NCBI GenBank assembly: GCA_018830005.1
Contig: JAHJTE010000001.1
Coordinates: 129,332-193,331 of the forward strand
Length of the DNA: 64,000 bases
Direction of reading: 5' to 3'
From: Candidatus Omnitrophota bacterium
GTDB lineage: Bacteria > Omnitrophota > Gorgyraeia > JAHJTE01
Within the stretch, counting starts at the first letter, position 1; every line of letters begins with the position of its first letter. Positions 1 through 64,000 of the stretch are shown here, piece after piece. The translations under genes and the position numbers were made by a program. Below the pieces are notes generated by a model. That model saw only the letters and a list, made by a program, of their open reading frames with translations. It made no database searches and was not told the origin of the DNA.

Positions 1-2
1 TG

Positions 3-431
3 TTGCTTTTTGCTCAGGCAGGGACATTAAAATATACTGGAGCAACGAATGTAATAGCAAATAGCTTAGCACATATTGTAGGGCATAATCCGCGCCAGCT
101 TATCAGTGTTGTTCTCTGGAGTAGCGCAATAGGCTCAAGCATCCTTGATAATGTGGTGTTTGTTGCAGCCTTTATTCCGATTATCCATAGCTTCGAAGAG
201 ATAGGATTCAATATAACATCCCTCTGGTGGGCCTTACTTTTTGGCGGATGCTTTGGCGGTAATATTACCATGATTGGCTCTACAGCAAATATTGTTGCCC
301 TGGGTATTTTAGAAAAAGAACGTAATATCAAAATAGTATTTTTTGAATGGTTCTGGATAGGAGCGACTGTTGGTGTTTTTACCACTTGTATTGTTTGGTT
401 GGGATTGTTATTCTTGCCTTTCTATCGATGA
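3..431 (+). CDS. C-terminal fragment of an ion-transporter-superfamily permease (ArsB/NhaD/SLC13-like); the 5' end lies outside the window
   Basis: ORF runs off the window start. Multi-TM hydrophobic sequence with motifs typical of ArsB/NhaD-type permeases (GSTANIVALGIL, FGGCFGGNITMIGS). Confidence 0.45.
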   Translation: MLFAQAGTLKYTGATNVIANSLAHIVGHNPRQLISVVLWSSAIGSSILDNVVFVAAFIPIIHSFEEIGFNITSLWWALLFGGCFGGNITMIGSTANIVALGILEKERNIKIVFFEWFWIGATVGVFTTCIVWLGLLFLPFYR

Positions 432-453
432 TTAAATTTACGAGGTGGTCTTT

Positions 454-1047
454 ATGATGATAAGATTCAGGCGTTATTTTTTTACAGGGCTTGCTGTATT
501 GCTTCCGATTGTTCTTACAGGCTACATTATTTTTGCTTTTTTCAATTTCGCTGAAAATTTGGTAGGTAAACACATTAACAATTATCTATCAAGCAATTTT
601 GGTTTTGATATCCCCGGTTTGGGATTGCTATTGGCTGCATTAATTATAATCATTGCAGGGTTCCTAAGTACTCATTTTTTCACAAGAAAAATTTTGCCTA
701 TTTTTGAAGGGATATTTTTACGCCTGCCTTTAATCCGTCAGATTTATCCCGCAGTTAAGAAAATAGTTCAGTTTTTATTTTCTGAAAAGAGGCAGCTGTT
801 CAAGAAGGTTGTTCTTATCCAATATCCGCGCAAGGGTATATGGTCACTGGCCTTTGTTACCAATGAAGGCATACCTCAGGCAAGCAAGAAAATTGGCAAG
901 GAAATGCTTAATGTGTTTGTTCCAGGCACTCCGGGTCCTTTAACAGGTTTTTTTATTTTAGTGCCAAAAGAGGATGTGATTTCCTTGGATATATCTGCAG
1001 AGGAGGCCTTGAAACTTTTTGTTTCCGGAGGCGTGCTGAACCCTTAA
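454..1047 (+). CDS. DUF502-family membrane protein
   Basis: N-terminal RFRRYFFTGLAVLLPIVLT plus a following TM, characteristic of DUF502. GAGGTGG RBS 7 nt upstream of the ATG at 454; the ORF track started at an upstream GTG. Confidence 0.5.
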   Translation: MMIRFRRYFFTGLAVLLPIVLTGYIIFAFFNFAENLVGKHINNYLSSNFGFDIPGLGLLLAALIIIIAGFLSTHFFTRKILPIFEGIFLRLPLIRQIYPAVKKIVQFLFSEKRQLFKKVVLIQYPRKGIWSLAFVTNEGIPQASKKIGKEMLNVFVPGTPGPLTGFFILVPKEDVISLDISAEEALKLFVSGGVLNP

Positions 1048-1092
1048 AAACATAAATGAGCATTGATCTATACGACATGGGAGGTGGGCTGT

Positions 1093-1512
1093 ATGTCAAG
1101 AGCGCATGTTTTAAAAAGTGCAATACTTTTATTATCTATATTATTTTTTATTTCTAACTTTACATGTGCACAAGAGTCAAACCAGGATCTTGAAATAGAT
1201 ATCAGCTCTGAAGAATCACCCGATGTTGTATTAGAGGAAGAAGCATCTTCCCTAAAGGAGATCAAATGGGTATGGGGTGAGGTGATTGGAGTTGATAGTC
1301 TCAAGGAAGAGCTCTCCATAAGATACCTTGATTACGATTCAGATGCAGAGAAGGATAGAGTTTTTATTTTTGATAAAGATAGCAAATTTGAAAATATTAC
1401 TTCGCTTGAAAACATTGAGGCTGGCGATAGCGCCGGGATTGATTATTATATTGATGAAACCGGTAAAAATATAATAAAGTCAATAAGCATTGAGAAGTTG
1501 AATATTCCTTAA
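1093..1512 (+). CDS. secreted acidic hypothetical protein
   Basis: Strong RBS GGGAGGTGGG before the ATG at 1093. Signal-peptide-like N-terminus (LKSAILLLSILFFISNFTCAQE). No recognisable domain. Confidence 0.4.
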   Translation: MSRAHVLKSAILLLSILFFISNFTCAQESNQDLEIDISSEESPDVVLEEEASSLKEIKWVWGEVIGVDSLKEELSIRYLDYDSDAEKDRVFIFDKDSKFENITSLENIEAGDSAGIDYYIDETGKNIIKSISIEKLNIP

Positions 1513-1520
1513 GGGTTATC

Positions 1521-2039
1521 ATGATTAAGTTCTTTAATTTTCTAAAGAATATCTTATTTGGTATTTGTGTTTTATTAGCTTTATTTTTTGCCTTCAATGA
1601 GCTGTACTTCCTAGATAGAGTCGCTTTTGTTTCACCACTGGCTAAAGATATAGAGCTGGTTATAAGAGATGATTCTTATGGCAATGGCCACTTTGGAGCA
1701 CGTCGTAAGGGTGGGCTGAAGCATAGAGGTATTGATTTTAGCGCTTCTGTCGGTACCCCAGTCTGCGCTGCAAGGAGCGGATGGGTTATTGGAGCGAGGA
1801 CATCCCGCAGTCTGGGTAAATATGTTGAGATTTACCATAAAGGCGGTTTTATTAGCCTTTACGGACATCTTGATAGTATCGAGGTAAACATGTTAGAGCG
1901 CGTTAGGCAGGGCGAGGTTATCGGTAGTGTAGGCAAAACCGGAAATGCAAATTACAAAGGAATGAAGGCGCATCTACACTTTTCGCTTATGAAGGATAAC
2001 AAGTTTCAGGACCCCGTCCAATTTTTGCCAAGTTTTTAA
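1521..2039 (+). CDS. M23-family metallopeptidase (small, membrane anchored)
   Basis: HxxxD and HxH motifs (GLKHRGIDF, AHLHFSL), YVEIYHKGGFISLYGHL, N-terminal TM. Confidence 0.7.
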   Translation: MIKFFNFLKNILFGICVLLALFFAFNELYFLDRVAFVSPLAKDIELVIRDDSYGNGHFGARRKGGLKHRGIDFSASVGTPVCAARSGWVIGARTSRSLGKYVEIYHKGGFISLYGHLDSIEVNMLERVRQGEVIGSVGKTGNANYKGMKAHLHFSLMKDNKFQDPVQFLPSF

Positions 2040-2075
2040 CTAAGCCCAAGCTAGGCCCTTACAACCACTTCTTAA

Positions 2076-4469
2076 ATGTCAGTTAACATGCGCGAAAAAG
2101 AAAAAAAGACCAATCCAGAGATATTGTTTATATTCCCAGGATTCCAGGATAACGCTCTATTATCTTTTACCCTTGATTATAATTTAGGCAGCGGCTATAT
2201 ATTAGCCTATCTAAAAAAGAAAGGCATTAGGGCCAAGCAGTTTATCCACAGAGATCCCATTACTTTAAATGAGTTGGCTGATAAGATATTGGACCAGGCT
2301 GGGCAAATAGTCGGCTTCACTTGTCTTGATATAAATTATTATTTTGTTAAACTTATTTCACAGCTATTAAAAAAAAGAAATCCCAAATTAACTATTATAG
2401 CTGGCGGACCAACAGCTACTTTTTCTGATAAATTAATCATGCAGGATAATTCAGCTATAGACATATGCGTGCGGGCCGAAGCAGAGCAGAGTGCATATGA
2501 ACTGGTTAAGCGTCTAAGAACGAGTCAGGATATATCTGATATCCAGGGAATAACCTATCGTATAAAATCTAAACTCATGCGTAGCCCAGATAGACCTCCA
2601 ATAAGAGGCGATAATAAAGATGCAGGGCTAGATATCTTTCCCTCGCCTTATTTGGAGAATATCTTGGTCCCTGATGGTTGTATTGGAGTCTTGAGTTCTC
2701 GGGGATGTGTATTTAAATGTGTATACTGTAATTTCTCTGCAATGTCTGGATGGAGAATCAGTTATCACTCCGTAGATAGAGTAGTTTCTGAATTAAAGAT
2801 GATAAGTAACTGGCTTGAAAATAAAGACATACAGGCAAGGGCAAGAACAATAAGGATTATGGATGATGCATTTTCTCTAGATGTCGGGAGGGCGAAGCAG
2901 GTTTGTCGCAGGATTATTGAGGAAAAAATCCATCTGCCATTGGGGACTATGACGCGAGCAGATAGAGTGGATAAAGAACTACTTCACCTTATGTATAGGG
3001 CAGGATTTAAGGATATAGGTTTTGGATTAGAAAGTACTTCGCCCAGAGTATTACGTATCATAAAAAAGGTGAGGACAAACTTAAATAATGAGGATAACTT
3101 TCTTCCAGAAAAAAGATTCGTATCAAAACTTAAAGAAAATGTGAAAATAGCGAAAGAAATTGGATTAACGCCAAAAGTCAATATAATAATGGGCTTACCA
3201 GGCTCAAGCATTAAAGATGACAGAGAAACAGTGAGATTTGTTAGGCAGTTAGAACTCCCAGATTGTAGTTATAACTATTTGAGAATTTTTCAGGGAACAG
3301 AATTATCTAAGACATATAAAGATCATGGCTTAGAAATAATACGACCTTTAACGCGCCTTCCACTTCAGACCCAATATACATATGATGAGCGCAAGATGCC
3401 ACACATTAAGAATCACGACCAGTCTATAATTGAGATTAACACAGGGGAAGAGCTGAGCAGATTGTTGACTGGTACATATAGCAACACTTGCAAAGGGGCT
3501 TATCCTGACCTCCTGATGAGAGAAAATTATCTAGATTCAAAGACTCTGCACTGGTTAAGAAATTATGCAGAGATTGCTCCAGCTATAGGTTTCCTGACCA
3601 GCTATGCTGAAGATAAAGTTTTTTATCGACTTATGAAAAAAATTATTTCTGCAGGTTTGCCTATCTCAAATATTTATTTATTCTCTTTGCTTAATAATGA
3701 TGGCATAAATCCAGCTGATTTAAATCCTATATCCGGAAGATATAAAGTAACCTTTGCAAGTGAGATACTATCTAATAAAACTAAGCGGTTCCTAAATTTA
3801 GGCCTATTTAAATTTATCCCTTTTGGGAGCTATCGCAATAATCATTCAGCTTCCAAAGGCAGTAATGTTACTGATAAGTTGATTTTTAACCTATCTACTC
3901 CTAAGGATATAGAGAGTCTTATAGATTTAGCTTCCTTTTCTGATAATCTAATTTTAAAAGGTGACATGGCCAAATCTGATTGCTATTTTCTGGATGAATG
4001 TAGATTCTCTGACGAAGAGTGTCCTGCTTTAAGTTTTCGACGGGCCATAATAAATAGGGACAATTCGATTATTCCTTGTTTTAATGCTAAGCCGATAGCA
4101 AAGGTTGGTCAGGAACCAAAGACCATAGCCAGGAACATGAACATGCTATCGTCTAACTTGAAGAATAAGAGAGGTTGCAATAGTTGTCTAGCGAAAGATT
4201 CATGTCCCAAATGTCTCTTTCCTTATCCTTTGAGTGATAGAGAGTATTGTCGCTTAATACGCAATAGCCATTCAAAGATAAATATGATGTTTAAATTCTT
4301 TAGTGCTTTAAGGCGGCTGAGATTTGATTACAATGAGATAGAACCAAGATCAAATTTTAATAGGATGAAGGTTCAAATTGATAATGAACTGCTGATTACT
4401 ATAGGCAGGAGAAAATACCTATATAATAGCCATGTTGATAAGTTACATCGGCTAGAGAGAAGAGCCTAA
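2076..4469 (+). CDS. B12-binding-domain radical SAM protein with ~330-aa Cys-rich C-terminal extension (SPASM-like CxxCx5CxxC)
   Basis: N-terminal cobalamin-binding Rossmann-like region (IIAGGPTATF). CxxxCxxC radical SAM motif RGCVFKCVYCNF. C-terminal CNSCLAKDSCPKC plus further Cys residues. Confidence 0.75.
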   Translation: MSVNMREKEKKTNPEILFIFPGFQDNALLSFTLDYNLGSGYILAYLKKKGIRAKQFIHRDPITLNELADKILDQAGQIVGFTCLDINYYFVKLISQLLKKRNPKLTIIAGGPTATFSDKLIMQDNSAIDICVRAEAEQSAYELVKRLRTSQDISDIQGITYRIKSKLMRSPDRPPIRGDNKDAGLDIFPSPYLENILVPDGCIGVLSSRGCVFKCVYCNFSAMSGWRISYHSVDRVVSELKMISNWLENKDIQARARTIRIMDDAFSLDVGRAKQVCRRIIEEKIHLPLGTMTRADRVDKELLHLMYRAGFKDIGFGLESTSPRVLRIIKKVRTNLNNEDNFLPEKRFVSKLKENVKIAKEIGLTPKVNIIMGLPGSSIKDDRETVRFVRQLELPDCSYNYLRIFQGTELSKTYKDHGLEIIRPLTRLPLQTQYTYDERKMPHIKNHDQSIIEINTGEELSRLLTGTYSNTCKGAYPDLLMRENYLDSKTLHWLRNYAEIAPAIGFLTSYAEDKVFYRLMKKIISAGLPISNIYLFSLLNNDGINPADLNPISGRYKVTFASEILSNKTKRFLNLGLFKFIPFGSYRNNHSASKGSNVTDKLIFNLSTPKDIESLIDLASFSDNLILKGDMAKSDCYFLDECRFSDEECPALSFRRAIINRDNSIIPCFNAKPIAKVGQEPKTIARNMNMLSSNLKNKRGCNSCLAKDSCPKCLFPYPLSDREYCRLIRNSHSKINMMFKFFSALRRLRFDYNEIEPRSNFNRMKVQIDNELLITIGRRKYLYNSHVDKLHRLERRA

Positions 4470-4473
4470 AAAG

Positions 4474-5130
4474 GTGATAACTACTTCGTTTAACAATATT
4501 AAATTAGTCATCTTTGATCTCGATGGCACATTGATAGATGCTTATGAGGCGATCGAGTCCAGTTTTAATTTTACTATGAAAAAATTAGGACTACCCACAA
4601 AAAGTAAGTCAGTAATCAAAAGGGCTGTTGGCTGGGGAGATAAAAAGTTATTATCGCCTTTTGTGCCAAAAAAGGCATTGAATTCTGCCTTAAGGATTTA
4701 CCGGGCACATCATAGGGAGTCACTGCCGAAGAAATCGAGATTATTTTCAGGAGTCAGGAAGTTGCTTGGGAGATTATCTTCGAGGTATCATCTAGCTGTT
4801 GCAAGCAACAGACCGACAAGATTTTCCAAAATCATATTGAAGGCGCTTAATATAAATAAGTACTTTTCTTTTTTGCTCTGCGGGGATAGACTAAAGAGAG
4901 GCAAACCGCACCCAGAGATTCTTCGTAAGATTTTAAGGTATTTTCGTATGCAGCACGATGAAGCAATTTATGTCGGAGATATGGCCATTGATGTCCAGAC
5001 TGCCAATAGTGCAAAAATAAAATCAATTATTGTTACGACTGGTTCAAGCAGTTTGTACGAAATCAAGAGAGAAGCTCCATATCAAATAATATCAAATATA
5101 AAACAACTAGAGAAATTATTGATAACCTAG
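4474..5130 (+). CDS. HAD-superfamily hydrolase (phosphoglycolate phosphatase-like)
   Basis: DxDGTL motif (VIFDLDGTLID); C-terminal GDMAIDVQTA motif of HAD subfamily IA. Confidence 0.7.
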   Translation: MITTSFNNIKLVIFDLDGTLIDAYEAIESSFNFTMKKLGLPTKSKSVIKRAVGWGDKKLLSPFVPKKALNSALRIYRAHHRESLPKKSRLFSGVRKLLGRLSSRYHLAVASNRPTRFSKIILKALNINKYFSFLLCGDRLKRGKPHPEILRKILRYFRMQHDEAIYVGDMAIDVQTANSAKIKSIIVTTGSSSLYEIKREAPYQIISNIKQLEKLLIT

Positions 5131-5164
5131 ATTAAATTGTTCACTCACTAAAAGGAGGCCTAAT

Positions 5165-5251
5165 ATGGGTACAGGCAGACGTAAACGTAGGGGCAAGCTT
5201 TCCTGGCGTTCAAAAAGAGCCAACAAAGGCAGGAAACCTTGTCGGGGATAA
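5165..5251 (+). CDS. 28-aa extremely basic peptide (MGTGRRKRRGKLSWRSKRANKGRKPCRG), possible small protein or leader
   Basis: Perfect AAAGGAGG RBS 5-6 nt upstream of the ATG. Its stop TAA overlaps the uppP ATG (ATAATGG). No homology recognised. Confidence 0.2.
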   Translation: MGTGRRKRRGKLSWRSKRANKGRKPCRG

Positions 5252-6048
5252 TGGTTTTTCGTTATGTGCTTTTAGGGGTAATTCAGGGCCTAACTGAATT
5301 TTTGCCTATTAGTAGCTCCGGGCACTTAGTTATATTACACAGATTACTAGACACGGCAGAAGGCGATATTGTCTTTTATATCATAGTACATCTTGGTAGC
5401 CTTTGCGCCATAGTGCTTTTCTGTTGGCCGGAATTAAAGAATATTCTTAGCGCCATACTGAGGCGTACTTATGTTAAGCCAGGGCCCTATCTAAAGGTAG
5501 CTAAATTCTTAATTATTGCCAGTATCTTTACAGCAGTAATTGCCATTAGTTTCGATAATTTTATTGAACGCATGTTTTCTTCGCTTTGGGTAGTCGGAGT
5601 GTCTTTAGTAATTACTGGAGGGGTACTTTTTTTAACAAAGTTTAAGCAGGCTAGCTGTATGCGCCAAAGAGAAGATTTAAAGCTTACTGATGGGGCCTTT
5701 ATCGGTCTTGCCCAAGGCCTATCGCTTGTTCCGGGTCTTTCCCGCAGCGCTATGACGATTAGCTTTTGCATATTTAGAGGTATAGAACCTGTATTGGCAG
5801 TGCGTCTTTCTTTTTTGTTGGCGATTCCGGCAATAATCGGGGCTGGGCTCTATAAGATAAAAGAAATCACCTCTGTCAGTATTGACTTCGGATATTTGTT
5901 AATAGCCTTTATTAGTGCATTTGTTTTTTCTCTTTTGGCTTTAAGAATTTTGCTAGTTTTAGTTTCGAGATTTAAATTTTATCACTTTGCTTATTACTGC
6001 TGGGGGTTATCTGTTTTAATTTTCTTCTTTCTAATAAGGGGAGCTTAA
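5251..6048 (+). CDS. uppP: undecaprenyl-diphosphate phosphatase
   Basis: Signature GLTEFLPISSSGHL near the N-terminus; SRSAMTI motif; ~8 TM segments. Confidence 0.85.
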   Translation: MVFRYVLLGVIQGLTEFLPISSSGHLVILHRLLDTAEGDIVFYIIVHLGSLCAIVLFCWPELKNILSAILRRTYVKPGPYLKVAKFLIIASIFTAVIAISFDNFIERMFSSLWVVGVSLVITGGVLFLTKFKQASCMRQREDLKLTDGAFIGLAQGLSLVPGLSRSAMTISFCIFRGIEPVLAVRLSFLLAIPAIIGAGLYKIKEITSVSIDFGYLLIAFISAFVFSLLALRILLVLVSRFKFYHFAYYCWGLSVLIFFFLIRGA

Positions 6049-6051
6049 CTT

Positions 6052-6345
6052 ATGAGTGATATAAAATCATTGACTCAACTTTGCAATAGAATCGCCAGAG
6101 AGAAAGGTTTCTGGGATGAGAAACGCAATGTGGGAGAGATGTTGATGCTTATTGTTACAGAGCTTGCCGAGGCCATGGAATCTTATCGTTTAAATGATAA
6201 GGAGAATTTTAAGGAAGAAATCGCTGATACATTTATTAGGCTTTTTGATTTAAGCGGCGGGTTGAACATCGATGTAGAAAAAGAGATTATGAAAAAAATG
6301 AAAAAAAACAAAAAACGGCCATATAAACATGGCAAGAGATGTTAA
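6052..6345 (+). CDS. MazG-like nucleotide pyrophosphohydrolase domain protein
   Basis: Small all-alpha protein with MazG-type EExxE pattern (VTELAEAMESY ... EEIADTFIRLF). Confidence 0.45.
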   Translation: MSDIKSLTQLCNRIAREKGFWDEKRNVGEMLMLIVTELAEAMESYRLNDKENFKEEIADTFIRLFDLSGGLNIDVEKEIMKKMKKNKKRPYKHGKRC

Positions 6346-6359
6346 ACAAGGAGTAGATT

Positions 6360-6824
6360 ATGCTGGAAGAAAAAATCTTAGAGGATTTTAAACAGGCCAT
6401 GAAGGAAAAGGATAAGGTGCGTTCTTCAATTTTGAGTTTCCTGCGTGCACAATTTAAAAATGCAGCCATTGCAGAGAAAAAAGATAAGCTTGATGATGCT
6501 GAGGTTGCATCTGTTCTCAGAAAGGAAGCTAAACGGCATGAGGATTCTATAGAGCAATTCAAGAAAGGCAACCGTCAGGATCTGGTTGAGAAAGAGACAA
6601 AGGAATTAGAGATTATCAAGACTTACCTGCCCAAATCCTTAGAGGATGCCCAGATAAAAGAGATAATCTCTCAGGTATTAAAGGAATTTCCTGATGCAAC
6701 TATAAAGGATATGGGCAAAGTCATGAAACAGGTTATGGAAAAGGCATCTGGAAAGGCTCAAGGAGGACGCGTCAGCGCATTGGTTAAGCAGGCATTGACT
6801 AAAAGTGAATCGCCTCAAGAATAG
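6360..6824 (+). CDS. GatB/YqeY domain protein
   Basis: Full-length similarity pattern to YqeY (LKEDMKQAMKEKDK..., TYLPKSLEDAQIKEII). Confidence 0.75.
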   Translation: MLEEKILEDFKQAMKEKDKVRSSILSFLRAQFKNAAIAEKKDKLDDAEVASVLRKEAKRHEDSIEQFKKGNRQDLVEKETKELEIIKTYLPKSLEDAQIKEIISQVLKEFPDATIKDMGKVMKQVMEKASGKAQGGRVSALVKQALTKSESPQE

Positions 6825-7041
6825 ATTTATAAAAGTAAAGGTCATAACAGGAGCATGCGAAAACAGGATTAAGCATGAAGGGGACAAGTTCAGGGTTTAT
6901 ACTACTGCCTCTCCTGAAAAGAATAGGGCGAATAAGTCTGTTATCGCTATCCTTGCCAAATTTTTTAATAAACGGCCACGAGATTTCCTGATAACTTGCG
7001 GGAAACATTCTAGAGAGAAGACCTTCCAGATTATCTCTTAA
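6805..7041 (+). CDS. DUF167 (YggU/UPF0235) family protein
   Basis: Conserved motifs KVKV...A.ENRI and SPEKNRANKSVIAILAKFF...GKHSREK. GTG start overlaps the yqeY stop. Confidence 0.5.
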   Translation: MNRLKNRFIKVKVITGACENRIKHEGDKFRVYTTASPEKNRANKSVIAILAKFFNKRPRDFLITCGKHSREKTFQIIS

Positions 7042-7065
7042 TTTAATAGGTTCTTGAACTAAAAC

Positions 7066-9045
7066 ATGATACATAGTAAGGATGAGTCCCTAATCGATTT
7101 AAGCAAGAGAAGGCGCGTGCTTCTAGTCGGCAATCCTAACGTTGGAAAGTCCGTAATCTTCAATCTGCTTACTGGTCAGTATGTCACTGTCTCCAATTAT
7201 CCTGGTACAACTGTTGAGATAGCAGAAGGTATTGCTAATTTCAACCCCAAATATACACTGATAATAGATACACCGGGGATAAATAATCTCTCTGTCTCCT
7301 CGGAAGACGAACGTGTTACCAGGGATTTAATATTCAACGAGAATGTCTCTGCAATTGTTCAGATTGCAGATGCCAAAAATTTAAAGCGCTCTTTGGTTTT
7401 AACCTTTCAGTTGATTGAGATAGGGAAGCCTTTAATATTAGTTTTGAATATTTATGATGAGGCTAAACAAAGAGGCATTAAGATTGATGTAGATAAGCTA
7501 TCTAAGATTCTAGGCATAGATTGTCTGCTTTCTGTGGCCACAGAGAAAATTGGCATAGAGGCCTTGCCTCAGCTCATATCCAAGGCAAAAATTTCTAATT
7601 TCAAAGTTGATTATGGTAGCGAGATTTCAAAATCATTAGATGAGCTTGCCTTTTTACCTTTAAACCGCTCCCCCGCTGTATTAGCCCAAAAAATTTATAG
7701 CTTGACAGATGAAGTTTACGTTTCGGATTATTTGGCTTATTCTAATCTATCTGGAGGTTTGAAAGTAAGGCTCGATGATGTCAGGGCTAAGTTACAGTCA
7801 AAATTATCAAAACCCATTTCTTTTATTGTAAACAACAGAAGAGCCATGGCCGCAGAGGAAATTATAAAACGGGTCTGTCGCCTTAGCGTTGACAGCTCAA
7901 AGGTGTTCTTGGAGAGCATCGGGAATATAATGCTTACTCCTCTAGGTGGCATAACCTTTGCTATTTTTATTCTATTTGTAATTTACAAATTTGTAGGAGG
8001 ATTTGGCGCGGGAATAATGGTTGATTTTTTCGAGGCGGTTTTGTTTCAGGAGTTTATTAATCCCAAAATAATTTATGTCGTAAATCGCTTGATTGGCTCT
8101 GCATTTTTGCGAGATTTTCTCATAGGAGATTATGGTTTGTTTACCATGGCTTTAACCTATGCCTTTGCAATAATCCTTCCTGTAGTGACTACTTTTTTTA
8201 TTGCCTTTGGTATTTTAGAGGATTCTGGATATTTACCTCGTCTTTCGGCATTAGCGGATAGATTGTTCAGAAAGATTGGTCTACATGGTAAGGCGGTTCT
8301 ACCGTTAGTATTGGGTCTAGGTTGCGATGCTATGGCTACTTTGACCACAAGAATATTGGATACACCCAAAGAGCGATTTATCGCCACCTTTCTTCTTTCT
8401 TTGGCAATTCCTTGTTCTGCCCAGTTAGGAGTTATTTTAGCGATGCTGAGCAGTATTTCAGTTAAGGCTACATTTATCTGGATCACCGTTATAGTTTCCA
8501 CAATGTTTCTGGCAGGGTTTGCCCTAGACAGTATGATTAAAGGAAGGCGTTCGGATTTTATTTTAGAAATCCCTCCTTTACGCCTGCCGCATGTAAATAA
8601 TGTTTTGACAAAATTATTCGCAAGGTTAAAATGGTACCTTAAGGAAGCAGTCCCAATTTTCCTTTTGGGTACGATTTTTCTGTTTATTCTAGATAGATTA
8701 AGCCTGCTTACAAAAATAAAAGAATTTTTCTCACCTGTAGTTATAGGCTTTTTGGGTCTGCCGCAAGAGGCGACAGAGGTATTTATACTTGGTTTCTTAA
8801 GGCGAGATTATGGGGTTGCTGGTTTGTATGTCTTAGCTCGAGAAGGGGCCTTGAGCAATCTACAAATCCTGGTAAGTATAATCGTAATTACACTCTTTGT
8901 TCCTTGTATCGCTCAATTTTTTGTGACTATGAGAGAAAGAGGCCTAAAGGTTTCTTTGTTGATATTCTTTTCAGTAATGACGATTGCGGTTTTGATAGGC
9001 GGTGCAGTTAATTTTATTATACAGTTTTTAAATATAGGGTTATAA
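7066..9045 (+). CDS. feoB: ferrous iron transporter B
   Basis: N-terminal G-protein domain (GNPNVGKS, YPGTTVE, DTPG) followed by a large polytopic membrane domain. Confidence 0.9.
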   Translation: MIHSKDESLIDLSKRRRVLLVGNPNVGKSVIFNLLTGQYVTVSNYPGTTVEIAEGIANFNPKYTLIIDTPGINNLSVSSEDERVTRDLIFNENVSAIVQIADAKNLKRSLVLTFQLIEIGKPLILVLNIYDEAKQRGIKIDVDKLSKILGIDCLLSVATEKIGIEALPQLISKAKISNFKVDYGSEISKSLDELAFLPLNRSPAVLAQKIYSLTDEVYVSDYLAYSNLSGGLKVRLDDVRAKLQSKLSKPISFIVNNRRAMAAEEIIKRVCRLSVDSSKVFLESIGNIMLTPLGGITFAIFILFVIYKFVGGFGAGIMVDFFEAVLFQEFINPKIIYVVNRLIGSAFLRDFLIGDYGLFTMALTYAFAIILPVVTTFFIAFGILEDSGYLPRLSALADRLFRKIGLHGKAVLPLVLGLGCDAMATLTTRILDTPKERFIATFLLSLAIPCSAQLGVILAMLSSISVKATFIWITVIVSTMFLAGFALDSMIKGRRSDFILEIPPLRLPHVNNVLTKLFARLKWYLKEAVPIFLLGTIFLFILDRLSLLTKIKEFFSPVVIGFLGLPQEATEVFILGFLRRDYGVAGLYVLAREGALSNLQILVSIIVITLFVPCIAQFFVTMRERGLKVSLLIFFSVMTIAVLIGGAVNFIIQFLNIGL

Positions 9046-9046
9046 C

Positions 9047-9703
9047 ATGAGTATGGATAAAAGAAATATTGAAGAACTACTTGAATTTTTCTGGATGCAA
9101 CGCGAAGATGGAAAGACTCAACTGGATAAAATCCTAGATTCCAAAGGCGAGAAAGTCAAAACAAGCGAAATTGATTATCTAGTTAAGGCAGGTTTTCTTA
9201 AGATAGAAGAGTCCTGCATTTATTTTCTTACTAAAGGTGAGACTATTGCCCGCAGGATAATTCGCGGTCATCGTCTCGCAGAAAGACTTTTTACTGATGT
9301 TTTGGGATTGGATATCAGAACAATTGAAAGTAATGCCTGTAAATTTGAACATATTGTTCATGATGAAGTTGCTGAAGCAATCTGTACATTGTTAGGACAT
9401 CCCAAGGAGTGTCCTCATGGCAGGCCCATACCCCAAGGTGAATGTTGTCTAAAGACAACGAAAGAAATCGCCAGAATCATCCTACCGCTTTCAGAGATGC
9501 CATTTGGCCAAAGGTGTAAGGTGGTCTATATTACCACCGGGCATTTGCACAGATTAAATAGATTATCTTCGCTGGGTGTCATGCCAGGAGTTGTGGTATC
9601 TCTGCGTCAGAGATTCCCCACCCCAATATTAGATGTAGAACATACTCAAATTGCCATCGAAGAGGAAATTTTAAAAGACATATATGTGCGCAGAATTAAC
9701 TAA
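9047..9703 (+). CDS. DtxR/IdeR/MntR-family metal-dependent transcriptional regulator with C-terminal FeoA/SH3-like domain
   Basis: RGHRLAERLFTDVLGLD...CKFEHIVHDEVAEAICTLLGHPKECPHGRPIP matches the DtxR dimerisation/metal-site region. C-terminal FeoA-like fold. Confidence 0.75.
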   Translation: MSMDKRNIEELLEFFWMQREDGKTQLDKILDSKGEKVKTSEIDYLVKAGFLKIEESCIYFLTKGETIARRIIRGHRLAERLFTDVLGLDIRTIESNACKFEHIVHDEVAEAICTLLGHPKECPHGRPIPQGECCLKTTKEIARIILPLSEMPFGQRCKVVYITTGHLHRLNRLSSLGVMPGVVVSLRQRFPTPILDVEHTQIAIEEEILKDIYVRRIN

Positions 9704-10727
9704 ATCTAACCCTGCCAAATCAATCAAGGCAATTATTCTTTTCTCAGGAGGGCTTGATAGCACCTTGGCTGCTCATCTTGCCAAGCAACAGGGACTAAAA
9801 CTAGAGGCATTAAAATTTGTCAGTCCATTTTGCATGTGCAATAAAAAAGGTGGCTGTAGTAATCATGACTCGCCGAGTACCCTTAAGAGTTTGGGCATAG
9901 AATTAAAAACCATAGACAATACGAACGAGATGTTAGAATGCGTCAGGAAACCTAAACATGGCTATGGTTCAGGATTAAATCCCTGTATTGATTGCCGCAT
10001 TCTTATGTTAAAGAAAACTAAAGAATATATGCTAAAGATAGAGGCATCTTTTGTAATTACAGGTGAGGTCTTAGGACAAAGGCCAATGTCTCAGAGGCGA
10101 CATATCTTGCAATTAGTCGAAAAAGAATCAGGATTAGACGGTTTAATCGTAAGACCGCTTTGCGCACAATCACTGGAAGAAACTATTCCAGAGAAAAAAA
10201 ATTGGATAGATAGAGGAAGGCTTCTCAACATTGTTGGCAGAGGTAGAAAAGAACAAATCGCAATTGCTAAGAAATTAGGTATCAATGATTATCCTTGTCC
10301 TGCTGGTGGATGTTTACTTACTGATCCTAATTTCTGCAGAAGGCTTAAAGATTTGATGAATTATAAGCCTGATTTTAGTTTAAATGATATATTACTGCTT
10401 AAGCTGGGTAGACATTTTAGATTAAATCAGGACTCTAGGCTGATTGTAGGCAGGAATGAAAAGGAAAATAATGCGCTTCTCAAACTGGTCAAGGATGATG
10501 ATTTGATGATTACACCTGAAGAAACAATAGCCGGTCCAACAGCCTTAGGCATAGGCAGATTTAACACTCAACAGAGGCAATTAGCATGTTCCATAGTAAG
10601 TCGCTATTGCGATAAAGGAGTGGCTTCTAGGGTGAGAATAGACATAGAAGATAGAAGGACTCGAAAGAAAGAGTACTTTGATAGCCCGCCTATATCTAGC
10701 GAGAGCTTATCCAGTTTAATAATATAA
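9684..10727 (+). CDS. PP-loop ATP pyrophosphatase, ThiI-like tRNA sulfurtransferase lacking THUMP domain
   Basis: SGGLDST PP-loop. CIDCRILM...FVITGEVLGQRPMSQRRHIL...LIVRPL matches the ThiI catalytic core pattern. ~100-aa C-terminal extension of unknown function. Confidence 0.5.
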   Translation: MCAELTKSNPAKSIKAIILFSGGLDSTLAAHLAKQQGLKLEALKFVSPFCMCNKKGGCSNHDSPSTLKSLGIELKTIDNTNEMLECVRKPKHGYGSGLNPCIDCRILMLKKTKEYMLKIEASFVITGEVLGQRPMSQRRHILQLVEKESGLDGLIVRPLCAQSLEETIPEKKNWIDRGRLLNIVGRGRKEQIAIAKKLGINDYPCPAGGCLLTDPNFCRRLKDLMNYKPDFSLNDILLLKLGRHFRLNQDSRLIVGRNEKENNALLKLVKDDDLMITPEETIAGPTALGIGRFNTQQRQLACSIVSRYCDKGVASRVRIDIEDRRTRKKEYFDSPPISSESLSSLII

Positions 10728-10750
10728 ATTCTTTCTGGAAATGATTTAAC

Positions 10751-10779
10751 TTGACAGCTTTTTTATTTTCATATATACT
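10751..10779 (+). promoter_or_regulatory. sigma70-like promoter (TTGACA-17-TATACT) for the Rrf2 regulator gene
   Basis: TTGACA at 10751-10756, 17-nt spacer, TATACT at 10774-10779, ~35 nt upstream of the ATG at 10815. Confidence 0.5.
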
Positions 10780-10814
10780 CTACTTAGTTGATAGGGATTA
10801 TAGAAAAGGAGATA

Positions 10815-11270
10815 CTCATGCATATTAGTTATAAAGGTGATTATGCTTTAAAGTCAATGCTGGAGTTGGCCATACGTTTTCCTGACACAACAACAACCAT
10901 TACAGAGTTAGCCAAAGGGGCGGATATTCCTTTTAAGTTTTTAGAACAAGTCCTCTTAGATTTGAAACGTGCAGGGTTCTTAGAGAGTAGGCGCGGTACG
11001 CATGGAGGATATCGCCTTGCAAAACATCCGGCAAAGATTACTTTAGGTGAAGTTGTGAGGTTTATCGAAGGCCCTATTGAACCTATTGCCTGCGCTGACA
11101 AAAAATCTTTATATAAAGGTTGTAAGGATGTATATAATTGCGTATTTAGAGATATCTGGACTCGTGTAGCCGAAGCTACAGCAGAGATTATAGATACGGT
11201 TACATTTGAAGATTTGGCTAATAGGTTTTTTGCGCGTGCAACAGCTAGTTCACTTGATTATTGTATATAG
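10815..11270 (+). CDS. Rrf2-family transcriptional regulator (IscR-like)
   Basis: N-terminal HTH (YALKSMLELA...ITELAKGADIPFKFLEQVLLDLKRAGFLESRRGTHGGYRLAK) and spaced Cys residues (C...C.....C) typical of Fe-S-binding Rrf2 proteins. Start placed at MHISYK. Confidence 0.8.
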   Translation, partial: LMHISYKGDYALKSMLELAIRFPDTTTTITELAKGADIPFKFLEQVLLDLKRAGFLESRRGTHGGYRLAKHPAKITLGEVVRFIEGPIEPIACADKKSLYKGCKDVYNCVFRDIWTRVAEATAEIIDTVTFEDLANRFFARATASSLDYCI

Positions 11271-11382
11271 GCTTGACAATTAACTCAAGCCGTGTTGTAA
11301 TTGTTTGATTGAGAGAGGCTTTTTTCGGTTGTTTCTCTTTATTGTCATATTAATATTCTAATTTGTATAGCGGAGGTTTATA

Positions 11383-11604
11383 ATGCGCGAGAAAGTAGAG
11401 AAGGCACTCGAAAAGATTCGTGTTATGTTAGCCAGCGATGGCGGAAATGTAGAATTAGTTGATATTAGTGATGATGCAGTTGTAAAGGTACGTCTTAAGG
11501 GCGCTTGTTCAGGATGTCCCATGTCTAGCATGACATTGAAAAATGGTATAGAACGCATGCTAAAGCAGGAAGTTCCTGAGGTTAAGAGCGTAGAGGCTGT
11601 ATAA
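11383..11604 (+). CDS. NifU-like (Nfu C-terminal domain) Fe-S cluster assembly protein
   Basis: GACSGCPMS motif and overall Nfu-domain pattern. Preceded by a TTGACA-17-TGTAAT promoter at ~11274. Confidence 0.8.
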   Translation: MREKVEKALEKIRVMLASDGGNVELVDISDDAVVKVRLKGACSGCPMSSMTLKNGIERMLKQEVPEVKSVEAV

Positions 11605-11614
11605 AAGATTTAGT

Positions 11615-12787
11615 GTGAACGATATGAAAAGAATATATCTTGATTACGCGGCAACAACGCCTACTGACCCGAAGGTAGTCGAAGCGATGAAGCCATTTTT
11701 CTCTGAGCGCTTTGGCAATCCTTCGAGTTTGCATTCTTTTGGCCAGGAGGCAAAACAGGCGATTGAAGAGGCAAGGAGCACTTTAGCGCAATCTCTAGGC
11801 GCAAAGCCAGAGGAGATTATCTTTACTTCTGGCGGCACTGAATCAGATAATATGGCGCTCTTTGGAGTGGTTGAGGCCAAAAAAGACAAAGGTAATCACA
11901 TTATAGTCTCAGCTATAGAACATCATGCTGTGCATGAGCCGGCAAAGCTTCTGGAAAAACGCGACACCAATGTAACTTATATCCCTGTAGATAAAGGAGG
12001 CCTGGTTAATCCGGAGGATGTTAAGAAGGCAATTAGACCTGAGACTATTTTGATTTCCATAATGCATGCGAATAACGAGATCGGCACTGTCCAACCGATA
12101 TCGGAGATTGGCTCTATTGCTAAGGCCAAAGGCATAACCTTTCATTCAGATGCAGTCCAGACAGTCGGACATATCCCTATTAACGTTGATGAGCTGAATG
12201 TTGATTTGCTTTCACTTTCTGCGCACAAATTCTATGGGCCTAAAGGCGTGGGAGCCTTATATGTTAGGAAAGGCACGCGCATAGGGCGTTTTTTACATGG
12301 GGGCGATCAGGAAAAAGGCAAGCGGTCATCAACTCATAATACTACGGGGATTGTTGGTCTGGGAGCGGCTGTAAGGCTTTGCCAACAGAATTTGGCCAGG
12401 GAAGAAAAAGAACAAATTGCATTAAGAGATAAATTAATTAAAGGCATACAGGATAAAATACCTGATTGTCTATTGAATGGTCATGTTACTAAACGGCTGC
12501 CTAATAATGTAAATTTTTCCTTTAAATATGTTGAAGGCGAATCTATTATCTTGAATCTGGATATGTTAGGTATTGCAGTCTCAACTGGATCTGCCTGTAC
12601 ATCTTCAAATCTTGAGGCCTCTCATGTATTGCTTGCCATTGGCCTGTCCCATGAATTAGCGCATGGCTCTTTGAGATTTACACTCGGACGCTGGACTAAA
12701 GAAGAAGAGATAGACTATTGCCTGGAACAATTATCGCCAGTCATTGAAAAGTTGCGTCAGATGTCACCTCTTTATCCGGGAAAATAA
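11615..12787 (+). CDS. cysteine desulfurase (NifS/IscS class V aminotransferase)
   Basis: IYLDYAATTP N-terminus, SAHKFYGPKGVGALY PLP-lysine region, STGSACTS active-site Cys loop. Confidence 0.9.
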   Translation: MNDMKRIYLDYAATTPTDPKVVEAMKPFFSERFGNPSSLHSFGQEAKQAIEEARSTLAQSLGAKPEEIIFTSGGTESDNMALFGVVEAKKDKGNHIIVSAIEHHAVHEPAKLLEKRDTNVTYIPVDKGGLVNPEDVKKAIRPETILISIMHANNEIGTVQPISEIGSIAKAKGITFHSDAVQTVGHIPINVDELNVDLLSLSAHKFYGPKGVGALYVRKGTRIGRFLHGGDQEKGKRSSTHNTTGIVGLGAAVRLCQQNLAREEKEQIALRDKLIKGIQDKIPDCLLNGHVTKRLPNNVNFSFKYVEGESIILNLDMLGIAVSTGSACTSSNLEASHVLLAIGLSHELAHGSLRFTLGRWTKEEEIDYCLEQLSPVIEKLRQMSPLYPGK

Positions 12788-12796
12788 AGATTGGTT

Positions 12797-13570
12797 TTAG
12801 AGGCGCTTTATTAAATCTTGAGCTATTTTCTTGCCGGATAATAACATCCCGCCGAATACTGGTCCCATTCTTGGGCCGCCAAATACTGCATTAGCAGCCA
12901 TACCGCTTACATATAGACCAGGACATACCTCTTTAGAATTCTCTACTGTCATATCTTCAGCTACCTCTGCCCACATCGAACCTTCACCCACGATTTTGCC
13001 TGTTTTTGTATTTAAGCGTATGCCGGATTTTCTCTCGACAATATGCACGACCTCTGATGCATGGCCTGTAGCATCAACTACATATCTTGCTCGCATGGTA
13101 ATTGGGTCTACATGCAGATTAGCCATTTCTACTGAAGTCCAATTTAATACCAGCCCGCAAATGCTATTTTTCCTTATCATTACATCCTCAACGCTCATGA
13201 GGTTAAATATTTTAGCGCCCGCCTTGACTGTTTTTGAGCAAAAGGTTGAGACCGCCTCGATAGAATCTGCCGTGTAATATCCTTTTTGATAAACCCTAGT
13301 CTTAATCCCAAATTCATCAAGGATTTTCTTTGCCTCATTCTGAATTACTATTTCGTTAAACATTATTCCGCCGCCCCACATGCCGCCGCCAACGGATAAT
13401 TTCCTTTCAAAGATAACCACCTTTTTATTTGCCTTGGCTAAATAATAGGCACAGCACATGCCAGCTGGGCCTGCTCCGGCAATAGCCACGTCTACATCAA
13501 GTGCGGCAATAAGTTTTTTATTATAGGTTTCTATTATTGCCTTGGAAATCGTTATTTCATCCAGTTTCAT
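12797..13570 (-). CDS. thi4: thiamine thiazole synthase, Thi4 family
   Basis: Near end-to-end pattern match to archaeal/bacterial Thi4 ([43 protein letters not shown]). The only minus-strand gene in the window. Confidence 0.85.
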
Positions 13571-13616
13571 CTTACCCCCGTTTTTAAAATCATTTTTTCA
13601 ATTTATTTATATCAAT

Positions 13617-13745
13617 AAAAAACCCTTATGCCGAGCATAAGGGTAATTGCAGAATCTTTCCTCCGCTGGCATTATCCAGATCAGGTTCTTCGGGTAATCT
13701 GCTAACGTAAGCAGAACTCTCAGATCGCTTCACGACCTCCCCATA
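13617..13745 (-). promoter_or_regulatory. TPP (THI-box) riboswitch aptamer with downstream intrinsic terminator, in the thi4 5' leader
   Basis: Minus-strand sequence ...GGGGAGGUCGUGAAGCGAUCUGAGAG...UACCCGAAGAACCUGAUCUGGAUAAUGCCAGCGGAGGAAAG matches the THI-box core (CUGAGA; ACCUGAUCUGGAUAAUGCCAGCG). It is followed by hairpin CCCUUAUG-CUCGG-CAUAAGGG plus UUUUUU at 13643-13617, ~45 nt before the thi4 ATG. Confidence 0.8.
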
Positions 13746-13871
13746 TTTAATTGCAATCTTAGTAAAACATATCAGAGGCTCTTTGTCAAGAATTTTAGAA
13801 CCGGAAAGCTTTTATCTTGCTTTGTTAGGAGTTTAGTCTTAAAATACTTCTGTATCTTTGCTATATATACC

Positions 13872-14855
13872 TTGCTACCTCTGTTAAAAACCATGAACGA
13901 GAAGATTCTAGAACACTTACGTAAATCCGATTCTTATATTTCTGGCGAAGAACTAAGCCATAAATTAAAGATTAGCCGTGCCGCAGTTTGGAAAAATATC
14001 CATACACTTATTGACGAAGGCTATGAGATTGTTGCAGTGCCTCACCTTGGTTACAGGCTGGAAAAGCTCACTCCCAAACTTCTTCCCAGGGAGATTAAGT
14101 ATAATCTTAATACTCAATTTATAGGGAAAAATATTTTTTATTTTGATTCACTTTCTTCCACTATGGATAAAGCAATGCAGCTTACTTTGGATGCTGCGCA
14201 AAATGGCACTGTTGTCATTGCCGAGTCTCAATCTAAAGGAAGAGGCAGACTCGGAAGGTCTTGGATATCTCCCAAGCACAAAGGCATATATTTTTCATTG
14301 ATTTTAATGCCCAAGATAATTCCCCAACAGGCATCAATCCTAACTATTGTAATTGCTGTTTCTGTTGCTGAAGCGATAAAGCAGACCTGTGGATTGGATC
14401 CTACAATAAAATGGCCAAATGACATTTTACTTGGTGATAGGAAATTAGGCGGTATATTGGTAGAGATGAACGCGGAGATGGACATCATTAAATTTGTGAT
14501 AGTAGGCGTAGGTCTAAACGTCAGTCAGTCCAAGACACAGCTTCCTACGGGGGCAACATCTTTAAAAGTAGAAGGCGCTAAGGAAGTAGAAAGGGTCGTG
14601 ATTTTACAAACGATCCTAAAAAGAATTGAGCAAAATTATTTAAAATTTACTAAGGAAGGCTCAAGTTTCATTATCCAGAAGTGGAGAGATTTTACTTCAA
14701 CGCTACATTCGCGAATTAAGGTAATTTGCCAGAAAGAGCATATCGAAGGAGAGGCAGTAGATATCGATTTAGACGGCGGGCTATTAATCAGGAAGGATTC
14801 CGGCTTTGTCGAAAAGGTTATGGCGGGAGATGTTGTTAGATTGAAGAGATTGTAA
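13872..14855 (+). CDS. birA: bifunctional biotin-[acetyl-CoA-carboxylase] ligase / biotin operon repressor
   Basis: N-terminal winged HTH (ISGEELSHKLKISRAAVWKNIHTLIDEGYEI), BPL catalytic motif QSKGRGRLGRSW, C-terminal SH3-like domain. True start may be the ATG at 13893. Confidence 0.85.
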   Translation: MLPLLKTMNEKILEHLRKSDSYISGEELSHKLKISRAAVWKNIHTLIDEGYEIVAVPHLGYRLEKLTPKLLPREIKYNLNTQFIGKNIFYFDSLSSTMDKAMQLTLDAAQNGTVVIAESQSKGRGRLGRSWISPKHKGIYFSLILMPKIIPQQASILTIVIAVSVAEAIKQTCGLDPTIKWPNDILLGDRKLGGILVEMNAEMDIIKFVIVGVGLNVSQSKTQLPTGATSLKVEGAKEVERVVILQTILKRIEQNYLKFTKEGSSFIIQKWRDFTSTLHSRIKVICQKEHIEGEAVDIDLDGGLLIRKDSGFVEKVMAGDVVRLKRL

Positions 14856-14918
14856 ACCTCAAATTAATATTTAGTTGACAGTTGTTTTGACCCTACTATA
14901 ATTGTAGTAGGGTTTTTT
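14849..14918 (+). promoter_or_regulatory. bioB control region: bioO-like BirA operator half-sites, TTGACA-16-TATAAT promoter and a 9-bp inverted repeat/T-tract (birA terminator) overlapping the -10
   Basis: TTGTAAACC at 14849-14857, 15-nt AT-rich spacer, then AGTTGACAG (6/9 match to GGTTTACAA) overlapping -35 TTGACA (14875-14880). -10 TATAAT at 14897-14902 embedded in palindrome ACCCTACTA/TAGTAGGGT followed by TTTTTTG. Confidence 0.5.
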
Positions 14919-14938
14919 GTTAGGCAAAAGAGGTCATT

Positions 14939-15913
14939 ATGCGCAAATTCATAAAGGTCCTGGCAGAGGAGATTATTGGCGGAAAAGACTTAAGTCTTAA
15001 AGAAGCCGAAGACTTAATCTCTCTTAAAGGGTGCGACCTGCCTCTATTATTAGAGGCAGCAGCTAGAGTTTGCCAGCATTTTCGCGCTAATAAAGTAAAT
15101 TTATGCTCTATTACCAATGCCAAAAGCGGCGCCTGTAGCCAAGACTGCAAGTTTTGCGCACAATCTGCCGCTTATAAGACAGACGTGCCTGTTTATCCTC
15201 TAATAGAGCCGCAAGAGATGTTGCGCAGAGCAGGCCTTGCGCATGAGTCTTTTTCTAAGAGATTTTGTTTTGTTACTAGCGGAGAGAGTCTGGGAGAGGA
15301 TGAATTTGATAAAATTTGTGAGGGACTTCACTTAATCAAATCTAGATTTTCCGATTTAAAACTTGATGCCTCTTTAGGATTTTTAACTCAAGGTAGGGCC
15401 AAGAGGTTAAAGCAAACAGGCCTATCCCGCTATAATCACAATCTAGAAACGTCCTCTGATTATTTTCCTAAAATTTGTAGTACGCATACATACCTCAAGC
15501 GAGTTGAGACTGTTCAAGCGGTGAAAGAAGCAGGTCTTGAGGTCTGTTGCGGCGGTATTTTTGGGTTAGGAGAATCTCAACAAGACAGGCTAAAACTCAG
15601 CCTTGCCTTAAGAGACTTAGAGGTTGATTGTATCCCTTTGAATTTCCTCAATCCCATATCTGCTACACCTCTTGGACATCAGAAAAAGCTAACCTACAAA
15701 GAATGTTTAAAGATTATATCTATTTTTCGTCTCGTCCATCCTAGAAGAGAAATAAAGGTCTGCGGCGGAAGAGAGTCTGTTTTAGGTAACAAACAATCAT
15801 TAATATTTAAGGCTGGCGCTGATAGTATTATCTTCGGTGATTATTTGACTACTAAAGGAAATTCCCCCAATCAAGATTTAGAAATGATCAAGGCTGCGGG
15901 GCTATCAATATGA
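14939..15913 (+). CDS. bioB: biotin synthase
   Basis: Radical SAM CxxxCxxC (CSQDCKFCAQS), YNHNLETS motif, auxiliary-cluster cysteines. Confidence 0.9.
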   Translation: MRKFIKVLAEEIIGGKDLSLKEAEDLISLKGCDLPLLLEAAARVCQHFRANKVNLCSITNAKSGACSQDCKFCAQSAAYKTDVPVYPLIEPQEMLRRAGLAHESFSKRFCFVTSGESLGEDEFDKICEGLHLIKSRFSDLKLDASLGFLTQGRAKRLKQTGLSRYNHNLETSSDYFPKICSTHTYLKRVETVQAVKEAGLEVCCGGIFGLGESQQDRLKLSLALRDLEVDCIPLNFLNPISATPLGHQKKLTYKECLKIISIFRLVHPRREIKVCGGRESVLGNKQSLIFKAGADSIIFGDYLTTKGNSPNQDLEMIKAAGLSI

Positions 15914-17085
15914 GTATTGACAGTTTTGTTTCTAGTGTATTAGAGGAAAGAAAGGATCAGGGACTTTTTAGGACCCTAAAGACATTAGAGGGCGCTCAGG
16001 ATAGGATCGTCTCTTTTAATGGCAAGAAGTTAATTAATTTTTGCTCTAATAATTATCTAGGCCTGGCAAATGATCCACGCCTAAAGCAGGCTGCGATTAA
16101 GGCAGTAGAGGCCTTTGGTACAAGCTCTGCTGCTTCAAGGTTGACTTGTGGCAGTTTCCGGTTGCATAAGGAACTTGAGGAAAAAATCGCTAAATTCAAG
16201 CATAGCCTTAGCGCCTTGGTTTTTAACAGTGGTTATGTTGCAAACCTAGGTCTAATCTCAAGCCTTATACAAAAGCACGGGGTAATTTTTTCTGATAGGT
16301 TAAATCATGCCTCTATTGTAGATGCGATTATATTAAGCCGGGCCCATATAGTTCGTTATAATCACAATGACATGAGTCAGCTGCAGGATCTCCTAGAAAA
16401 ACACAAAGATGCAAAACAGAAATTAATTGTTACTGATACGGTATTTAGTATGGATGGTGATTTGGCTGATTTACACAGAATTGTAAATCTAGCAGAAAAA
16501 TACCATGCCTCTGTCATGGTAGATGAGGCTCATGCTACTGGCGTTTTAGGCCCTAATGGTGGAGGTCTGGTGGAAGAGTTAGGCCTCTCGGATAAAATAG
16601 ATATTCAGATGGGGACATTAAGTAAGGCCTTGGGGAGTTTTGGCGCCTTTGTTTGTGCTGATGAAAATCTAGTCCAATATTTAATAAATGCAAGTCGACC
16701 TTTTATTTATACGACAAGTTTGCCAGCAGCAGTTTTAGCTGCAAGTATTAAGGCAATAGAGATTATCCAAAAAGAGCCGCAGCAACGCCAAAGACTTTGG
16801 GGCAATATAAGGTTTATAAAACAAGGCTTAGCCGATATGGGCTTAGGACCCTTGAATAGCTCATCAGCAATTATTCCCATATTAACCAAAGAAAATGAAC
16901 TTACTATGGAATTTAGTCAAAGGTTATTTGATAGAGGTATATTTATTCAGGGTATTAGACCACCCACTGTTCCTAAGGATCAGGCACGATTAAGGCTAAC
17001 TGTTATTGCCAGTCATACTAGGGAAGATTTAGAGCGCGCCTTAGCGGCGATTAAGAAGACGGCAAAAGAACTTAGGCTGATTTAG
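15910..17085 (+). CDS. bioF: 8-amino-7-oxononanoate synthase
   Basis: PLP-dependent alpha-oxoamine synthase pattern (SNNYLGLA, DEAHATG, TLSKALG). Overlapping start in the bio operon. Confidence 0.85.
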   Translation: MSIDSFVSSVLEERKDQGLFRTLKTLEGAQDRIVSFNGKKLINFCSNNYLGLANDPRLKQAAIKAVEAFGTSSAASRLTCGSFRLHKELEEKIAKFKHSLSALVFNSGYVANLGLISSLIQKHGVIFSDRLNHASIVDAIILSRAHIVRYNHNDMSQLQDLLEKHKDAKQKLIVTDTVFSMDGDLADLHRIVNLAEKYHASVMVDEAHATGVLGPNGGGLVEELGLSDKIDIQMGTLSKALGSFGAFVCADENLVQYLINASRPFIYTTSLPAAVLAASIKAIEIIQKEPQQRQRLWGNIRFIKQGLADMGLGPLNSSSAIIPILTKENELTMEFSQRLFDRGIFIQGIRPPTVPKDQARLRLTVIASHTREDLERALAAIKKTAKELRLI

Positions 17086-19876
<2,791 letters not shown>

Positions 19877-19877
<1 letters not shown>

Positions 19878-20992
19878 TGAAAAATAAACGCGTTGTCGTA
19901 GCTATGAGCGGAGGAGTAGATTCTTCAGTCAGCGCCGCACTTCTTAAGGAGGCTGGCTATGAGGTTATTGGCATTACTATGTGTTTTGGAAAGGCAGTTG
20001 GAGAATCAGGTAAAAGACCCCTCTGTTGTGGCTCGGAAGCGATTGAAGATGCTCGAAAAGTTGCCAATGTACTAAAAATCAAACACTACACTTTAAATTT
20101 CTCCAAAGAGCTGGAAAGGTATGTTATCAGAGATTTCTTAGGAGAATATCTAGCAGGCAGAACTCCAAACCCTTGTGTTCGCTGCAATAGATTTATAAAA
20201 TTTGATGCCTTGTTAAACAAGGCACGTGCCTTAGATGCAGAGTTTTTAGCTACAGGTCATTATGCGCGGTTAGAATGGATGCGAAAAACCAAATGTTATT
20301 TATTAAAGAAAGGCAAGGATAGAAATAAGGACCAGTCTTATTTTCTTTATTCAATAGAGAGAAAAAATTTACCTTTTATTTTGTTTCCGCTCGGCAAATT
20401 AGAAAAGAATCAGGTTAGAGGCTTGGCTAAGAGATTTAAGTTGCCTGTGCATGAGAAGCCGGCAAGTCAGGAGATCTGTTTTGTTCCCAACGCAGATTAC
20501 CGTGGATTTTTGAAAACCAGATTATCTCAGATGAAGAGGAAAATAAAACCAGGACCTATTCTGGATCTAGGAGGCAATCTCTTGGGTCAGCACCAAGGCA
20601 TTGCATTCTATACCATTGGTCAGCGGCAAGGTTTGGGAATAAGTTTCAGAGAGCCTTTGTATATTGTTGATATAAATGCTGCCTCTAACTCTATAACTTT
20701 AGGCAGAGATAAAGATACCTATGCCAAAGGCCTGATTGCCCAAAATCTGAATTTCTTATATCCTGTGAATAAACCAAGGCTTGATTTAAAGGTAAAGATT
20801 CGCTATAATCAGCCAGATGTAAGGGCAAAGGTGAGTCTGTCTGACTTGCCAAATCAAAGAAACACCAGCAATATAACTGCAGAGGTCAAATTCTCCAGGC
20901 CGCTTAGGTCTGTTGCAGCGGGTCAGGCAGTAGTATTTTACAAACGTAACTCAGTAATCGGTGGCGGTGTAATCACAGAGAAGATAAGTTAG
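19877..20992 (+). CDS. mnmA: tRNA 2-thiouridine(34) synthase
   Basis: PP-loop VAMSGGVDSSV, catalytic Cys motifs (NPCVRCN; SQEICF), C-terminal beta-barrel. Confidence 0.9.
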
Positions 20993-21012
20993 CGTAAGGC
21001 TCAAATTAAAAA

Positions 21013-21918
21013 ATGCCGGAGATAACAGAAAAAATCCAAAGATTAAAAAAAGAACACAAGGCAGTAATTCTGGCCCATAATTATCAGCTTCCGGAAACTC
21101 AGGATATTGCTGATTATCGTGGTGATTCCTTAGAGTTAAGTCGTATTGCCTCCCAAACTGATGCCAATATAGTTGTTTTTTGTGGAGTACATTTTATGGC
21201 TGAGACTGCCTCTATACTATGTCCTGACAAAAAAATCATTATGCCTGAGATTAACGCTGGCTGTCCTATGGCGAATATGATTACTGCAGAGGATTTACGA
21301 GAACTTAAAGGAAGGCATCCAAAGGCAATAGTTGTTGGCTATGTAAATACTTCAGCAGAAGTTAAGGCTGAGCTAGATTTTTGCTGTACCTCAACTAATG
21401 CTGTCCAGATCATAAATCATCTAAGAGATCGTGAGGAGATTATATTTGTTCCGGATAAATATCTGGCAGATTTTGTTTCAAAAAGCACAGGTAAGGTATT
21501 AATCGCCTGGGATGGTTATTGTCCTACGCACGTAAAGATTATGCCCGAGGATATAATCCATAGCATACGCCTATATCCTGAAGCTAAGGTTATTGTTCAT
21601 CCTGAGTGTCGTCCTGAGGTTATTGCCCTAGCTGATGCAGCAGTCTCAACCGGTAAGATGTGTAAGTATGTTAAGGATGTAGATGCAAAGGAATTTATCA
21701 TAGGAACAGAAACAGGAATGCTTCATCGTCTAAGTAGCGATAACCCTCAAAAGCGATTTTTCCCTGCCTCAGAACATGCAACTTGTCCTAATATGAAACG
21801 CACTACTTTGGAAAAGGTGCTTTGGTCTTTAGAAGAGTTAAAAGAAGAGGTAAAGGTACCAGAGGAGATTCGCAAGAAGGCAAAAAAGGCGATTGATAAG
21901 ATGCTTGCTATAACTTAA
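21013..21918 (+). CDS. nadA: quinolinate synthase
   Basis: Type II NadA pattern (ILAHNYQ, three cluster Cys in CG/CP contexts: GCPMA, YCPTH, TCPNM). Confidence 0.9.
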   Translation: MPEITEKIQRLKKEHKAVILAHNYQLPETQDIADYRGDSLELSRIASQTDANIVVFCGVHFMAETASILCPDKKIIMPEINAGCPMANMITAEDLRELKGRHPKAIVVGYVNTSAEVKAELDFCCTSTNAVQIINHLRDREEIIFVPDKYLADFVSKSTGKVLIAWDGYCPTHVKIMPEDIIHSIRLYPEAKVIVHPECRPEVIALADAAVSTGKMCKYVKDVDAKEFIIGTETGMLHRLSSDNPQKRFFPASEHATCPNMKRTTLEKVLWSLEELKEEVKVPEEIRKKAKKAIDKMLAIT

Positions 21919-22136
21919 TATAAGACAAGGAGTTATGACAAATAATTTATTTCATTGCCCCTTGTCGTTTAGCGATACCCATGGTATACTTGTGTATAGA
22001 TAATTTGGTAAATTGGTAATTTGGTAAATTTCGCCTTTTGAAAAAGGAAACCTCAGGGAAACCTGAGACACTCAAAGCAAATACCTAAGGCCGACTATTG
22101 AGGCTATGGTGGAAATGCTGCCAGGAGGATAAAGAC

Positions 22137-22172
22137 CCCTTGGCGAGACGAAAAAGCCAAGGGATTTTTTTT
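22137..22172 (+). terminator. rho-independent terminator
   Basis: CCCTTGGC-(11-nt loop)-GCCAAGGG followed by ATTTTTTTT. Confidence 0.6.
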
Positions 22173-22225
22173 GTAGTCTTTCTAAAATGTTTTAAAAAGG
22201 ATAAGAGTCATATTAGGAGGTAGTG

Positions 22226-25200
22226 ATGAGTATGCAAATAAGGTCAAAACAAAAGAAAATATTTGGTTTCATAACAGCTTCTATTCTTGCCATTTTATTT
22301 CTTCCTTTAACTAATGCTTTCGCCTACACAGAGGCGGAGCTTTGTGTAAATCCAGATAAAGACCACTGCTTTTTTGTTGCTGAAGATGGTAGTGATACTA
22401 CAGGAGATGGCAGTCTCACCAAGCCCTACAGGACTTTAGCTCCTTTGTTCTCTGTTGGTGGAAACTATAGTGCAAAGCTTGATAAGGCAGATTCTCAGCT
22501 AAGGACTGTAGTAATGCGAGCAGGAGATTATCATCATGCTGGTACTGTTTATCTACGTCGTTCCAATGTAGTTTTAAAAAATTGGCCTGGAGAAAGGCCA
22601 AGAGTTTGGCTTGAAGGAGACAACAGTGCAAATACACATAGACTTACCCTAGGAGTGGGTTATTCTGGCTACAGTTGCGAAAATGTAACTGTTGAAGGCC
22701 TAGATATAGAAGGTGGCTATTCTTATGCCTTAAAGATTTATGAAAACACCAAGGATGTAACCATAAGAGGAAATAAAATACATGGCTCAGGATATGATGT
22801 AATAAAGATTGTTGGTTGCGGAGTGAGTGGGAACTTAGATTATGACAACTATTTATGTAATCAGAACGCACTTATTGAAGATAATGAGATTTATGATTCT
22901 GGACTTAAAAGCACTATCGGTGATGAGGGCATTGATGCCATGGGGACCTATAATACAATAGTGCGGCATAATTATTTCCATGATATTCAAGGATCAGGAC
23001 TTTATTTCAAGGGCCATTCTAAAGGTATTATAGTGGAAGAAAACTTTTTCTACAACACTGGAACTGGAGGGCTTGATCCGAATAACGTCAATGATACTTG
23101 GGGCGGATTATGGCTAGGGGATGACTCAATGCTTGCATATATCCCTGAGCCTCCCCACAATTATGAGATTGAAGATAGTATCGCCAGAAATAATATTATT
23201 GCAAATACTCAAGGCGATGCCTTACGAGTGATGTCTTGTAAAAATTGTTCTGTGTATAACAACACAGTTTATAACAAAAACAGAAAAGAATTTCCGCGGG
23301 GCTACTTGACTGATTATTCAGGTTCTTTTTCAATATTCAAGAATGCGAAGAAGTCCATTGATGGCATCTGGGCTGATGAGTTAAGGCTGCGCAATGCCGA
23401 GGTTTATTTTAGGAATAATATCGTAGTGGATTCTATAGAGCAAGGTTATGGAATCCAGTTACCCATAGTTGCGATTAACGGTCCTTTTTATAATGGTAGG
23501 AATTCTGACCATTTAAACATGAGAAATAATATCTACTATCGAAGAGATGGCGACTATCGATTTAGAAATTATAGCAGTGAGGAAGCAGTAACTGGTAGCA
23601 CTAGTATTGATGAGTGGCAACAGGTAAGCGCGTTGGATCAAAATTCAAAGATTGCCTCCAACCCAGGAACGCTTTTGCGAATAATGGCTGACGCAAGCCT
23701 ACCTGAAAATGACCCAAAGAGTTATTTACAGACAATTAATTCTGAAGCACTCACTTTAGACGCTGGTGCATACATTGATTTAAGTGTATCTCCATGGACA
23801 GAGTGGTTTCCGGAAACCTGCAGCGATGGCCAGACGCGAAGCTGTGTTACCACTCATAGCTGCGAAGGCCTACAGACTTGTAGCGGCAGCACTTGGAGTT
23901 CATGTCAGGATATAGTTGGGGATAGCTGTCCAGGTACATGCGTTGACAATGATAATGATGGTTATGGTAAACCTGCCTCATTTGCCTGTCAATTTCCTGA
24001 TTTAGATTGTAATGACAGTAATCCTAATGTCAATCCTGGTCATTTAGAAATCTGTGGCAATGGCGAAGATGATGATTGTCGAAGCGGCGATGAGGCTTGC
24101 AAGCAGTGTGTAACAGGAGATACTGTTTTTGGCCAGATTCATGCAAAAGGATGTATATGTGAAGGAGAACAAAGATATACAGGATATTGTTGTGAAGGTA
24201 ATATATATAATCCGTATACAGCTTGTGGCTATGAAGAATGCAGGCCGAATCAATTCTGTGTGACTAACTCTAACTGTTCGGGAACTTGTGATGCATTGGG
24301 TACGGCTTGTATAGATAATACAGCAGATAGTTGTCCTTCATTCATATTGCAGGATGGCCTGGATGGATATTCAGGAACTAAAGATACTTCTTTGTTGAGC
24401 ACCAAACCTACCAGCGTGTCTGGTTCCTCAGGTGCTCTAGGGCTTTGGACAGAGGGTTCGGCAGAGTATAAATTCGTGATAGAATTTGATATTTCATCGA
24501 TTCCTCAAGGGTCAAAAATAAAAGATTGCATTTTACAGATATATACGACTTCTTCTGAGCTTTCGCGTACTTCGAAAAAAAATATCTCGGCGCGCCGGAT
24601 CTTGAGGCCTTGGGTGGAATCTCAAGTAACTTGGAATAAAGCTAATTCTTCTACATATTGGGCCTTAGCCGGAGCAGATGCAGATGGACTCGATAGGAAT
24701 CTTACGCCTTTAGTTACTCACAATCCTACCAAGCCAGATCTTATTTTATATAGGATGACAGACACATGGGCTAGCTTTAATCTTTTAGAATCAGGTGATA
24801 ACATTGCTGAAAAATGGCTGGATGGGACATACCCTAATTATGGCCTCGTTTTTGAGATAGACACTCTTGATGCACGCGGTATGGGCTTTGCCTCGAAAGA
24901 AAATAGCCTAGGTCAGGAGTTTAAACCCAGACTTATCATAAATCTTGAAGGTCAAGGATCACTGCCTCCACCTCCTCCACCATTAAATCAGCCGCCGGTA
25001 TTAGACTCAATTGGCAATAGATCTATCAATGAAGGAGAAAGCCTTACCTTTAATATTTCAGCCACTGATCCAGATGGTGACACCCTAACTTACTCAGCCT
25101 CTAGTCTGCCCCAAGGAGCTATATTTATTAACCAGGCATTCAGTTGGAGGCCTGATTATGGACAGGCAGGAGAATATCTGGTTACTTTTAGCGTAAGCGA

Positions 25201-27730
25201 TGGTGCGGAAATTGATTCAGAAGATATAACAATAACTGTTAATAAGATAGATAACTCCCCACCAGCCATAACTATTACTTCACCCGGGGATAACGCAATA
25301 GTTTTTGAGAGCCCGATACAAGTGAGCGGTACAGTTAGCGATGCTCTAAGTTCTATAGCTAGTGTTAAGGTCAATGCAGAGGAAGTAGCGCTTTCAAATA
25401 GCAGCTTCTCAGCCTTGGTAGCCTTAGAACTAGGAGAGAATATAATTACTGTTACTGCTTCAGATGCTGCAAGCAATACAGCCGAAGTCTCTATTACTGT
25501 TACACTTGATACAGCGCCCACAGGCGGTATTACATTGACTGCTTCTGCAAGTCCTACTTCTGGCACCGCACCTTTGACTGTTGATTTCCAGGCTCAGGCC
25601 TCAAGTACTGAAGGCGCTATTGTAAGATACGAATGGGACTTGGAGGGCCATAATACATTTCGCATGAAGCAAGTGGTTTCCTCTCCAGATGTAAGTTATA
25701 TATATACTGCTGCTGGTTTATATGTGGCTACAGTCAAGGCGATTGATTCTGCTGGTAACTATGAGACATATTCATTTGCGATTAATGTGAACGCAAATCC
25801 TGATGCTCCAACTGTAGCACTTTCAGCAGATACAACAAGCGCAAGTACGCCTTTAAGGGTAAAATTCACTGCAAATGCTAAGGCCGCAAATACAATATCT
25901 AAATATGAATGGGATTTTGATGGCGACGGTGTATTTGAACTTAATAGTAGTAGATCATCTAAGGTTATCCATACCTATATAGTTGCTGGCGTCTATCAGG
26001 CGCGAATTAAGGTAACGGATAGTAAAGGTCTTTCTGCAGAAGACCAGGTTATAATTGATGCCCGAAGCATAAAAGGAACGCCTGAGTTTTCAATTGTAAC
26101 TGATAGGGTTTCTGGAAAGGTGCCTTTATTGGTTAATTTTACTGTTAACAAGGACAACGATTTTACTGCCTTAAAATATGAATGGGATTTTGATGGAGAT
26201 AAAGTAGTAGATTTGGTATCCAATAGTCCAGAAGGAGCATTCACTTATCGCAATGCTGGCACCTTTGATGTTGTTCTTAAGATTATCACTGATAAATCCA
26301 TCGCAGGCTTAGGATATAAACAGATAAAGATTAAAGGGCCTGAAAAAGACTCAGATGAAAGCGGTTCAACTGTCTTAAGCTCATTGTCTCTATCTCAGGC
26401 TACAGGCATTGCCCCTTTGCTGGTAACATTTGCAAATGCCAGTCAGAATTCAATAGAGAGCCTCTATGATTTTGACGGCGATGGCAGTTTTGATTTAAGT
26501 AGTAAGGCAGCCGAATTTAAGACGTACCTCTATAAGAATCCTGGGCTTTATACCCCATTATTAAGGGTATTGGGAACAGGTGGTGATGTAAGCTTTGCCA
26601 GTAGGATTATCTGGATAAATGATGCTGTTGCCAAGCCAATAATGACAGAACCTTCTAATGGCAAGACTCTAGCTGGAGATTCTATAGGGCTTGTTGCTGA
26701 TGCTCCTGTTGGCATAGATATCTTGAAATTAAGTTTCGAGTTTAAGGCATATAACGAGACTACTTGGCAGGAGGTGTCTAACTCCTTAACCGAATTTCCT
26801 TACAATCTAAAATGGGATGTTTCTGGTCTAGCGGATTCTAAGGAATACAATATTCGTGCCAAGGTAATTGACGCAGGAGGCGGAGAATACATATCTGATG
26901 CAATAACTATAACCTTGGATAATAATGACTCTAATCCTGATATAAGAGAGACAACAGCAAATGCACAGGGTGAATATACTAAGGAGGTCAAAATAAACAA
27001 AGAGGAAAATTACACAATTAGCCTCTGGGATGGTACTGTAATTATTGTTCCCCAGGGAGCTTTAGGTGCTGAAGATAAGCTAATCATGAATATCGCTGAT
27101 CCGGCATTAGTGCCTAATAAACTTGAAGGTCAAGACTTAGCAGATGCCAGACAGTATAAGAAATTTAGCCTTGAAAGCGGCAGATACCTTTTTGATAAAG
27201 ACCTTACACTAGTAATCCCTTACCCTGATCTTAATAATGATGGCATTGTGGACGGCACCTCTATTAATGTAGAGACGCTTAGTATCTATCAATTTAATGA
27301 AGCCAGCAATGTTTGGCAGAAGGTTAACAGTACGATTGACCTAATAGAGAAGACTGTGCGCGTAAAGATAAATCATTTTAGCTTGTTTGGTTTAGGAGGC
27401 CTTGGTGAGGACGGAGATGATGTTTCTTCTGATTCAGATTCACCTATTCTGCCTGTTTCTACTTCTGAAGGTGGCGGAGGAGGTAGTTGTTTTATTGCCA
27501 CAGCCGCCTTTGGCAGTCCGCTAGAAGAAGAAGTTAAGACACTTTCTGAATTCAGAGATAGATACTTGTTGAGCAATAGAGCTGGTGAGATGTTTGTAAG
27601 ATTCTATTATCAACATTCTCCGAAATTAGCAGAGTTTATTAAAGATAAGGAATCTTTAAAGGTAGCAATTAGATTATTCTTGAAACCACTTGTTAATCTA
27701 AGTAAATTTTTGCTAGAGGCAGGAGGATAG
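22226..27730 (+). CDS. giant (1835 aa) secreted multidomain protein: signal peptide, right-handed parallel beta-helix (pectate-lyase-like), Cys-rich MopE-like putative metal-binding repeats, cadherin/Ig-like domain, >=5 PKD repeats, Gly-rich linker and C-terminal [10 protein letters not shown] box domain
   Basis: Signal peptide [33 protein letters not shown]. Beta-helix N..I.N repeats ([18 protein letters not shown]). [25 protein letters not shown]-type repeats. [46 protein letters not shown]. Repeated [12 protein letters not shown] units. Tail [36 protein letters not shown]... Confidence 0.8.
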
Positions 27731-27732
27731 TC

Positions 27733-28440
27733 ATGATTATCAAAAGAACAAAGATGATTATTGCTATGACCCTGGGGTTTATATTTGCAATCAACATTTC
27801 CTGCTATGCCACTGATTTTGAAAAGAATCAGATATTGAATTCTCGCCATATCTTGATTGGTACGATTGTCAAGGATAATCCTAGAGACTCCTTGGCAATC
27901 ATTAGAGATAGCACGAATGATAAAGATGCAAGTTACAAGGTTGGCCAAATTCTTGATGGATATTACATTGTTAGAATAAAACGGGCAGAGGTAGAACTTT
28001 TAAGGCAAGGAAAGATTTCCTCCTTAAGGCTGCCCTTAGGAGGCGGCGCTGAATTCATCACAATCGTTTCTGGAAACGAACGCATTGTTAACCGCACTGC
28101 TTTAAATGAGCGCTATAAGAATCTGAACGAAGTTTTTGGCGCTGGTATTGTGTTTCCTCACATTGAAAAGGGCAAGTTAGCAGGATTAAAGATTGTGCGT
28201 ATCAATGATGAAGAGCTTGCTAAGGCAACTGGCGTGAGCGAAGGTGATATAGTTATTTCGGTCAATAACCAGAAATTGACAGGTGTAAAACAAGCCTTAG
28301 ATGTTTATAATAAATTAAGAAATGAAGAAGAGATAGAGTTAGAGCTAAAGCGCAACGGAAAGTTGCATAAGTATAGTTATTATATGAATTGGGAAGAAGG
28401 AGGCAAGATACCAAGGCTGCTCAAAGAGCAGAAGTTATAA
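27733..28440 (+). CDS. GspC/PilP-like secretin-interacting protein with C-terminal PDZ domain (putative T2SS protein C)
   Basis: N-terminal signal/TM, HR-like beta domain (ILIGTIVKDNPRDSLAIIRD...YKVGQILDGYYIVRIKRAEVELL), PDZ-like GLKIVRINDEELAKATGVSEGDIVISVNNQKL. Confidence 0.45.
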   Translation: MIIKRTKMIIAMTLGFIFAINISCYATDFEKNQILNSRHILIGTIVKDNPRDSLAIIRDSTNDKDASYKVGQILDGYYIVRIKRAEVELLRQGKISSLRLPLGGGAEFITIVSGNERIVNRTALNERYKNLNEVFGAGIVFPHIEKGKLAGLKIVRINDEELAKATGVSEGDIVISVNNQKLTGVKQALDVYNKLRNEEEIELELKRNGKLHKYSYYMNWEEGGKIPRLLKEQKL

Positions 28441-28621
28441 TAATCTTTATTAAGGCTAAGATTAAATCTTGAAAAAGGCGAACTCTGGTGAAAGCCAGAG
28501 GGCATCCCGGAAGGGATCTTCCTAAGGGAAGGCAAAGCCATAAGGCCTAAAGTCCCCTAGATGTTTTAGGGACATGGCAGCTGGGTTACCAAGATATAAA
28601 CTATTTATAGAATATTATTTG

Positions 28622-28656
28622 CCCCAAGCTGTCCTTTTAGGCTTGGGGATTTTTTT
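28622..28656 (+). terminator. rho-independent terminator
   Basis: CCCCAAGC-(loop)-GCTTGGGG followed by ATTTTTTT. Confidence 0.6.
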
Positions 28657-28684
28657 GAAGTATAATTGATGAAAAGTGGGGTGA

Positions 28685-28939
28685 TTGAAGATGGACGCTA
28701 AAAGAAAAGCACTAAAACAAAAGGTAGTTACCTTCCTAAACCGCGAGGAGATAGACTTCTTAGACAAGCTAGGAAAAGACGCCTGGTTTTCAACAGGGAT
28801 GAAACTTTCTCGCACCCAGATAATCGAGGCATTGGTTAACTTGATGATGGAGATGGGTGTTGGAGGTAAAGGCGTTGATTCTAAAGAAGAGTTAAAGCAA
28901 CATATCCTCAAGGCCTTAGAGCGGTTCGAAGGGCAATAG
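28685..28939 (+). CDS. small hypothetical protein, possible ribbon-helix-helix DNA-binding fold
   Basis: Predicted beta-strand KVVTFLNREEIDFL followed by two helices; weak, pattern only. Confidence 0.3.
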   Translation: MKMDAKRKALKQKVVTFLNREEIDFLDKLGKDAWFSTGMKLSRTQIIEALVNLMMEMGVGGKGVDSKEELKQHILKALERFEGQ

Positions 28940-28971
28940 ATAAATAGAGAATAGATAGGAGAAGACCTAGA

Positions 28972-30579
28972 ATGAAAAAGACAAGGTTATTTATATTAGT
29001 ATGTTTGATATGCATTTCTTGGACAGCTCGACTATCTGCTATTGATTTGACTCTAGACGTAAAAACAGATAGCCAAGTGGCAGGGCAGACGCAACCTTAC
29101 GGCTATGTCAAGATAGAAGGTAGAAAGCTTTTAGTAGATTTTGATAAAGACGGAATATATGAACTATATTTTATTAAGGGTGTTGGCTATAGTCCTTATC
29201 CAATAGGCAGACAGCCTACTGAGTGGAATAAACCCAATATATTTAATGATAGCCAAATTCTTCATCGTGATTTTTCCCTGTTACAAGCAATGAATTGTAA
29301 CACTATTCGTATCTGGAAAGGAGATGATACTGAAGAAGATAATGGCAAATTTCCTTGTAAGATCACCAGGACTTTTAATCCAGAAAACCCAGGAACGCTT
29401 GATATTGCAGATGAATACGGTATCAAGGTCATAGCGGGATTTTGGATCCAGACGCAACAGCCGCGCTGTGAGGATGGGAAGGTAATATATGATGAATTAG
29501 CTTTTCTTACTGAGGGCAGCCTTGAACAAGATGATTTGTTATCTAGATTCCGAGCCTATGTTAATAAATTTAAATGGGATCCTGCTATTCTCTTTTGGGC
29601 TATCGGTAACGAAAACAACTTTCATATACCGCCGGATAGATTGCATGAGTGGTATGCGTTCGTAGATAAGATGGCTGAGATTGCTCATGAGGTTGAAGAT
29701 CCTGATAACTTTGGTTATTATCATCCAGTTGCAGTTGTTAACGGAGATATCATGTTTGATAAAGATACTGTTGTTATTGGAAATTATGATTTTGGAACGA
29801 CAGATGCACAGATGAGCCATTTGGATATTTGGGGAGCGAACGTCTATAGAGGGGATTCTTTTGGTGAGCTGTTCTCTGATTTTGCAGCTAACTCAGATAA
29901 ACCAATTTGGATAGCTGAATACGGCGTAGATGCCTGGCATGTTGATGACTGGCAGGATGAGCAGCCTGGGATTGGTTTTGAAAATCAGGATATCCAAGCT
30001 CAATGGGTTGGTAAGCTTTGGGATGAGATTGCTGCTAATTCATCAGTTGCCAAGTGTGGGATAAGCATAGGAGCAACAGTTATGGAATATTCAGATGAGT
30101 GGTGGAAGCCGATTGAATGGGAAGAATCAGGTATCCATGATTACGATGGCGTTGGCCCTACTGATACTGACTGTCCTCCTGATCCTCTTGATGATGAAGA
30201 AAGAATTGATTGGTGGCCTGCTAGTCCGGATAATTTTTTTAATTCTGAATGGTGGGGGATTATGGCTATTAGCCGTCCATACCCTGATGATGGGGGGCCA
30301 GATATTATGACACCTCGTTTAGTGTATTACACTTTACAAGATAAATTTGCAGATGAACAACCACATCTTTTCCTCTGCGGTGATGCTAATGCAGATTGTA
30401 GCCTCAATATAGGAGATCCTGTTTATTTGATTAATTATAGTTTTAAGGGCGGCCCAGCACCTGAACCTCTGGAGGCAGGCGATGCCAATGGAGACGGTAG
30501 TGTTAATATAGGTGATGCTGTTTATCTGCTTCACTACATCTTCAAGGGCGGCCCAGCACCGGTGTGCGTAGGAAACTAA
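28972..30579 (+). CDS. secreted clan GH-A glycoside hydrolase (TIM-barrel, GH5/GH2-like) with C-terminal tandem type-I dockerin repeats
   Basis: Signal peptide; AIGNENN (acid/base NEN) and WIAEYGVD (nucleophile Glu) motifs. C-terminus CGDANADCSLNIGDPVYLINYSFKGG...DANGDGSVNIGDAVYLLHYIFKGG gives two Ca-binding dockerin segments. Confidence 0.65.
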   Translation: MKKTRLFILVCLICISWTARLSAIDLTLDVKTDSQVAGQTQPYGYVKIEGRKLLVDFDKDGIYELYFIKGVGYSPYPIGRQPTEWNKPNIFNDSQILHRDFSLLQAMNCNTIRIWKGDDTEEDNGKFPCKITRTFNPENPGTLDIADEYGIKVIAGFWIQTQQPRCEDGKVIYDELAFLTEGSLEQDDLLSRFRAYVNKFKWDPAILFWAIGNENNFHIPPDRLHEWYAFVDKMAEIAHEVEDPDNFGYYHPVAVVNGDIMFDKDTVVIGNYDFGTTDAQMSHLDIWGANVYRGDSFGELFSDFAANSDKPIWIAEYGVDAWHVDDWQDEQPGIGFENQDIQAQWVGKLWDEIAANSSVAKCGISIGATVMEYSDEWWKPIEWEESGIHDYDGVGPTDTDCPPDPLDDEERIDWWPASPDNFFNSEWWGIMAISRPYPDDGGPDIMTPRLVYYTLQDKFADEQPHLFLCGDANADCSLNIGDPVYLINYSFKGGPAPEPLEAGDANGDGSVNIGDAVYLLHYIFKGGPAPVCVGN

Positions 30580-30673
30580 TAGATTATAATGAATTCTCTC
30601 CACCAGCCATGGAGGAGAATAAGGCCCTGTTGGATTTATCTGACAGGGCCTTCTCCGTTAGGGGCTAGATTTG

Positions 30674-30712
30674 CCCCGTTAGGTAACAAACATTTAACGG
30701 GGTTTACTTTTT
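30674..30712 (+). terminator. rho-independent terminator after the GH-dockerin gene
   Basis: CCCCGTTA-(loop)-TTAACGGGG followed by TTTACTTTTT. Followed by extended -10 TGTATAAT before gspE. Confidence 0.5.
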
Positions 30713-30758
30713 GCGTTTTAGGTTGTATAATTTACATTGAAATTAAAAGGAGTACAGA

Positions 30759-32474
30759 GTGCCTCTACGCGATTCCACAAAAACAATCGGTCAGATTCTT
30801 GTAGCTGAGAAGATAGTTACTGCAGAGGAGTTAGAGGTTGCCCTGCGGGAACAGAGAAAAACCAGCGGTTATCTTTGCCAGATAATTGTAAATTTAGGAT
30901 TTGCAAAAGAGGAAGAGATTTTTCCTATTCTAGCCAATCAGTTAGGCATACCCTATATCCGCATCAAAAACATAAATATTGCTCCTGAGGTAATAAAGAA
31001 GGTTCCGGCAAAATTTGTTTCCCATTATAAGTTGATGCCCATTTCTATGGTAGGTAATAAATTGACCATTGCTATGAGTGACCCCTTGGATTTGCATACC
31101 CTTGATGATATCCGTCTTTTTTTAGGCGTAGAAGTGGTTCCTGTATTAGCAGGCGATAACGATATTGCAGAATCAATCAGAAAATATTACGGCATAGGCG
31201 CAGAAACTGTTGATAGGATTGTTAAAGAGACTTCTCCCCAGACAAAGAAGCCAATTTCAACCAAGGCCGATATCGAGGACCTGGAGGCAATGGCAGAAGA
31301 TGCCTCAATTGTCAAATTTGTAAATCAGCTGCTTGTTCAGGCCCTTAAGGACAGGGCTACTGATGTTCATATTGAGCCTTTCGAAGATGAATTGCGTGTG
31401 CGTTTTAGAATCGATGGTGTTCTCTATGCAATCAACATTCCTTCTAATCTGCGCTATCTACATGCCTCCATTGTCTCGCGCGTTAAGATTATGTCTAATT
31501 TAGATATTGCTGAGAGACGGCTTCCTCAAGACGGCCGGATTAAAGTGAAGATCGGTAAATATCAACTGGACCTGCGTGTTTCCATAATACCTTCTAATTT
31601 TGGAGAATCAGTACATATTAGAATCTTAAGTCCAGAATCATTTTTGGAGTTAGGGAAGTTAGGCCTACTTGAAAAGGACCTTAAGATAATTGAGCAAGCG
31701 ATTAAGACATCCCACGGTATAATCTTTGTTACCGGCCCGACTGGAAGCGGTAAGACTACTACGCTTTATGCGGGCCTAGCTAAGATAAACAAGAGCCCCT
31801 TAAAGATAATTACCATTGAGGATCCAATTGAATATCAACTTAAAGGTGTTATTCAACTTCAAGTGCAGCCCAAAATCGGTTTTGATTTTGCCCAAGGATT
31901 GCGCTCTATGTTGCGTCATGACCCGGATGTTATGATGGTAGGAGAGGTGCGTGATTTTGATACTGCAGAGATTGCAATCCGAGCTGCCTTAACTGGCCAC
32001 CTTGTATTTTCAACTCTGCATACAAATGATGCCTCTGGTGCAGTAACGCGGCTTCTGGATATGGGCGTTGAACCGTTTTTAATCTCTTCCAGTATAGAGT
32101 GTTTGATTGCCCAGCGCTTGGTGAGAGTGATATGCCCTAAGTGTAAAAACAAGCAGAAGATGAGCAAGGCTGCCCTTAAGGAATTGGGATTTCGCATTGA
32201 AGAGAATGAAGTCTTGACATATAAAGGCAAAGGCTGTTCTGATTGTCGTATGACAGGTTTTCGCGGAAGAACCGGGATATATGAGATTTTATTAGTAAGG
32301 GAACCTATACGCGAGCTCATCTTAAGTCGCGCCTCAAGTCAGCAGATAAAAAAGAAGGCCATAGATTTAGGCATGCTTACTTTAAGGCAGGATGGCTGGC
32401 AGAAGGTCTTAGAAGGGATTACTACAATAGATGAGGTCATCCGCCTAACGCAGCAGGAAGAATTACCAGTATAG
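30759..32474 (+). CDS. gspE: type II secretion system ATPase GspE (PilB-like)
   Basis: N-terminal MshEN/GSPII-N domain, Walker A GPTGSGKTTT, Asp/His boxes, tetracysteine Zn motif CPKC...CSDC. Confidence 0.85.
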   Translation: MPLRDSTKTIGQILVAEKIVTAEELEVALREQRKTSGYLCQIIVNLGFAKEEEIFPILANQLGIPYIRIKNINIAPEVIKKVPAKFVSHYKLMPISMVGNKLTIAMSDPLDLHTLDDIRLFLGVEVVPVLAGDNDIAESIRKYYGIGAETVDRIVKETSPQTKKPISTKADIEDLEAMAEDASIVKFVNQLLVQALKDRATDVHIEPFEDELRVRFRIDGVLYAINIPSNLRYLHASIVSRVKIMSNLDIAERRLPQDGRIKVKIGKYQLDLRVSIIPSNFGESVHIRILSPESFLELGKLGLLEKDLKIIEQAIKTSHGIIFVTGPTGSGKTTTLYAGLAKINKSPLKIITIEDPIEYQLKGVIQLQVQPKIGFDFAQGLRSMLRHDPDVMMVGEVRDFDTAEIAIRAALTGHLVFSTLHTNDASGAVTRLLDMGVEPFLISSSIECLIAQRLVRVICPKCKNKQKMSKAALKELGFRIEENEVLTYKGKGCSDCRMTGFRGRTGIYEILLVREPIRELILSRASSQQIKKKAIDLGMLTLRQDGWQKVLEGITTIDEVIRLTQQEELPV

Positions 32475-32514
32475 GATGAGTTAATAGTCTTAGATCTTTA
32501 GACTACTTAAGATT

Positions 32515-33732
32515 ATGCCTACATTTACCTACAAGGCAAAATTAGGTCCCAGCAAATTAGAACAAGGCTCAATCGAGGCTGAAAATCAAGAACAGGCAAT
32601 TAAGAAGATAAGTGATTTAGGGCTGTTTCCTGTAGAGGTACGGCCTTATAAGCAGTCAAAGAATATATCTTTATTCGCTAGGTTTGGACAGAGAAACAAG
32701 ATTAAAAATCAGGAAGTTATTAGCTTGACCCGCCAGTTAGCAAGCCTCTTGGAAGCTGGATTAAATATCCTCCCAGCCCTTAATGCCATAAAAAGCCAAT
32801 TAGTAATGCCTGCTTTAGTTTCTCTCGTTGATGATATTGCCCAAAATGTAAAAGATGGTGCATCATTCTCCGAAAGTCTAAGCCACCATAAAGATATTTT
32901 CTCTAGCCTTTATATCAATGTTGTAAGAAGCGGCGAATTGAGTGGAAGGTTAAATCACGTATTAGATACCTTAGCTGATTTTTTAGAAAAAGGCGAAGAT
33001 CTACGTCAGAGAATAATCTCTGCTTTAGTTTATCCTGTATTGGTTTTGGCAGTAGGCATTTTAACAGTAGCAGTCCTTTTGATTTTTGTCATTCCGCGTA
33101 TCGGGGTAATGTTTGAGGATATGGGTCAGGTGTTGCCTCTTCCCACACAGATAGTCGTGGGTATAAGCTCAATGATAGTAAATTATTTTTTTGTTTTTTT
33201 TGCAATTATAGTAGTTTTATTTTTCTTCATTAATAAGAGGATTAAAACAAAAGAAGGTAGAATTTTTGTTGACCGCAGCAAACTCAAAACTCCTCTTTTA
33301 GGGATGTTCATTCGTAAACAACACATCGTTCAATTTTCTCGCACCTTATCTCTACTCTTAGCAAGCGGTATTCCAATTGTGACTGCCTTAGAGCTGGTGG
33401 CTAATACCTTATCTAACGGAATGATCAGGCAAGAGGTAAAGACAATGTCTACTGCAATACGCGAGGGAGCTAGTCTTTCAACCTCAATAAAGGAGAGCAA
33501 ATATTTTCCTGCATTCGTCTCCAGTATTATTGCCGTTGCAGAAGAATCAGGAAGTTTAGATAGGTCGCTTGCGCGTTTAGCAAGCAGTTTTGAGCGTGAT
33601 GTAGAAAGGATTATTAAGACATTTACCGTAGCCTTAGAGCCAACACTCATTTTCCTCATTGGTTTAGTTGTTGGTTTTATAGTAATAGCAATGCTGCTTC
33701 CAATTTTCCAGATTAACTTGATTGTGGGTTGA
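32515..33732 (+). CDS. gspF: type II secretion system inner-membrane platform protein GspF (PilC-like)
   Basis: Duplicated GspF domain and 3 TM segments. Follows gspE. Confidence 0.8.
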   Translation: MPTFTYKAKLGPSKLEQGSIEAENQEQAIKKISDLGLFPVEVRPYKQSKNISLFARFGQRNKIKNQEVISLTRQLASLLEAGLNILPALNAIKSQLVMPALVSLVDDIAQNVKDGASFSESLSHHKDIFSSLYINVVRSGELSGRLNHVLDTLADFLEKGEDLRQRIISALVYPVLVLAVGILTVAVLLIFVIPRIGVMFEDMGQVLPLPTQIVVGISSMIVNYFFVFFAIIVVLFFFINKRIKTKEGRIFVDRSKLKTPLLGMFIRKQHIVQFSRTLSLLLASGIPIVTALELVANTLSNGMIRQEVKTMSTAIREGASLSTSIKESKYFPAFVSSIIAVAEESGSLDRSLARLASSFERDVERIIKTFTVALEPTLIFLIGLVVGFIVIAMLLPIFQINLIVG

Positions 33733-33765
33733 TGCAGGGATGATCGCAGATAACCGGAGGTAAAT

Positions 33766-34194
33766 ATGCGCAAGAGTAATAGTGGCTTTACGTTGATCGA
33801 ATTAATGCTCGTTGTAATCATCATCGGCGTCCTTGTTTCTATGGTTCTGCCGCGTCTTGCCGGAAGGTCAGAACAAGCAAGGATTGCGGCAGCAGGCGCG
33901 GATATAAATGCCAATATAGCTACAGCCTTAGATATGTATGAGCTTGACAACGGAAGATATCCTACGACAGAACAGGGTTTAAGGACATTGGTTGTTGAAT
34001 CGGATGTTTCGCCCCTACCTAACAATTGGCACGGGCCTTATCTGAAAAAGATACCCCAAGATCCATGGAAAAGAGCTTATGTATACAAATCTCCCGGAGA
34101 CCACAGCCAGGATTACGATCTATCCAGTTTAGGGCCTGACGGGATCGAAAGCGCTGATGATATTACCAGCTGGCAAAGTGAGATCTCTCCATAA
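33766..34194 (+). CDS. gspG: type II secretion system major pseudopilin GspG
   Basis: Prepilin N-terminus GFTLIELMLVVIIIGVL and T2SS-specific signature DPWKRAYVYKSPGDH...YDLSSLGPDG. Confidence 0.85.
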   Translation: MRKSNSGFTLIELMLVVIIIGVLVSMVLPRLAGRSEQARIAAAGADINANIATALDMYELDNGRYPTTEQGLRTLVVESDVSPLPNNWHGPYLKKIPQDPWKRAYVYKSPGDHSQDYDLSSLGPDGIESADDITSWQSEISP

Positions 34195-34657
34195 AAATAA
34201 ATTCGCCTTCACGTTAATTGAACTTCTATTGGTTGTAGCGGTTCTTTCCGTAATGGTTGGAATTAGTCTGCCTGCATTCAAAAAAACATATAACCGTCTG
34301 AATTTAGAAAATATTGCCCTTAATATTTTAAGTACTGCGCGCTATGCTCGGGCTAAGGCAATTGTCGAGTCAAGGATTTATCGTCTAAATTTTGATATCG
34401 AAGATAAGAGTTACTCACTCAGCACAGAAAGCGATGACAAAATCGAAGGCTTCCAGCCTATTAGTGGTCGCTTCGGAAAGATAGCTCAGATAACAGACGA
34501 TATCAACATTAAGACCTCAGCAGATCATGTCAATTTTTATCCAAGCGGAGATTCTGATGAAATAATAGTTGTTCTTAAAAATACTGATGGCAGAGTCTAT
34601 ACAATAGGAAAGTCAGGGGTCTTTGGCGAATTTAAGATTATTGAGGAAAAAGAATAG
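34157..34657 (+). CDS. minor pseudopilin (GspH-like); start uncertain (ATG 34157 or GTG 34178)
   Basis: Prepilin leader KNKFA/FTLIELLLVVAVLSVMV; follows gspG. Confidence 0.55.
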   Translation: MILPAGKVRSLHKNKFAFTLIELLLVVAVLSVMVGISLPAFKKTYNRLNLENIALNILSTARYARAKAIVESRIYRLNFDIEDKSYSLSTESDDKIEGFQPISGRFGKIAQITDDINIKTSADHVNFYPSGDSDEIIVVLKNTDGRVYTIGKSGVFGEFKIIEEKE

Positions 34658-34663
34658 GATATA

Positions 34664-35110
34664 ATGACTAAGCAGATTTTTAAGCGATTCCGTGGGTTTT
34701 TAAATCAGAACTCTTATAGTAGGTTAAGGGATAAGGCAAGAGCTGGTTTTCTTTTGATTGAAGTGTTGATAACTGTAGTAGTTCTAGGTACGGCGATTGT
34801 ATTTATTGTTCAGGCATTAAGCTCTTCTCTTTTTGCTGCAAGACGAGCCTCTCTTTATACAGAGGCATTGATGTTAATGGATGAACTCAACTGGGATGTC
34901 AAGTTAGAAACCTACTCCCAACCTTTTCTAAGTAGAGGGGATTTCCCTAAAAGCTCTAAAGTTTCTAAAGGTAAAACAGACTTTAATTTGAGGCAAGAAT
35001 TATTTTTAACGGATTTTCCTAATCTTTCAGAGATGGTTTTGACTGTCTCCTGGACAAAGGGAGAATTCTCAACATCGACGTATGTGCTGACGGCACAAGT
35101 AGAAGAGTGA
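34664..35110 (+). CDS. minor pseudopilin (GspI-like)
   Basis: Prepilin-type N-terminus AGFLLIEVLITVVVLGTAIV. Size and position after gspH. Confidence 0.5.
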   Translation: MTKQIFKRFRGFLNQNSYSRLRDKARAGFLLIEVLITVVVLGTAIVFIVQALSSSLFAARRASLYTEALMLMDELNWDVKLETYSQPFLSRGDFPKSSKVSKGKTDFNLRQELFLTDFPNLSEMVLTVSWTKGEFSTSTYVLTAQVEE

Positions 35111-35775
35111 GGCAGTCTAGCATGATTTTTAATATCTTAAACTATCGGCTAAAGAGTAGTGTGCTTAGGTATAAGAGAGGCATAACTTTTGTTGAGCTCT
35201 TAATTGCAATTTTGATATTTTCCATTATTGTTACCTCGCTGTATTCGGCATTTAGAGTAGGATTGACTGCATACAAAAGAGGTGAGAGGTTTGCCTCTTG
35301 CTATCAAGGGATACGTCTGGCCTTAGATTCAATTGCCTTGGATTTACGAAATAGCTATAAATTTTCTGAATCCGATGTCAGATTTAAAGCAGAAGAATCG
35401 AAGGTCTCATTTTATACTCTTAAGAATTTTACTTCAGAACAACATAAAGATAACTTTCAGATTTGCAAGATAGAATATTGGAAAGAGGATAAAGAATTAT
35501 TTAGAAAGGTTTTTGCTGGCAATTTGGCATTTTCCGAAGAAGAAGTAAGTGCTGGTCTCCTGCTGGATAATTTAAGTGAATTCAGCATTGAATTTCCCTA
35601 TAAAGATGAAGAGGCTCAATCAGTAGTTTGGAATGATTACTGGCTGGCAAGCGATGAGTTGCCTTTAGCAGTAAAGATTTATTTGAAGATAGATGAACCT
35701 GAAACGGGCCAACCCATAGAGTTGACAAAAATCATATATATTCCGACGGGAGAATTAGGAAGGCCTGAGGAATAA
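35107..35775 (+). CDS. minor pseudopilin (GspJ-like)
   Basis: Prepilin-type N-terminus RGITFVELLIAILIFSIIV. Overlapping start with the previous gene. Confidence 0.5.
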   Translation: MRQSSMIFNILNYRLKSSVLRYKRGITFVELLIAILIFSIIVTSLYSAFRVGLTAYKRGERFASCYQGIRLALDSIALDLRNSYKFSESDVRFKAEESKVSFYTLKNFTSEQHKDNFQICKIEYWKEDKELFRKVFAGNLAFSEEEVSAGLLLDNLSEFSIEFPYKDEEAQSVVWNDYWLASDELPLAVKIYLKIDEPETGQPIELTKIIYIPTGELGRPEE

Positions 35776-35785
35776 TGGGGTATTA

Positions 35786-36847
35786 TTGTTAGGAGTTATG
35801 GATTACATAAAGCCGTATAAAAAAGTTAACAATAAGGCCTTGATTCTAATTGTTGCCTTATGGATCGTAGCTATTCTGACTTTATTGGCTATTGGCCTGG
35901 CACATCGCATATCTATTGAGCTTCATCTGATTAGATTCTCTCGTGACAGATTAAAGGCCTGCTCTGCCTTAGAGGCTGCAGTACAATCAGCAGCTTATAT
36001 CATCGCCCAAGATATAAATGGTTACGACAGCATGAACGAGATCTGGGCTAATGGTATATGGGATGAATTTAACGAGTCAATCTTTAAGGATGTCAAGCTT
36101 AAACAGGCTGTATTTAGCATAATACATAAAGTAGATGATGAAACTGGCGTCCTATCTTTACTCTATGGGCTTAGCGATGAGCAGGCGAGGCTGAATATCA
36201 ATACCGCTACGGCCAATCACTTGCAGACATTTTTTCTAGAAGCTGAAATAGAGAATTCCAGAGAAATATCCGCTTCCATTTTAGATTGGATTGATGAGGA
36301 TGAGATTACATCTTTTGACGGAGCTGAGGATGATTACTATACTGGCCTGGATATGCCTTATCATTGTAAAAACGCACCCTTATCTAGCATTGAAGAATTA
36401 TTATTTATTAAAGGCATGGATCCTGATAAATTTGAAAAAATTAAACCCTTTATAACTGTTTATGGTGATGGTAAAATAAATATTAATACTGTAAGTGAGC
36501 TCCTCTTGAGTTCCCTGCTTATTAGTCGCGGAACTTTGGATTCGACTGCCAGGAAATTAGCTGGTGAGGTTGTTGATTATAGGCTTGGCGATGATGGTGA
36601 GATCGGAACTGTAGATGATAGAATTTTTGAAAAGTTCCAAGATATTGTTTTGGCCTTGAGTAGCCAAACTTCTTTGGGTGAGTTTGCTAAGTGCGCGGAT
36701 ATAATTAAGTTCAACTCCAGTTTTTTTCGGGCAGATATTTGGGCCCAGTCTTTAAATAAAGTTGCTCAGAAGAGGGCATTGTGTATATTAGAGAAAGACC
36801 GAGCAGCAGTAAAGATGCCCAAGGTAGTTAAATGGCAAGAGTATTAA
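35786..36847 (+). CDS. gspK: type II secretion system minor pseudopilin GspK
   Basis: N-terminal TM, GLSDEQARLNINTA and tandem helix-hairpin-helix-like motifs (SIEELLFIKGMDPDKFEKIKPFITVYG...ININTVSEL). Confidence 0.7.
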   Translation: MLGVMDYIKPYKKVNNKALILIVALWIVAILTLLAIGLAHRISIELHLIRFSRDRLKACSALEAAVQSAAYIIAQDINGYDSMNEIWANGIWDEFNESIFKDVKLKQAVFSIIHKVDDETGVLSLLYGLSDEQARLNINTATANHLQTFFLEAEIENSREISASILDWIDEDEITSFDGAEDDYYTGLDMPYHCKNAPLSSIEELLFIKGMDPDKFEKIKPFITVYGDGKININTVSELLLSSLLISRGTLDSTARKLAGEVVDYRLGDDGEIGTVDDRIFEKFQDIVLALSSQTSLGEFAKCADIIKFNSSFFRADIWAQSLNKVAQKRALCILEKDRAAVKMPKVVKWQEY

Positions 36848-36851
36848 TACA

Positions 36852-38300
36852 ATGAAGAGATTAAAAGCCAAGAAGAATGTCTTTAGCAGCGTCGAGCTGA
36901 ATCATGACTCGATTAAAATTGCTCAGGCAGAGTCAATTTTAGGAAAACCAAAATTTACCCATCTTTTTTACTCCCGCGTCGGCGACCTATCTAAGAAAGA
37001 AACTCAAGGCAAGATTAGGAGCCTCTTAAGCAAGGAGCAAATCGAAATTACAAATTGCCTTCTTTGTCTGCCTCGCCACAACGTAACAACCCGCTATCTT
37101 AAGCTGCCCAGTTTAGAAGAGCAAGAGATTGAAAAGATGCTTATGCTTCAAATCCCTAAATTGCTTCCTTATGCACCGGGAGAAATACTATCCAGTTACA
37201 AAAAGATTACTTCTGATAGTGAAGGTTATACTTATTGTATTGTGATTTTAGCCCAAGAAAATCTAGTAAGGCGTTATCTTTCGTTTCTTAAGGCCATAGG
37301 CATAGAGGCCTCAAGTGTTATTTTAAGTTCAGAAGTATGTGCTCACTGGCTAAGATTTATTAATAAAGTGAACATTAAAAATGAGACGATTGTTCTTATT
37401 GATGTCGATACGAGTAGTGTTGATATTATGATTATAAATGGGGGAGAACTAATTTTTACTCGTAGTTTTTCACGCGAATTACAAGATACGCAAGGTCTAT
37501 CCTGGCAGAATAAACTTCAGGATGAGATAAGGCGTACATTGGAGACTGCTGAAAAGGAAATAGGTAAGCAGAATATAACTCGCCTTATCTTAAGCGGCAG
37601 CCGTTTAGCCACAAAGGATACGGATAAGGCATTATCCGAAAATTTTTCTCGTCCTGTAGAAATTATCTCTAGACTTGAGGAGGAATGTATTAAGTCGCAG
37701 GCCTCAATAGCAAAGACCTTACGAGAATCAGATACCTCCTTTACCTCAGTTATGGGAGCTGCAGTTAGCAGGCAGAATTTTTCTATAAATCTTTTACCTG
37801 CGGATATTAAGGCCAGGCTAAATTGGCAAAGGCTAAAAAAGGAACGAGTCAAATGTATATCTTTAGTTCTATTAATTATTGCATTTTCTTTTGGTCTCTT
37901 TGTTAAACATATTTATGATAAACAGAGGCTCTTAAAAACATTAGAGCAGAAGATAGCAACATTATTGCCAGAAGCCACTATGAGAGAGAAGATAAGTTCA
38001 CGCCTGGAGATAATACGCGAGCAGTTAAAATCAAAGGTTTTTACCGCCCAGCTTATAAAAGAAATATACACTATCATTCCTGACAAGATATATTTAAATA
38101 GCCTTAGTATTCAAAAAGATGAGATTTTGATAATAAAGGGGCAGGCCGATAAATTATCTAATGTCTTTACTCTTGTAGGGGCCTTGGAAAAAAGTACATA
38201 TTTCCAAGACGTACGCGTGCGTTATGCTACGAAGAGAAAAGTCAAAACAGTTGAAATTACGGATTTTCAGATAGATTGTCCCCTAAAGGATAGCGAATAG
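36852..38300 (+). CDS. GspL-like assembly protein (PilM-type actin-like ATPase fold fused to PilN-type TM/periplasmic domain)
   Basis: ~320-aa cytoplasmic PilM-like region, TM helix (ISLVLLIIAFSFGLFV), ~130-aa periplasmic tail. Position between gspK and the gspM-like gene. Confidence 0.6.
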   Translation: MKRLKAKKNVFSSVELNHDSIKIAQAESILGKPKFTHLFYSRVGDLSKKETQGKIRSLLSKEQIEITNCLLCLPRHNVTTRYLKLPSLEEQEIEKMLMLQIPKLLPYAPGEILSSYKKITSDSEGYTYCIVILAQENLVRRYLSFLKAIGIEASSVILSSEVCAHWLRFINKVNIKNETIVLIDVDTSSVDIMIINGGELIFTRSFSRELQDTQGLSWQNKLQDEIRRTLETAEKEIGKQNITRLILSGSRLATKDTDKALSENFSRPVEIISRLEEECIKSQASIAKTLRESDTSFTSVMGAAVSRQNFSINLLPADIKARLNWQRLKKERVKCISLVLLIIAFSFGLFVKHIYDKQRLLKTLEQKIATLLPEATMREKISSRLEIIREQLKSKVFTAQLIKEIYTIIPDKIYLNSLSIQKDEILIIKGQADKLSNVFTLVGALEKSTYFQDVRVRYATKRKVKTVEITDFQIDCPLKDSE

Positions 38301-38312
38301 CTAGAGAATAAA

Positions 38313-38846
38313 ATGAAATTGATAAGTCAGCTGTCGAAAAGAGAAAAGAACATTTTTTATTTTACTATATTAATTATTGCCTTTAGCCTGATATTCAAAT
38401 TTATCTTGTTGCCTTTGTTTAATTTAAATCAGAGATTAACACAAGAGGTTAAAGCAAAAGAGATAGAACTGGTAAGGGCGAGGCGACTTTCTAAAGGCGG
38501 ATCAGTGCAAAGTCAATATGATGCATTCATTGCTGCGATTAAGATGGGTGAAAGCCAGGATTTGGAAATGGCCCGCTTACTTTCTGAAATAGAGTCAATA
38601 GCCAAAGAGGCAGGTGTGAATATCTTGAATTTAAGACCTCATGAGATAGAAGATAAGAGGTTTTATAAGAGATTTCTCATTGAATTAAAGTCTGAAGGAA
38701 CAAGCCAGCAAATTTTAAGATTTATATTTTCGTTAGAATCCTCACAACTCCTGTTGAGGATTGAGAAGTTTAACCTCAGCTCAAGAATCTCTAAGGGGAA
38801 TCTCCTTAATGCCACATTAACCGTCTCTAGAGTGGCAATTCCTTAA
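38313..38846 (+). CDS. GspM/PilO-like bitopic membrane protein
   Basis: N-terminal TM, coiled-coil region, C-terminal ferredoxin-like region. Gene order. Confidence 0.5.
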   Translation: MKLISQLSKREKNIFYFTILIIAFSLIFKFILLPLFNLNQRLTQEVKAKEIELVRARRLSKGGSVQSQYDAFIAAIKMGESQDLEMARLLSEIESIAKEAGVNILNLRPHEIEDKRFYKRFLIELKSEGTSQQILRFIFSLESSQLLLRIEKFNLSSRISKGNLLNATLTVSRVAIP

Positions 38847-38873
38847 ATGAAGTCAGAACCCATTAAAAATTAC

Positions 38874-38902
38874 TTGACAAGGTTTAATTTTTGCGGTAAA
38901 AT
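38874..38902 (+). promoter_or_regulatory. sigma70-like promoter TTGACA-17-TAAAAT internal to the T2SS cluster
   Basis: TTGACA 38874-38879, 17-nt spacer, TAAAAT 38897-38902. Followed by 5'-UTR hairpin CACTCTC-TAGG-TGGAGAGTG that contains the RBS of the merR gene. Confidence 0.55.
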
Positions 38903-38925
38903 CACTCTCTAGGTGGAGAGTGATT

Positions 38926-39168
38926 ATGGTTCGCAACATATATCTATTAAAAGACTTAGCAAGAATTACAGGCTATTCAACGCATACTATAAAATATTAT
39001 CTTAAAATTGGTCTTATTAAGGAGTTTGGCCGTAGCCCGGAAACTAACTTCCGTTATTTTACAGACAATACAGTTAAACTCCTAGGTTATATTCGGCAAC
39101 TGCGTAAAGAAAAAAAATCCATTGCGTGCATAAAAGAAATTATTAAACATAAAAAGTATACTAAGTAG
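38926..39168 (+). CDS. MerR-family HTH transcriptional regulator (small, DNA-binding domain only)
   Basis: LKDLARITGYSTHTIKYYLKIGLI...FRYFTDNTVKLLGYIRQLRKE matches the MerR HTH plus start of the coiled coil. ATG at 38926 follows GGAGAG RBS. Confidence 0.7.
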   Translation: MVRNIYLLKDLARITGYSTHTIKYYLKIGLIKEFGRSPETNFRYFTDNTVKLLGYIRQLRKEKKSIACIKEIIKHKKYTK

Positions 39169-39179
39169 CTAATAGAAAA

Positions 39180-40004
39180 ATGAGCTATTTTAGCCAACTT
39201 GGCCTAACCCAGGAACCATTTTCGACAAGCCCAGATCCTGAATTTCTTTATCATTCCCTAGGTCACGAGACTGCCTTGAGGCGGCTTGAGATCTCCATAC
39301 GCTTACGCAGAGGATTAAGTCTTATTGTCGGTGATATTGGCACAGGAAAGACCACTCTTAGCCGCACCCTCTTTCAGGTATTTAAGAATGAGCCAGACTT
39401 TATTTTTCACCTCATACTAGATCCTAATTACAAAACTGAATTTCAATTTCTTTCTTCATTGATTAAGATGTTGGGGATACACCCGAATTTTAAGTCCACG
39501 CTGGATTATAAGGAGTCACTAAAGGATTATCTATTCGCAAAAGGTGTAGAGGAAAACAAGACAATAATTTTATTAATTGATGAGGGGCAGAAGTTGACTC
39601 CGGATCACCTTGAGATTCTAAGGAGCCTGCTTAATTATGAAACCAATGAGTATAAACTATTACAACTTGTGATTATGTCTCAAATGGAACTCTTACCACG
39701 TTTAAGAAGGGCGAAGAATTTCACTGACCGTATAGCCTTAAAATACATAATTAATCCCCTGGGCGAGAACGAGACAAAACAGATGATTGAATTTAGATTA
39801 CATCAGGCGGGATTTGATAAAGGAGCCAGCCTCTTTAGTGAAGAGGCGATGCGATTAATCTATGAATATACTCAAGGTTATCCGCGCAAGATTACTCTTC
39901 TTTGCCATGACGCATTGGAACTTTTGATCATGAAAGAAAAGAGAATAGTAGATAGAGGAATTGTTGAAGAGATTATAAACAGAGAGTCTTTTTTAAATGG
40001 ATAG
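39180..40004 (+). CDS. ExeA/GspA-like AAA+ ATPase
   Basis: Walker A GDIGTGKTTL, Walker B LLIDEGQ. Typical ExeA size and its association with T2SS. Confidence 0.75.
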   Translation: MSYFSQLGLTQEPFSTSPDPEFLYHSLGHETALRRLEISIRLRRGLSLIVGDIGTGKTTLSRTLFQVFKNEPDFIFHLILDPNYKTEFQFLSSLIKMLGIHPNFKSTLDYKESLKDYLFAKGVEENKTIILLIDEGQKLTPDHLEILRSLLNYETNEYKLLQLVIMSQMELLPRLRRAKNFTDRIALKYIINPLGENETKQMIEFRLHQAGFDKGASLFSEEAMRLIYEYTQGYPRKITLLCHDALELLIMKEKRIVDRGIVEEIINRESFLNG

Positions 40005-40656
40005 ACCATCACCAGAAGAAAAATTATTGCGCCTGATTAAAGACGCTACTGGAAAGGGGGCCCGGCAGAAGAAAAAGCAGGCCGATGCACAGGAGAGCGT
40101 GCAGCCTTCGTCGCCAGAGCTTCCAGTCCGAACCCAAAAGTTGCGGACACATCAAAAGCGGATCAAGAAGCTCAAAACCCCTATTTTCAGCTTTAAATTT
40201 ATAAATAAGGTCTTGCATACTTTGCTTGTAATTATATTTTTATTTTTTGTTTTTAACATTATCTATAGCAGCAGAGAAATAAGCCAGGTAGAAAGAGAGG
40301 GATTTGAAAAGGATAAGGATTTAGAATTTGCTTCTTTTCCTGAAACCCTTGAGGGGGAATTTACTGACTATCTGTCAGCCGGCAGGAGGCGTGATATATT
40401 TACTTCCTCTGGCATGCAGATGATATCCGAAGGTTTAGCATCTTCTATATTTGATGCGGAGCAGTATGTTGGTAAGCTAAAATTATTAGGCATAATTTCA
40501 GGCATTAAGTCTCAAGCAATTGTTGAGGATCAGAACGAAAATAAAAATTACACCTTAAGTGTTGGTGATTATTTAAAGGAGTTCTTAGTTGAAGAAGTAG
40601 GAAAAGGTAAAGTGCTATTTGATTATAAGGGTGAGAAGTTTGATTTGTATCTATAA
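39997..40656 (+). CDS. bitopic protein in the ExeB/GspB position; C-terminal PilP/GspC-HR-like beta domain
   Basis: Basic N-terminus, single TM (VLHTLLVIIFLFFVF), C-terminal LKLLGIISG...QAIVED...YTLSVGDYL...KVLFDYKGEKFDL resembles the PilP/GspC secretin-binding beta-sandwich. Confidence 0.35.
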   Translation: MDRPSPEEKLLRLIKDATGKGARQKKKQADAQESVQPSSPELPVRTQKLRTHQKRIKKLKTPIFSFKFINKVLHTLLVIIFLFFVFNIIYSSREISQVEREGFEKDKDLEFASFPETLEGEFTDYLSAGRRRDIFTSSGMQMISEGLASSIFDAEQYVGKLKLLGIISGIKSQAIVEDQNENKNYTLSVGDYLKEFLVEEVGKGKVLFDYKGEKFDLYL

Positions 40657-40720
40657 ACGATTGTCTACCTGCGGACACGTTTGGCTAAGGTGGACATAAT
40701 AGATTAAATGGAGGTCCATT

Positions 40721-42646
40721 ATGATTAATACGAAAATATTCCCAATTTTGACATTAGTGATTTTTCTGATCTTTCCTTTTGGTGTCCTTGCCCAGCAAGA
40801 AGCAGAAGTTCAAGAAGACCCAATGAACAAGGAGCTGCAAATTAAAGAAGAGCCCTTGGATGAGACGATTTCTCTTGATATCAAGGGTATGGATATTGTA
40901 GATGTCCTAAAGACATTGGCTATGCGTTCAGGATTAAATATCGTCGTGGGTAAAAATGTAGTGGGAAAGGTCACCATCTTCTTAAAAGGTGTTATGCCGC
41001 GTCAGGCCCTTGACATAATCTTATTGGCTAATGGTCTTGCATACGAAGAGCAGGATGGAATTATTAGTGTAATGACTGACCGCGATTATGAAGCGCGCTT
41101 CGGTGAAAAATTTGCCGACAAAAAAGAGATTTCTGTCGTAAAGTTAAAATATGCTAAGGCAGCGAATTTGGTCCCTACCCTCAACCAGATGAAGTCTACG
41201 ATTGGTAAGGTTTTTGTCGATGAGGGATCTAATGTAGCTGTACTTATGGATACCCCAGAGAGATTATCGCAGATGCGCCAGATGTTACTTCATATTGACC
41301 GTCCAACCCAGACGCGCATATTTGATCTTAACTACTCAGATTCGGATAAGCTCCAGAATAAAATTCAAGAAATGCTAAGTAAAAACATAGGAACCATTAC
41401 GATTGATGAGCGCACTAATAAGATTATTGTCACTGATTATTCTGAAAAAATAGATAATATTGCAAAGATTATTAATGCCTTTGATTCGCGTACGCGTCAG
41501 GTGCTCATTGATTCTAAGATTGTTGAAATCACCTTAAGTGATAGGTTTCAACTTGGCATTGACTGGGAATATTGGATTGAAAAGAATTTCAAGGTTGGCA
41601 ATACCTTTCCTTTAAGCCTTACTACAGGCGGCACATTGACACTGGGTACTACTAGCGCGATAGACGAGGTAGGTGAATATAAAAGTGTTGTTGACATGCT
41701 AAGAACTATTGGAGACACGCGCGTTCTCTCAAGTCCCAGAGTAACGGCATTGAATAATGAGGAGGCAAAGATTCTTATCGGCACAAAAGAAGCCTATATT
41801 ACCCAGACTACTTCTCAATCGGGCACAGGAGCAACTATAACTGCCGAAAGCGTTAATTTTGTTGATGTGGGAGTTCAGCTTTACGTTACGCCCACTATCA
41901 ATCAAGAAGGTTTTGTGACAATGAAAATAAAGCCAGTAGTAAGCTCTGCTGTACGCACAGAGATAACAAGCGGCGATACAATAAGTGAAATACCTATTGT
42001 CTCTACTTCTGAGGCCGAGACATCGGTGATGGTTAAAGACGGCTCAACTATAATAATTGCTGGTTTAATTAAAGACGAGATAATTCAGACAATAAATAAA
42101 ATCCCGGTTTTAGGAGATATACCCATACTCGGCCACCTATTTAAAAACACGAGTGATGAGGTTAGAAAGAAGGAACTTGTAATATTTTTAACTCCTCATA
42201 TACTCTCTCCTTCCTTAGTTGAAACCAAGGCTAATGCCTTAGAATTTGAAGAAAGCATTAATACTTTAGAGCATTATAATAAACCTGAGCCAGACAAGAT
42301 ACGTTCGCTAAAGTCCGAGGAGAGCCAAGCAGAATTAAAGAACGATGAGGATTCCCTAGATTTAAGTTACGTTGGATATCTTACCCGCTTGCGCAAAATT
42401 ATAGCTGAGCAGGCAAGCAATATTGCCAGAGATGATTTTTCATCTGGGAAAGTAGAGATTTCTTTTGTTCTGGGTGCTGATGGTAAGTTGTTGGCAGATC
42501 CAGAGGTTGCCTTTGCCACAAGTGATGATTTAGGAGAGCTTGCCTTAAAGGCAGTACTTGCCTCAAGTCCTTTTCCGCCTTTTCCTGAAGATTTAAAAAG
42601 AAAACAAGAACGTTTTGATATTGTTATTTCTTATTCAGAAAAATAG
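40721..42646 (+). CDS. gspD: secretin (GspD/PilQ family) with C-terminal TonB-C-like domain
   Basis: Signal peptide, N0/N1-like domains, secretin core (VLIDSKIVEITL...IPVLGDIPILGHLFKNT...LVIFLTPHIL). Followed by ~100-aa tail GKVEISFVLGADGKLLADPEVAFATSDDLGELALKAVLASSPFPPFP matching the TonB C-terminal domain pattern. Confidence 0.8.
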   Translation: MINTKIFPILTLVIFLIFPFGVLAQQEAEVQEDPMNKELQIKEEPLDETISLDIKGMDIVDVLKTLAMRSGLNIVVGKNVVGKVTIFLKGVMPRQALDIILLANGLAYEEQDGIISVMTDRDYEARFGEKFADKKEISVVKLKYAKAANLVPTLNQMKSTIGKVFVDEGSNVAVLMDTPERLSQMRQMLLHIDRPTQTRIFDLNYSDSDKLQNKIQEMLSKNIGTITIDERTNKIIVTDYSEKIDNIAKIINAFDSRTRQVLIDSKIVEITLSDRFQLGIDWEYWIEKNFKVGNTFPLSLTTGGTLTLGTTSAIDEVGEYKSVVDMLRTIGDTRVLSSPRVTALNNEEAKILIGTKEAYITQTTSQSGTGATITAESVNFVDVGVQLYVTPTINQEGFVTMKIKPVVSSAVRTEITSGDTISEIPIVSTSEAETSVMVKDGSTIIIAGLIKDEIIQTINKIPVLGDIPILGHLFKNTSDEVRKKELVIFLTPHILSPSLVETKANALEFEESINTLEHYNKPEPDKIRSLKSEESQAELKNDEDSLDLSYVGYLTRLRKIIAEQASNIARDDFSSGKVEISFVLGADGKLLADPEVAFATSDDLGELALKAVLASSPFPPFPEDLKRKQERFDIVISYSEK

Positions 42647-42698
42647 TGCCTTGTAGTAATTATTTAATTAGATAAATTCGACATTTTTACTTAAAACC

Positions 42699-43442
42699 AT
42701 GCCGGAAGAAATTGTAGAGATTAATAATTTAACTAAGTATTACAATAGACGTCTTAATCTATTCTCCCTAGAAAAGGTCCAAGCCCTGGATGCCTTGAAT
42801 CTGACGATATACAAAGGTGATATCTTTGCCCTTCTCGGACCAAACGGAGCCGGCAAGACCACCACCCTAAATATAATTGCCGGATTGCTAAGGCAATCAG
42901 GAGGCGAGGTTAAGGTTTTTGGTGAGAATTTTAATGTACATAGTGATGAGCTTAGATGCAAAATTGGCTACTTGTCAGAAGAAAATATATTACCGGATTA
43001 TGTCTCAGTAAAAGAACTTTTGGAATTTTTGGCTAATATCTTTGGTCAAAACTCTGCTCTTAGAAAAAAACGCATAGAATATTTAATTGAAATTTTCAAC
43101 CTCGAAGGTCTACTTAAAAAGCATATCCACCTTCTTTCTAGCGGCCAGAAAAGAATTATAGGTGTTGCCTGCGCGCTTATTAATGAGCCAGACTTGTTAA
43201 TTCTGGATGAGCCCACAGTATATTTAGACCCACTTGCCGTCAAACATTTAAGCAATATCATTATCAGCCTAAAAGATGAAGGCAAAACCGTTATTGTTAG
43301 CTCTCATATCTTAAGCCAGGTAGAGAAGCTATGTAATCGTTTGGCTATAATCAAAGATGGCAAACTGAAATTATCTGCCAAAACAGAAGATGTGTTAAGC
43401 CAGCGCTCTTTAGATGATGTATTCCTTGAGGTAACCTCTTAA
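42699..43442 (+). CDS. ABC transporter ATP-binding protein
   Basis: Walker A GPNGAGKTT, ABC signature LSSGQKR, Walker B LLILDEP, H-loop. Confidence 0.85.
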   Translation: MPEEIVEINNLTKYYNRRLNLFSLEKVQALDALNLTIYKGDIFALLGPNGAGKTTTLNIIAGLLRQSGGEVKVFGENFNVHSDELRCKIGYLSEENILPDYVSVKELLEFLANIFGQNSALRKKRIEYLIEIFNLEGLLKKHIHLLSSGQKRIIGVACALINEPDLLILDEPTVYLDPLAVKHLSNIIISLKDEGKTVIVSSHILSQVEKLCNRLAIIKDGKLKLSAKTEDVLSQRSLDDVFLEVTS

Positions 43443-43452
43443 ATAAAATGTC

Positions 43453-44238
43453 ATGCGCCAAATTTTAGCGATATCTCGCATTAGTTTGAAGTTGGCATAC
43501 GGACCGACGTTTTTTATATTTACATGTATCGGCGCTCTATTTGTCCTTCCTTCACTTCTTTATTTTTTCCTGCCGGAATTAGCTCAATTTGGATATCGCA
43601 ACGCAGGCCAGAATGCTGCCTTAGCCGGATTAGGTTCTATAAATCTTTTTCTTATCTTTTTGAGCATCTCTTTAAGCCTTGCGGTATTAATGAAGCAATT
43701 TAGAAGAGATAATCTTATTTTTTTGCTTTCAAAGCCGATACAGCCAACGCAAATTTTTCTCGGAACAATAATTGCGTTAATAGTTGTTTTTTTAAGTTGC
43801 TGGGCCTTTTTATCGTTAGAGCTTTTAGTTATCATTGCTTTGTTTTCAAAAGAATTTTTGTTCCGAACAATGCTTGCTTTGTTTCCCGTTGCATTACTTG
43901 CGATATTATATACGACGTTGGCAGTATTTTTCTTTTCGCTATGGCCCAGTTTTCTCTCAGCTATTTTTCCGTTTTTACTTATTCTGACATCTTTGGCTAG
44001 AGTAGATATACAATCTCTTATTTCTTCATTTAACATTCTTTGGCTTAAGAAAATTATTGATATGTCTTTCTTTTTTATCCCGCCTGTAGGCCAAGTAATG
44101 GCAATTTCTCTTAAGAAATTAGATTTTCTTAATGTCGGAGTCAATATCGGCCCTGTTTTACTACATAGTATTTCCATCACCGTACTTTTACTAAGCTTTG
44201 CTCTGTTGTGGATATCTCGAAGATTCTCAAAGTTGTGA
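43453..44238 (+). CDS. ABC-2-type transporter permease (polytopic membrane protein)
   Basis: 6 predicted TM segments immediately downstream of the ABC ATPase. Confidence 0.5.
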   Translation: MRQILAISRISLKLAYGPTFFIFTCIGALFVLPSLLYFFLPELAQFGYRNAGQNAALAGLGSINLFLIFLSISLSLAVLMKQFRRDNLIFLLSKPIQPTQIFLGTIIALIVVFLSCWAFLSLELLVIIALFSKEFLFRTMLALFPVALLAILYTTLAVFFFSLWPSFLSAIFPFLLILTSLARVDIQSLISSFNILWLKKIIDMSFFFIPPVGQVMAISLKKLDFLNVGVNIGPVLLHSISITVLLLSFALLWISRRFSKL

Positions 44239-44284
44239 ACAGAAATAGCGAAATCGTATTTATCAGTATTGAAGGAGGAAAAAC

Positions 44285-44683
44285 ATGAAAAAGATTTTTA
44301 TTTTACTATCCGCCATTTTTATTATCTCGATGTTTATTATTATTTCTGATCAGGCGCATGCGGTGCTACTTAAGTTTAACCGTGAGGTAAGCGGTAAGAT
44401 TGTAGCTGTTGATTTGGAGGCTGAAAAGCCTACGATAACTGTAGAATACACTGAGGAAGATAGATATTATCGTAGTGAGCTTAAAAGAATAAATTTGATA
44501 ATAGAAGAAGGGACAAATATTGTAGACGAGGCTGGAGAACAGCTAGAAAAAGATAACTTAAATGTAGGCGATGTGGTTTCAGCATCTTATAAAATTAAAT
44601 ATGCTAATAATGCTATCCCCTTATGGAAGATTGCTACAGATATAACTCTAACCTCGAGCCTTGAAATAGAAAGCGAAAAATAG
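44285..44683 (+). CDS. secreted hypothetical protein
   Basis: N-terminal signal peptide/TM; no recognisable domain. Confidence 0.35.
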   Translation: MKKIFILLSAIFIISMFIIISDQAHAVLLKFNREVSGKIVAVDLEAEKPTITVEYTEEDRYYRSELKRINLIIEEGTNIVDEAGEQLEKDNLNVGDVVSASYKIKYANNAIPLWKIATDITLTSSLEIESEK

Positions 44684-44732
44684 ACTATTTAAGTTTGAAA
44701 TAAGATTTTGCTAATAGTATAATAAGAAACAT

Positions 44733-46310
44733 ATGAGTAAAAATTTCTTATCTAAATCTCGTAAGCGTGATAGTTGGGGGTCGCGTCTGGGTATTATTAT
44801 GGCTGTTGCCGGAAGCGCTGTGGGCCTGGGTAATTTCTTAAGGTTTCCTGCCAAGGCAGCTGCAAATGGCGGCGGCGCATTTATGATTCCCTACTTTGTA
44901 TCCTTGCTATTATTGGGCATTCCCTTAATGTGGATAGAATGGACATTAGGCCGTTATGGCGGCGGATTCGGTCATGGCACTGCTCCTGGAATCTTTCACA
45001 GCGTTTGGCAGAAAAACCGGTTTATAAAATATTTTGGCGTAATCGGCATTTTCGGGCCATTGGTAATCTTTATCTATTATTCTTATATTGCATCTTGGAC
45101 GCTGGGTTATAGCATCTTTGCCTTAACCGGAAAATATGCTGCTGCAGTCAATCAAGAGGCAATGCAGAGTTTCCTGCGAGGCTATCAGGGGCTTGAGGCT
45201 AACCAATATTTTGCCAGTATCGCACCTGCCTATATATTTTTCCTCATTACCTTTTTTGTCAATATTGGCATTATCTATAGAGGTATAAGAGGCGGCGTTG
45301 AGAAATTATGCAAGATTGCGATGCCTATTCTTTTTCTTTGTGGTTTTGTGCTCATGCTCAGAGTTCTGACATTAGGGACACCAGATCCAACCCGGCCTAG
45401 CTGGAATATAGTTAACGGTCTTGGTTTTTTATGGAATCCAGATCTTTCTGCTTTAACCTCAGCAAAGGTTTGGCTTGAAGCTGCAGGCCAGGTTTTCTTT
45501 ACCTTAAGTGTAGGAATAGGCGTCATACTCACCTATGCCAGTTACTTATCCAAAGGCGATGATATCGCGCTTTCTGGACTTTCTGCAGTTAGTACTAATG
45601 AATTTGCTGAGGTTATCTTAGGGGCGAGCATAATTATTCCCGCGGCATTTGTATTTTTTGGTCCAGATTCGGTAAGTAAGATTGCCCAGTCAGGAGTGTT
45701 CAATTTAGGTTTTGTTACCATGCCTCTGATATTAGCTAAGATTCCATTTCCCTTTATCTTTGGCTTTATTTGGTTTTTTCTCTTGTTTCTTGCTGGGATT
45801 ACCTCAAGTGTTTCCTTGGCTCAGCCGGCGGTTGCCTTCTTAGAAGATGAGTTTAATATTACTCGCAAGAAAGCAGTAATATTATTTGGAATAACAGTGT
45901 TTATCTTAAGCCATGCGGCAATATTTTTCTTAAAATATGGCGTTGTGGATGAGCTGGACTTCTGGGGAGGAACTTTCTTTTTGGTTTTGTTCGCTACGGT
46001 TGAGGCCATCCTCTTTGGCTGGGTATTTGGCATAGATAAGGCCTGGGAGGAGATTCATCATGGGGCAGAAATGAAGGTTCCCAAGGTTTATAAATTTGTA
46101 ATTAAATACGTTACACCTTTATTTTTACTTCTTGTACTCGGTGTTTGGTTCTTTCAAGAATGGCTTCCGATTATCTTCATGCAGAATATCTCTAGTGTTA
46201 ATAGGCCTTATATCCTTTTCACTAGGCTGGGTTTATTGGTGATGCTTTTTGTATTGGTTGCGTTAGTAAAGATTGCCTGGAAGAGGAAAAGGCAGGAAGT
46301 TACAGTTTAG
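44733..46310 (+). CDS. sodium-dependent transporter, neurotransmitter:sodium symporter (NSS/SNF) family
   Basis: N-terminal WGSRLGIIMAVAGSAVGLGNFLRFP...GGGAFMIPY signature. 11-12 TM segments. Confidence 0.85.
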   Translation: MSKNFLSKSRKRDSWGSRLGIIMAVAGSAVGLGNFLRFPAKAAANGGGAFMIPYFVSLLLLGIPLMWIEWTLGRYGGGFGHGTAPGIFHSVWQKNRFIKYFGVIGIFGPLVIFIYYSYIASWTLGYSIFALTGKYAAAVNQEAMQSFLRGYQGLEANQYFASIAPAYIFFLITFFVNIGIIYRGIRGGVEKLCKIAMPILFLCGFVLMLRVLTLGTPDPTRPSWNIVNGLGFLWNPDLSALTSAKVWLEAAGQVFFTLSVGIGVILTYASYLSKGDDIALSGLSAVSTNEFAEVILGASIIIPAAFVFFGPDSVSKIAQSGVFNLGFVTMPLILAKIPFPFIFGFIWFFLLFLAGITSSVSLAQPAVAFLEDEFNITRKKAVILFGITVFILSHAAIFFLKYGVVDELDFWGGTFFLVLFATVEAILFGWVFGIDKAWEEIHHGAEMKVPKVYKFVIKYVTPLFLLLVLGVWFFQEWLPIIFMQNISSVNRPYILFTRLGLLVMLFVLVALVKIAWKRKRQEVTV

Positions 46311-46321
46311 GGAGAATTAAG

Positions 46322-46426
46322 ATGACTTTAGGCGGCATAATTCTTTTGGTTATTTCCTGGAGTACGATACTTTCTTTGGTATTTTTTTGTTTTAAACGCA
46401 TATTTACGGCTAAGGAAATAAAATAA
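46322..46426 (+). CDS. 34-aa single-TM peptide, possible NSS-transporter small subunit (MetS-like)
   Basis: GGGAGA RBS. Start 12 nt after the NSS stop. Hydrophobic TM core with C-terminal Lys/Arg. Position analogous to MetP/MetS-type pairs. Confidence 0.3.
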   Translation: MTLGGIILLVISWSTILSLVFFCFKRIFTAKEIK

Positions 46427-46456
46427 TTTAATCTATAGAGTTAGAGGAGGGTTTCT

Positions 46457-46840
46457 ATGAAGAGGATAATTCCAATTTTGATTATTGGATTACTAAGTGC
46501 AGGTTGCGTACCATTGATTATCGGTGGCGTGGGGGTTTTAGGCGGTTATGCAATAAGTAGAGATACTGTTGCTGTTGAGTTGAGTAAGGATACACAAGAT
46601 ATCTGGCAGGCAGCAAAAGATGTAATTTCAGACTTAGGTTTTATCAAAAATGCTGATGAAGAGGCTAGGGTTATTGAGGCAGACGTCTTTTCAAGTTACG
46701 TGATTATTCGTATTGAGAAATTAACTGAAGCAACAAATCGCTTAAAAGTGAAATCGAGAAAATACTTTATGCCAAACATTGGCCTTGCCCAGAAGATATT
46801 TGTAAAAATAATGCAGAAGCTGGATCGTAGCTATAGATGA
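46457..46840 (+). CDS. hypothetical lipoprotein
   Basis: Lipobox LLSAGC. No recognisable domain. Confidence 0.4.
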   Translation: MKRIIPILIIGLLSAGCVPLIIGGVGVLGGYAISRDTVAVELSKDTQDIWQAAKDVISDLGFIKNADEEARVIEADVFSSYVIIRIEKLTEATNRLKVKSRKYFMPNIGLAQKIFVKIMQKLDRSYR

Positions 46841-47643
46841 GAAAGAGATTACCTATGTTGAGGCAGACTATAAGCAGAGTTGTTTTGATAGTATTATTCT
46901 TTTTCTTAAGTTTTTTAGTTGGCTGCCAGCCGTGTCCTTTTCAAAAACAGATAAATGCCAAGGTCGCTGAAGTTATTGACGGCGATACTATAGAGCTGGC
47001 AGATGGTAGACTGGTTAGATATATAGGGATTGATACGCCAGAACTAAGCGAGCGAATAGGTGAAGACTGGATTGAAAAGAACGAACCTTTTGCCCAAAGC
47101 GCTAAATTGTTAAATGAAGAACTAGTAAAGGCAAAGACTGTAAGGCTAGAATTTGATAGAGAGCGCACTGATAAATACGGTAGATTGCTGGCATATTGTT
47201 TTGTAGATAATACATTTGTTAACGAAATTATCTTAGAGCAGGGGTTTGCTCTTTTGTATTTAATAGCTCCTAATATAAAATATTCAGAGATACTGGTAGC
47301 TGCTCAAGGCAAGGCGCGTGATAACAACAGGGGCCTATGGCAGGAAGAACTTTTCCTTAGAGCAGAAGAGGCGCATCGCTTTATCGGCAATATTGCCACT
47401 GTAGAGGGTGAAGTTCTGGATGTGGTAAAGTCTAGGAAAGTTATATATTTAAATTTTGATCGTGATTACCGGACTGATTTCACTGTGGTTATTTTTCAAG
47501 GCGACTTATCGACATTCCTCGCCGCTGGCATAAGCCCCGAAAGATATAAGGGCAGGGTTATCAGGGTCTTTGGTAAAATCAAGGAGTATAACGGACCAGA
47601 AATAGTTGTTGGACATCCGTCACAGATTGAAATTATTCGTTGA
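46837..47643 (+). CDS. thermonuclease (staphylococcal nuclease, SNase) family protein with C-terminal OB-like extension
   Basis: VIDGDTIEL...RYIGIDTPE...YGRLLAY SNase motifs. N-terminal TM. ~100-aa C-terminal beta-rich extension. Confidence 0.7.
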   Translation: MRKRLPMLRQTISRVVLIVLFFFLSFLVGCQPCPFQKQINAKVAEVIDGDTIELADGRLVRYIGIDTPELSERIGEDWIEKNEPFAQSAKLLNEELVKAKTVRLEFDRERTDKYGRLLAYCFVDNTFVNEIILEQGFALLYLIAPNIKYSEILVAAQGKARDNNRGLWQEELFLRAEEAHRFIGNIATVEGEVLDVVKSRKVIYLNFDRDYRTDFTVVIFQGDLSTFLAAGISPERYKGRVIRVFGKIKEYNGPEIVVGHPSQIEIIR

Positions 47644-47740
47644 TTTTTTTCCTTACTGACAGTTAAGGTCATAGCTAGAAACCAAAACAGAATATTGACA
47701 TCTGGCGCTATTTTGATAGAATAAGAGCCTGTCAAATCTG

Positions 47741-47816
47741 GCCGAGGTAGCTCAAATGGTAGAGCGCGGGACTGAAAATCCCGGCGTAGCCGGTTCGATC
47801 CCGGCCCTCGGCACCA
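47741..47816 (+). tRNA. tRNA-Phe (GAA)
   Basis: Cloverleaf: acceptor GCCGAGG/CCTCGGC, anticodon loop CT-GAA-AA, T-loop GGTTCGATCC, encoded CCA. Downstream hairpin plus T-tract terminator. Confidence 0.85.
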
Positions 47817-47930
47817 TGTATATTTAAAAGGACTTAAAGAGTCCTTTTTTGTTTATAAGGCATGAAGTTTAGCAAGACCTTCATCCTTGTAGATAGTTGG
47901 AGTTTTTGATATAATCAAAGTCTGAAATTC

Positions 47931-48003
47931 TGCCGATGTAGCTCAGTTGGTAGAGCAGCGCTTTCGTAAAGCGCGGGTCGGAGGTTCGATCCCTCTCATC
48001 GGC
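47931..48003 (+). tRNA. tRNA-Thr (CGT)
   Basis: Acceptor GCCGATG/CATCGGC, anticodon stem-loop GCGCT-TTCGTAA-AGCGC, T-arm GGAGGTTCGATCCCTCT. No encoded CCA. Confidence 0.75.
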
Positions 48004-48046
48004 TTAAGTTATCCCTGAAAGCAAAATTCTTATAGGAAGATAGGCT

Positions 48047-49309
48047 GTGGCAAAATTTAGAGAAATTTTAAAAAATAAGAATTTTTTTCTCCTCTGGTTA
48101 AGCCAGATTATCTCCCAATTTGGAGACCGGCTTAATCAAATGGCGCTGATTGCTCTTATCTACAGCCGTGCTCCCGGCTCAACTTGGGAGATGGCAAAGC
48201 TGCTCTCCTTCACAATAATACCAGTATTTATAATTGGTCCGGTAGCTGGTGTTTATGTTGATAGATGGAGTAGGCAGCGCACCATGTTTGTCTGTGACTT
48301 AGCCCGTGCATGTCTAGTGTTTATAATTGCCTTTTATCTTTTGAATCTTAAGCCAATTTTTCCTATATACATTGCTATCTTTTTTGTATTTTCTGTTGGT
48401 AGATTCTTTGTTCCGGCTAAGATGTCTATAATACCGTCTTTGGTTAAAAAGAGTGATCTTCTTTTAGCTAATTCCCTAGTGCATACAACAGGCATGATTG
48501 CGGCAATGTTTGGATTAGGTATTGGGGGCCTATTAGTTTCTCCCCACATCTTGGGCGTAAAGGGTGGATTCTATTTAGATGCAGGCTCTTTCCTTGTCTC
48601 AGCTATAATGCTTTATTTTATTTCAGAAAATATTAGATTGAGAGTAACTAAAAGAGCCATTGCTGGGGTAAGCAAGGATATTGTGGAGGTTATAAAGAAA
48701 TCAATCTTAAGTGAGATAAAAGAGGCTTTCTATTTTTTGATTAAAAATCGTCAGACGCGTTATGTTGTTGCTGTGCTTTTTACATTGTGGTTAGCATTGG
48801 GTGCTGTCTATGTTGTCACCATTGTTTTTGTCCAGGAGGTCCTAGGTTCGATTACCTCTCAGTTAGGCCTTTTGGCTATCTGTTTAGGAGGAAGTTTGTT
48901 TGTCGGTTCCCTTATTTATGGCCGCCTGGGTCACAAATTGTCACATCTAAAGATTATATTTATCTCCTTTTCTTTAAGCGGCTTAGCACTCTTCCTATTT
49001 GCGATTTTGACATATACATTTAAGGAGTTTTGGATTGCTGCTATCTCTTGCTTTATGCTTGGGTTGACCCTTTCTCCGATTATGATTGCTTCAAATACGT
49101 TAGTACACAAATTAAGTGATAATAAAATGATGGGTAGAGTATTTAGTTCTCTGGAAGTTGTAATGCATATTGGTTTTCTCCTGGCAATGTTTATTAGCGC
49201 CTCTTTAGCTGAATTTTTAGGCAGATTCTGGATTTTGGTAGGAGCAGGTTTGGGTATTATTCTGTTTAGTATTTTTGGGCTTATAAGAGAATCAAGACGT
49301 CGAGCTTAA
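48047..49309 (+). CDS. MFS transporter
   Basis: 12 TM segments; MFS loop motif region (GPVAGVYVDRWSRQR). Confidence 0.8.
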   Translation: MAKFREILKNKNFFLLWLSQIISQFGDRLNQMALIALIYSRAPGSTWEMAKLLSFTIIPVFIIGPVAGVYVDRWSRQRTMFVCDLARACLVFIIAFYLLNLKPIFPIYIAIFFVFSVGRFFVPAKMSIIPSLVKKSDLLLANSLVHTTGMIAAMFGLGIGGLLVSPHILGVKGGFYLDAGSFLVSAIMLYFISENIRLRVTKRAIAGVSKDIVEVIKKSILSEIKEAFYFLIKNRQTRYVVAVLFTLWLALGAVYVVTIVFVQEVLGSITSQLGLLAICLGGSLFVGSLIYGRLGHKLSHLKIIFISFSLSGLALFLFAILTYTFKEFWIAAISCFMLGLTLSPIMIASNTLVHKLSDNKMMGRVFSSLEVVMHIGFLLAMFISASLAEFLGRFWILVGAGLGIILFSIFGLIRESRRRA

Positions 49310-49341
49310 GCTCGAGCTTAAGCTCGGCTTAATATAATTTT

Positions 49342-50622
49342 ATGAAATACCATAAAGAACGTACTAAAGATATGCCGATTCAGGAGTTAGGTTTACCTGA
49401 AAGCGTTAGCATACCTCTAAGCCAGCATATTGGTAAAATCTGCCAACCCAGAGTTAAGGTAGGAGACAGGGTATTGCGGGGTGAACAAATAGCAAGTTGC
49501 GAATCTGGTTTTTTTGCGCCTATCCATTCTTCGATTTCTGGTGAGGTGACATCCATCAAGAATATGCCTCATCCAAGTAATGGAAGTTGCCTTAGTGTCC
49601 AGATAAAAAGCGATGCTAAAGATGAGGCAATAGAGGACATTCGTCGCAAGCCAAGGAGCCAAGAAGAAGTCGATAATTTAAGCAAAGATACCTTAGGCAA
49701 AATCATCCTTGATGCAGGTATTGTGGGTATGGGAGGTGCGGCATTTCCTACCCATATAAAGTTAAAACCTCCTAAGCCGGTTGATACCTTTATCTTAAAT
49801 GCAGCAGAGTGCGAGCCCTATTTGACAAGCGATTATCGGCTCATGATTGAGAATCCCGAAGGTATTATTTCCGGGATGAAATTGATGCTTAAGATCTTAG
49901 GTACGCGAAATGTTTATTTGGCTATTGAAGATAATAAGCCAGAGGCTATAAAAAAATTTAAGAGTCTGGCTAAAAATAATGATTTTAAAGTCTGTGTCTT
50001 AAAGACAGTTTATCCTCAAGGAGGCGAAAAGCAGCTTACGCAGAGTATACTAGCCAAGGAAGTTCCTGCTGGTGGGCTTCCTTTTGATATTGGAGTTGTA
50101 GTTCAGAATGTGGCAACTGCATTTGCAGTGTATGAGGCAGTTTATCTTCGAAAGCCGTTATATGAGAGGGTTGTTACTGTATGTGGTTCGGCATTAGCTA
50201 ATCCTAAGAATCTACGTGTAAGAATCGGTACCTCAATAAGAGAGCTTATTGCATTTTGTGCGCCTTTGCAGCAGGAAGTAAGAAAGATCATAATTGGCGG
50301 CCCAATGATGGGTATTGCCCAGAGCAGTATGGATGTGCCTATTATTAAAGCCAGCGGCGGAGTAATCCTGTTTTCAAAAAATGAGGTGAGTCTCAGGCAG
50401 GATCGTGTTTGCTGTCGCTGTGCACGTTGTGTTGACATTTGTCCAGCGCGTATTGAACCAGCAATGATAACAATCGCTATAGAAAAAGAAAAGTGGGATA
50501 TGCTGGCAGAGTTCAATATCTTTGATTGTATTGAGTGTGGACTGTGTAGTTACATCTGTCCGGCAAAACGCGATTTAGTCCATTTAATCCGATATGGAAA
50601 AGAAAGAGTTAAAGTTAGGTAG
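49342..50622 (+). CDS. rnfC: Rnf electron transport complex subunit C
   Basis: RnfC/NqrA-like N-terminus, NAD(H)/FMN-binding region, two 4Fe-4S ferredoxin motifs (CCRCARCVDICP, CIECGLCSYICP). Confidence 0.85.
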   Translation: MKYHKERTKDMPIQELGLPESVSIPLSQHIGKICQPRVKVGDRVLRGEQIASCESGFFAPIHSSISGEVTSIKNMPHPSNGSCLSVQIKSDAKDEAIEDIRRKPRSQEEVDNLSKDTLGKIILDAGIVGMGGAAFPTHIKLKPPKPVDTFILNAAECEPYLTSDYRLMIENPEGIISGMKLMLKILGTRNVYLAIEDNKPEAIKKFKSLAKNNDFKVCVLKTVYPQGGEKQLTQSILAKEVPAGGLPFDIGVVVQNVATAFAVYEAVYLRKPLYERVVTVCGSALANPKNLRVRIGTSIRELIAFCAPLQQEVRKIIIGGPMMGIAQSSMDVPIIKASGGVILFSKNEVSLRQDRVCCRCARCVDICPARIEPAMITIAIEKEKWDMLAEFNIFDCIECGLCSYICPAKRDLVHLIRYGKERVKVR

Positions 50623-51574
50623 GCTTGTTGTTTCAAGCAGCCCTCATATTGAGGAAGACGATCACATCATAAGAAGGATGTGGGCGACTTTTATTGCACT
50701 TCTCCCTGTGGGTTTTGCGGGAGTTTATATCTTTGGCATACACTCACTCTATGTAATATTAGTTTCTTTGGCAGCTGCAGCATTGACAGAGATTGCCTGT
50801 CAGAAAATGCAGCGGCGTAAAGTTACTGCCTCTGATGGAAGTGCCTTAATCTGTGGGCTTTTACTTGCTTACAACCTGCCGCCAGATGTCCCTGTCTGGA
50901 TACCTATTCTGGGTACAGTTTTTGCAGTAGGAGTGGGAAAGCATTTATTTGGAGGACTGGGATTTAATATATTTAATCCTGCTTTGGTTGGCCGGGCCTT
51001 TTTAATGACCTCCTGGCCAACGCATATGACAAGTTGGACTAATCCTCGTTTTGCTATCGATGCTGTGAGCTCTGCGACTCCTTTAACAATCCTTAAGGAA
51101 AAAGGCGTATTCTCTATATCAGAACTCCCTTTAAATTATTGGGATCTATTTATCGGCAACAGAGGTGGATGTATTGGTGAGGTTTGTGTTATTGCCCTTC
51201 TTGTTGGTGCAGCATACTTATTATATAAACAATATATATCCTGGCAAACACCCATATCCTTTATTTTGACAACAGGATTTTTAAGCTGGGTATTTTCCGG
51301 CTCAAGGTTGTTTAGTGGTGATTTTCTCCTTTCTATACTTTCCGGCGGATTGATTCTGGGTGCCTTTTTTATGGCTACAGATTATGTTACAGGGCCGCTT
51401 ACCAAAAAGGGTAAACTTATTTTTGGGCTTGGCTGCGGCCTGATTACTTTTCTTATTCGAAAATATGGCGGCTATCCGGAAGGCGTCTCTTACGCCATTC
51501 TTACTATGAATGCCTTTGTTCCGACGATCGATAGGTTTTGCAGGTTGAAACCCTATGGGTTTAAGAGGGGTTAA
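50594..51574 (+). CDS. rnfD: Rnf complex subunit D
   Basis: NqrB/RnfD polytopic membrane protein pattern including the FMN-attachment TGPL-type region. Operon position. Confidence 0.8.
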   Translation: MEKKELKLGRLVVSSSPHIEEDDHIIRRMWATFIALLPVGFAGVYIFGIHSLYVILVSLAAAALTEIACQKMQRRKVTASDGSALICGLLLAYNLPPDVPVWIPILGTVFAVGVGKHLFGGLGFNIFNPALVGRAFLMTSWPTHMTSWTNPRFAIDAVSSATPLTILKEKGVFSISELPLNYWDLFIGNRGGCIGEVCVIALLVGAAYLLYKQYISWQTPISFILTTGFLSWVFSGSRLFSGDFLLSILSGGLILGAFFMATDYVTGPLTKKGKLIFGLGCGLITFLIRKYGGYPEGVSYAILTMNAFVPTIDRFCRLKPYGFKRG

Positions 51575-51578
51575 TAAG

Positions 51579-52109
51579 ATGTTTCGTTATGCTTTGATAT
51601 TAATGACTATTTGCTTAGTAAGTGCATTTGTTTTGGCAGGTACTTACAAGGTTACTCATCCTGTTTACTTAGAACAGATGCTAGAAGAGGAAAAACAGGC
51701 CCTAGGAGAGATCCTGCCTAAGGCAGTGGATTTTAAAGAGAGACAATATTGTGATTCATCATATTTTGTAGGTAGAGATATTCAGGGAAAGACTGTAGGT
51801 TATATTATTAGAGCCGAGACAAACGGATATTCATCCATAATCAAGATGCTCGTCGGTATTGATGCTGAAGGTACAATTGTTGGCATCAAAATTTTATCTC
51901 AACAGGAAACGCCCGGATTAGGTGCTAAAATCACAGAGGTAAGAAGCGGCAAAAAAAAACCTTGGTTTATTCAACAGTTTAAAGGTAAAAATTTCAAAGA
52001 TTTAAATCTAGAAAATATTGAATCAATTACTGCAGCTACGATTACCAGCCAGGCAATTGTGGAAGGACTTAAAAAAGAAATTAGCAAAATTCTGCCTTAT
52101 TTAAAATGA
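51579..52109 (+). CDS. rnfG: Rnf complex subunit G
   Basis: N-terminal TM, FMN-binding domain with S(x)GAT-type motif (TAATITSQA). ATG at 51579 follows AGAGGGG RBS. Confidence 0.75.
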   Translation: MFRYALILMTICLVSAFVLAGTYKVTHPVYLEQMLEEEKQALGEILPKAVDFKERQYCDSSYFVGRDIQGKTVGYIIRAETNGYSSIIKMLVGIDAEGTIVGIKILSQQETPGLGAKITEVRSGKKKPWFIQQFKGKNFKDLNLENIESITAATITSQAIVEGLKKEISKILPYLK

Positions 52110-52732
52110 AGAGAACATTATTCCAGGAATTTTCAAAAGGCCTTAGCGTTAGCAATCCTGTATTCGGTCTTGTTTTGGGCCTATGTCCGGCCTTGGCAGT
52201 CTCTACCAGTGTAAGCAACGCCATAGGAATGAGTGCAGCAGTCATTTTTGTCTTAACTTGTTCAAACATTATAATCTCAAGTATCAAGAGATTAATCCCA
52301 AAAGAGATTCGCTTGCCTTGTTTTATCGTTGTAATTGCTACATTTGTTACTATTGTTGAATTAGTTCTACATGCATATTTTCCTAATCTGCGTACATCCC
52401 TGGGTATATTCGTGCCTTTAATCGTAGTTAACTGTATTATCTTAGGTCGGGCTGAGGCCTTTGCCTGCCGTAACACAGTTATGCGTTCGATGTTTGATGG
52501 CTTGGGAATGGGAGTGGGCTTTTCGTTTTCGCTTATTATTATTTCCGTGATAAGAGAGGTTTTAGGTACAGGGGAAATCTTAGGAATTCCTGTTCTAGCT
52601 AAAGCAGAGCCAGCTCTATTTTTTGTTTTAGCCCCAGGTGCTTTGTTTACGCTTGGAGTTTTGATTGCCATCTCCAACCATTTTCGCTATAAGAGAGGCC
52701 AAACAGTTAAACTCAAAGGGGGCTGTCATTGA
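52106..52732 (+). CDS. rnfE: Rnf complex subunit E
   Basis: NqrD/RnfE pattern (GLCPALAVSTS..., IVVNCIILGRAEAFA). Confidence 0.8.
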   Translation: MKRTLFQEFSKGLSVSNPVFGLVLGLCPALAVSTSVSNAIGMSAAVIFVLTCSNIIISSIKRLIPKEIRLPCFIVVIATFVTIVELVLHAYFPNLRTSLGIFVPLIVVNCIILGRAEAFACRNTVMRSMFDGLGMGVGFSFSLIIISVIREVLGTGEILGIPVLAKAEPALFFVLAPGALFTLGVLIAISNHFRYKRGQTVKLKGGCH

Positions 52733-53346
52733 TGGATGTTAATTTTAATAAAATCCTGACCATAATCATCAGCATGGTCTTTGTCAATAATTTTATCCTC
52801 TCTAAATTCTTAGGGCTTTGTCCTTTTATTGGCGTCTCACGAAGAACAAAACCAGCTCTTTCCATGGGCGCTGCAGTCATATTTGTTATGACCGGATCAA
52901 GTATTATTACCTGGCTCCTTTATCGTTATATCTTGGTTCCTTTTCATGTTGAATATTTGCGTACAGTATCTTTTATATTGGTTATTGCAACCTTCGTGCA
53001 ATTCGTGGAAATGTTTACGCTAAAAAATTTCCCAGCCCTTTATGAAACCCTGGGTATATATCTACCTTTAATTACTACTAACTGTGCAGTCTTAGGTGTA
53101 GCGGTATTAAATATCAATGATTTCTTTATGGAAGGCTATTCTGTTTTGGCGAGCTTTTCCTATTCTGTGATTCAGGCATTTTTTGCCGGAGTTGGTTTTA
53201 CATTAGCTCTATTTTTGATGAGTGCAATCAGAGAACGATTGGATTTAGCAGAAATACCCGAATGTTTTAAAGGTGTGCCAATTGCATTTATTGTTGCCTC
53301 ATTAATGAGCCTAGCGTTTATGGGGTTTACGGGGTTTAGGTTTTGA
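52729..53346 (+). CDS. rnfA: Rnf complex subunit A
   Basis: NqrE/RnfA pattern (LGLCPFIGVS..., ITTNCAVLGVA). Confidence 0.8.
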   Translation: MMDVNFNKILTIIISMVFVNNFILSKFLGLCPFIGVSRRTKPALSMGAAVIFVMTGSSIITWLLYRYILVPFHVEYLRTVSFILVIATFVQFVEMFTLKNFPALYETLGIYLPLITTNCAVLGVAVLNINDFFMEGYSVLASFSYSVIQAFFAGVGFTLALFLMSAIRERLDLAEIPECFKGVPIAFIVASLMSLAFMGFTGFRF

Positions 53347-53384
53347 TATTGAGCGATGCGCATGGAGTTAAAAAAGAGGTAGCC

Positions 53385-54602
53385 ATGAAAAGGAAAAAGA
53401 TACTTATATTATTTCTCACGTTTTTATTTGCCAGTTCATTGGTATTTGCCGAGCCAGAAAATAACCCAAGAACAAAGGTTGTTGTTGATGGAAATAGTTC
53501 GTTTGCACTAGCTCTTTATGATAACCTGAGGAAAGAGAAGGGTAATTTGTTTCTTTCTTCCTACAGCATTTCAACTGCCCTTGCTATGACCTATGCTGGC
53601 GCGCGCGGCAATACTGCAGCACAAATGGCTGATGTTCTGTGTTTCACATTGAGTCAGGAACAATTGCATCCTGCATTTGCTGATTTGCAGGCACAGCTGA
53701 ACGAGGTGCAAGCAAAGGGTAATATTGAATTGAACGTTGCAAATGCTTTATGGGCTCAAGAAGGCTACTCTTTTCTTAGTGATTTTCTTGGTTTGACAGA
53801 TAGGTATTATGAAGCAGCACTTTTCCACGTTAACTTCGAAAGAAATACCGAATCAGCGCGCCTAGAGATTAATGCCTGGGTAGAACAAAGAACCAAAGAC
53901 AAGATAAAGGAGTTAATAAAACAAGGACTCCTAAATTCCTTTACGCGTCTTGTATTAACAAATGCCATATATTTTAAGGGTGATTGGCTAAGTCAATTTG
54001 AAAAAGATCTTACAAAACAAGCTTTGTTTTGGTTATCTAGCGATAATTCTATCAAGGTGCCCATGATGACTCAGCGAGGGAAGTTCGGTTATATGCAAGA
54101 TAGTAACTTGCAGATTCTCGAATTGCCTTATAGCGGCAATGATCTTTCTATGATTATATTGCTTCCTAAAAGAAAAGATGATTTAGCTCAAGTTGAAGAG
54201 GCACTGAATGAAAGGAATTTGAATTTATGGACGCAACATCTCAAGACCAAAGAAGTTATAGTATTCTTGCCAAGGTTTAAGATGACTTCTGAATTTTCAC
54301 TGGCTGAAACGCTTGTCTTGATGGGTATGACTGACGCATTTGATCGGTCTGCTGATTTCTCTGGAATGACTGGCAAGAAAGATTTATATATTTCCAAGGT
54401 AATTCATAAGGCGTTTATAGCTGTTGATGAGGAAGGCACTGAGGCTGCGGCAGCAACAGCAGTAGTTATGAAGCGGCTTTCAGCTTCAAATGAGGAGCCT
54501 ACTGTCATATTTCGAGCTGACCATCCTTTCATATTCTTAATCCGCCATAATCCTTCTGGAAGCATTTTGTTTTTTGGCAGAGTGATTGATCCGACAGAGT
54601 GA
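53385..54602 (+). CDS. secreted serpin (serine protease inhibitor) family protein
   Basis: Signal peptide MKRKKILILFLTFLFASSLVFA. Serpin motifs NAIYFKGDW, hinge EEGTEAAAATAV, C-terminal FIFLIRHNPSGSILFFGRV. Predicted P2-P1 is Arg-Leu. Confidence 0.85.
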   Translation: MKRKKILILFLTFLFASSLVFAEPENNPRTKVVVDGNSSFALALYDNLRKEKGNLFLSSYSISTALAMTYAGARGNTAAQMADVLCFTLSQEQLHPAFADLQAQLNEVQAKGNIELNVANALWAQEGYSFLSDFLGLTDRYYEAALFHVNFERNTESARLEINAWVEQRTKDKIKELIKQGLLNSFTRLVLTNAIYFKGDWLSQFEKDLTKQALFWLSSDNSIKVPMMTQRGKFGYMQDSNLQILELPYSGNDLSMIILLPKRKDDLAQVEEALNERNLNLWTQHLKTKEVIVFLPRFKMTSEFSLAETLVLMGMTDAFDRSADFSGMTGKKDLYISKVIHKAFIAVDEEGTEAAAATAVVMKRLSASNEEPTVIFRADHPFIFLIRHNPSGSILFFGRVIDPTE

Positions 54603-54638
54603 AATAATAAGGAGCAAGTAATTTAATATAGAGATAGT

Positions 54639-55436
54639 ATGACGGAAATACTTTATCCAACACTAACCTTAGCTATATTAGGATTGGCCTTTGGGCTAGG
54701 TTTGGCCTTTGCATCCCGGAAGTTTTGCGTGGCGCACGATAAGCGCGTTGATCAAATTGTTGAAAAGCTTCCAGGCTCAAATTGTGGAGCCTGTGGTAGG
54801 GCTGGTTGTATACAGTTTGCGCAAAGTTTAATTCAGGGCACTTGTACAATTAACACTTGTCCTGTTACGTCTTTAGAAGGCAAAGAAGATATCGCAAAGA
54901 TGCTTGGTAAGGAATTAGAGGTTGAGGTAAAAAGAATAGCTATCCTGCATTGTTGCGGCGGAAATAAAGTTGACGAAAAAAGCGATTATGACGGCGTTAA
55001 AGATTGTATAGCAGCAAATTTGCTCAGCGGAGGTCAAAAGGCCTGCAGTTGGGGCTGTTTAGGCTTTGGAAGTTGTGTAGGCGCATGTCCTTTCGGAGCG
55101 ATTGCAATGGGCAATGAGGGCCTGCCTGTAATTGATGAGGCTAAATGCACTGCCTGCGGCAACTGCGTAAAAATTTGTCCTAAAGATTTATTTATCCTTG
55201 AAGCCGTTAATAAGGAATACTTTGTTGCCTGTTCCTCGCCTGATTTAGGGCGTGATGTGATGGCAGTATGCAAAGTTGGCTGCATTGCCTGTAAGAAGTG
55301 TCAGATTAACTGTCCAACTAAGGCAATAGAAGTAATTGACAATCTAGCAAAATTTAATTATGATAAATGCCGAAATATCGGAAAGTGTCTGGAGGTTTGT
55401 CCGACAAAGGTAATCAAGAAACGGAGGATTAAATGA
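54639..55436 (+). CDS. rnfB: Rnf complex subunit B (polyferredoxin)
   Basis: N-terminal TM, CxxCGxxGC N-terminal cluster, several CxxCxxCxxxCP ferredoxin motifs. Confidence 0.8.
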   Translation: MTEILYPTLTLAILGLAFGLGLAFASRKFCVAHDKRVDQIVEKLPGSNCGACGRAGCIQFAQSLIQGTCTINTCPVTSLEGKEDIAKMLGKELEVEVKRIAILHCCGGNKVDEKSDYDGVKDCIAANLLSGGQKACSWGCLGFGSCVGACPFGAIAMGNEGLPVIDEAKCTACGNCVKICPKDLFILEAVNKEYFVACSSPDLGRDVMAVCKVGCIACKKCQINCPTKAIEVIDNLAKFNYDKCRNIGKCLEVCPTKVIKKRRIK

Positions 55437-56032
55437 AGATAGCCGTATTCGCATCAGGCCGCGGCACTAATCTAGCTGCGATTATTAAGGCAAAGAAAAA
55501 AGGTATAATTAATGCTGAGATTAGCCTTGTTGTTTCTGATAATAAAAAGGCGCTTGCCTTAAAAAAGGCCCAACGCGCCGGGATAAAGGCAGTATTTATT
55601 GATCCTTTAAGGTTCCTATCAAAGCAAGAATTTGAAGCAGAGATTATTAAGGCGCTAGAGGCCGAAGGCATTGACTTGATAGCCTTGGCAGGGTTTATGC
55701 GCATATTGAGCACTGATTTTGTGATTCGTTTTAAAAATAAAATAATTAACATTCATCCGGCGATATTGCCTTCTTTTAAAGGCGCGCATGGTATAAATGA
55801 AGCCTTTGATTATGGCGTGAAGGTTACAGGGGTTACTGTTCATTTTGTTGATGAGGCCATGGATCATGGGCCGATTATATTGCAGAAGGCAGTTTCTGTT
55901 GATGAAAAAGACACGTTAGAGACCTTAGAGTCTAAAATCCATAAGGTTGAACATAAGATTTATCCAGAGGCTATTCGTTTATTTGTTGAAGGTCGCTTAA
56001 GAATAGAAGGCAGGAAGGTGTATATTGCTTAA
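55433..56032 (+). CDS. purN: phosphoribosylglycinamide formyltransferase
   Basis: IAVFASGRGTNL N-terminus, NIHPAILPSFKG catalytic motif, HFVDEAMDHGPII. Confidence 0.9.
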   Translation: MKIAVFASGRGTNLAAIIKAKKKGIINAEISLVVSDNKKALALKKAQRAGIKAVFIDPLRFLSKQEFEAEIIKALEAEGIDLIALAGFMRILSTDFVIRFKNKIINIHPAILPSFKGAHGINEAFDYGVKVTGVTVHFVDEAMDHGPIILQKAVSVDEKDTLETLESKIHKVEHKIYPEAIRLFVEGRLRIEGRKVYIA

Positions 56033-56495
56033 GATTATCGGCTTCATTTTATTATTTCTATTTATTCTCTCTCTTGTATTATTTGCACAGCAGGCAGAGA
56101 AATTGAAATTTTCAAGTTCAGTCGATAAGACAGAGATTAGCCTTGGAGAGCTACTCAATTTTAAGGTTACTGTTGAGGGCAGTTTTAAAGGAAGCCCAGA
56201 GATAAAGCTGCCTAAGTTAAGAGATGATTTTGATATTGTCTCCCAAACGCAATCGCATAGAATATCTATCGAGGCAGGCAAGAAAAACAGGATATTCGTT
56301 TTAAATCTCATGCTTTTAGCCAAGCGGGAAGGCCAAATTAATATCGCTGCAGCAGAGCTAAAGCAGGGATCAAAGGTCTATACTACAGAGCCTATGGAGA
56401 TAACTGTTAAACCAGGTAAAGGTGAGAAGAAATTCCTGAGAGAACCAGAAGAGGAATTTCCCGCAGAAGAAGAAGTTGAGAGGATTACTCTTTAG
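56025..56495 (+). CDS. secreted hypothetical protein (BatD-N-terminal-like)
   Basis: Signal peptide; beta-rich; weak pattern resemblance to the first domain of BatD. Confidence 0.3.
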
Positions 56496-56524
56496 AACTT
56501 ATTTTTTATAAATGGGGGTTAATA

Positions 56525-57802
56525 ATGGCAAAGATTAGTAAAATAATAGGACGCCAGATTTTAGATTCGCGCGGCAATCCCACTGTTGAGGTGGACTGTA
56601 TCTTGGATAATTCTTGCTTAGCCAGGGCAGCAGTGCCATCTGGGGCATCAACAGGAGAGCTTGAGGCATTGGAATTGCGCGACGGCGATAAAACAAAATA
56701 TCTAGGTAAGGGTGTTACCAAGGCAGTAAATAACATAAATAATATAATTGCCAAGAAAGTAGGAAGTATGCCGCCTGATTTTAGAAAGGTAGACTCTTTA
56801 ATGCTTACTATGGATGGCACTCTGAATAAGTCAAAGCTGGGTGCGAATGCGATCCTTGCAGTATCATTAGCTGTAGCTAAGGCAGCAGCAAATGATAGGG
56901 GAGTGCCTTTTTTTCGATTCTTAGGAGGCAACAGCGCTAATATCTTGCCGGTTCCCTTGATGAATATCTTAAATGGCGGGATGCACGCAGATAATAATCT
57001 TGATATTCAGGAGTTTATGATTGCGCCAGTTGGCGCGCCTACTTTTAGTGAGGCATTGCGTTATGGCTGTGAAGTATTTCACCATTTAAAAGAGATTCTT
57101 AAATCCAAGAATTTGACTACTTCCGTCGGAGATGAAGGGGGTTTTGCACCGAATTTAAAATCAAACGAAGAGGCAATTGAACTGATTATGCAGGCCAGCG
57201 AAAAGTGCGGGCATCGCGCTGGCGAAGATATCTTTATAGCACTTGACGCTGCAGCCAGCTCTTTTGGTAAGAAGGGTACATATAATCTAAAAGAAGCAGA
57301 AAAGCCATTAAGCTCGGATGAAATTATTGCGATATATGCTGATTTGCAGTCTCGTTATCCGATTATTTCTTTAGAGGATGGTCTAGGTGAAGATGATTGG
57401 GGTGGTTGGGCGAGGCTAACGGAAAGATTAGGGCCGAATTTGCAATTAGTGGGTGATGATATCTTTGTTACGAACCCTAAGATTTTCCAGAAAGGCATCG
57501 ATGGCAATATTGCAAATGCTATCCTTGTGAAGGTAAATCAGATTGGCACGCTTTCAGAAACATTGGAGACTATTGACTTGGCAAAGAAAAATAAGTATAA
57601 TGCCATTATATCTCATCGCTCCGGAGAGACAGAAGATGTAACCATAGCACATCTTGCTGTAGCAACCGGCGTTGGCCAAATCAAGACCGGTTCGGTTTCC
57701 CGCACAGACCGTATTGCCAAATACAATGAGTTGTTAAGGATTGAGGAATTCTTAGGTAAAGATGCTGTCTATGCAGGAGTGGAATTCAAACTAAAAGGTT
57801 GA
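56525..57802 (+). CDS. eno: enolase (phosphopyruvate hydratase)
   Basis: Full-length enolase pattern ([32 protein letters not shown]). Confidence 0.95.
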
Positions 57803-58074
57803 TGATGGTACGCTCAATTATTATATGCGCGATTGCCATTATTGTTTTAATAATCTTTATTCCCGGATTTGCCAGGATGCAGGAGTTAAAGGCAAAAAAT
57901 AGAGATTTAAAAAAACAGATTGGGGAAATAACAGAAGAAAACCTCGTCTTAAAAAAAGACATAGATAGATTGCAACATGATAGTGTATATCTAGAAGGCG
58001 TAGCCCGGGAAAAGATGGGCGTTGTTAGAAAGGGAGAGGTAATTTACCATATAGTTCCTGAAGAGAAAAAATAA
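57799..58074 (+). CDS. septum formation initiator family protein (FtsB/DivIC-like)
   Basis: N-terminal TM plus leucine-zipper coiled coil ([29 protein letters not shown]), conserved C-terminal GE.IY motif. Confidence 0.7.
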
Positions 58075-58075
58075 T

Positions 58076-58152
58076 CGCGGGGTGGAGCAGCCTGGTAGCT
58101 CGCAAGGCTCATAACCTTGAGGTCAGTGGTTCAAATCCACTCCCCGCAACCA
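58076..58152 (+). tRNA. initiator tRNA-fMet (CAT)
   Basis: Near-identical to the canonical bacterial initiator over the D/T arms (GGGGTGGAGCAGCCTGGTAGCTCG...GGTTCAAATCC). C1:A72 mismatch, anticodon loop CT-CAT-AA, encoded CCA. Hairpin plus T-tract terminator at 58158-58190. Confidence 0.85.
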
Positions 58153-58291
58153 ATAAAAGAGGCGCTAGACACGGGTGCCTCTTTTTATTTATAACTACCT
58201 GAAGATAAAAGATATCGAGAAGCTAAGATAAATTCATTTTCTCTGGTAATTTCTATAAGATTCTGGTATTATTTACTGTAGAGGCGTAATT

Positions 58292-59008
58292 ATGAAAAAG
58301 ATACTTTATATTCTCGGATCAGTAGTATTAGGTTCGGTGATAATCTTATTTGCTAAATCGACTTTTGTTACTTTATCTATTGAGGATAAGATTGCTAAGA
58401 TTACTGGTCTTCCTTCAGAAGTTGTCAGTGTGGATTCAGGTTATTTTCTAACAATTAAAGGCCTAAAAATAAGAAATCCAGAAGGTTTTAGCGATGAGGC
58501 AATGATTGATATTTCCAGTATGACCATTGATGAGAATTTAGGCCAGATGGAACTTATAGTTGATGAGCTTTTAGTTGAAAAGAGTCCCACTGGCAGATTA
58601 AATATTGATTACCTAAACGCGGAGGAAGCAGGCGAACCAGATTTAAAGATAAATCGATTAAGGCTTCATATTAACAAGGTGAAATTTAAGGACGGCACTA
58701 AAGAAAAAGAATTTGATGTAGATATTCATAAAGAATATGTGAATTTGCCCCAGCCGCTTGATGTGGCTAAAATCATTATCGTAGAAGGCATAGGTGATAC
58801 TCCATTAGGCGATGATGAAGATATTGATACAGATGATATGGAAGATGATGTCGATGACGTTATTGATGACGGAGAGGTCATTGATGCTGACGGCGATGGC
58901 GATGGAGATGATGACGGTGATGGAGATGATGACGGTGATGGAGATGATGACGGTGATGGAGATGATGACGGGGTTGACCCGACTTGGCAAGGAGGATGGT
59001 ACGAGTAG
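58292..59008 (+). CDS. membrane-anchored hypothetical protein with poly-acidic Asp/Gly repeat tail
   Basis: N-terminal TM. C-terminal DGDGDGDDDGDGDDDGDGDDDGDGDDDG encoded by four tandem 18-bp repeats (58901-58972). Ends VDPTWQGGWYE. Confidence 0.45.
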   Translation: MKKILYILGSVVLGSVIILFAKSTFVTLSIEDKIAKITGLPSEVVSVDSGYFLTIKGLKIRNPEGFSDEAMIDISSMTIDENLGQMELIVDELLVEKSPTGRLNIDYLNAEEAGEPDLKINRLRLHINKVKFKDGTKEKEFDVDIHKEYVNLPQPLDVAKIIIVEGIGDTPLGDDEDIDTDDMEDDVDDVIDDGEVIDADGDGDGDDDGDGDDDGDGDDDGDGDDDGVDPTWQGGWYE

Positions 59009-59070
59009 TGAAATTAAAACTTAAGAGATCGATAGGCTTTAGTCCCTTAGAAGTAATCCAATCAAAGCAG

Positions 59071-59679
59071 ATGTTCCGCTTGCGGCGTAGACTTCTAAGA
59101 GGATTTACTCTTATTGAGTTAGTTATAGCTATAGCACTTTTGGCTATTCTTGGGGCAGCAGCAGTAATTGCTTTCCAGAGTATTCATACTAAGGCACAAA
59201 TAGCTAATGCAAAAGCAACCCTTAAAAGTGTAAGAAGCGCTATCCTTATTCAAAGGGCTAATAATGAACTTAACAATATTACTAGTGATGGCTGTCATCA
59301 GCGACAGAATTCTTGGCCTACTTACGAAGAAGTTAGGAGAGCGTCTTACAATGCAGAAGTAGATAATTCTATTTTAAGTTCGCGCATGCCGCCAAATCTT
59401 TTGATGGGACCTCCTCCTGCTAATCTAGTAGCACCCAGAAGCCCTCCTTTTACTAACAGTTTTGTAGCTAACACTGATTGCGGTAGTAATCCGGGTCAGA
59501 TAATATACTCCCTCCCTGATACTTTAGGCGCTAATCCTTCCAATAATTTAGTTGTTGCTACGACTGATCCCAAAGGATCCCTTTGTGTTGCTGATCCTTG
59601 CAAAGCAGCTTGGGCCTATAATCCTTACACCGGTGACTTCTGGGCTAGTTCTAGTGCTTACGGTTCAAATAATTGGTGA
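59071..59679 (+). CDS. prepilin-type N-terminal cleavage/methylation domain protein (type IV pilin-like)
   Basis: Leader MFRLRRRLLRG followed by FTLIELVIAIALLAILGAAAV. Start placed at the internal ATG 59071 rather than the ORF-track start. Confidence 0.65.
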   Translation: MFRLRRRLLRGFTLIELVIAIALLAILGAAAVIAFQSIHTKAQIANAKATLKSVRSAILIQRANNELNNITSDGCHQRQNSWPTYEEVRRASYNAEVDNSILSSRMPPNLLMGPPPANLVAPRSPPFTNSFVANTDCGSNPGQIIYSLPDTLGANPSNNLVVATTDPKGSLCVADPCKAAWAYNPYTGDFWASSSAYGSNNW

Positions 59680-59773
59680 TTTTTTAACTTCCCGCCTCTA
59701 AAACCTTCCTTAATTAATTTATGCAATTTCTCTTTTGACGAATAGGCCTTAAATTGATATAATAAGTCAGTAT

Positions 59774-60145
59774 ATGCGCTATATAATAATATTAGTAAGT
59801 CTGGCATTGTTCTTAGCCGGTTGCAGTCAGAATCTTAACTTATTGTTGCGCCTGGATAAAGAAAACAAGGCAATAAATCGGCAACTTAAGTTGCAAGAGG
59901 GAAAATTTGAGTTGTTGCTTGCTGATATAGAGCGGGGCAGCATAAAGCAAGGACTCACGAAAAAATATATTATAGCCCGCTACGGCGAGCCTATCTTAGA
60001 AATACCTCTTGAGGGCCGAGTTGGACTTATGAAACTATTGTATCGGCGGCCTCTCGAGTATTTTAATACTACTAAGGTCTATTTATACTTTGATAGCAGC
60101 GAAAAGTTATTGAAGTGGGACGTCATAGTAAGAGATTCAGGATAA
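59774..60145 (+). CDS. hypothetical lipoprotein
   Basis: Lipobox LAGCSQ. Confidence 0.4.
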   Translation: MRYIIILVSLALFLAGCSQNLNLLLRLDKENKAINRQLKLQEGKFELLLADIERGSIKQGLTKKYIIARYGEPILEIPLEGRVGLMKLLYRRPLEYFNTTKVYLYFDSSEKLLKWDVIVRDSG

Positions 60146-60173
60146 GTCTCGTTTATAATCTAGGAGATAGTTT

Positions 60174-60476
60174 ATGTTTGTCTTATCTAATTTTGTATCA
60201 GCCTTAGCCCAGATAGTAGATGTCCTTCTGACCATTGCTTATTGGCTGATATTGATTCGAGCCCTTATCAGTTGGGTAAACCCGGATCCCTATAATCCGA
60301 TTGTGCAGATTCTCTATAAGACGACCGAGCCAATACTTTATCCGATTCGCAAAATATTACCTTTGGATTTTCGTTTCGGCATAGATATTTCGCCGATAAT
60401 AGCCTTTTTGGCTATATTCTTTTTAAAATCATTTTTAGTAAAGACCTTGTTGGATTTAAGTATTAACTTACGATAG
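60174..60476 (+). CDS. YggT-family membrane protein
   Basis: Two TM segments; the conserved ILSWV.PD.YNP...L...TEP motif matches as ISWVNPDPYNPIVQILYKTTEPIL. Confidence 0.75.
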   Translation: MFVLSNFVSALAQIVDVLLTIAYWLILIRALISWVNPDPYNPIVQILYKTTEPILYPIRKILPLDFRFGIDISPIIAFLAIFFLKSFLVKTLLDLSINLR

Positions 60477-60485
60477 GATGCGAAC

Positions 60486-61145
60486 ATGATTAGTATTATT
60501 GTGACTACTTTTATTATAGTAGCGCTTAGCGCTATTATGGAGATTGCTGCTACTGCCCTAAAACTTACTGGGATAAATCTCCATATTGCCCGTTTTCAGG
60601 CGCTTTCTGCCTTAACCGGTACAGGCTTTACTACTAGAGAGGCCGAGTCAATAATGGAACATAGACAACGGCGGATTATTATAATGATTCTGATGATTGT
60701 TGGGCCTATTGGTTTTCTTACTATATTGGGTTCAGTATTAGTTTCTATTAGAGAAGATATATTTCTTTACGAATTACTTAGTATCCTTGTTGTAATTTTT
60801 ATAATCTTAAGAATTTTTAAGAGCAAATTTATTGGTTCTATATTTCACAAAATTGTCGAACGACAGATAAAAAAGAGGCGCTTATTCAGAAAGGTCATAT
60901 TAGAAGAAGTGCTCACCCTTGATGAAAATCTTGGTGTATGTGAATTTATCGTTACTGAGAATTCTAAGGTAGTTGAAAAAAAGCTCTTGGACACTAATTT
61001 TAAAAACGAAGGTTTTATAGTTTTGGCCATTGAAAGGGGAGATGGCGTATTAAGTGCTCCTAAGGGTTCAGAGACGATTCAAAAAGGAGATAGATTAGTA
61101 GTTTTTGGCAACGTAAAAAACATGAAGCAGGAATTAATTGGTTAG
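60486..61145 (+). CDS. membrane protein with C-terminal TrkA-C (RCK_C) domain
   Basis: Two or three N-terminal TM helices; C-terminal RCK_C-like FIVTENSKVVEKKLLD...IVLAIERGDGVLSAPKGSETIQKGDRLVVFG. Confidence 0.6.
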   Translation: MISIIVTTFIIVALSAIMEIAATALKLTGINLHIARFQALSALTGTGFTTREAESIMEHRQRRIIIMILMIVGPIGFLTILGSVLVSIREDIFLYELLSILVVIFIILRIFKSKFIGSIFHKIVERQIKKRRLFRKVILEEVLTLDENLGVCEFIVTENSKVVEKKLLDTNFKNEGFIVLAIERGDGVLSAPKGSETIQKGDRLVVFGNVKNMKQELIG

Positions 61146-61208
61146 AATAGATTGACATTTATTAGAGAAAATAATACAATATGTTCGTATAAAATTTGGA
61201 GGTTAGGC

Positions 61209-61664
61209 GTGCAAAAGAATATCAGAGATAATCATCATTTAAAAGGATTTACCCTTGTTGAGATTATGATTGTTGTAGCTGTTATTGCCCTTCTGGCTGC
61301 CTTTGCTATTCCCAATTTCCTACGAGCAAGAGTAAGCGCAAATGAGACCGCAGCTCAAAGTTCTTTAAGGACAGTCCATACTGCTGTTGAAAGCTATAAA
61401 TCAGTAGGCACTTCTTATCCTTCTGACTTAAGTATTTTGTCTTCCTCTACTCCGCCATATATAGATTCTGTTTTGGGAGCAGGCTCAAAACAAGGTTATA
61501 GTTTTGTTTTAACAGGATTGGCTAATACCTTTACTGCAACAGCGCGGCCACAGACTTTTGGCAGAACTGGTGAAAGAAGCTTCTATGTTGACGAAAGCGC
61601 GGTTATTCGCTATACACATGAAAACCGCGACCCAACTTCTGCTGACTCGCCCATCATACCCTAG
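61209..61664 (+). CDS. prepilin-type N-terminal cleavage/methylation domain protein (type IV pilin/pseudopilin-like)
   Basis: GTG start after GGAGG RBS; leader MQKNIRDNHHLKG followed by FTLVEIMIVVAVIALLAAFAIPNFLRAR. Confidence 0.65.
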   Translation: MQKNIRDNHHLKGFTLVEIMIVVAVIALLAAFAIPNFLRARVSANETAAQSSLRTVHTAVESYKSVGTSYPSDLSILSSSTPPYIDSVLGAGSKQGYSFVLTGLANTFTATARPQTFGRTGERSFYVDESAVIRYTHENRDPTSADSPIIP

Positions 61665-61728
61665 AAACAGGCTTATCGCTATAATTCCTAGTCGAATAAA
61701 AATACTCTAGATAAAGCTTGGCCTATTA

Positions 61729-62094
61729 AAAAAAATCCCGCCCCACAACATTATAGCAGGGCGGGTAAATTATTATTTTATTATTCCTGGCGAAACCGAT
61801 TCTGCTGTTGGTCTTCACTTCGGCAACCCAGCCGCCATATTACTTTTTGTCCTGAAAGATTATCTGCACTTTTTTCGTCTCTTCCTACCAGAAGGACACT
61901 GGTAGGCTTCTCGTGCATCTTCTTATCTAAAAGTAACTTAGGTCTGTTGGCTTTGCCTCTAGGCATTCAACATGCCTCGAGATCCTGAGAGTTTTAACCC
62001 TCAGGACGTCCTTCGATTTCTCGAAGTTTGCCCCTCCTAATCCTAAGGAGGACCACTGCTACTGCTCTTTAAAGGCAGTGGCTTTATCGGCTCC
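61729..62094 (-). ncRNA. candidate ~365-nt structured RNA of unknown family (ORF-free, own promoter and terminator)
   Basis: Minus-strand TTGAAA-17-TATATT promoter at ~62124-62096. At least seven consecutive stable hairpins, including a GAAA tetraloop. Strong minus-strand terminator CCCGCCC-(loop)-GGGGCGGG + TTTTTTTT at 61768-61729. Confidence 0.3.
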
Positions 62095-62178
62095 GCCAAT
62101 TAAAATATAACATATTAGCGGGTCTGTTTCAAGGCAAGTATAGCAAAATTAAGCTTTGAGAAAGCGCTTTCTTTTTGA

Positions 62179-62208
62179 TTGACTCTTGTGTCTCTTTTGA
62201 GCTATAAT
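62179..62208 (+). promoter_or_regulatory. sigma70-like promoter (TTGACT-18-TATAAT) for purB
   Basis: TTGACT at 62179-62184, TATAAT at 62203-62208, 24 nt upstream of the purB ATG. Confidence 0.5.
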
Positions 62209-62232
62209 AGATATTCTTGGGGAGGCTAATAC

Positions 62233-63528
62233 ATGATTGAAAGATACACCTTAGAGAAGATGCGCAACATTTGGTCTAGAGAAAATAAATTCTCTAAGAT
62301 GTTGCAAGTAGAGATACTTACATGCGAAGCCCTAAGTCATTCTAAGGTAATACCGTTACAAGCCTTAAGGCGCATTAAACGCAAGGCAAAGTTTAACATA
62401 AAGAGAATTGACGCCTTAGAAAAAAAGACAAATCATGATGTAGTTGCCTTTCTTCTTAATCTGGGTGAGGGCCTAGGAGAAGATGCCAAATTCTTACATC
62501 GGGGCTTGACCTCATCCGATGTCTTGGATACTGCCCTTTCCATGCAATTAAGAGAGTCTTGTGATATTCTTTTAGATGACCTAGAAAAATTAAGAAAAAT
62601 TTTGGCCAAAAAGGCCAGGCAGTATAAACATACACCTTGTATTGGCAGGACGCATGGGATACATGCTGAACCACTTGCCTTTGGCTTAAAATTCGCACTC
62701 TGGTTTGATGAGATAAATAGGGCGCTGCTTAGAATGCGCAGGGTGCGAGAACTGGTTTCTCTCGTAAAGCTTTCCGGCGCTGTTGGTACATATGTACATT
62801 TGCCTGCTTCTGTTGAAAAATATGTAGCTTCAAGGCTTAAATTAAAGTCAGTCAATGCTGCTACTCAAGTCATTAGCCGCGATATCCACGCTGAATTTGT
62901 CTCCTCTCTAGCTTTGGTTGCCGCAAGTATCGAGAAATTTGCGACTGAAATCCGTCATCTGCAACGTACAGAGGTAAGAGAAGCAGAAGAGCCGTTTGGC
63001 CGAGGCCAGAAAGGTTCCTCTGCAATGCCTCATAAGAGAAATCCGATTATCTGCGAACGTCTCTGTGGTCTTTCGCGTATTATTCGCTCTTATGTTATCG
63101 CAGCCCTTGAGAATGTAAGCCTCTGGCACGAGAGGGATATCAGCCATTCTTCTGTAGAGCGAGTCATATTGGCAGATTCTTGTCAGGTTTTGGATTATAT
63201 GTTGGTAAAATTCACTAATGTGGTATCTGGTCTTTTAGTATATCCTCAAGCCATGTTAGCTAATCTAGCCAAGACAAGAGGTCTTATTTTTTCACAAGGC
63301 ATTCTGGTCAGACTTATGCAAAAGGGTCTTGCTAGAGAGAAGGCCTATGACATTGTGCAAGATGCCTCAATGCATGTATGGAAGAATATAGGCGCAACAT
63401 TTATGGATGTGTTATTAGTTAATAGCAAGGCACGTCGATACCTCTCAGAGAAAGAGATCAAGGATTGCTTTAGCCTTAATTATTATTTACGTAATGTAGA
63501 TAACATCTTTAAAAAAGTGGGGTTATGA
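62233..63528 (+). CDS. purB: adenylosuccinate lyase
   Basis: Fumarate-lyase family signature GSSAMPHKRNP; full-length PurB pattern including C-terminal ADSL domain. Confidence 0.9.
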   Translation: MIERYTLEKMRNIWSRENKFSKMLQVEILTCEALSHSKVIPLQALRRIKRKAKFNIKRIDALEKKTNHDVVAFLLNLGEGLGEDAKFLHRGLTSSDVLDTALSMQLRESCDILLDDLEKLRKILAKKARQYKHTPCIGRTHGIHAEPLAFGLKFALWFDEINRALLRMRRVRELVSLVKLSGAVGTYVHLPASVEKYVASRLKLKSVNAATQVISRDIHAEFVSSLALVAASIEKFATEIRHLQRTEVREAEEPFGRGQKGSSAMPHKRNPIICERLCGLSRIIRSYVIAALENVSLWHERDISHSSVERVILADSCQVLDYMLVKFTNVVSGLLVYPQAMLANLAKTRGLIFSQGILVRLMQKGLAREKAYDIVQDASMHVWKNIGATFMDVLLVNSKARRYLSEKEIKDCFSLNYYLRNVDNIFKKVGL

Positions 63529-63534
63529 TAAAAA

Positions 63535-64000
63535 TGCAAAAAGGCAACAAGATATACGAGGGGAAAGCAAAGATTCTCTATGAGACAGATAATCAGGATC
63601 TCTTGATTCAGTATTTTAAGGATGATGCCACAGCCTTTGATGCTACCAAACGCGGTCAGATTAATAATAAGGGTATTTGCAATAACAAAATATCCATAAA
63701 GATCTTCGAATATCTAGAAAAAGAAGGTGTGCCTACGCATTTTGAAAAGGTGCTTAATGACAGAGAGATGCTTGTTAAGCGCGTTGAGATTATTCCGGTT
63801 GAGGTAACAATACGTAACATTGTTGCCGGTGGCATGAGTAAATTGCTGGGATTGGAAGAAGGCATAGTTTTAAAGGAGCCGGTTTTGGAGTATCATTATA
63901 AAGACGATTCCTTGCATGATCCATTGATTAATAAATATCACATTTTTGCCCTGGGTTTAGCCAGCGAGGTGGAGCTTAAAACTATTGATGATTTTTCGTT
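63535..64000 (+). CDS. purC: phosphoribosylaminoimidazole-succinocarboxamide synthase (N-terminal part; continues past window end)
   Basis: KIYEGKAKILYETD...LIQYFKDDATAFD...VPTHF...EVTIRNIVAGG matches the PurC N-terminal half. No stop within the window. Confidence 0.85.

Follow-up and report, generated by a model that had tools for sequence, protein, structure and literature searches.

The closest solved relative of the serpin described here is chloropin (PDB 8GXV), which Chlorobium limicola secretes. Chloropin has been proven to inhibit serine proteases covalently, and its P1 residue, Arg383, was determined experimentally by mass spectrometry (PMC10090351). Inhibitory serpins share the hinge consensus ExGTEAAAA while non-inhibitory serpins deviate at this position, and the same hinge is found in a group of bacterial serpins from the environment, described as "hub-like" and similar to those of chordate clade B (Spence et al. 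2021, PMC8233489). The canonical rnfCDGEAB operon of anaerobes encodes the energy-conserving Rnf complex, a ferredoxin:NAD+ oxidoreductase, in six intact genes that have the same orientation and for the most part overlap or are separated by a few bases. These features are shared by the rnf locus in the DNA analysed, which comes from an uncultured Candidatus Omnitrophota bacterium (the whole 64-kb stretch, from here on referred to as the window). The two differ in that the adjacency of rnfA and rnfB is here split by a 1.2-kb non-Rnf gene encoding a serpin. In the literature searched, serpins were not connected with rnfB or with the biology of Omnitrophota in any paper; the serpin itself is ordinary and adds a member to a protein family already known.

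The rnf locus and the serpin gene

When analysing the window with Pfam and NCBIfam models the gene order originally predicted, rnfC-D-G-E-A, serpin, rnfB and purN, was recovered at positions 49342–56032 of the forward strand. All genes below are on this strand and scores are given in bits. The six Rnf subunit genes are all present and intact, each scoring above its NCBIfam cutoff; rnfC (49342–50622; TIGR01945, 511, cutoff 246), rnfD (50594–51574; TIGR01946, 337, cutoff 207), rnfG (51555–52109; TIGR01947, 107, cutoff 102), rnfE (52106–52732; TIGR01948, 242, cutoff 213), rnfA (52732–53346; TIGR01943, 246, cutoff 229) and rnfB (54639–55436; TIGR01944, 85, cutoff 69). RnfA is full length compared with its relatives and is 88% identical to RnfA of the closest relative, locus L165, over residues 1–205, and RnfB, likewise full length when set against L165, is 79% identical to RnfB of the same locus over residues 3–262. 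What is broken is the contiguity of the operon, rnfA and rnfB being separated by the 1,218-nt serpin gene and two spacers. The gene purN (55433–56032; TIGR00639, 235) overlaps the stop of rnfB by 4 nt and this adjacency is kept in many Omnitrophota relatives. Upstream of rnfC is an MFS transporter gene (48047–49309; Pfam MFS_1, E=3.5e-36), which is found in the same position in all Omnitrophota relatives with contigs reaching there (L003–L011 and L085), and directly upstream of this MFS-rnf array lies a tRNA-Thr(CGT) (47932–48004, ARAGORN; Rfam tRNA, 67.8) together with a TGnTATAAT-like extended -10 box at about 47905–47913. The tRNA-Thr gene probably marks the start of a co-directional transcription unit. 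In one other assembly, L163, the sequence departs from that of the window at 47931, upstream of tRNA-Thr.

The serpin gene (53385–54602) starts with an ATG at 53385, ends with a TGA at 54600–54602 and encodes 405 amino acids. Its match to the Pfam family Serpin, PF00079 (MEROPS I4; 425.6 bits, cutoff 27, model positions 2–370 of 370), is far beyond chance as it extends across the whole model with E=2.5e-127. The start differs between gene callers, a TTG at 53343 (419 aa; JGI and ENA) or the ATG at 53385 (405 aa; NCBI). The former overlaps the stop of rnfA and the latter is favoured since it carries a Shine-Dalgarno sequence (AGAGG, 53375–53379, 5 nt before the ATG) and agrees with the N-termini of serpin homologues; the mature protein would be identical with either start.

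The spacer between rnfA and the serpin gene is 38 nt (53347–53384) and makes up the 5' margin of the insert, and 36 nt (54603–54638) separate the serpin stop from the ATG of rnfB. The last ~17 nt of the second spacer (TTTAATATAGAGATAGT) are similar to the 10-nt rnfA-rnfB spacer of L165 (TTAAATAGCT), a resemblance that places the end of the insert probably near 54621. Neither spacer contains a terminator-like site or a stable hairpin (folding z = +0.19 upstream and +0.36 downstream), and the description first given of this gene, with its ATG about 40 nt past the rnfA stop, a ribosome-binding site of its own and nothing like a terminator in between, therefore stands. A sequence AAGGAG trails the serpin gene at 54609–54614, 24 nt from the rnfB ATG and too distant to serve rnfB; when a counterpart was sought downstream of homologous serpins there was no match. 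Inside the serpin gene a terminator-like site (54122–54140; 6-bp stem with three GC pairs and a weak T-run) was treated as chance since such sites are not clearly enriched regionally (14 found versus 8.2 ± 2.8 expected).

The shared strand, the short spacers and the absence from them of hairpins and of terminator- and promoter-like sites together point strongly to co-transcription of the serpin gene with rnf. No σ70-like site was found on the forward strand between 53412 and 55336, though the σ70 model may not fit Omnitrophota promoters, and rnfB would accordingly be predicted to rely on transcription through the serpin gene, barring an undetected promoter. An internal promoter for the serpin gene or rnfB, which would speak against simple read-through, is possible.

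Features of the predicted serpin protein

The hinge of the protein, EEGTEAAAAT (residues 349–358), fits the inhibitory consensus at P17-P9 and opens a reactive-centre loop at residues 349–372 (54429–54500). Counting 17 residues from P17 gives Arg364-Leu365-Ser366 as P2-P1-P1' and M-K-R-L/S as the predicted P4-P1', with the codon of the putative P1 residue at 54477–54479. The hinge and loop proposed in the original prediction are consequently intact, with canonical length up to Leu365/Ser366, and the Arg-Leu proposed for P2-P1 agrees with an alignment in which Leu365 falls, ungapped, on P1 Arg383 of chloropin. The hinge motif is common to nearly all of the 120 serpin homologues listed while the distal loop is hypervariable.

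A search of PDB sequences gave chloropin as the best match (E=4.7e-99, residues 37–403) among 166 serpin sequences matching at E≤1e-40. The AF2 model (mean pLDDT 89.3, pTM 0.82) represents the loop-inserted state and hence not the native metastable form, and in Foldseek it superposes with cleaved LEI, MENT and antichymotrypsin at a target-normalised TM-score of 0.93–0.95 and an rmsd of 1.1–1.5 Å. Its superposition on loop-inserted serpins gives 1.2–1.5 Å. By eye, the N-terminus, MKRKKILILFLTFLFASSLVFA followed by EP, divides into n-, h- and c-regions as a Sec signal peptide does (MKRKK, ILILFLTFLFASSLV and FA/EP; residues 1–22, codons 53385–53450) and has no lipobox cysteine. Residues 1–25 have a pLDDT below 50, the Pfam domain begins at residue 36, and signal-peptide-like N-termini occur across the homologues, some of them with a lipobox. 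This reading by eye and the similar N-termini of the homologues are compatible with the signal peptide that had been proposed, and the serpin is predicted to be exported by Sec. The window also contains a secretin and T2SS/T4P-like machine genes, which indicate that an outer membrane is present, and together with Sec export this suggests that the serpin would work in the periplasm or extracellularly.

By its sequence features the protein appears to be a canonical inhibitory serpin, and its activity is predicted to be that of a suicide-substrate inhibitor. A serine protease would cut the loop at Leu365-Ser366, whereupon the loop would enter beta-sheet A and the protease would be trapped as an acyl-enzyme. 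Leucine at P1 suggests chymotrypsin-, subtilisin- or elastase-like targets, and the adjoining Lys363-Arg364 could also engage trypsin-like enzymes. No serine protease that could be a candidate target is encoded within the 64-kb window; when proteases were sought there, only an M23 metallopeptidase (1521–2039) and a PDZ protein (27733–28440) were found. A serpin fold without inhibitory function, with the protein serving instead as a chaperone, binding or storage protein in the manner of ovalbumin or HSP47, would suit the top Foldseek match by E-value, which is an ovalbumin. It is however unlikely, as the hinge matches the inhibitory consensus exactly (PMC8233489), the closest solved relative is a demonstrated inhibitor, and inhibitors tracking different proteases would be expected to keep their scaffold while the distal loop varies strongly, as it does in this family.

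The rnfA-rnfB junction in relatives and the origin of the insert

The rnfA-rnfB junction was compared with that of relatives collected as RnfA matches listed from genome and metagenome scans (best 74–75% identical) and by an RnfB protein search, the latter contributing three closer relatives, L165, L166 and L167. In 148 of 160 related loci listed rnfA is directly followed by rnfB (HSP gap 2–386 nt), and the other 12 are cut by a contig end or differ in gene order, none of them with a serpin. Among the matches listed there are 163 related rnf loci, 151 of which span the junction, and a serpin is present at the junction in none of these. It is missing in L165, whose spacer is the one of 10 nt mentioned above (RnfA 88% and RnfB 79% identical), in L166 (82% and 74%) and in L167 (84% and 70%) as well as in each of the 14 Omnitrophota loci that are moderately related, and a tblastn search for serpin remnants was negative at every locus, the long spacers of L086 and L167 included. 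The junction of L167 holds an unrelated 105-aa hydrophobic ORF and other relatives have hairpin-bearing spacers. The insertion is real and lineage-specific, confined to one species-level lineage among the relatives listed, and is best read as postdating the split from the closest sampled relatives. An ancient conserved arrangement, which the original prediction had set against an insertion, was thus found at none of the 151 loci, and the synteny it proposed to compare, with rnfA directly before rnfB, is the usual one.

The nearest serpin homologues among the matches listed are 55–64% identical, and in the five contexts read for the closest homologues none is near rnf, the neighbours being DUF4442, ABC transporter or PilZ genes. 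The homologue search gave at least 8000 scored candidates, all significant; the view that bacterial serpins are uncommon is accordingly true of cultured genomes (PMC8233489) and fails for metagenomes. The homologues that carry a taxon name belong to Deltaproteobacteria, Cloacimonetes, Bacteroidota, Aminicenantes and Anaerolineae, a patchy distribution across phyla, and distant serpin genes (≤42% identity) are present on 107 plasmid records, which suggests that the family is mobile. The GC content of the gene (0.394), its GC3 (0.355) and its codon score (-1.095) match the averages of the window (0.392, 0.352 and -1.099) and so give no compositional support for a recent foreign origin; the inspection of GC and codon usage that the original prediction proposed showed no signal of horizontal transfer. 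Judging from this composition the gene could have been relocated from another place in the genome, or its residence may have been long enough for amelioration. A mobile element or genomic island was considered and rejected, as the gene is not flanked by direct or inverted repeats, no integrase or transposase lies near it (its neighbours are rnf genes) and its composition is host-like. An insertion mechanism has thus left no mark at the site, which counts against the reading as an insertion.

The explanation we prefer, with a probability of about three in four, is that the serpin is a single-gene passenger insertion, co-transcribed by read-through and without evidence of a functional tie to Rnf. 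A single serpin gene of ~1.27 kb would have entered the short rnfA-rnfB spacer of one Omnitrophota lineage, bringing its own ribosome-binding site but no recognisable promoter or terminator, and for this reason it would most likely be a passenger on the tRNA-Thr/MFS/rnfCDGEA...rnfB/purN message. An insert that terminated transcription at the junction would cut off rnfB and be selected against. The position within the operon would supply steady serpin expression and reflect no functional partnership with Rnf; of the link to the Rnf operon claimed at the outset the positional part stands, while its restriction to one species-level lineage and the lack of evidence for a functional tie leave the rest of it unsupported.

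The Rnf complex has periplasm-facing parts. A serpin functionally coupled to it might shield those parts, e.g. the FMN domain of RnfG, or other envelope proteins, or might control a protease taking part in the maturation or turnover of Rnf. The tight packing of the gene, with its 38- and 36-nt spacers and no terminator, its predicted export and an arrangement stable enough for host-like codon composition are all compatible with such coupling, but it is improbable given that the arrangement is seen in one species-level lineage and at none of the 151 junction-spanning loci listed, three of them with RnfA 82–88% identical. None of the five closest-homologue contexts read is near rnf, the literature search gave no paper naming both serpin and rnfB, and the unrelated inserts at the junction in relatives (the ORF of L167 and the hairpin spacers) fit better with a permissive site. 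With a similarly small chance the serpin may have been recruited, i.e. wired into a constitutive energy operon for permanent protection of the envelope against serine proteases of host or prey, covering the periplasmic face of Rnf, pili and adhesins of a host-dependent or predatory nanobacterium. If true, protease defence would here be tied to core bioenergetics at the level of the operon, a kind of coupling that would be new.

It is very unlikely that the serpin gene was ancestral at the junction in an Omnitrophota clade and then lost from the sampled relatives. The host-like composition suggests long residence, and the junction is variable with leftover non-coding sequence in several relatives, but many independent and precise losses would be needed to leave 14 moderate and three close relatives without the gene, one of them with a spacer of 10 nt, and without a remnant detectable by tblastn at any locus.

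The rnfA-serpin-rnfB junction is 100% identical over 10,365 nt in a Logan single-run assembly of SRR6514730 and is the same in the NCBI MAG GCA_043815545.1, with 0 mismatches to the window over 16 kb, both of these assemblies stemming from the same population as the window. Database records further list the identical serpin protein for contigs as long as 848 kb (NCBI/Logan) and 552 kb (ENA). A chimeric contig joining a serpin fragment into the rnf operon, an error the original prediction had allowed for and which the metagenome-assembly source and the disagreement of L163 upstream of 47931 might suggest, is therefore extremely improbable, as the junctions are identical in both assemblies, both breakpoints would have needed to hit a spacer only some tens of bases long while sparing rnfA and rnfB, and the GC content and codon use of the serpin gene match the host mean.

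Read as a passenger insertion, the locus offers a clean case from nature in which a gene, foreign or relocated, persists inside an essential multi-subunit operon, a survival that would depend on its own ribosome-binding site and the lack of a terminator, and it presents the rnfA-rnfB junction in Omnitrophota as a permissive and recurrently modified spot. Its value is that of an annotated curiosity which opens no long-standing question, although it may be a handle on the use of protease inhibitors in putatively predatory or parasitic nanobacteria.

Comparison with known operons and serpins

Most Firmicutes and one Omnitrophota clade have the order C-D-G-E-A-B seen here, and the serpin gene interrupts it at the A-B adjacency kept in 148 of the 160 loci compared. 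Compared with chloropin, the serpin has the same type of hinge and, like chloropin, an N-terminal signal peptide, here a putative one; they differ at P1, Arg in chloropin and Leu here, which predicts a chymotrypsin-/subtilisin-like rather than a thrombin-/kallikrein-like specificity, and the P' side of the window serpin (SASNEEPTVI) is acidic and one residue longer. For chloropin there is no report of a location in an rnf operon.

With the hub-like environmental serpins the protein shares the hinge, and its putative signal peptide would correspond to the N-terminal transport peptide present in most members, and its matches to clade B structures in PDB are strong (leukocyte elastase inhibitor or SERPINB1, SERPINB3/B4 and PAI-2). 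The JGI label on its homologues is likewise "serpin B". It adds a serpin with a predicted P1-Leu loop from Omnitrophota to the many environmental bacterial serpins of puzzling function, and is the sole member seen inside an rnf operon among the homologue contexts read. Alpha-1-antichymotrypsin (SERPINA3), a eukaryotic plasma protein of ~33–35% identity, has the same suicide-substrate fold and its cleaved structures superpose on the model at 1.1–1.4 Å. Its P1 residue is Leu, the one predicted here, and the likeness in target class between the two serpins is predicted from P1 alone.

Position of the serpin gene in the rnf operon

The serpin gene (Pfam PF00079) is located at 53385-54602 (+), where it had been predicted, and assignment of its neighbours with Pfam/NCBIfam gave the expected order, with an MFS transporter gene (48047-49309), rnfC (49342-50622), rnfD (50594-51574), rnfG (51555-52109), rnfE (52106-52732) and rnfA (52732-53346) upstream and rnfB (54639-55436) and purN (55433-56032) downstream, all on the + strand. 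The MFS gene is closely preceded by a tRNA-Phe (47741-47816) and a tRNA-Thr (47932-48004). Each of the six Rnf subfamily models exceeds its curated cutoff in the window, showing a complete operon, but its contiguity is broken at the A-B junction. Between the rnfA stop and the serpin ATG lie 38 nt with AGAGG five bases 5' of the ATG, close to the ~40 nt and own ribosome binding site of the original prediction, and 36 nt separate the serpin stop from the rnfB ATG. The proposed lack of an intervening terminator also held, as consensus scans revealed no terminator-like sites in either spacer and folding of the two spacers was no stronger than that of shuffled sequence (z = +0.19 and +0.36); nor were any sigma-70-like sites found on the + strand at 53412-55336. 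The + strand carries 49 of the 50 long ORFs of the 64-kb window, which makes the serpin gene part of a long series of genes with one direction. The one long ORF of the minus strand encodes a Thi4-family thiazole synthase (12797-13570, -) and has a TPP riboswitch upstream (13640-13753, -, 62.5 bits).

The best-supported account of the serpin is a passenger insertion in the rnf operon. The gene would be transcribed by read-through from the upstream promoter of the operon, with translation starting from a Shine-Dalgarno site of its own, and the product would be exported by Sec to the periplasm or beyond; a secretin and T2SS/T4P components are encoded at 31035-42646. The missing terminator could be taken as a sign of functional coupling to Rnf but is more convincingly explained as a requirement for the insertion to persist, since rnfB lies downstream, and such coupling is improbable. 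A strong Shine-Dalgarno-like AAGGAG (54609-54614), 24 nt 5' of the rnfB ATG and too distant to serve rnfB, is followed by no ORF, has no match 3' of those homologous serpins read, and may be a remnant of the next gene of the donor locus.

Elsewhere in the window two matches to the c-di-GMP-I riboswitch (cutoff 35 bits) were identified. One (22036-22125, +, 47.9 bits) closely precedes the gene for a giant PKD/beta-helix surface protein of 1,834 aa (22226-27730) and the other (28467-28593, +, 36.3 bits) precedes that for a GH2-like protein bearing a dockerin (28972-30579), suggesting that c-di-GMP controls surface or adhesion proteins.

Reactive loop and putative function of the serpin

The Pfam Serpin profile PF00079 was matched end to end (E=2.5e-127, profile 2-370/370), and profile, fold, hinge and loop length all place the protein in the family. 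Its N-terminus (MKRKKILILFLTFLFASSLVFA|EP) resembles a Sec signal peptide and has no lipobox cysteine; the AlphaFold model shows residues 1-25 as disordered, and residue 36 is the first of the Pfam domain. The start differs by caller, JGI/ENA using a TTG at 53343 that overlaps the rnfA stop (419 aa) and NCBI the ATG (405 aa), of which the ATG has a Shine-Dalgarno site and agrees with the N-termini of the homologues.

The hinge EEGTEAAAAT (residues 349-358) is intact as predicted and agrees fully with ExGTEAAAA, the consensus given for inhibitory serpins by Spence et al. 2021 (PMC8233489). The motif is present in nearly all of the best 120 homologues listed while the next 13-18 residues are hypervariable, a combination typical of inhibitory serpins. 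Among solved structures the best match is chloropin from Chlorobium limicola (PDB 8GXV, E=4.7e-99), a secreted bacterial serpin that inhibits serine proteases and for which mass spectrometry located P1 at Arg383 (PMC10090351). A gap-free alignment of both reactive loops up to and including P1 places the predicted P3-P1' of the window serpin at Lys363, Arg364 (P2), Leu365 (P1) and Ser366 (P1'), the same P2-P1 Arg-Leu as first proposed. The sequence MKRLS at P4-P1' is shared with P0002, the nearest non-identical homologue (64% identity). An AlphaFold2 model (mean pLDDT 89.3, pTM 0.82) can be superposed on serpins in the cleaved, loop-inserted form at 1.1-1.5 Å with a target-normalised TM of 0.93-0.95; this relaxed-state model, silent on metastability, confirms the serpin fold and a loop compatible with insertion. 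Once exported, the serpin would inhibit serine proteases preferring P1 Leu (chymotrypsin-, subtilisin- or elastase-like) by the suicide-substrate mechanism, and Lys-Arg at P3-P2 may widen its range, while a non-inhibitory serpin is improbable. According to one proposal (PMC10066038), Omnitrophota are nanobacteria that live mostly as predators or parasites and have a conserved Rnf complex, and one may speculate that a constitutive inhibitor guards the envelope from proteases of the host, the prey or the cell itself.

The rnfA-rnfB junction in related genomes

The synteny was studied in 160 loci around RnfA relatives among the matches listed (80 species-representative genomes and 80 metagenomes), annotated by tblastn; the genome of this species was itself absent from both RnfA relative listings, and the closest proteins were added via an RnfB search. 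To the question whether rnfA is elsewhere directly followed by rnfB, the answer was yes in 148 loci (HSP gap of 2-386 nt with a median of 57), the remaining 12 being cut by contig ends or having rnfB ahead of rnfC, and none of the 160 contains a serpin. Fourteen of them (L003-L011, L083-L087) are Omnitrophota-type with RnfA 60-75% identical, and these keep the MFS-rnf...rnfB-purN frame wherever contigs extend far enough. Neither a serpin nor a serpin remnant was found in the three closest relatives: L165 (RnfA 88%, RnfB 79%) has a spacer of 10 nt (TTAAATAGCT), L166 (82% and 74%) one of 63 nt, and L167 (84% and 70%) one of about 610 nt that holds an unrelated hydrophobic ORF of 105 aa (2468-2785). 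It follows that the insertion took place after this lineage had separated from that of L165, and to date it is restricted to a single population at species level; an ancestral arrangement lost in the relatives is highly improbable. The end of the serpin-rnfB spacer (TTTAATATAGAGATAGT) resembles the entire spacer of L165, suggesting an insert from roughly 53347 to about 54621.

The rnfA-rnfB spacers vary in Omnitrophota (L006, L007, L083, L086, L087, L166, L167), many genomes having 0-10 nt, several relatives 63-130 nt with strong GC-rich hairpins and L086 about 300 nt of non-coding DNA, and a motif, GCG[T/G]AGCGAAAAATTTACCCTGA...GTCGAAGGGT, is common to L166 and L167. The junction behaves as a permissive site. 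Two rnf orders occur, C-D-G-E-A-B (the window, L006, L007, L009, L085, L165-L167) and C-G-D-E-A-B (L003-L005, L008, L010, L011, L084, L087). Between rnfB and purN, genes for a thioredoxin and for a further protein of ~400 aa were read in L006, L007 and L009, and L085 has a ~1.6-kb gap.

An assembly artefact or chimera, the error that could have undone the original prediction, is very unlikely, bordering on negligible, because the rnfA-serpin-rnfB-purN order recurs in both further assemblies read, L164 (Logan, run SRR6514730; 100% identical over 10,365 nt) and L163 (GCA_043815545.1; over 16 kb, 0 mismatches and a single indel of 36 nt, in repeat number), and the composition of the serpin gene sits on the window means (GC 0.394 vs 0.392, GC3 0.355 vs 0.352, synonymous-codon score -1.095 vs -1.099). 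The identical protein is found on contigs of 184,570 nt (JGI), 552 kb (ENA) and up to 848 kb (NCBI/Logan), its records MBU2540458.1 and MFH1492072.1 are labelled 'Candidatus Omnitrophota bacterium' at NCBI, and relatives of RnfA and RnfB are overwhelmingly Candidatus Omnitrophota among the matches listed.

The indel lies in a perfect 18-nt tandem repeat (GATGGAGATGATGACGGT x3.9, 58901-58971) inside ORF 58292-59008, encoding an acidic (DGDDDG)n stretch; L163 is two units shorter, so copy number varies within the population. L163 equals the window from tRNA-Thr (47932) onward, its upstream part (1-1107) being unrelated with a TauE-family gene in place of the tRNA-Phe and SNase-like gene of the window, and this divergence at 47931 reflects either a rearrangement between strains at the tRNA or a chimera in one of the assemblies.

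Origin of the serpin gene

A protein search gave at least 8,000 significant serpin matches, so this type of serpin is abundant in metagenomes from the environment. Among the matches listed, the best outside the identical cluster is 64% identical with a smooth fall to 55% at rank 120, and labelled homologues belong to Deltaproteobacteria, Desulfobacterium, Cloacimonetes, Bacteroidota, Aminicenantes and Anaerolineae. In five close-homologue contexts the serpin is located beside DUF4442, ABC transporter, transglutaminase-core or PilZ genes, with no rnf or protease gene next to it; in L168 and L169/L170, from other taxa, serpin homologues directly follow PilZ genes. Distant serpins (<=42% identity) on 107 plasmid and 2 phage records show that members of the family do move with mobile DNA. 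The insertion itself was found to be marked by neither repeats nor an integrase nor an anomalous composition, and horizontal acquisition followed by amelioration and relocation within the genome are both plausible origins.

The finding is real and its original interpretation correct. The literature searched held nothing linking serpins with rnfB or treating serpins in Omnitrophota biology, and the gene described here represents a further member of a well-populated family in an unusual, lineage-specific genomic position.
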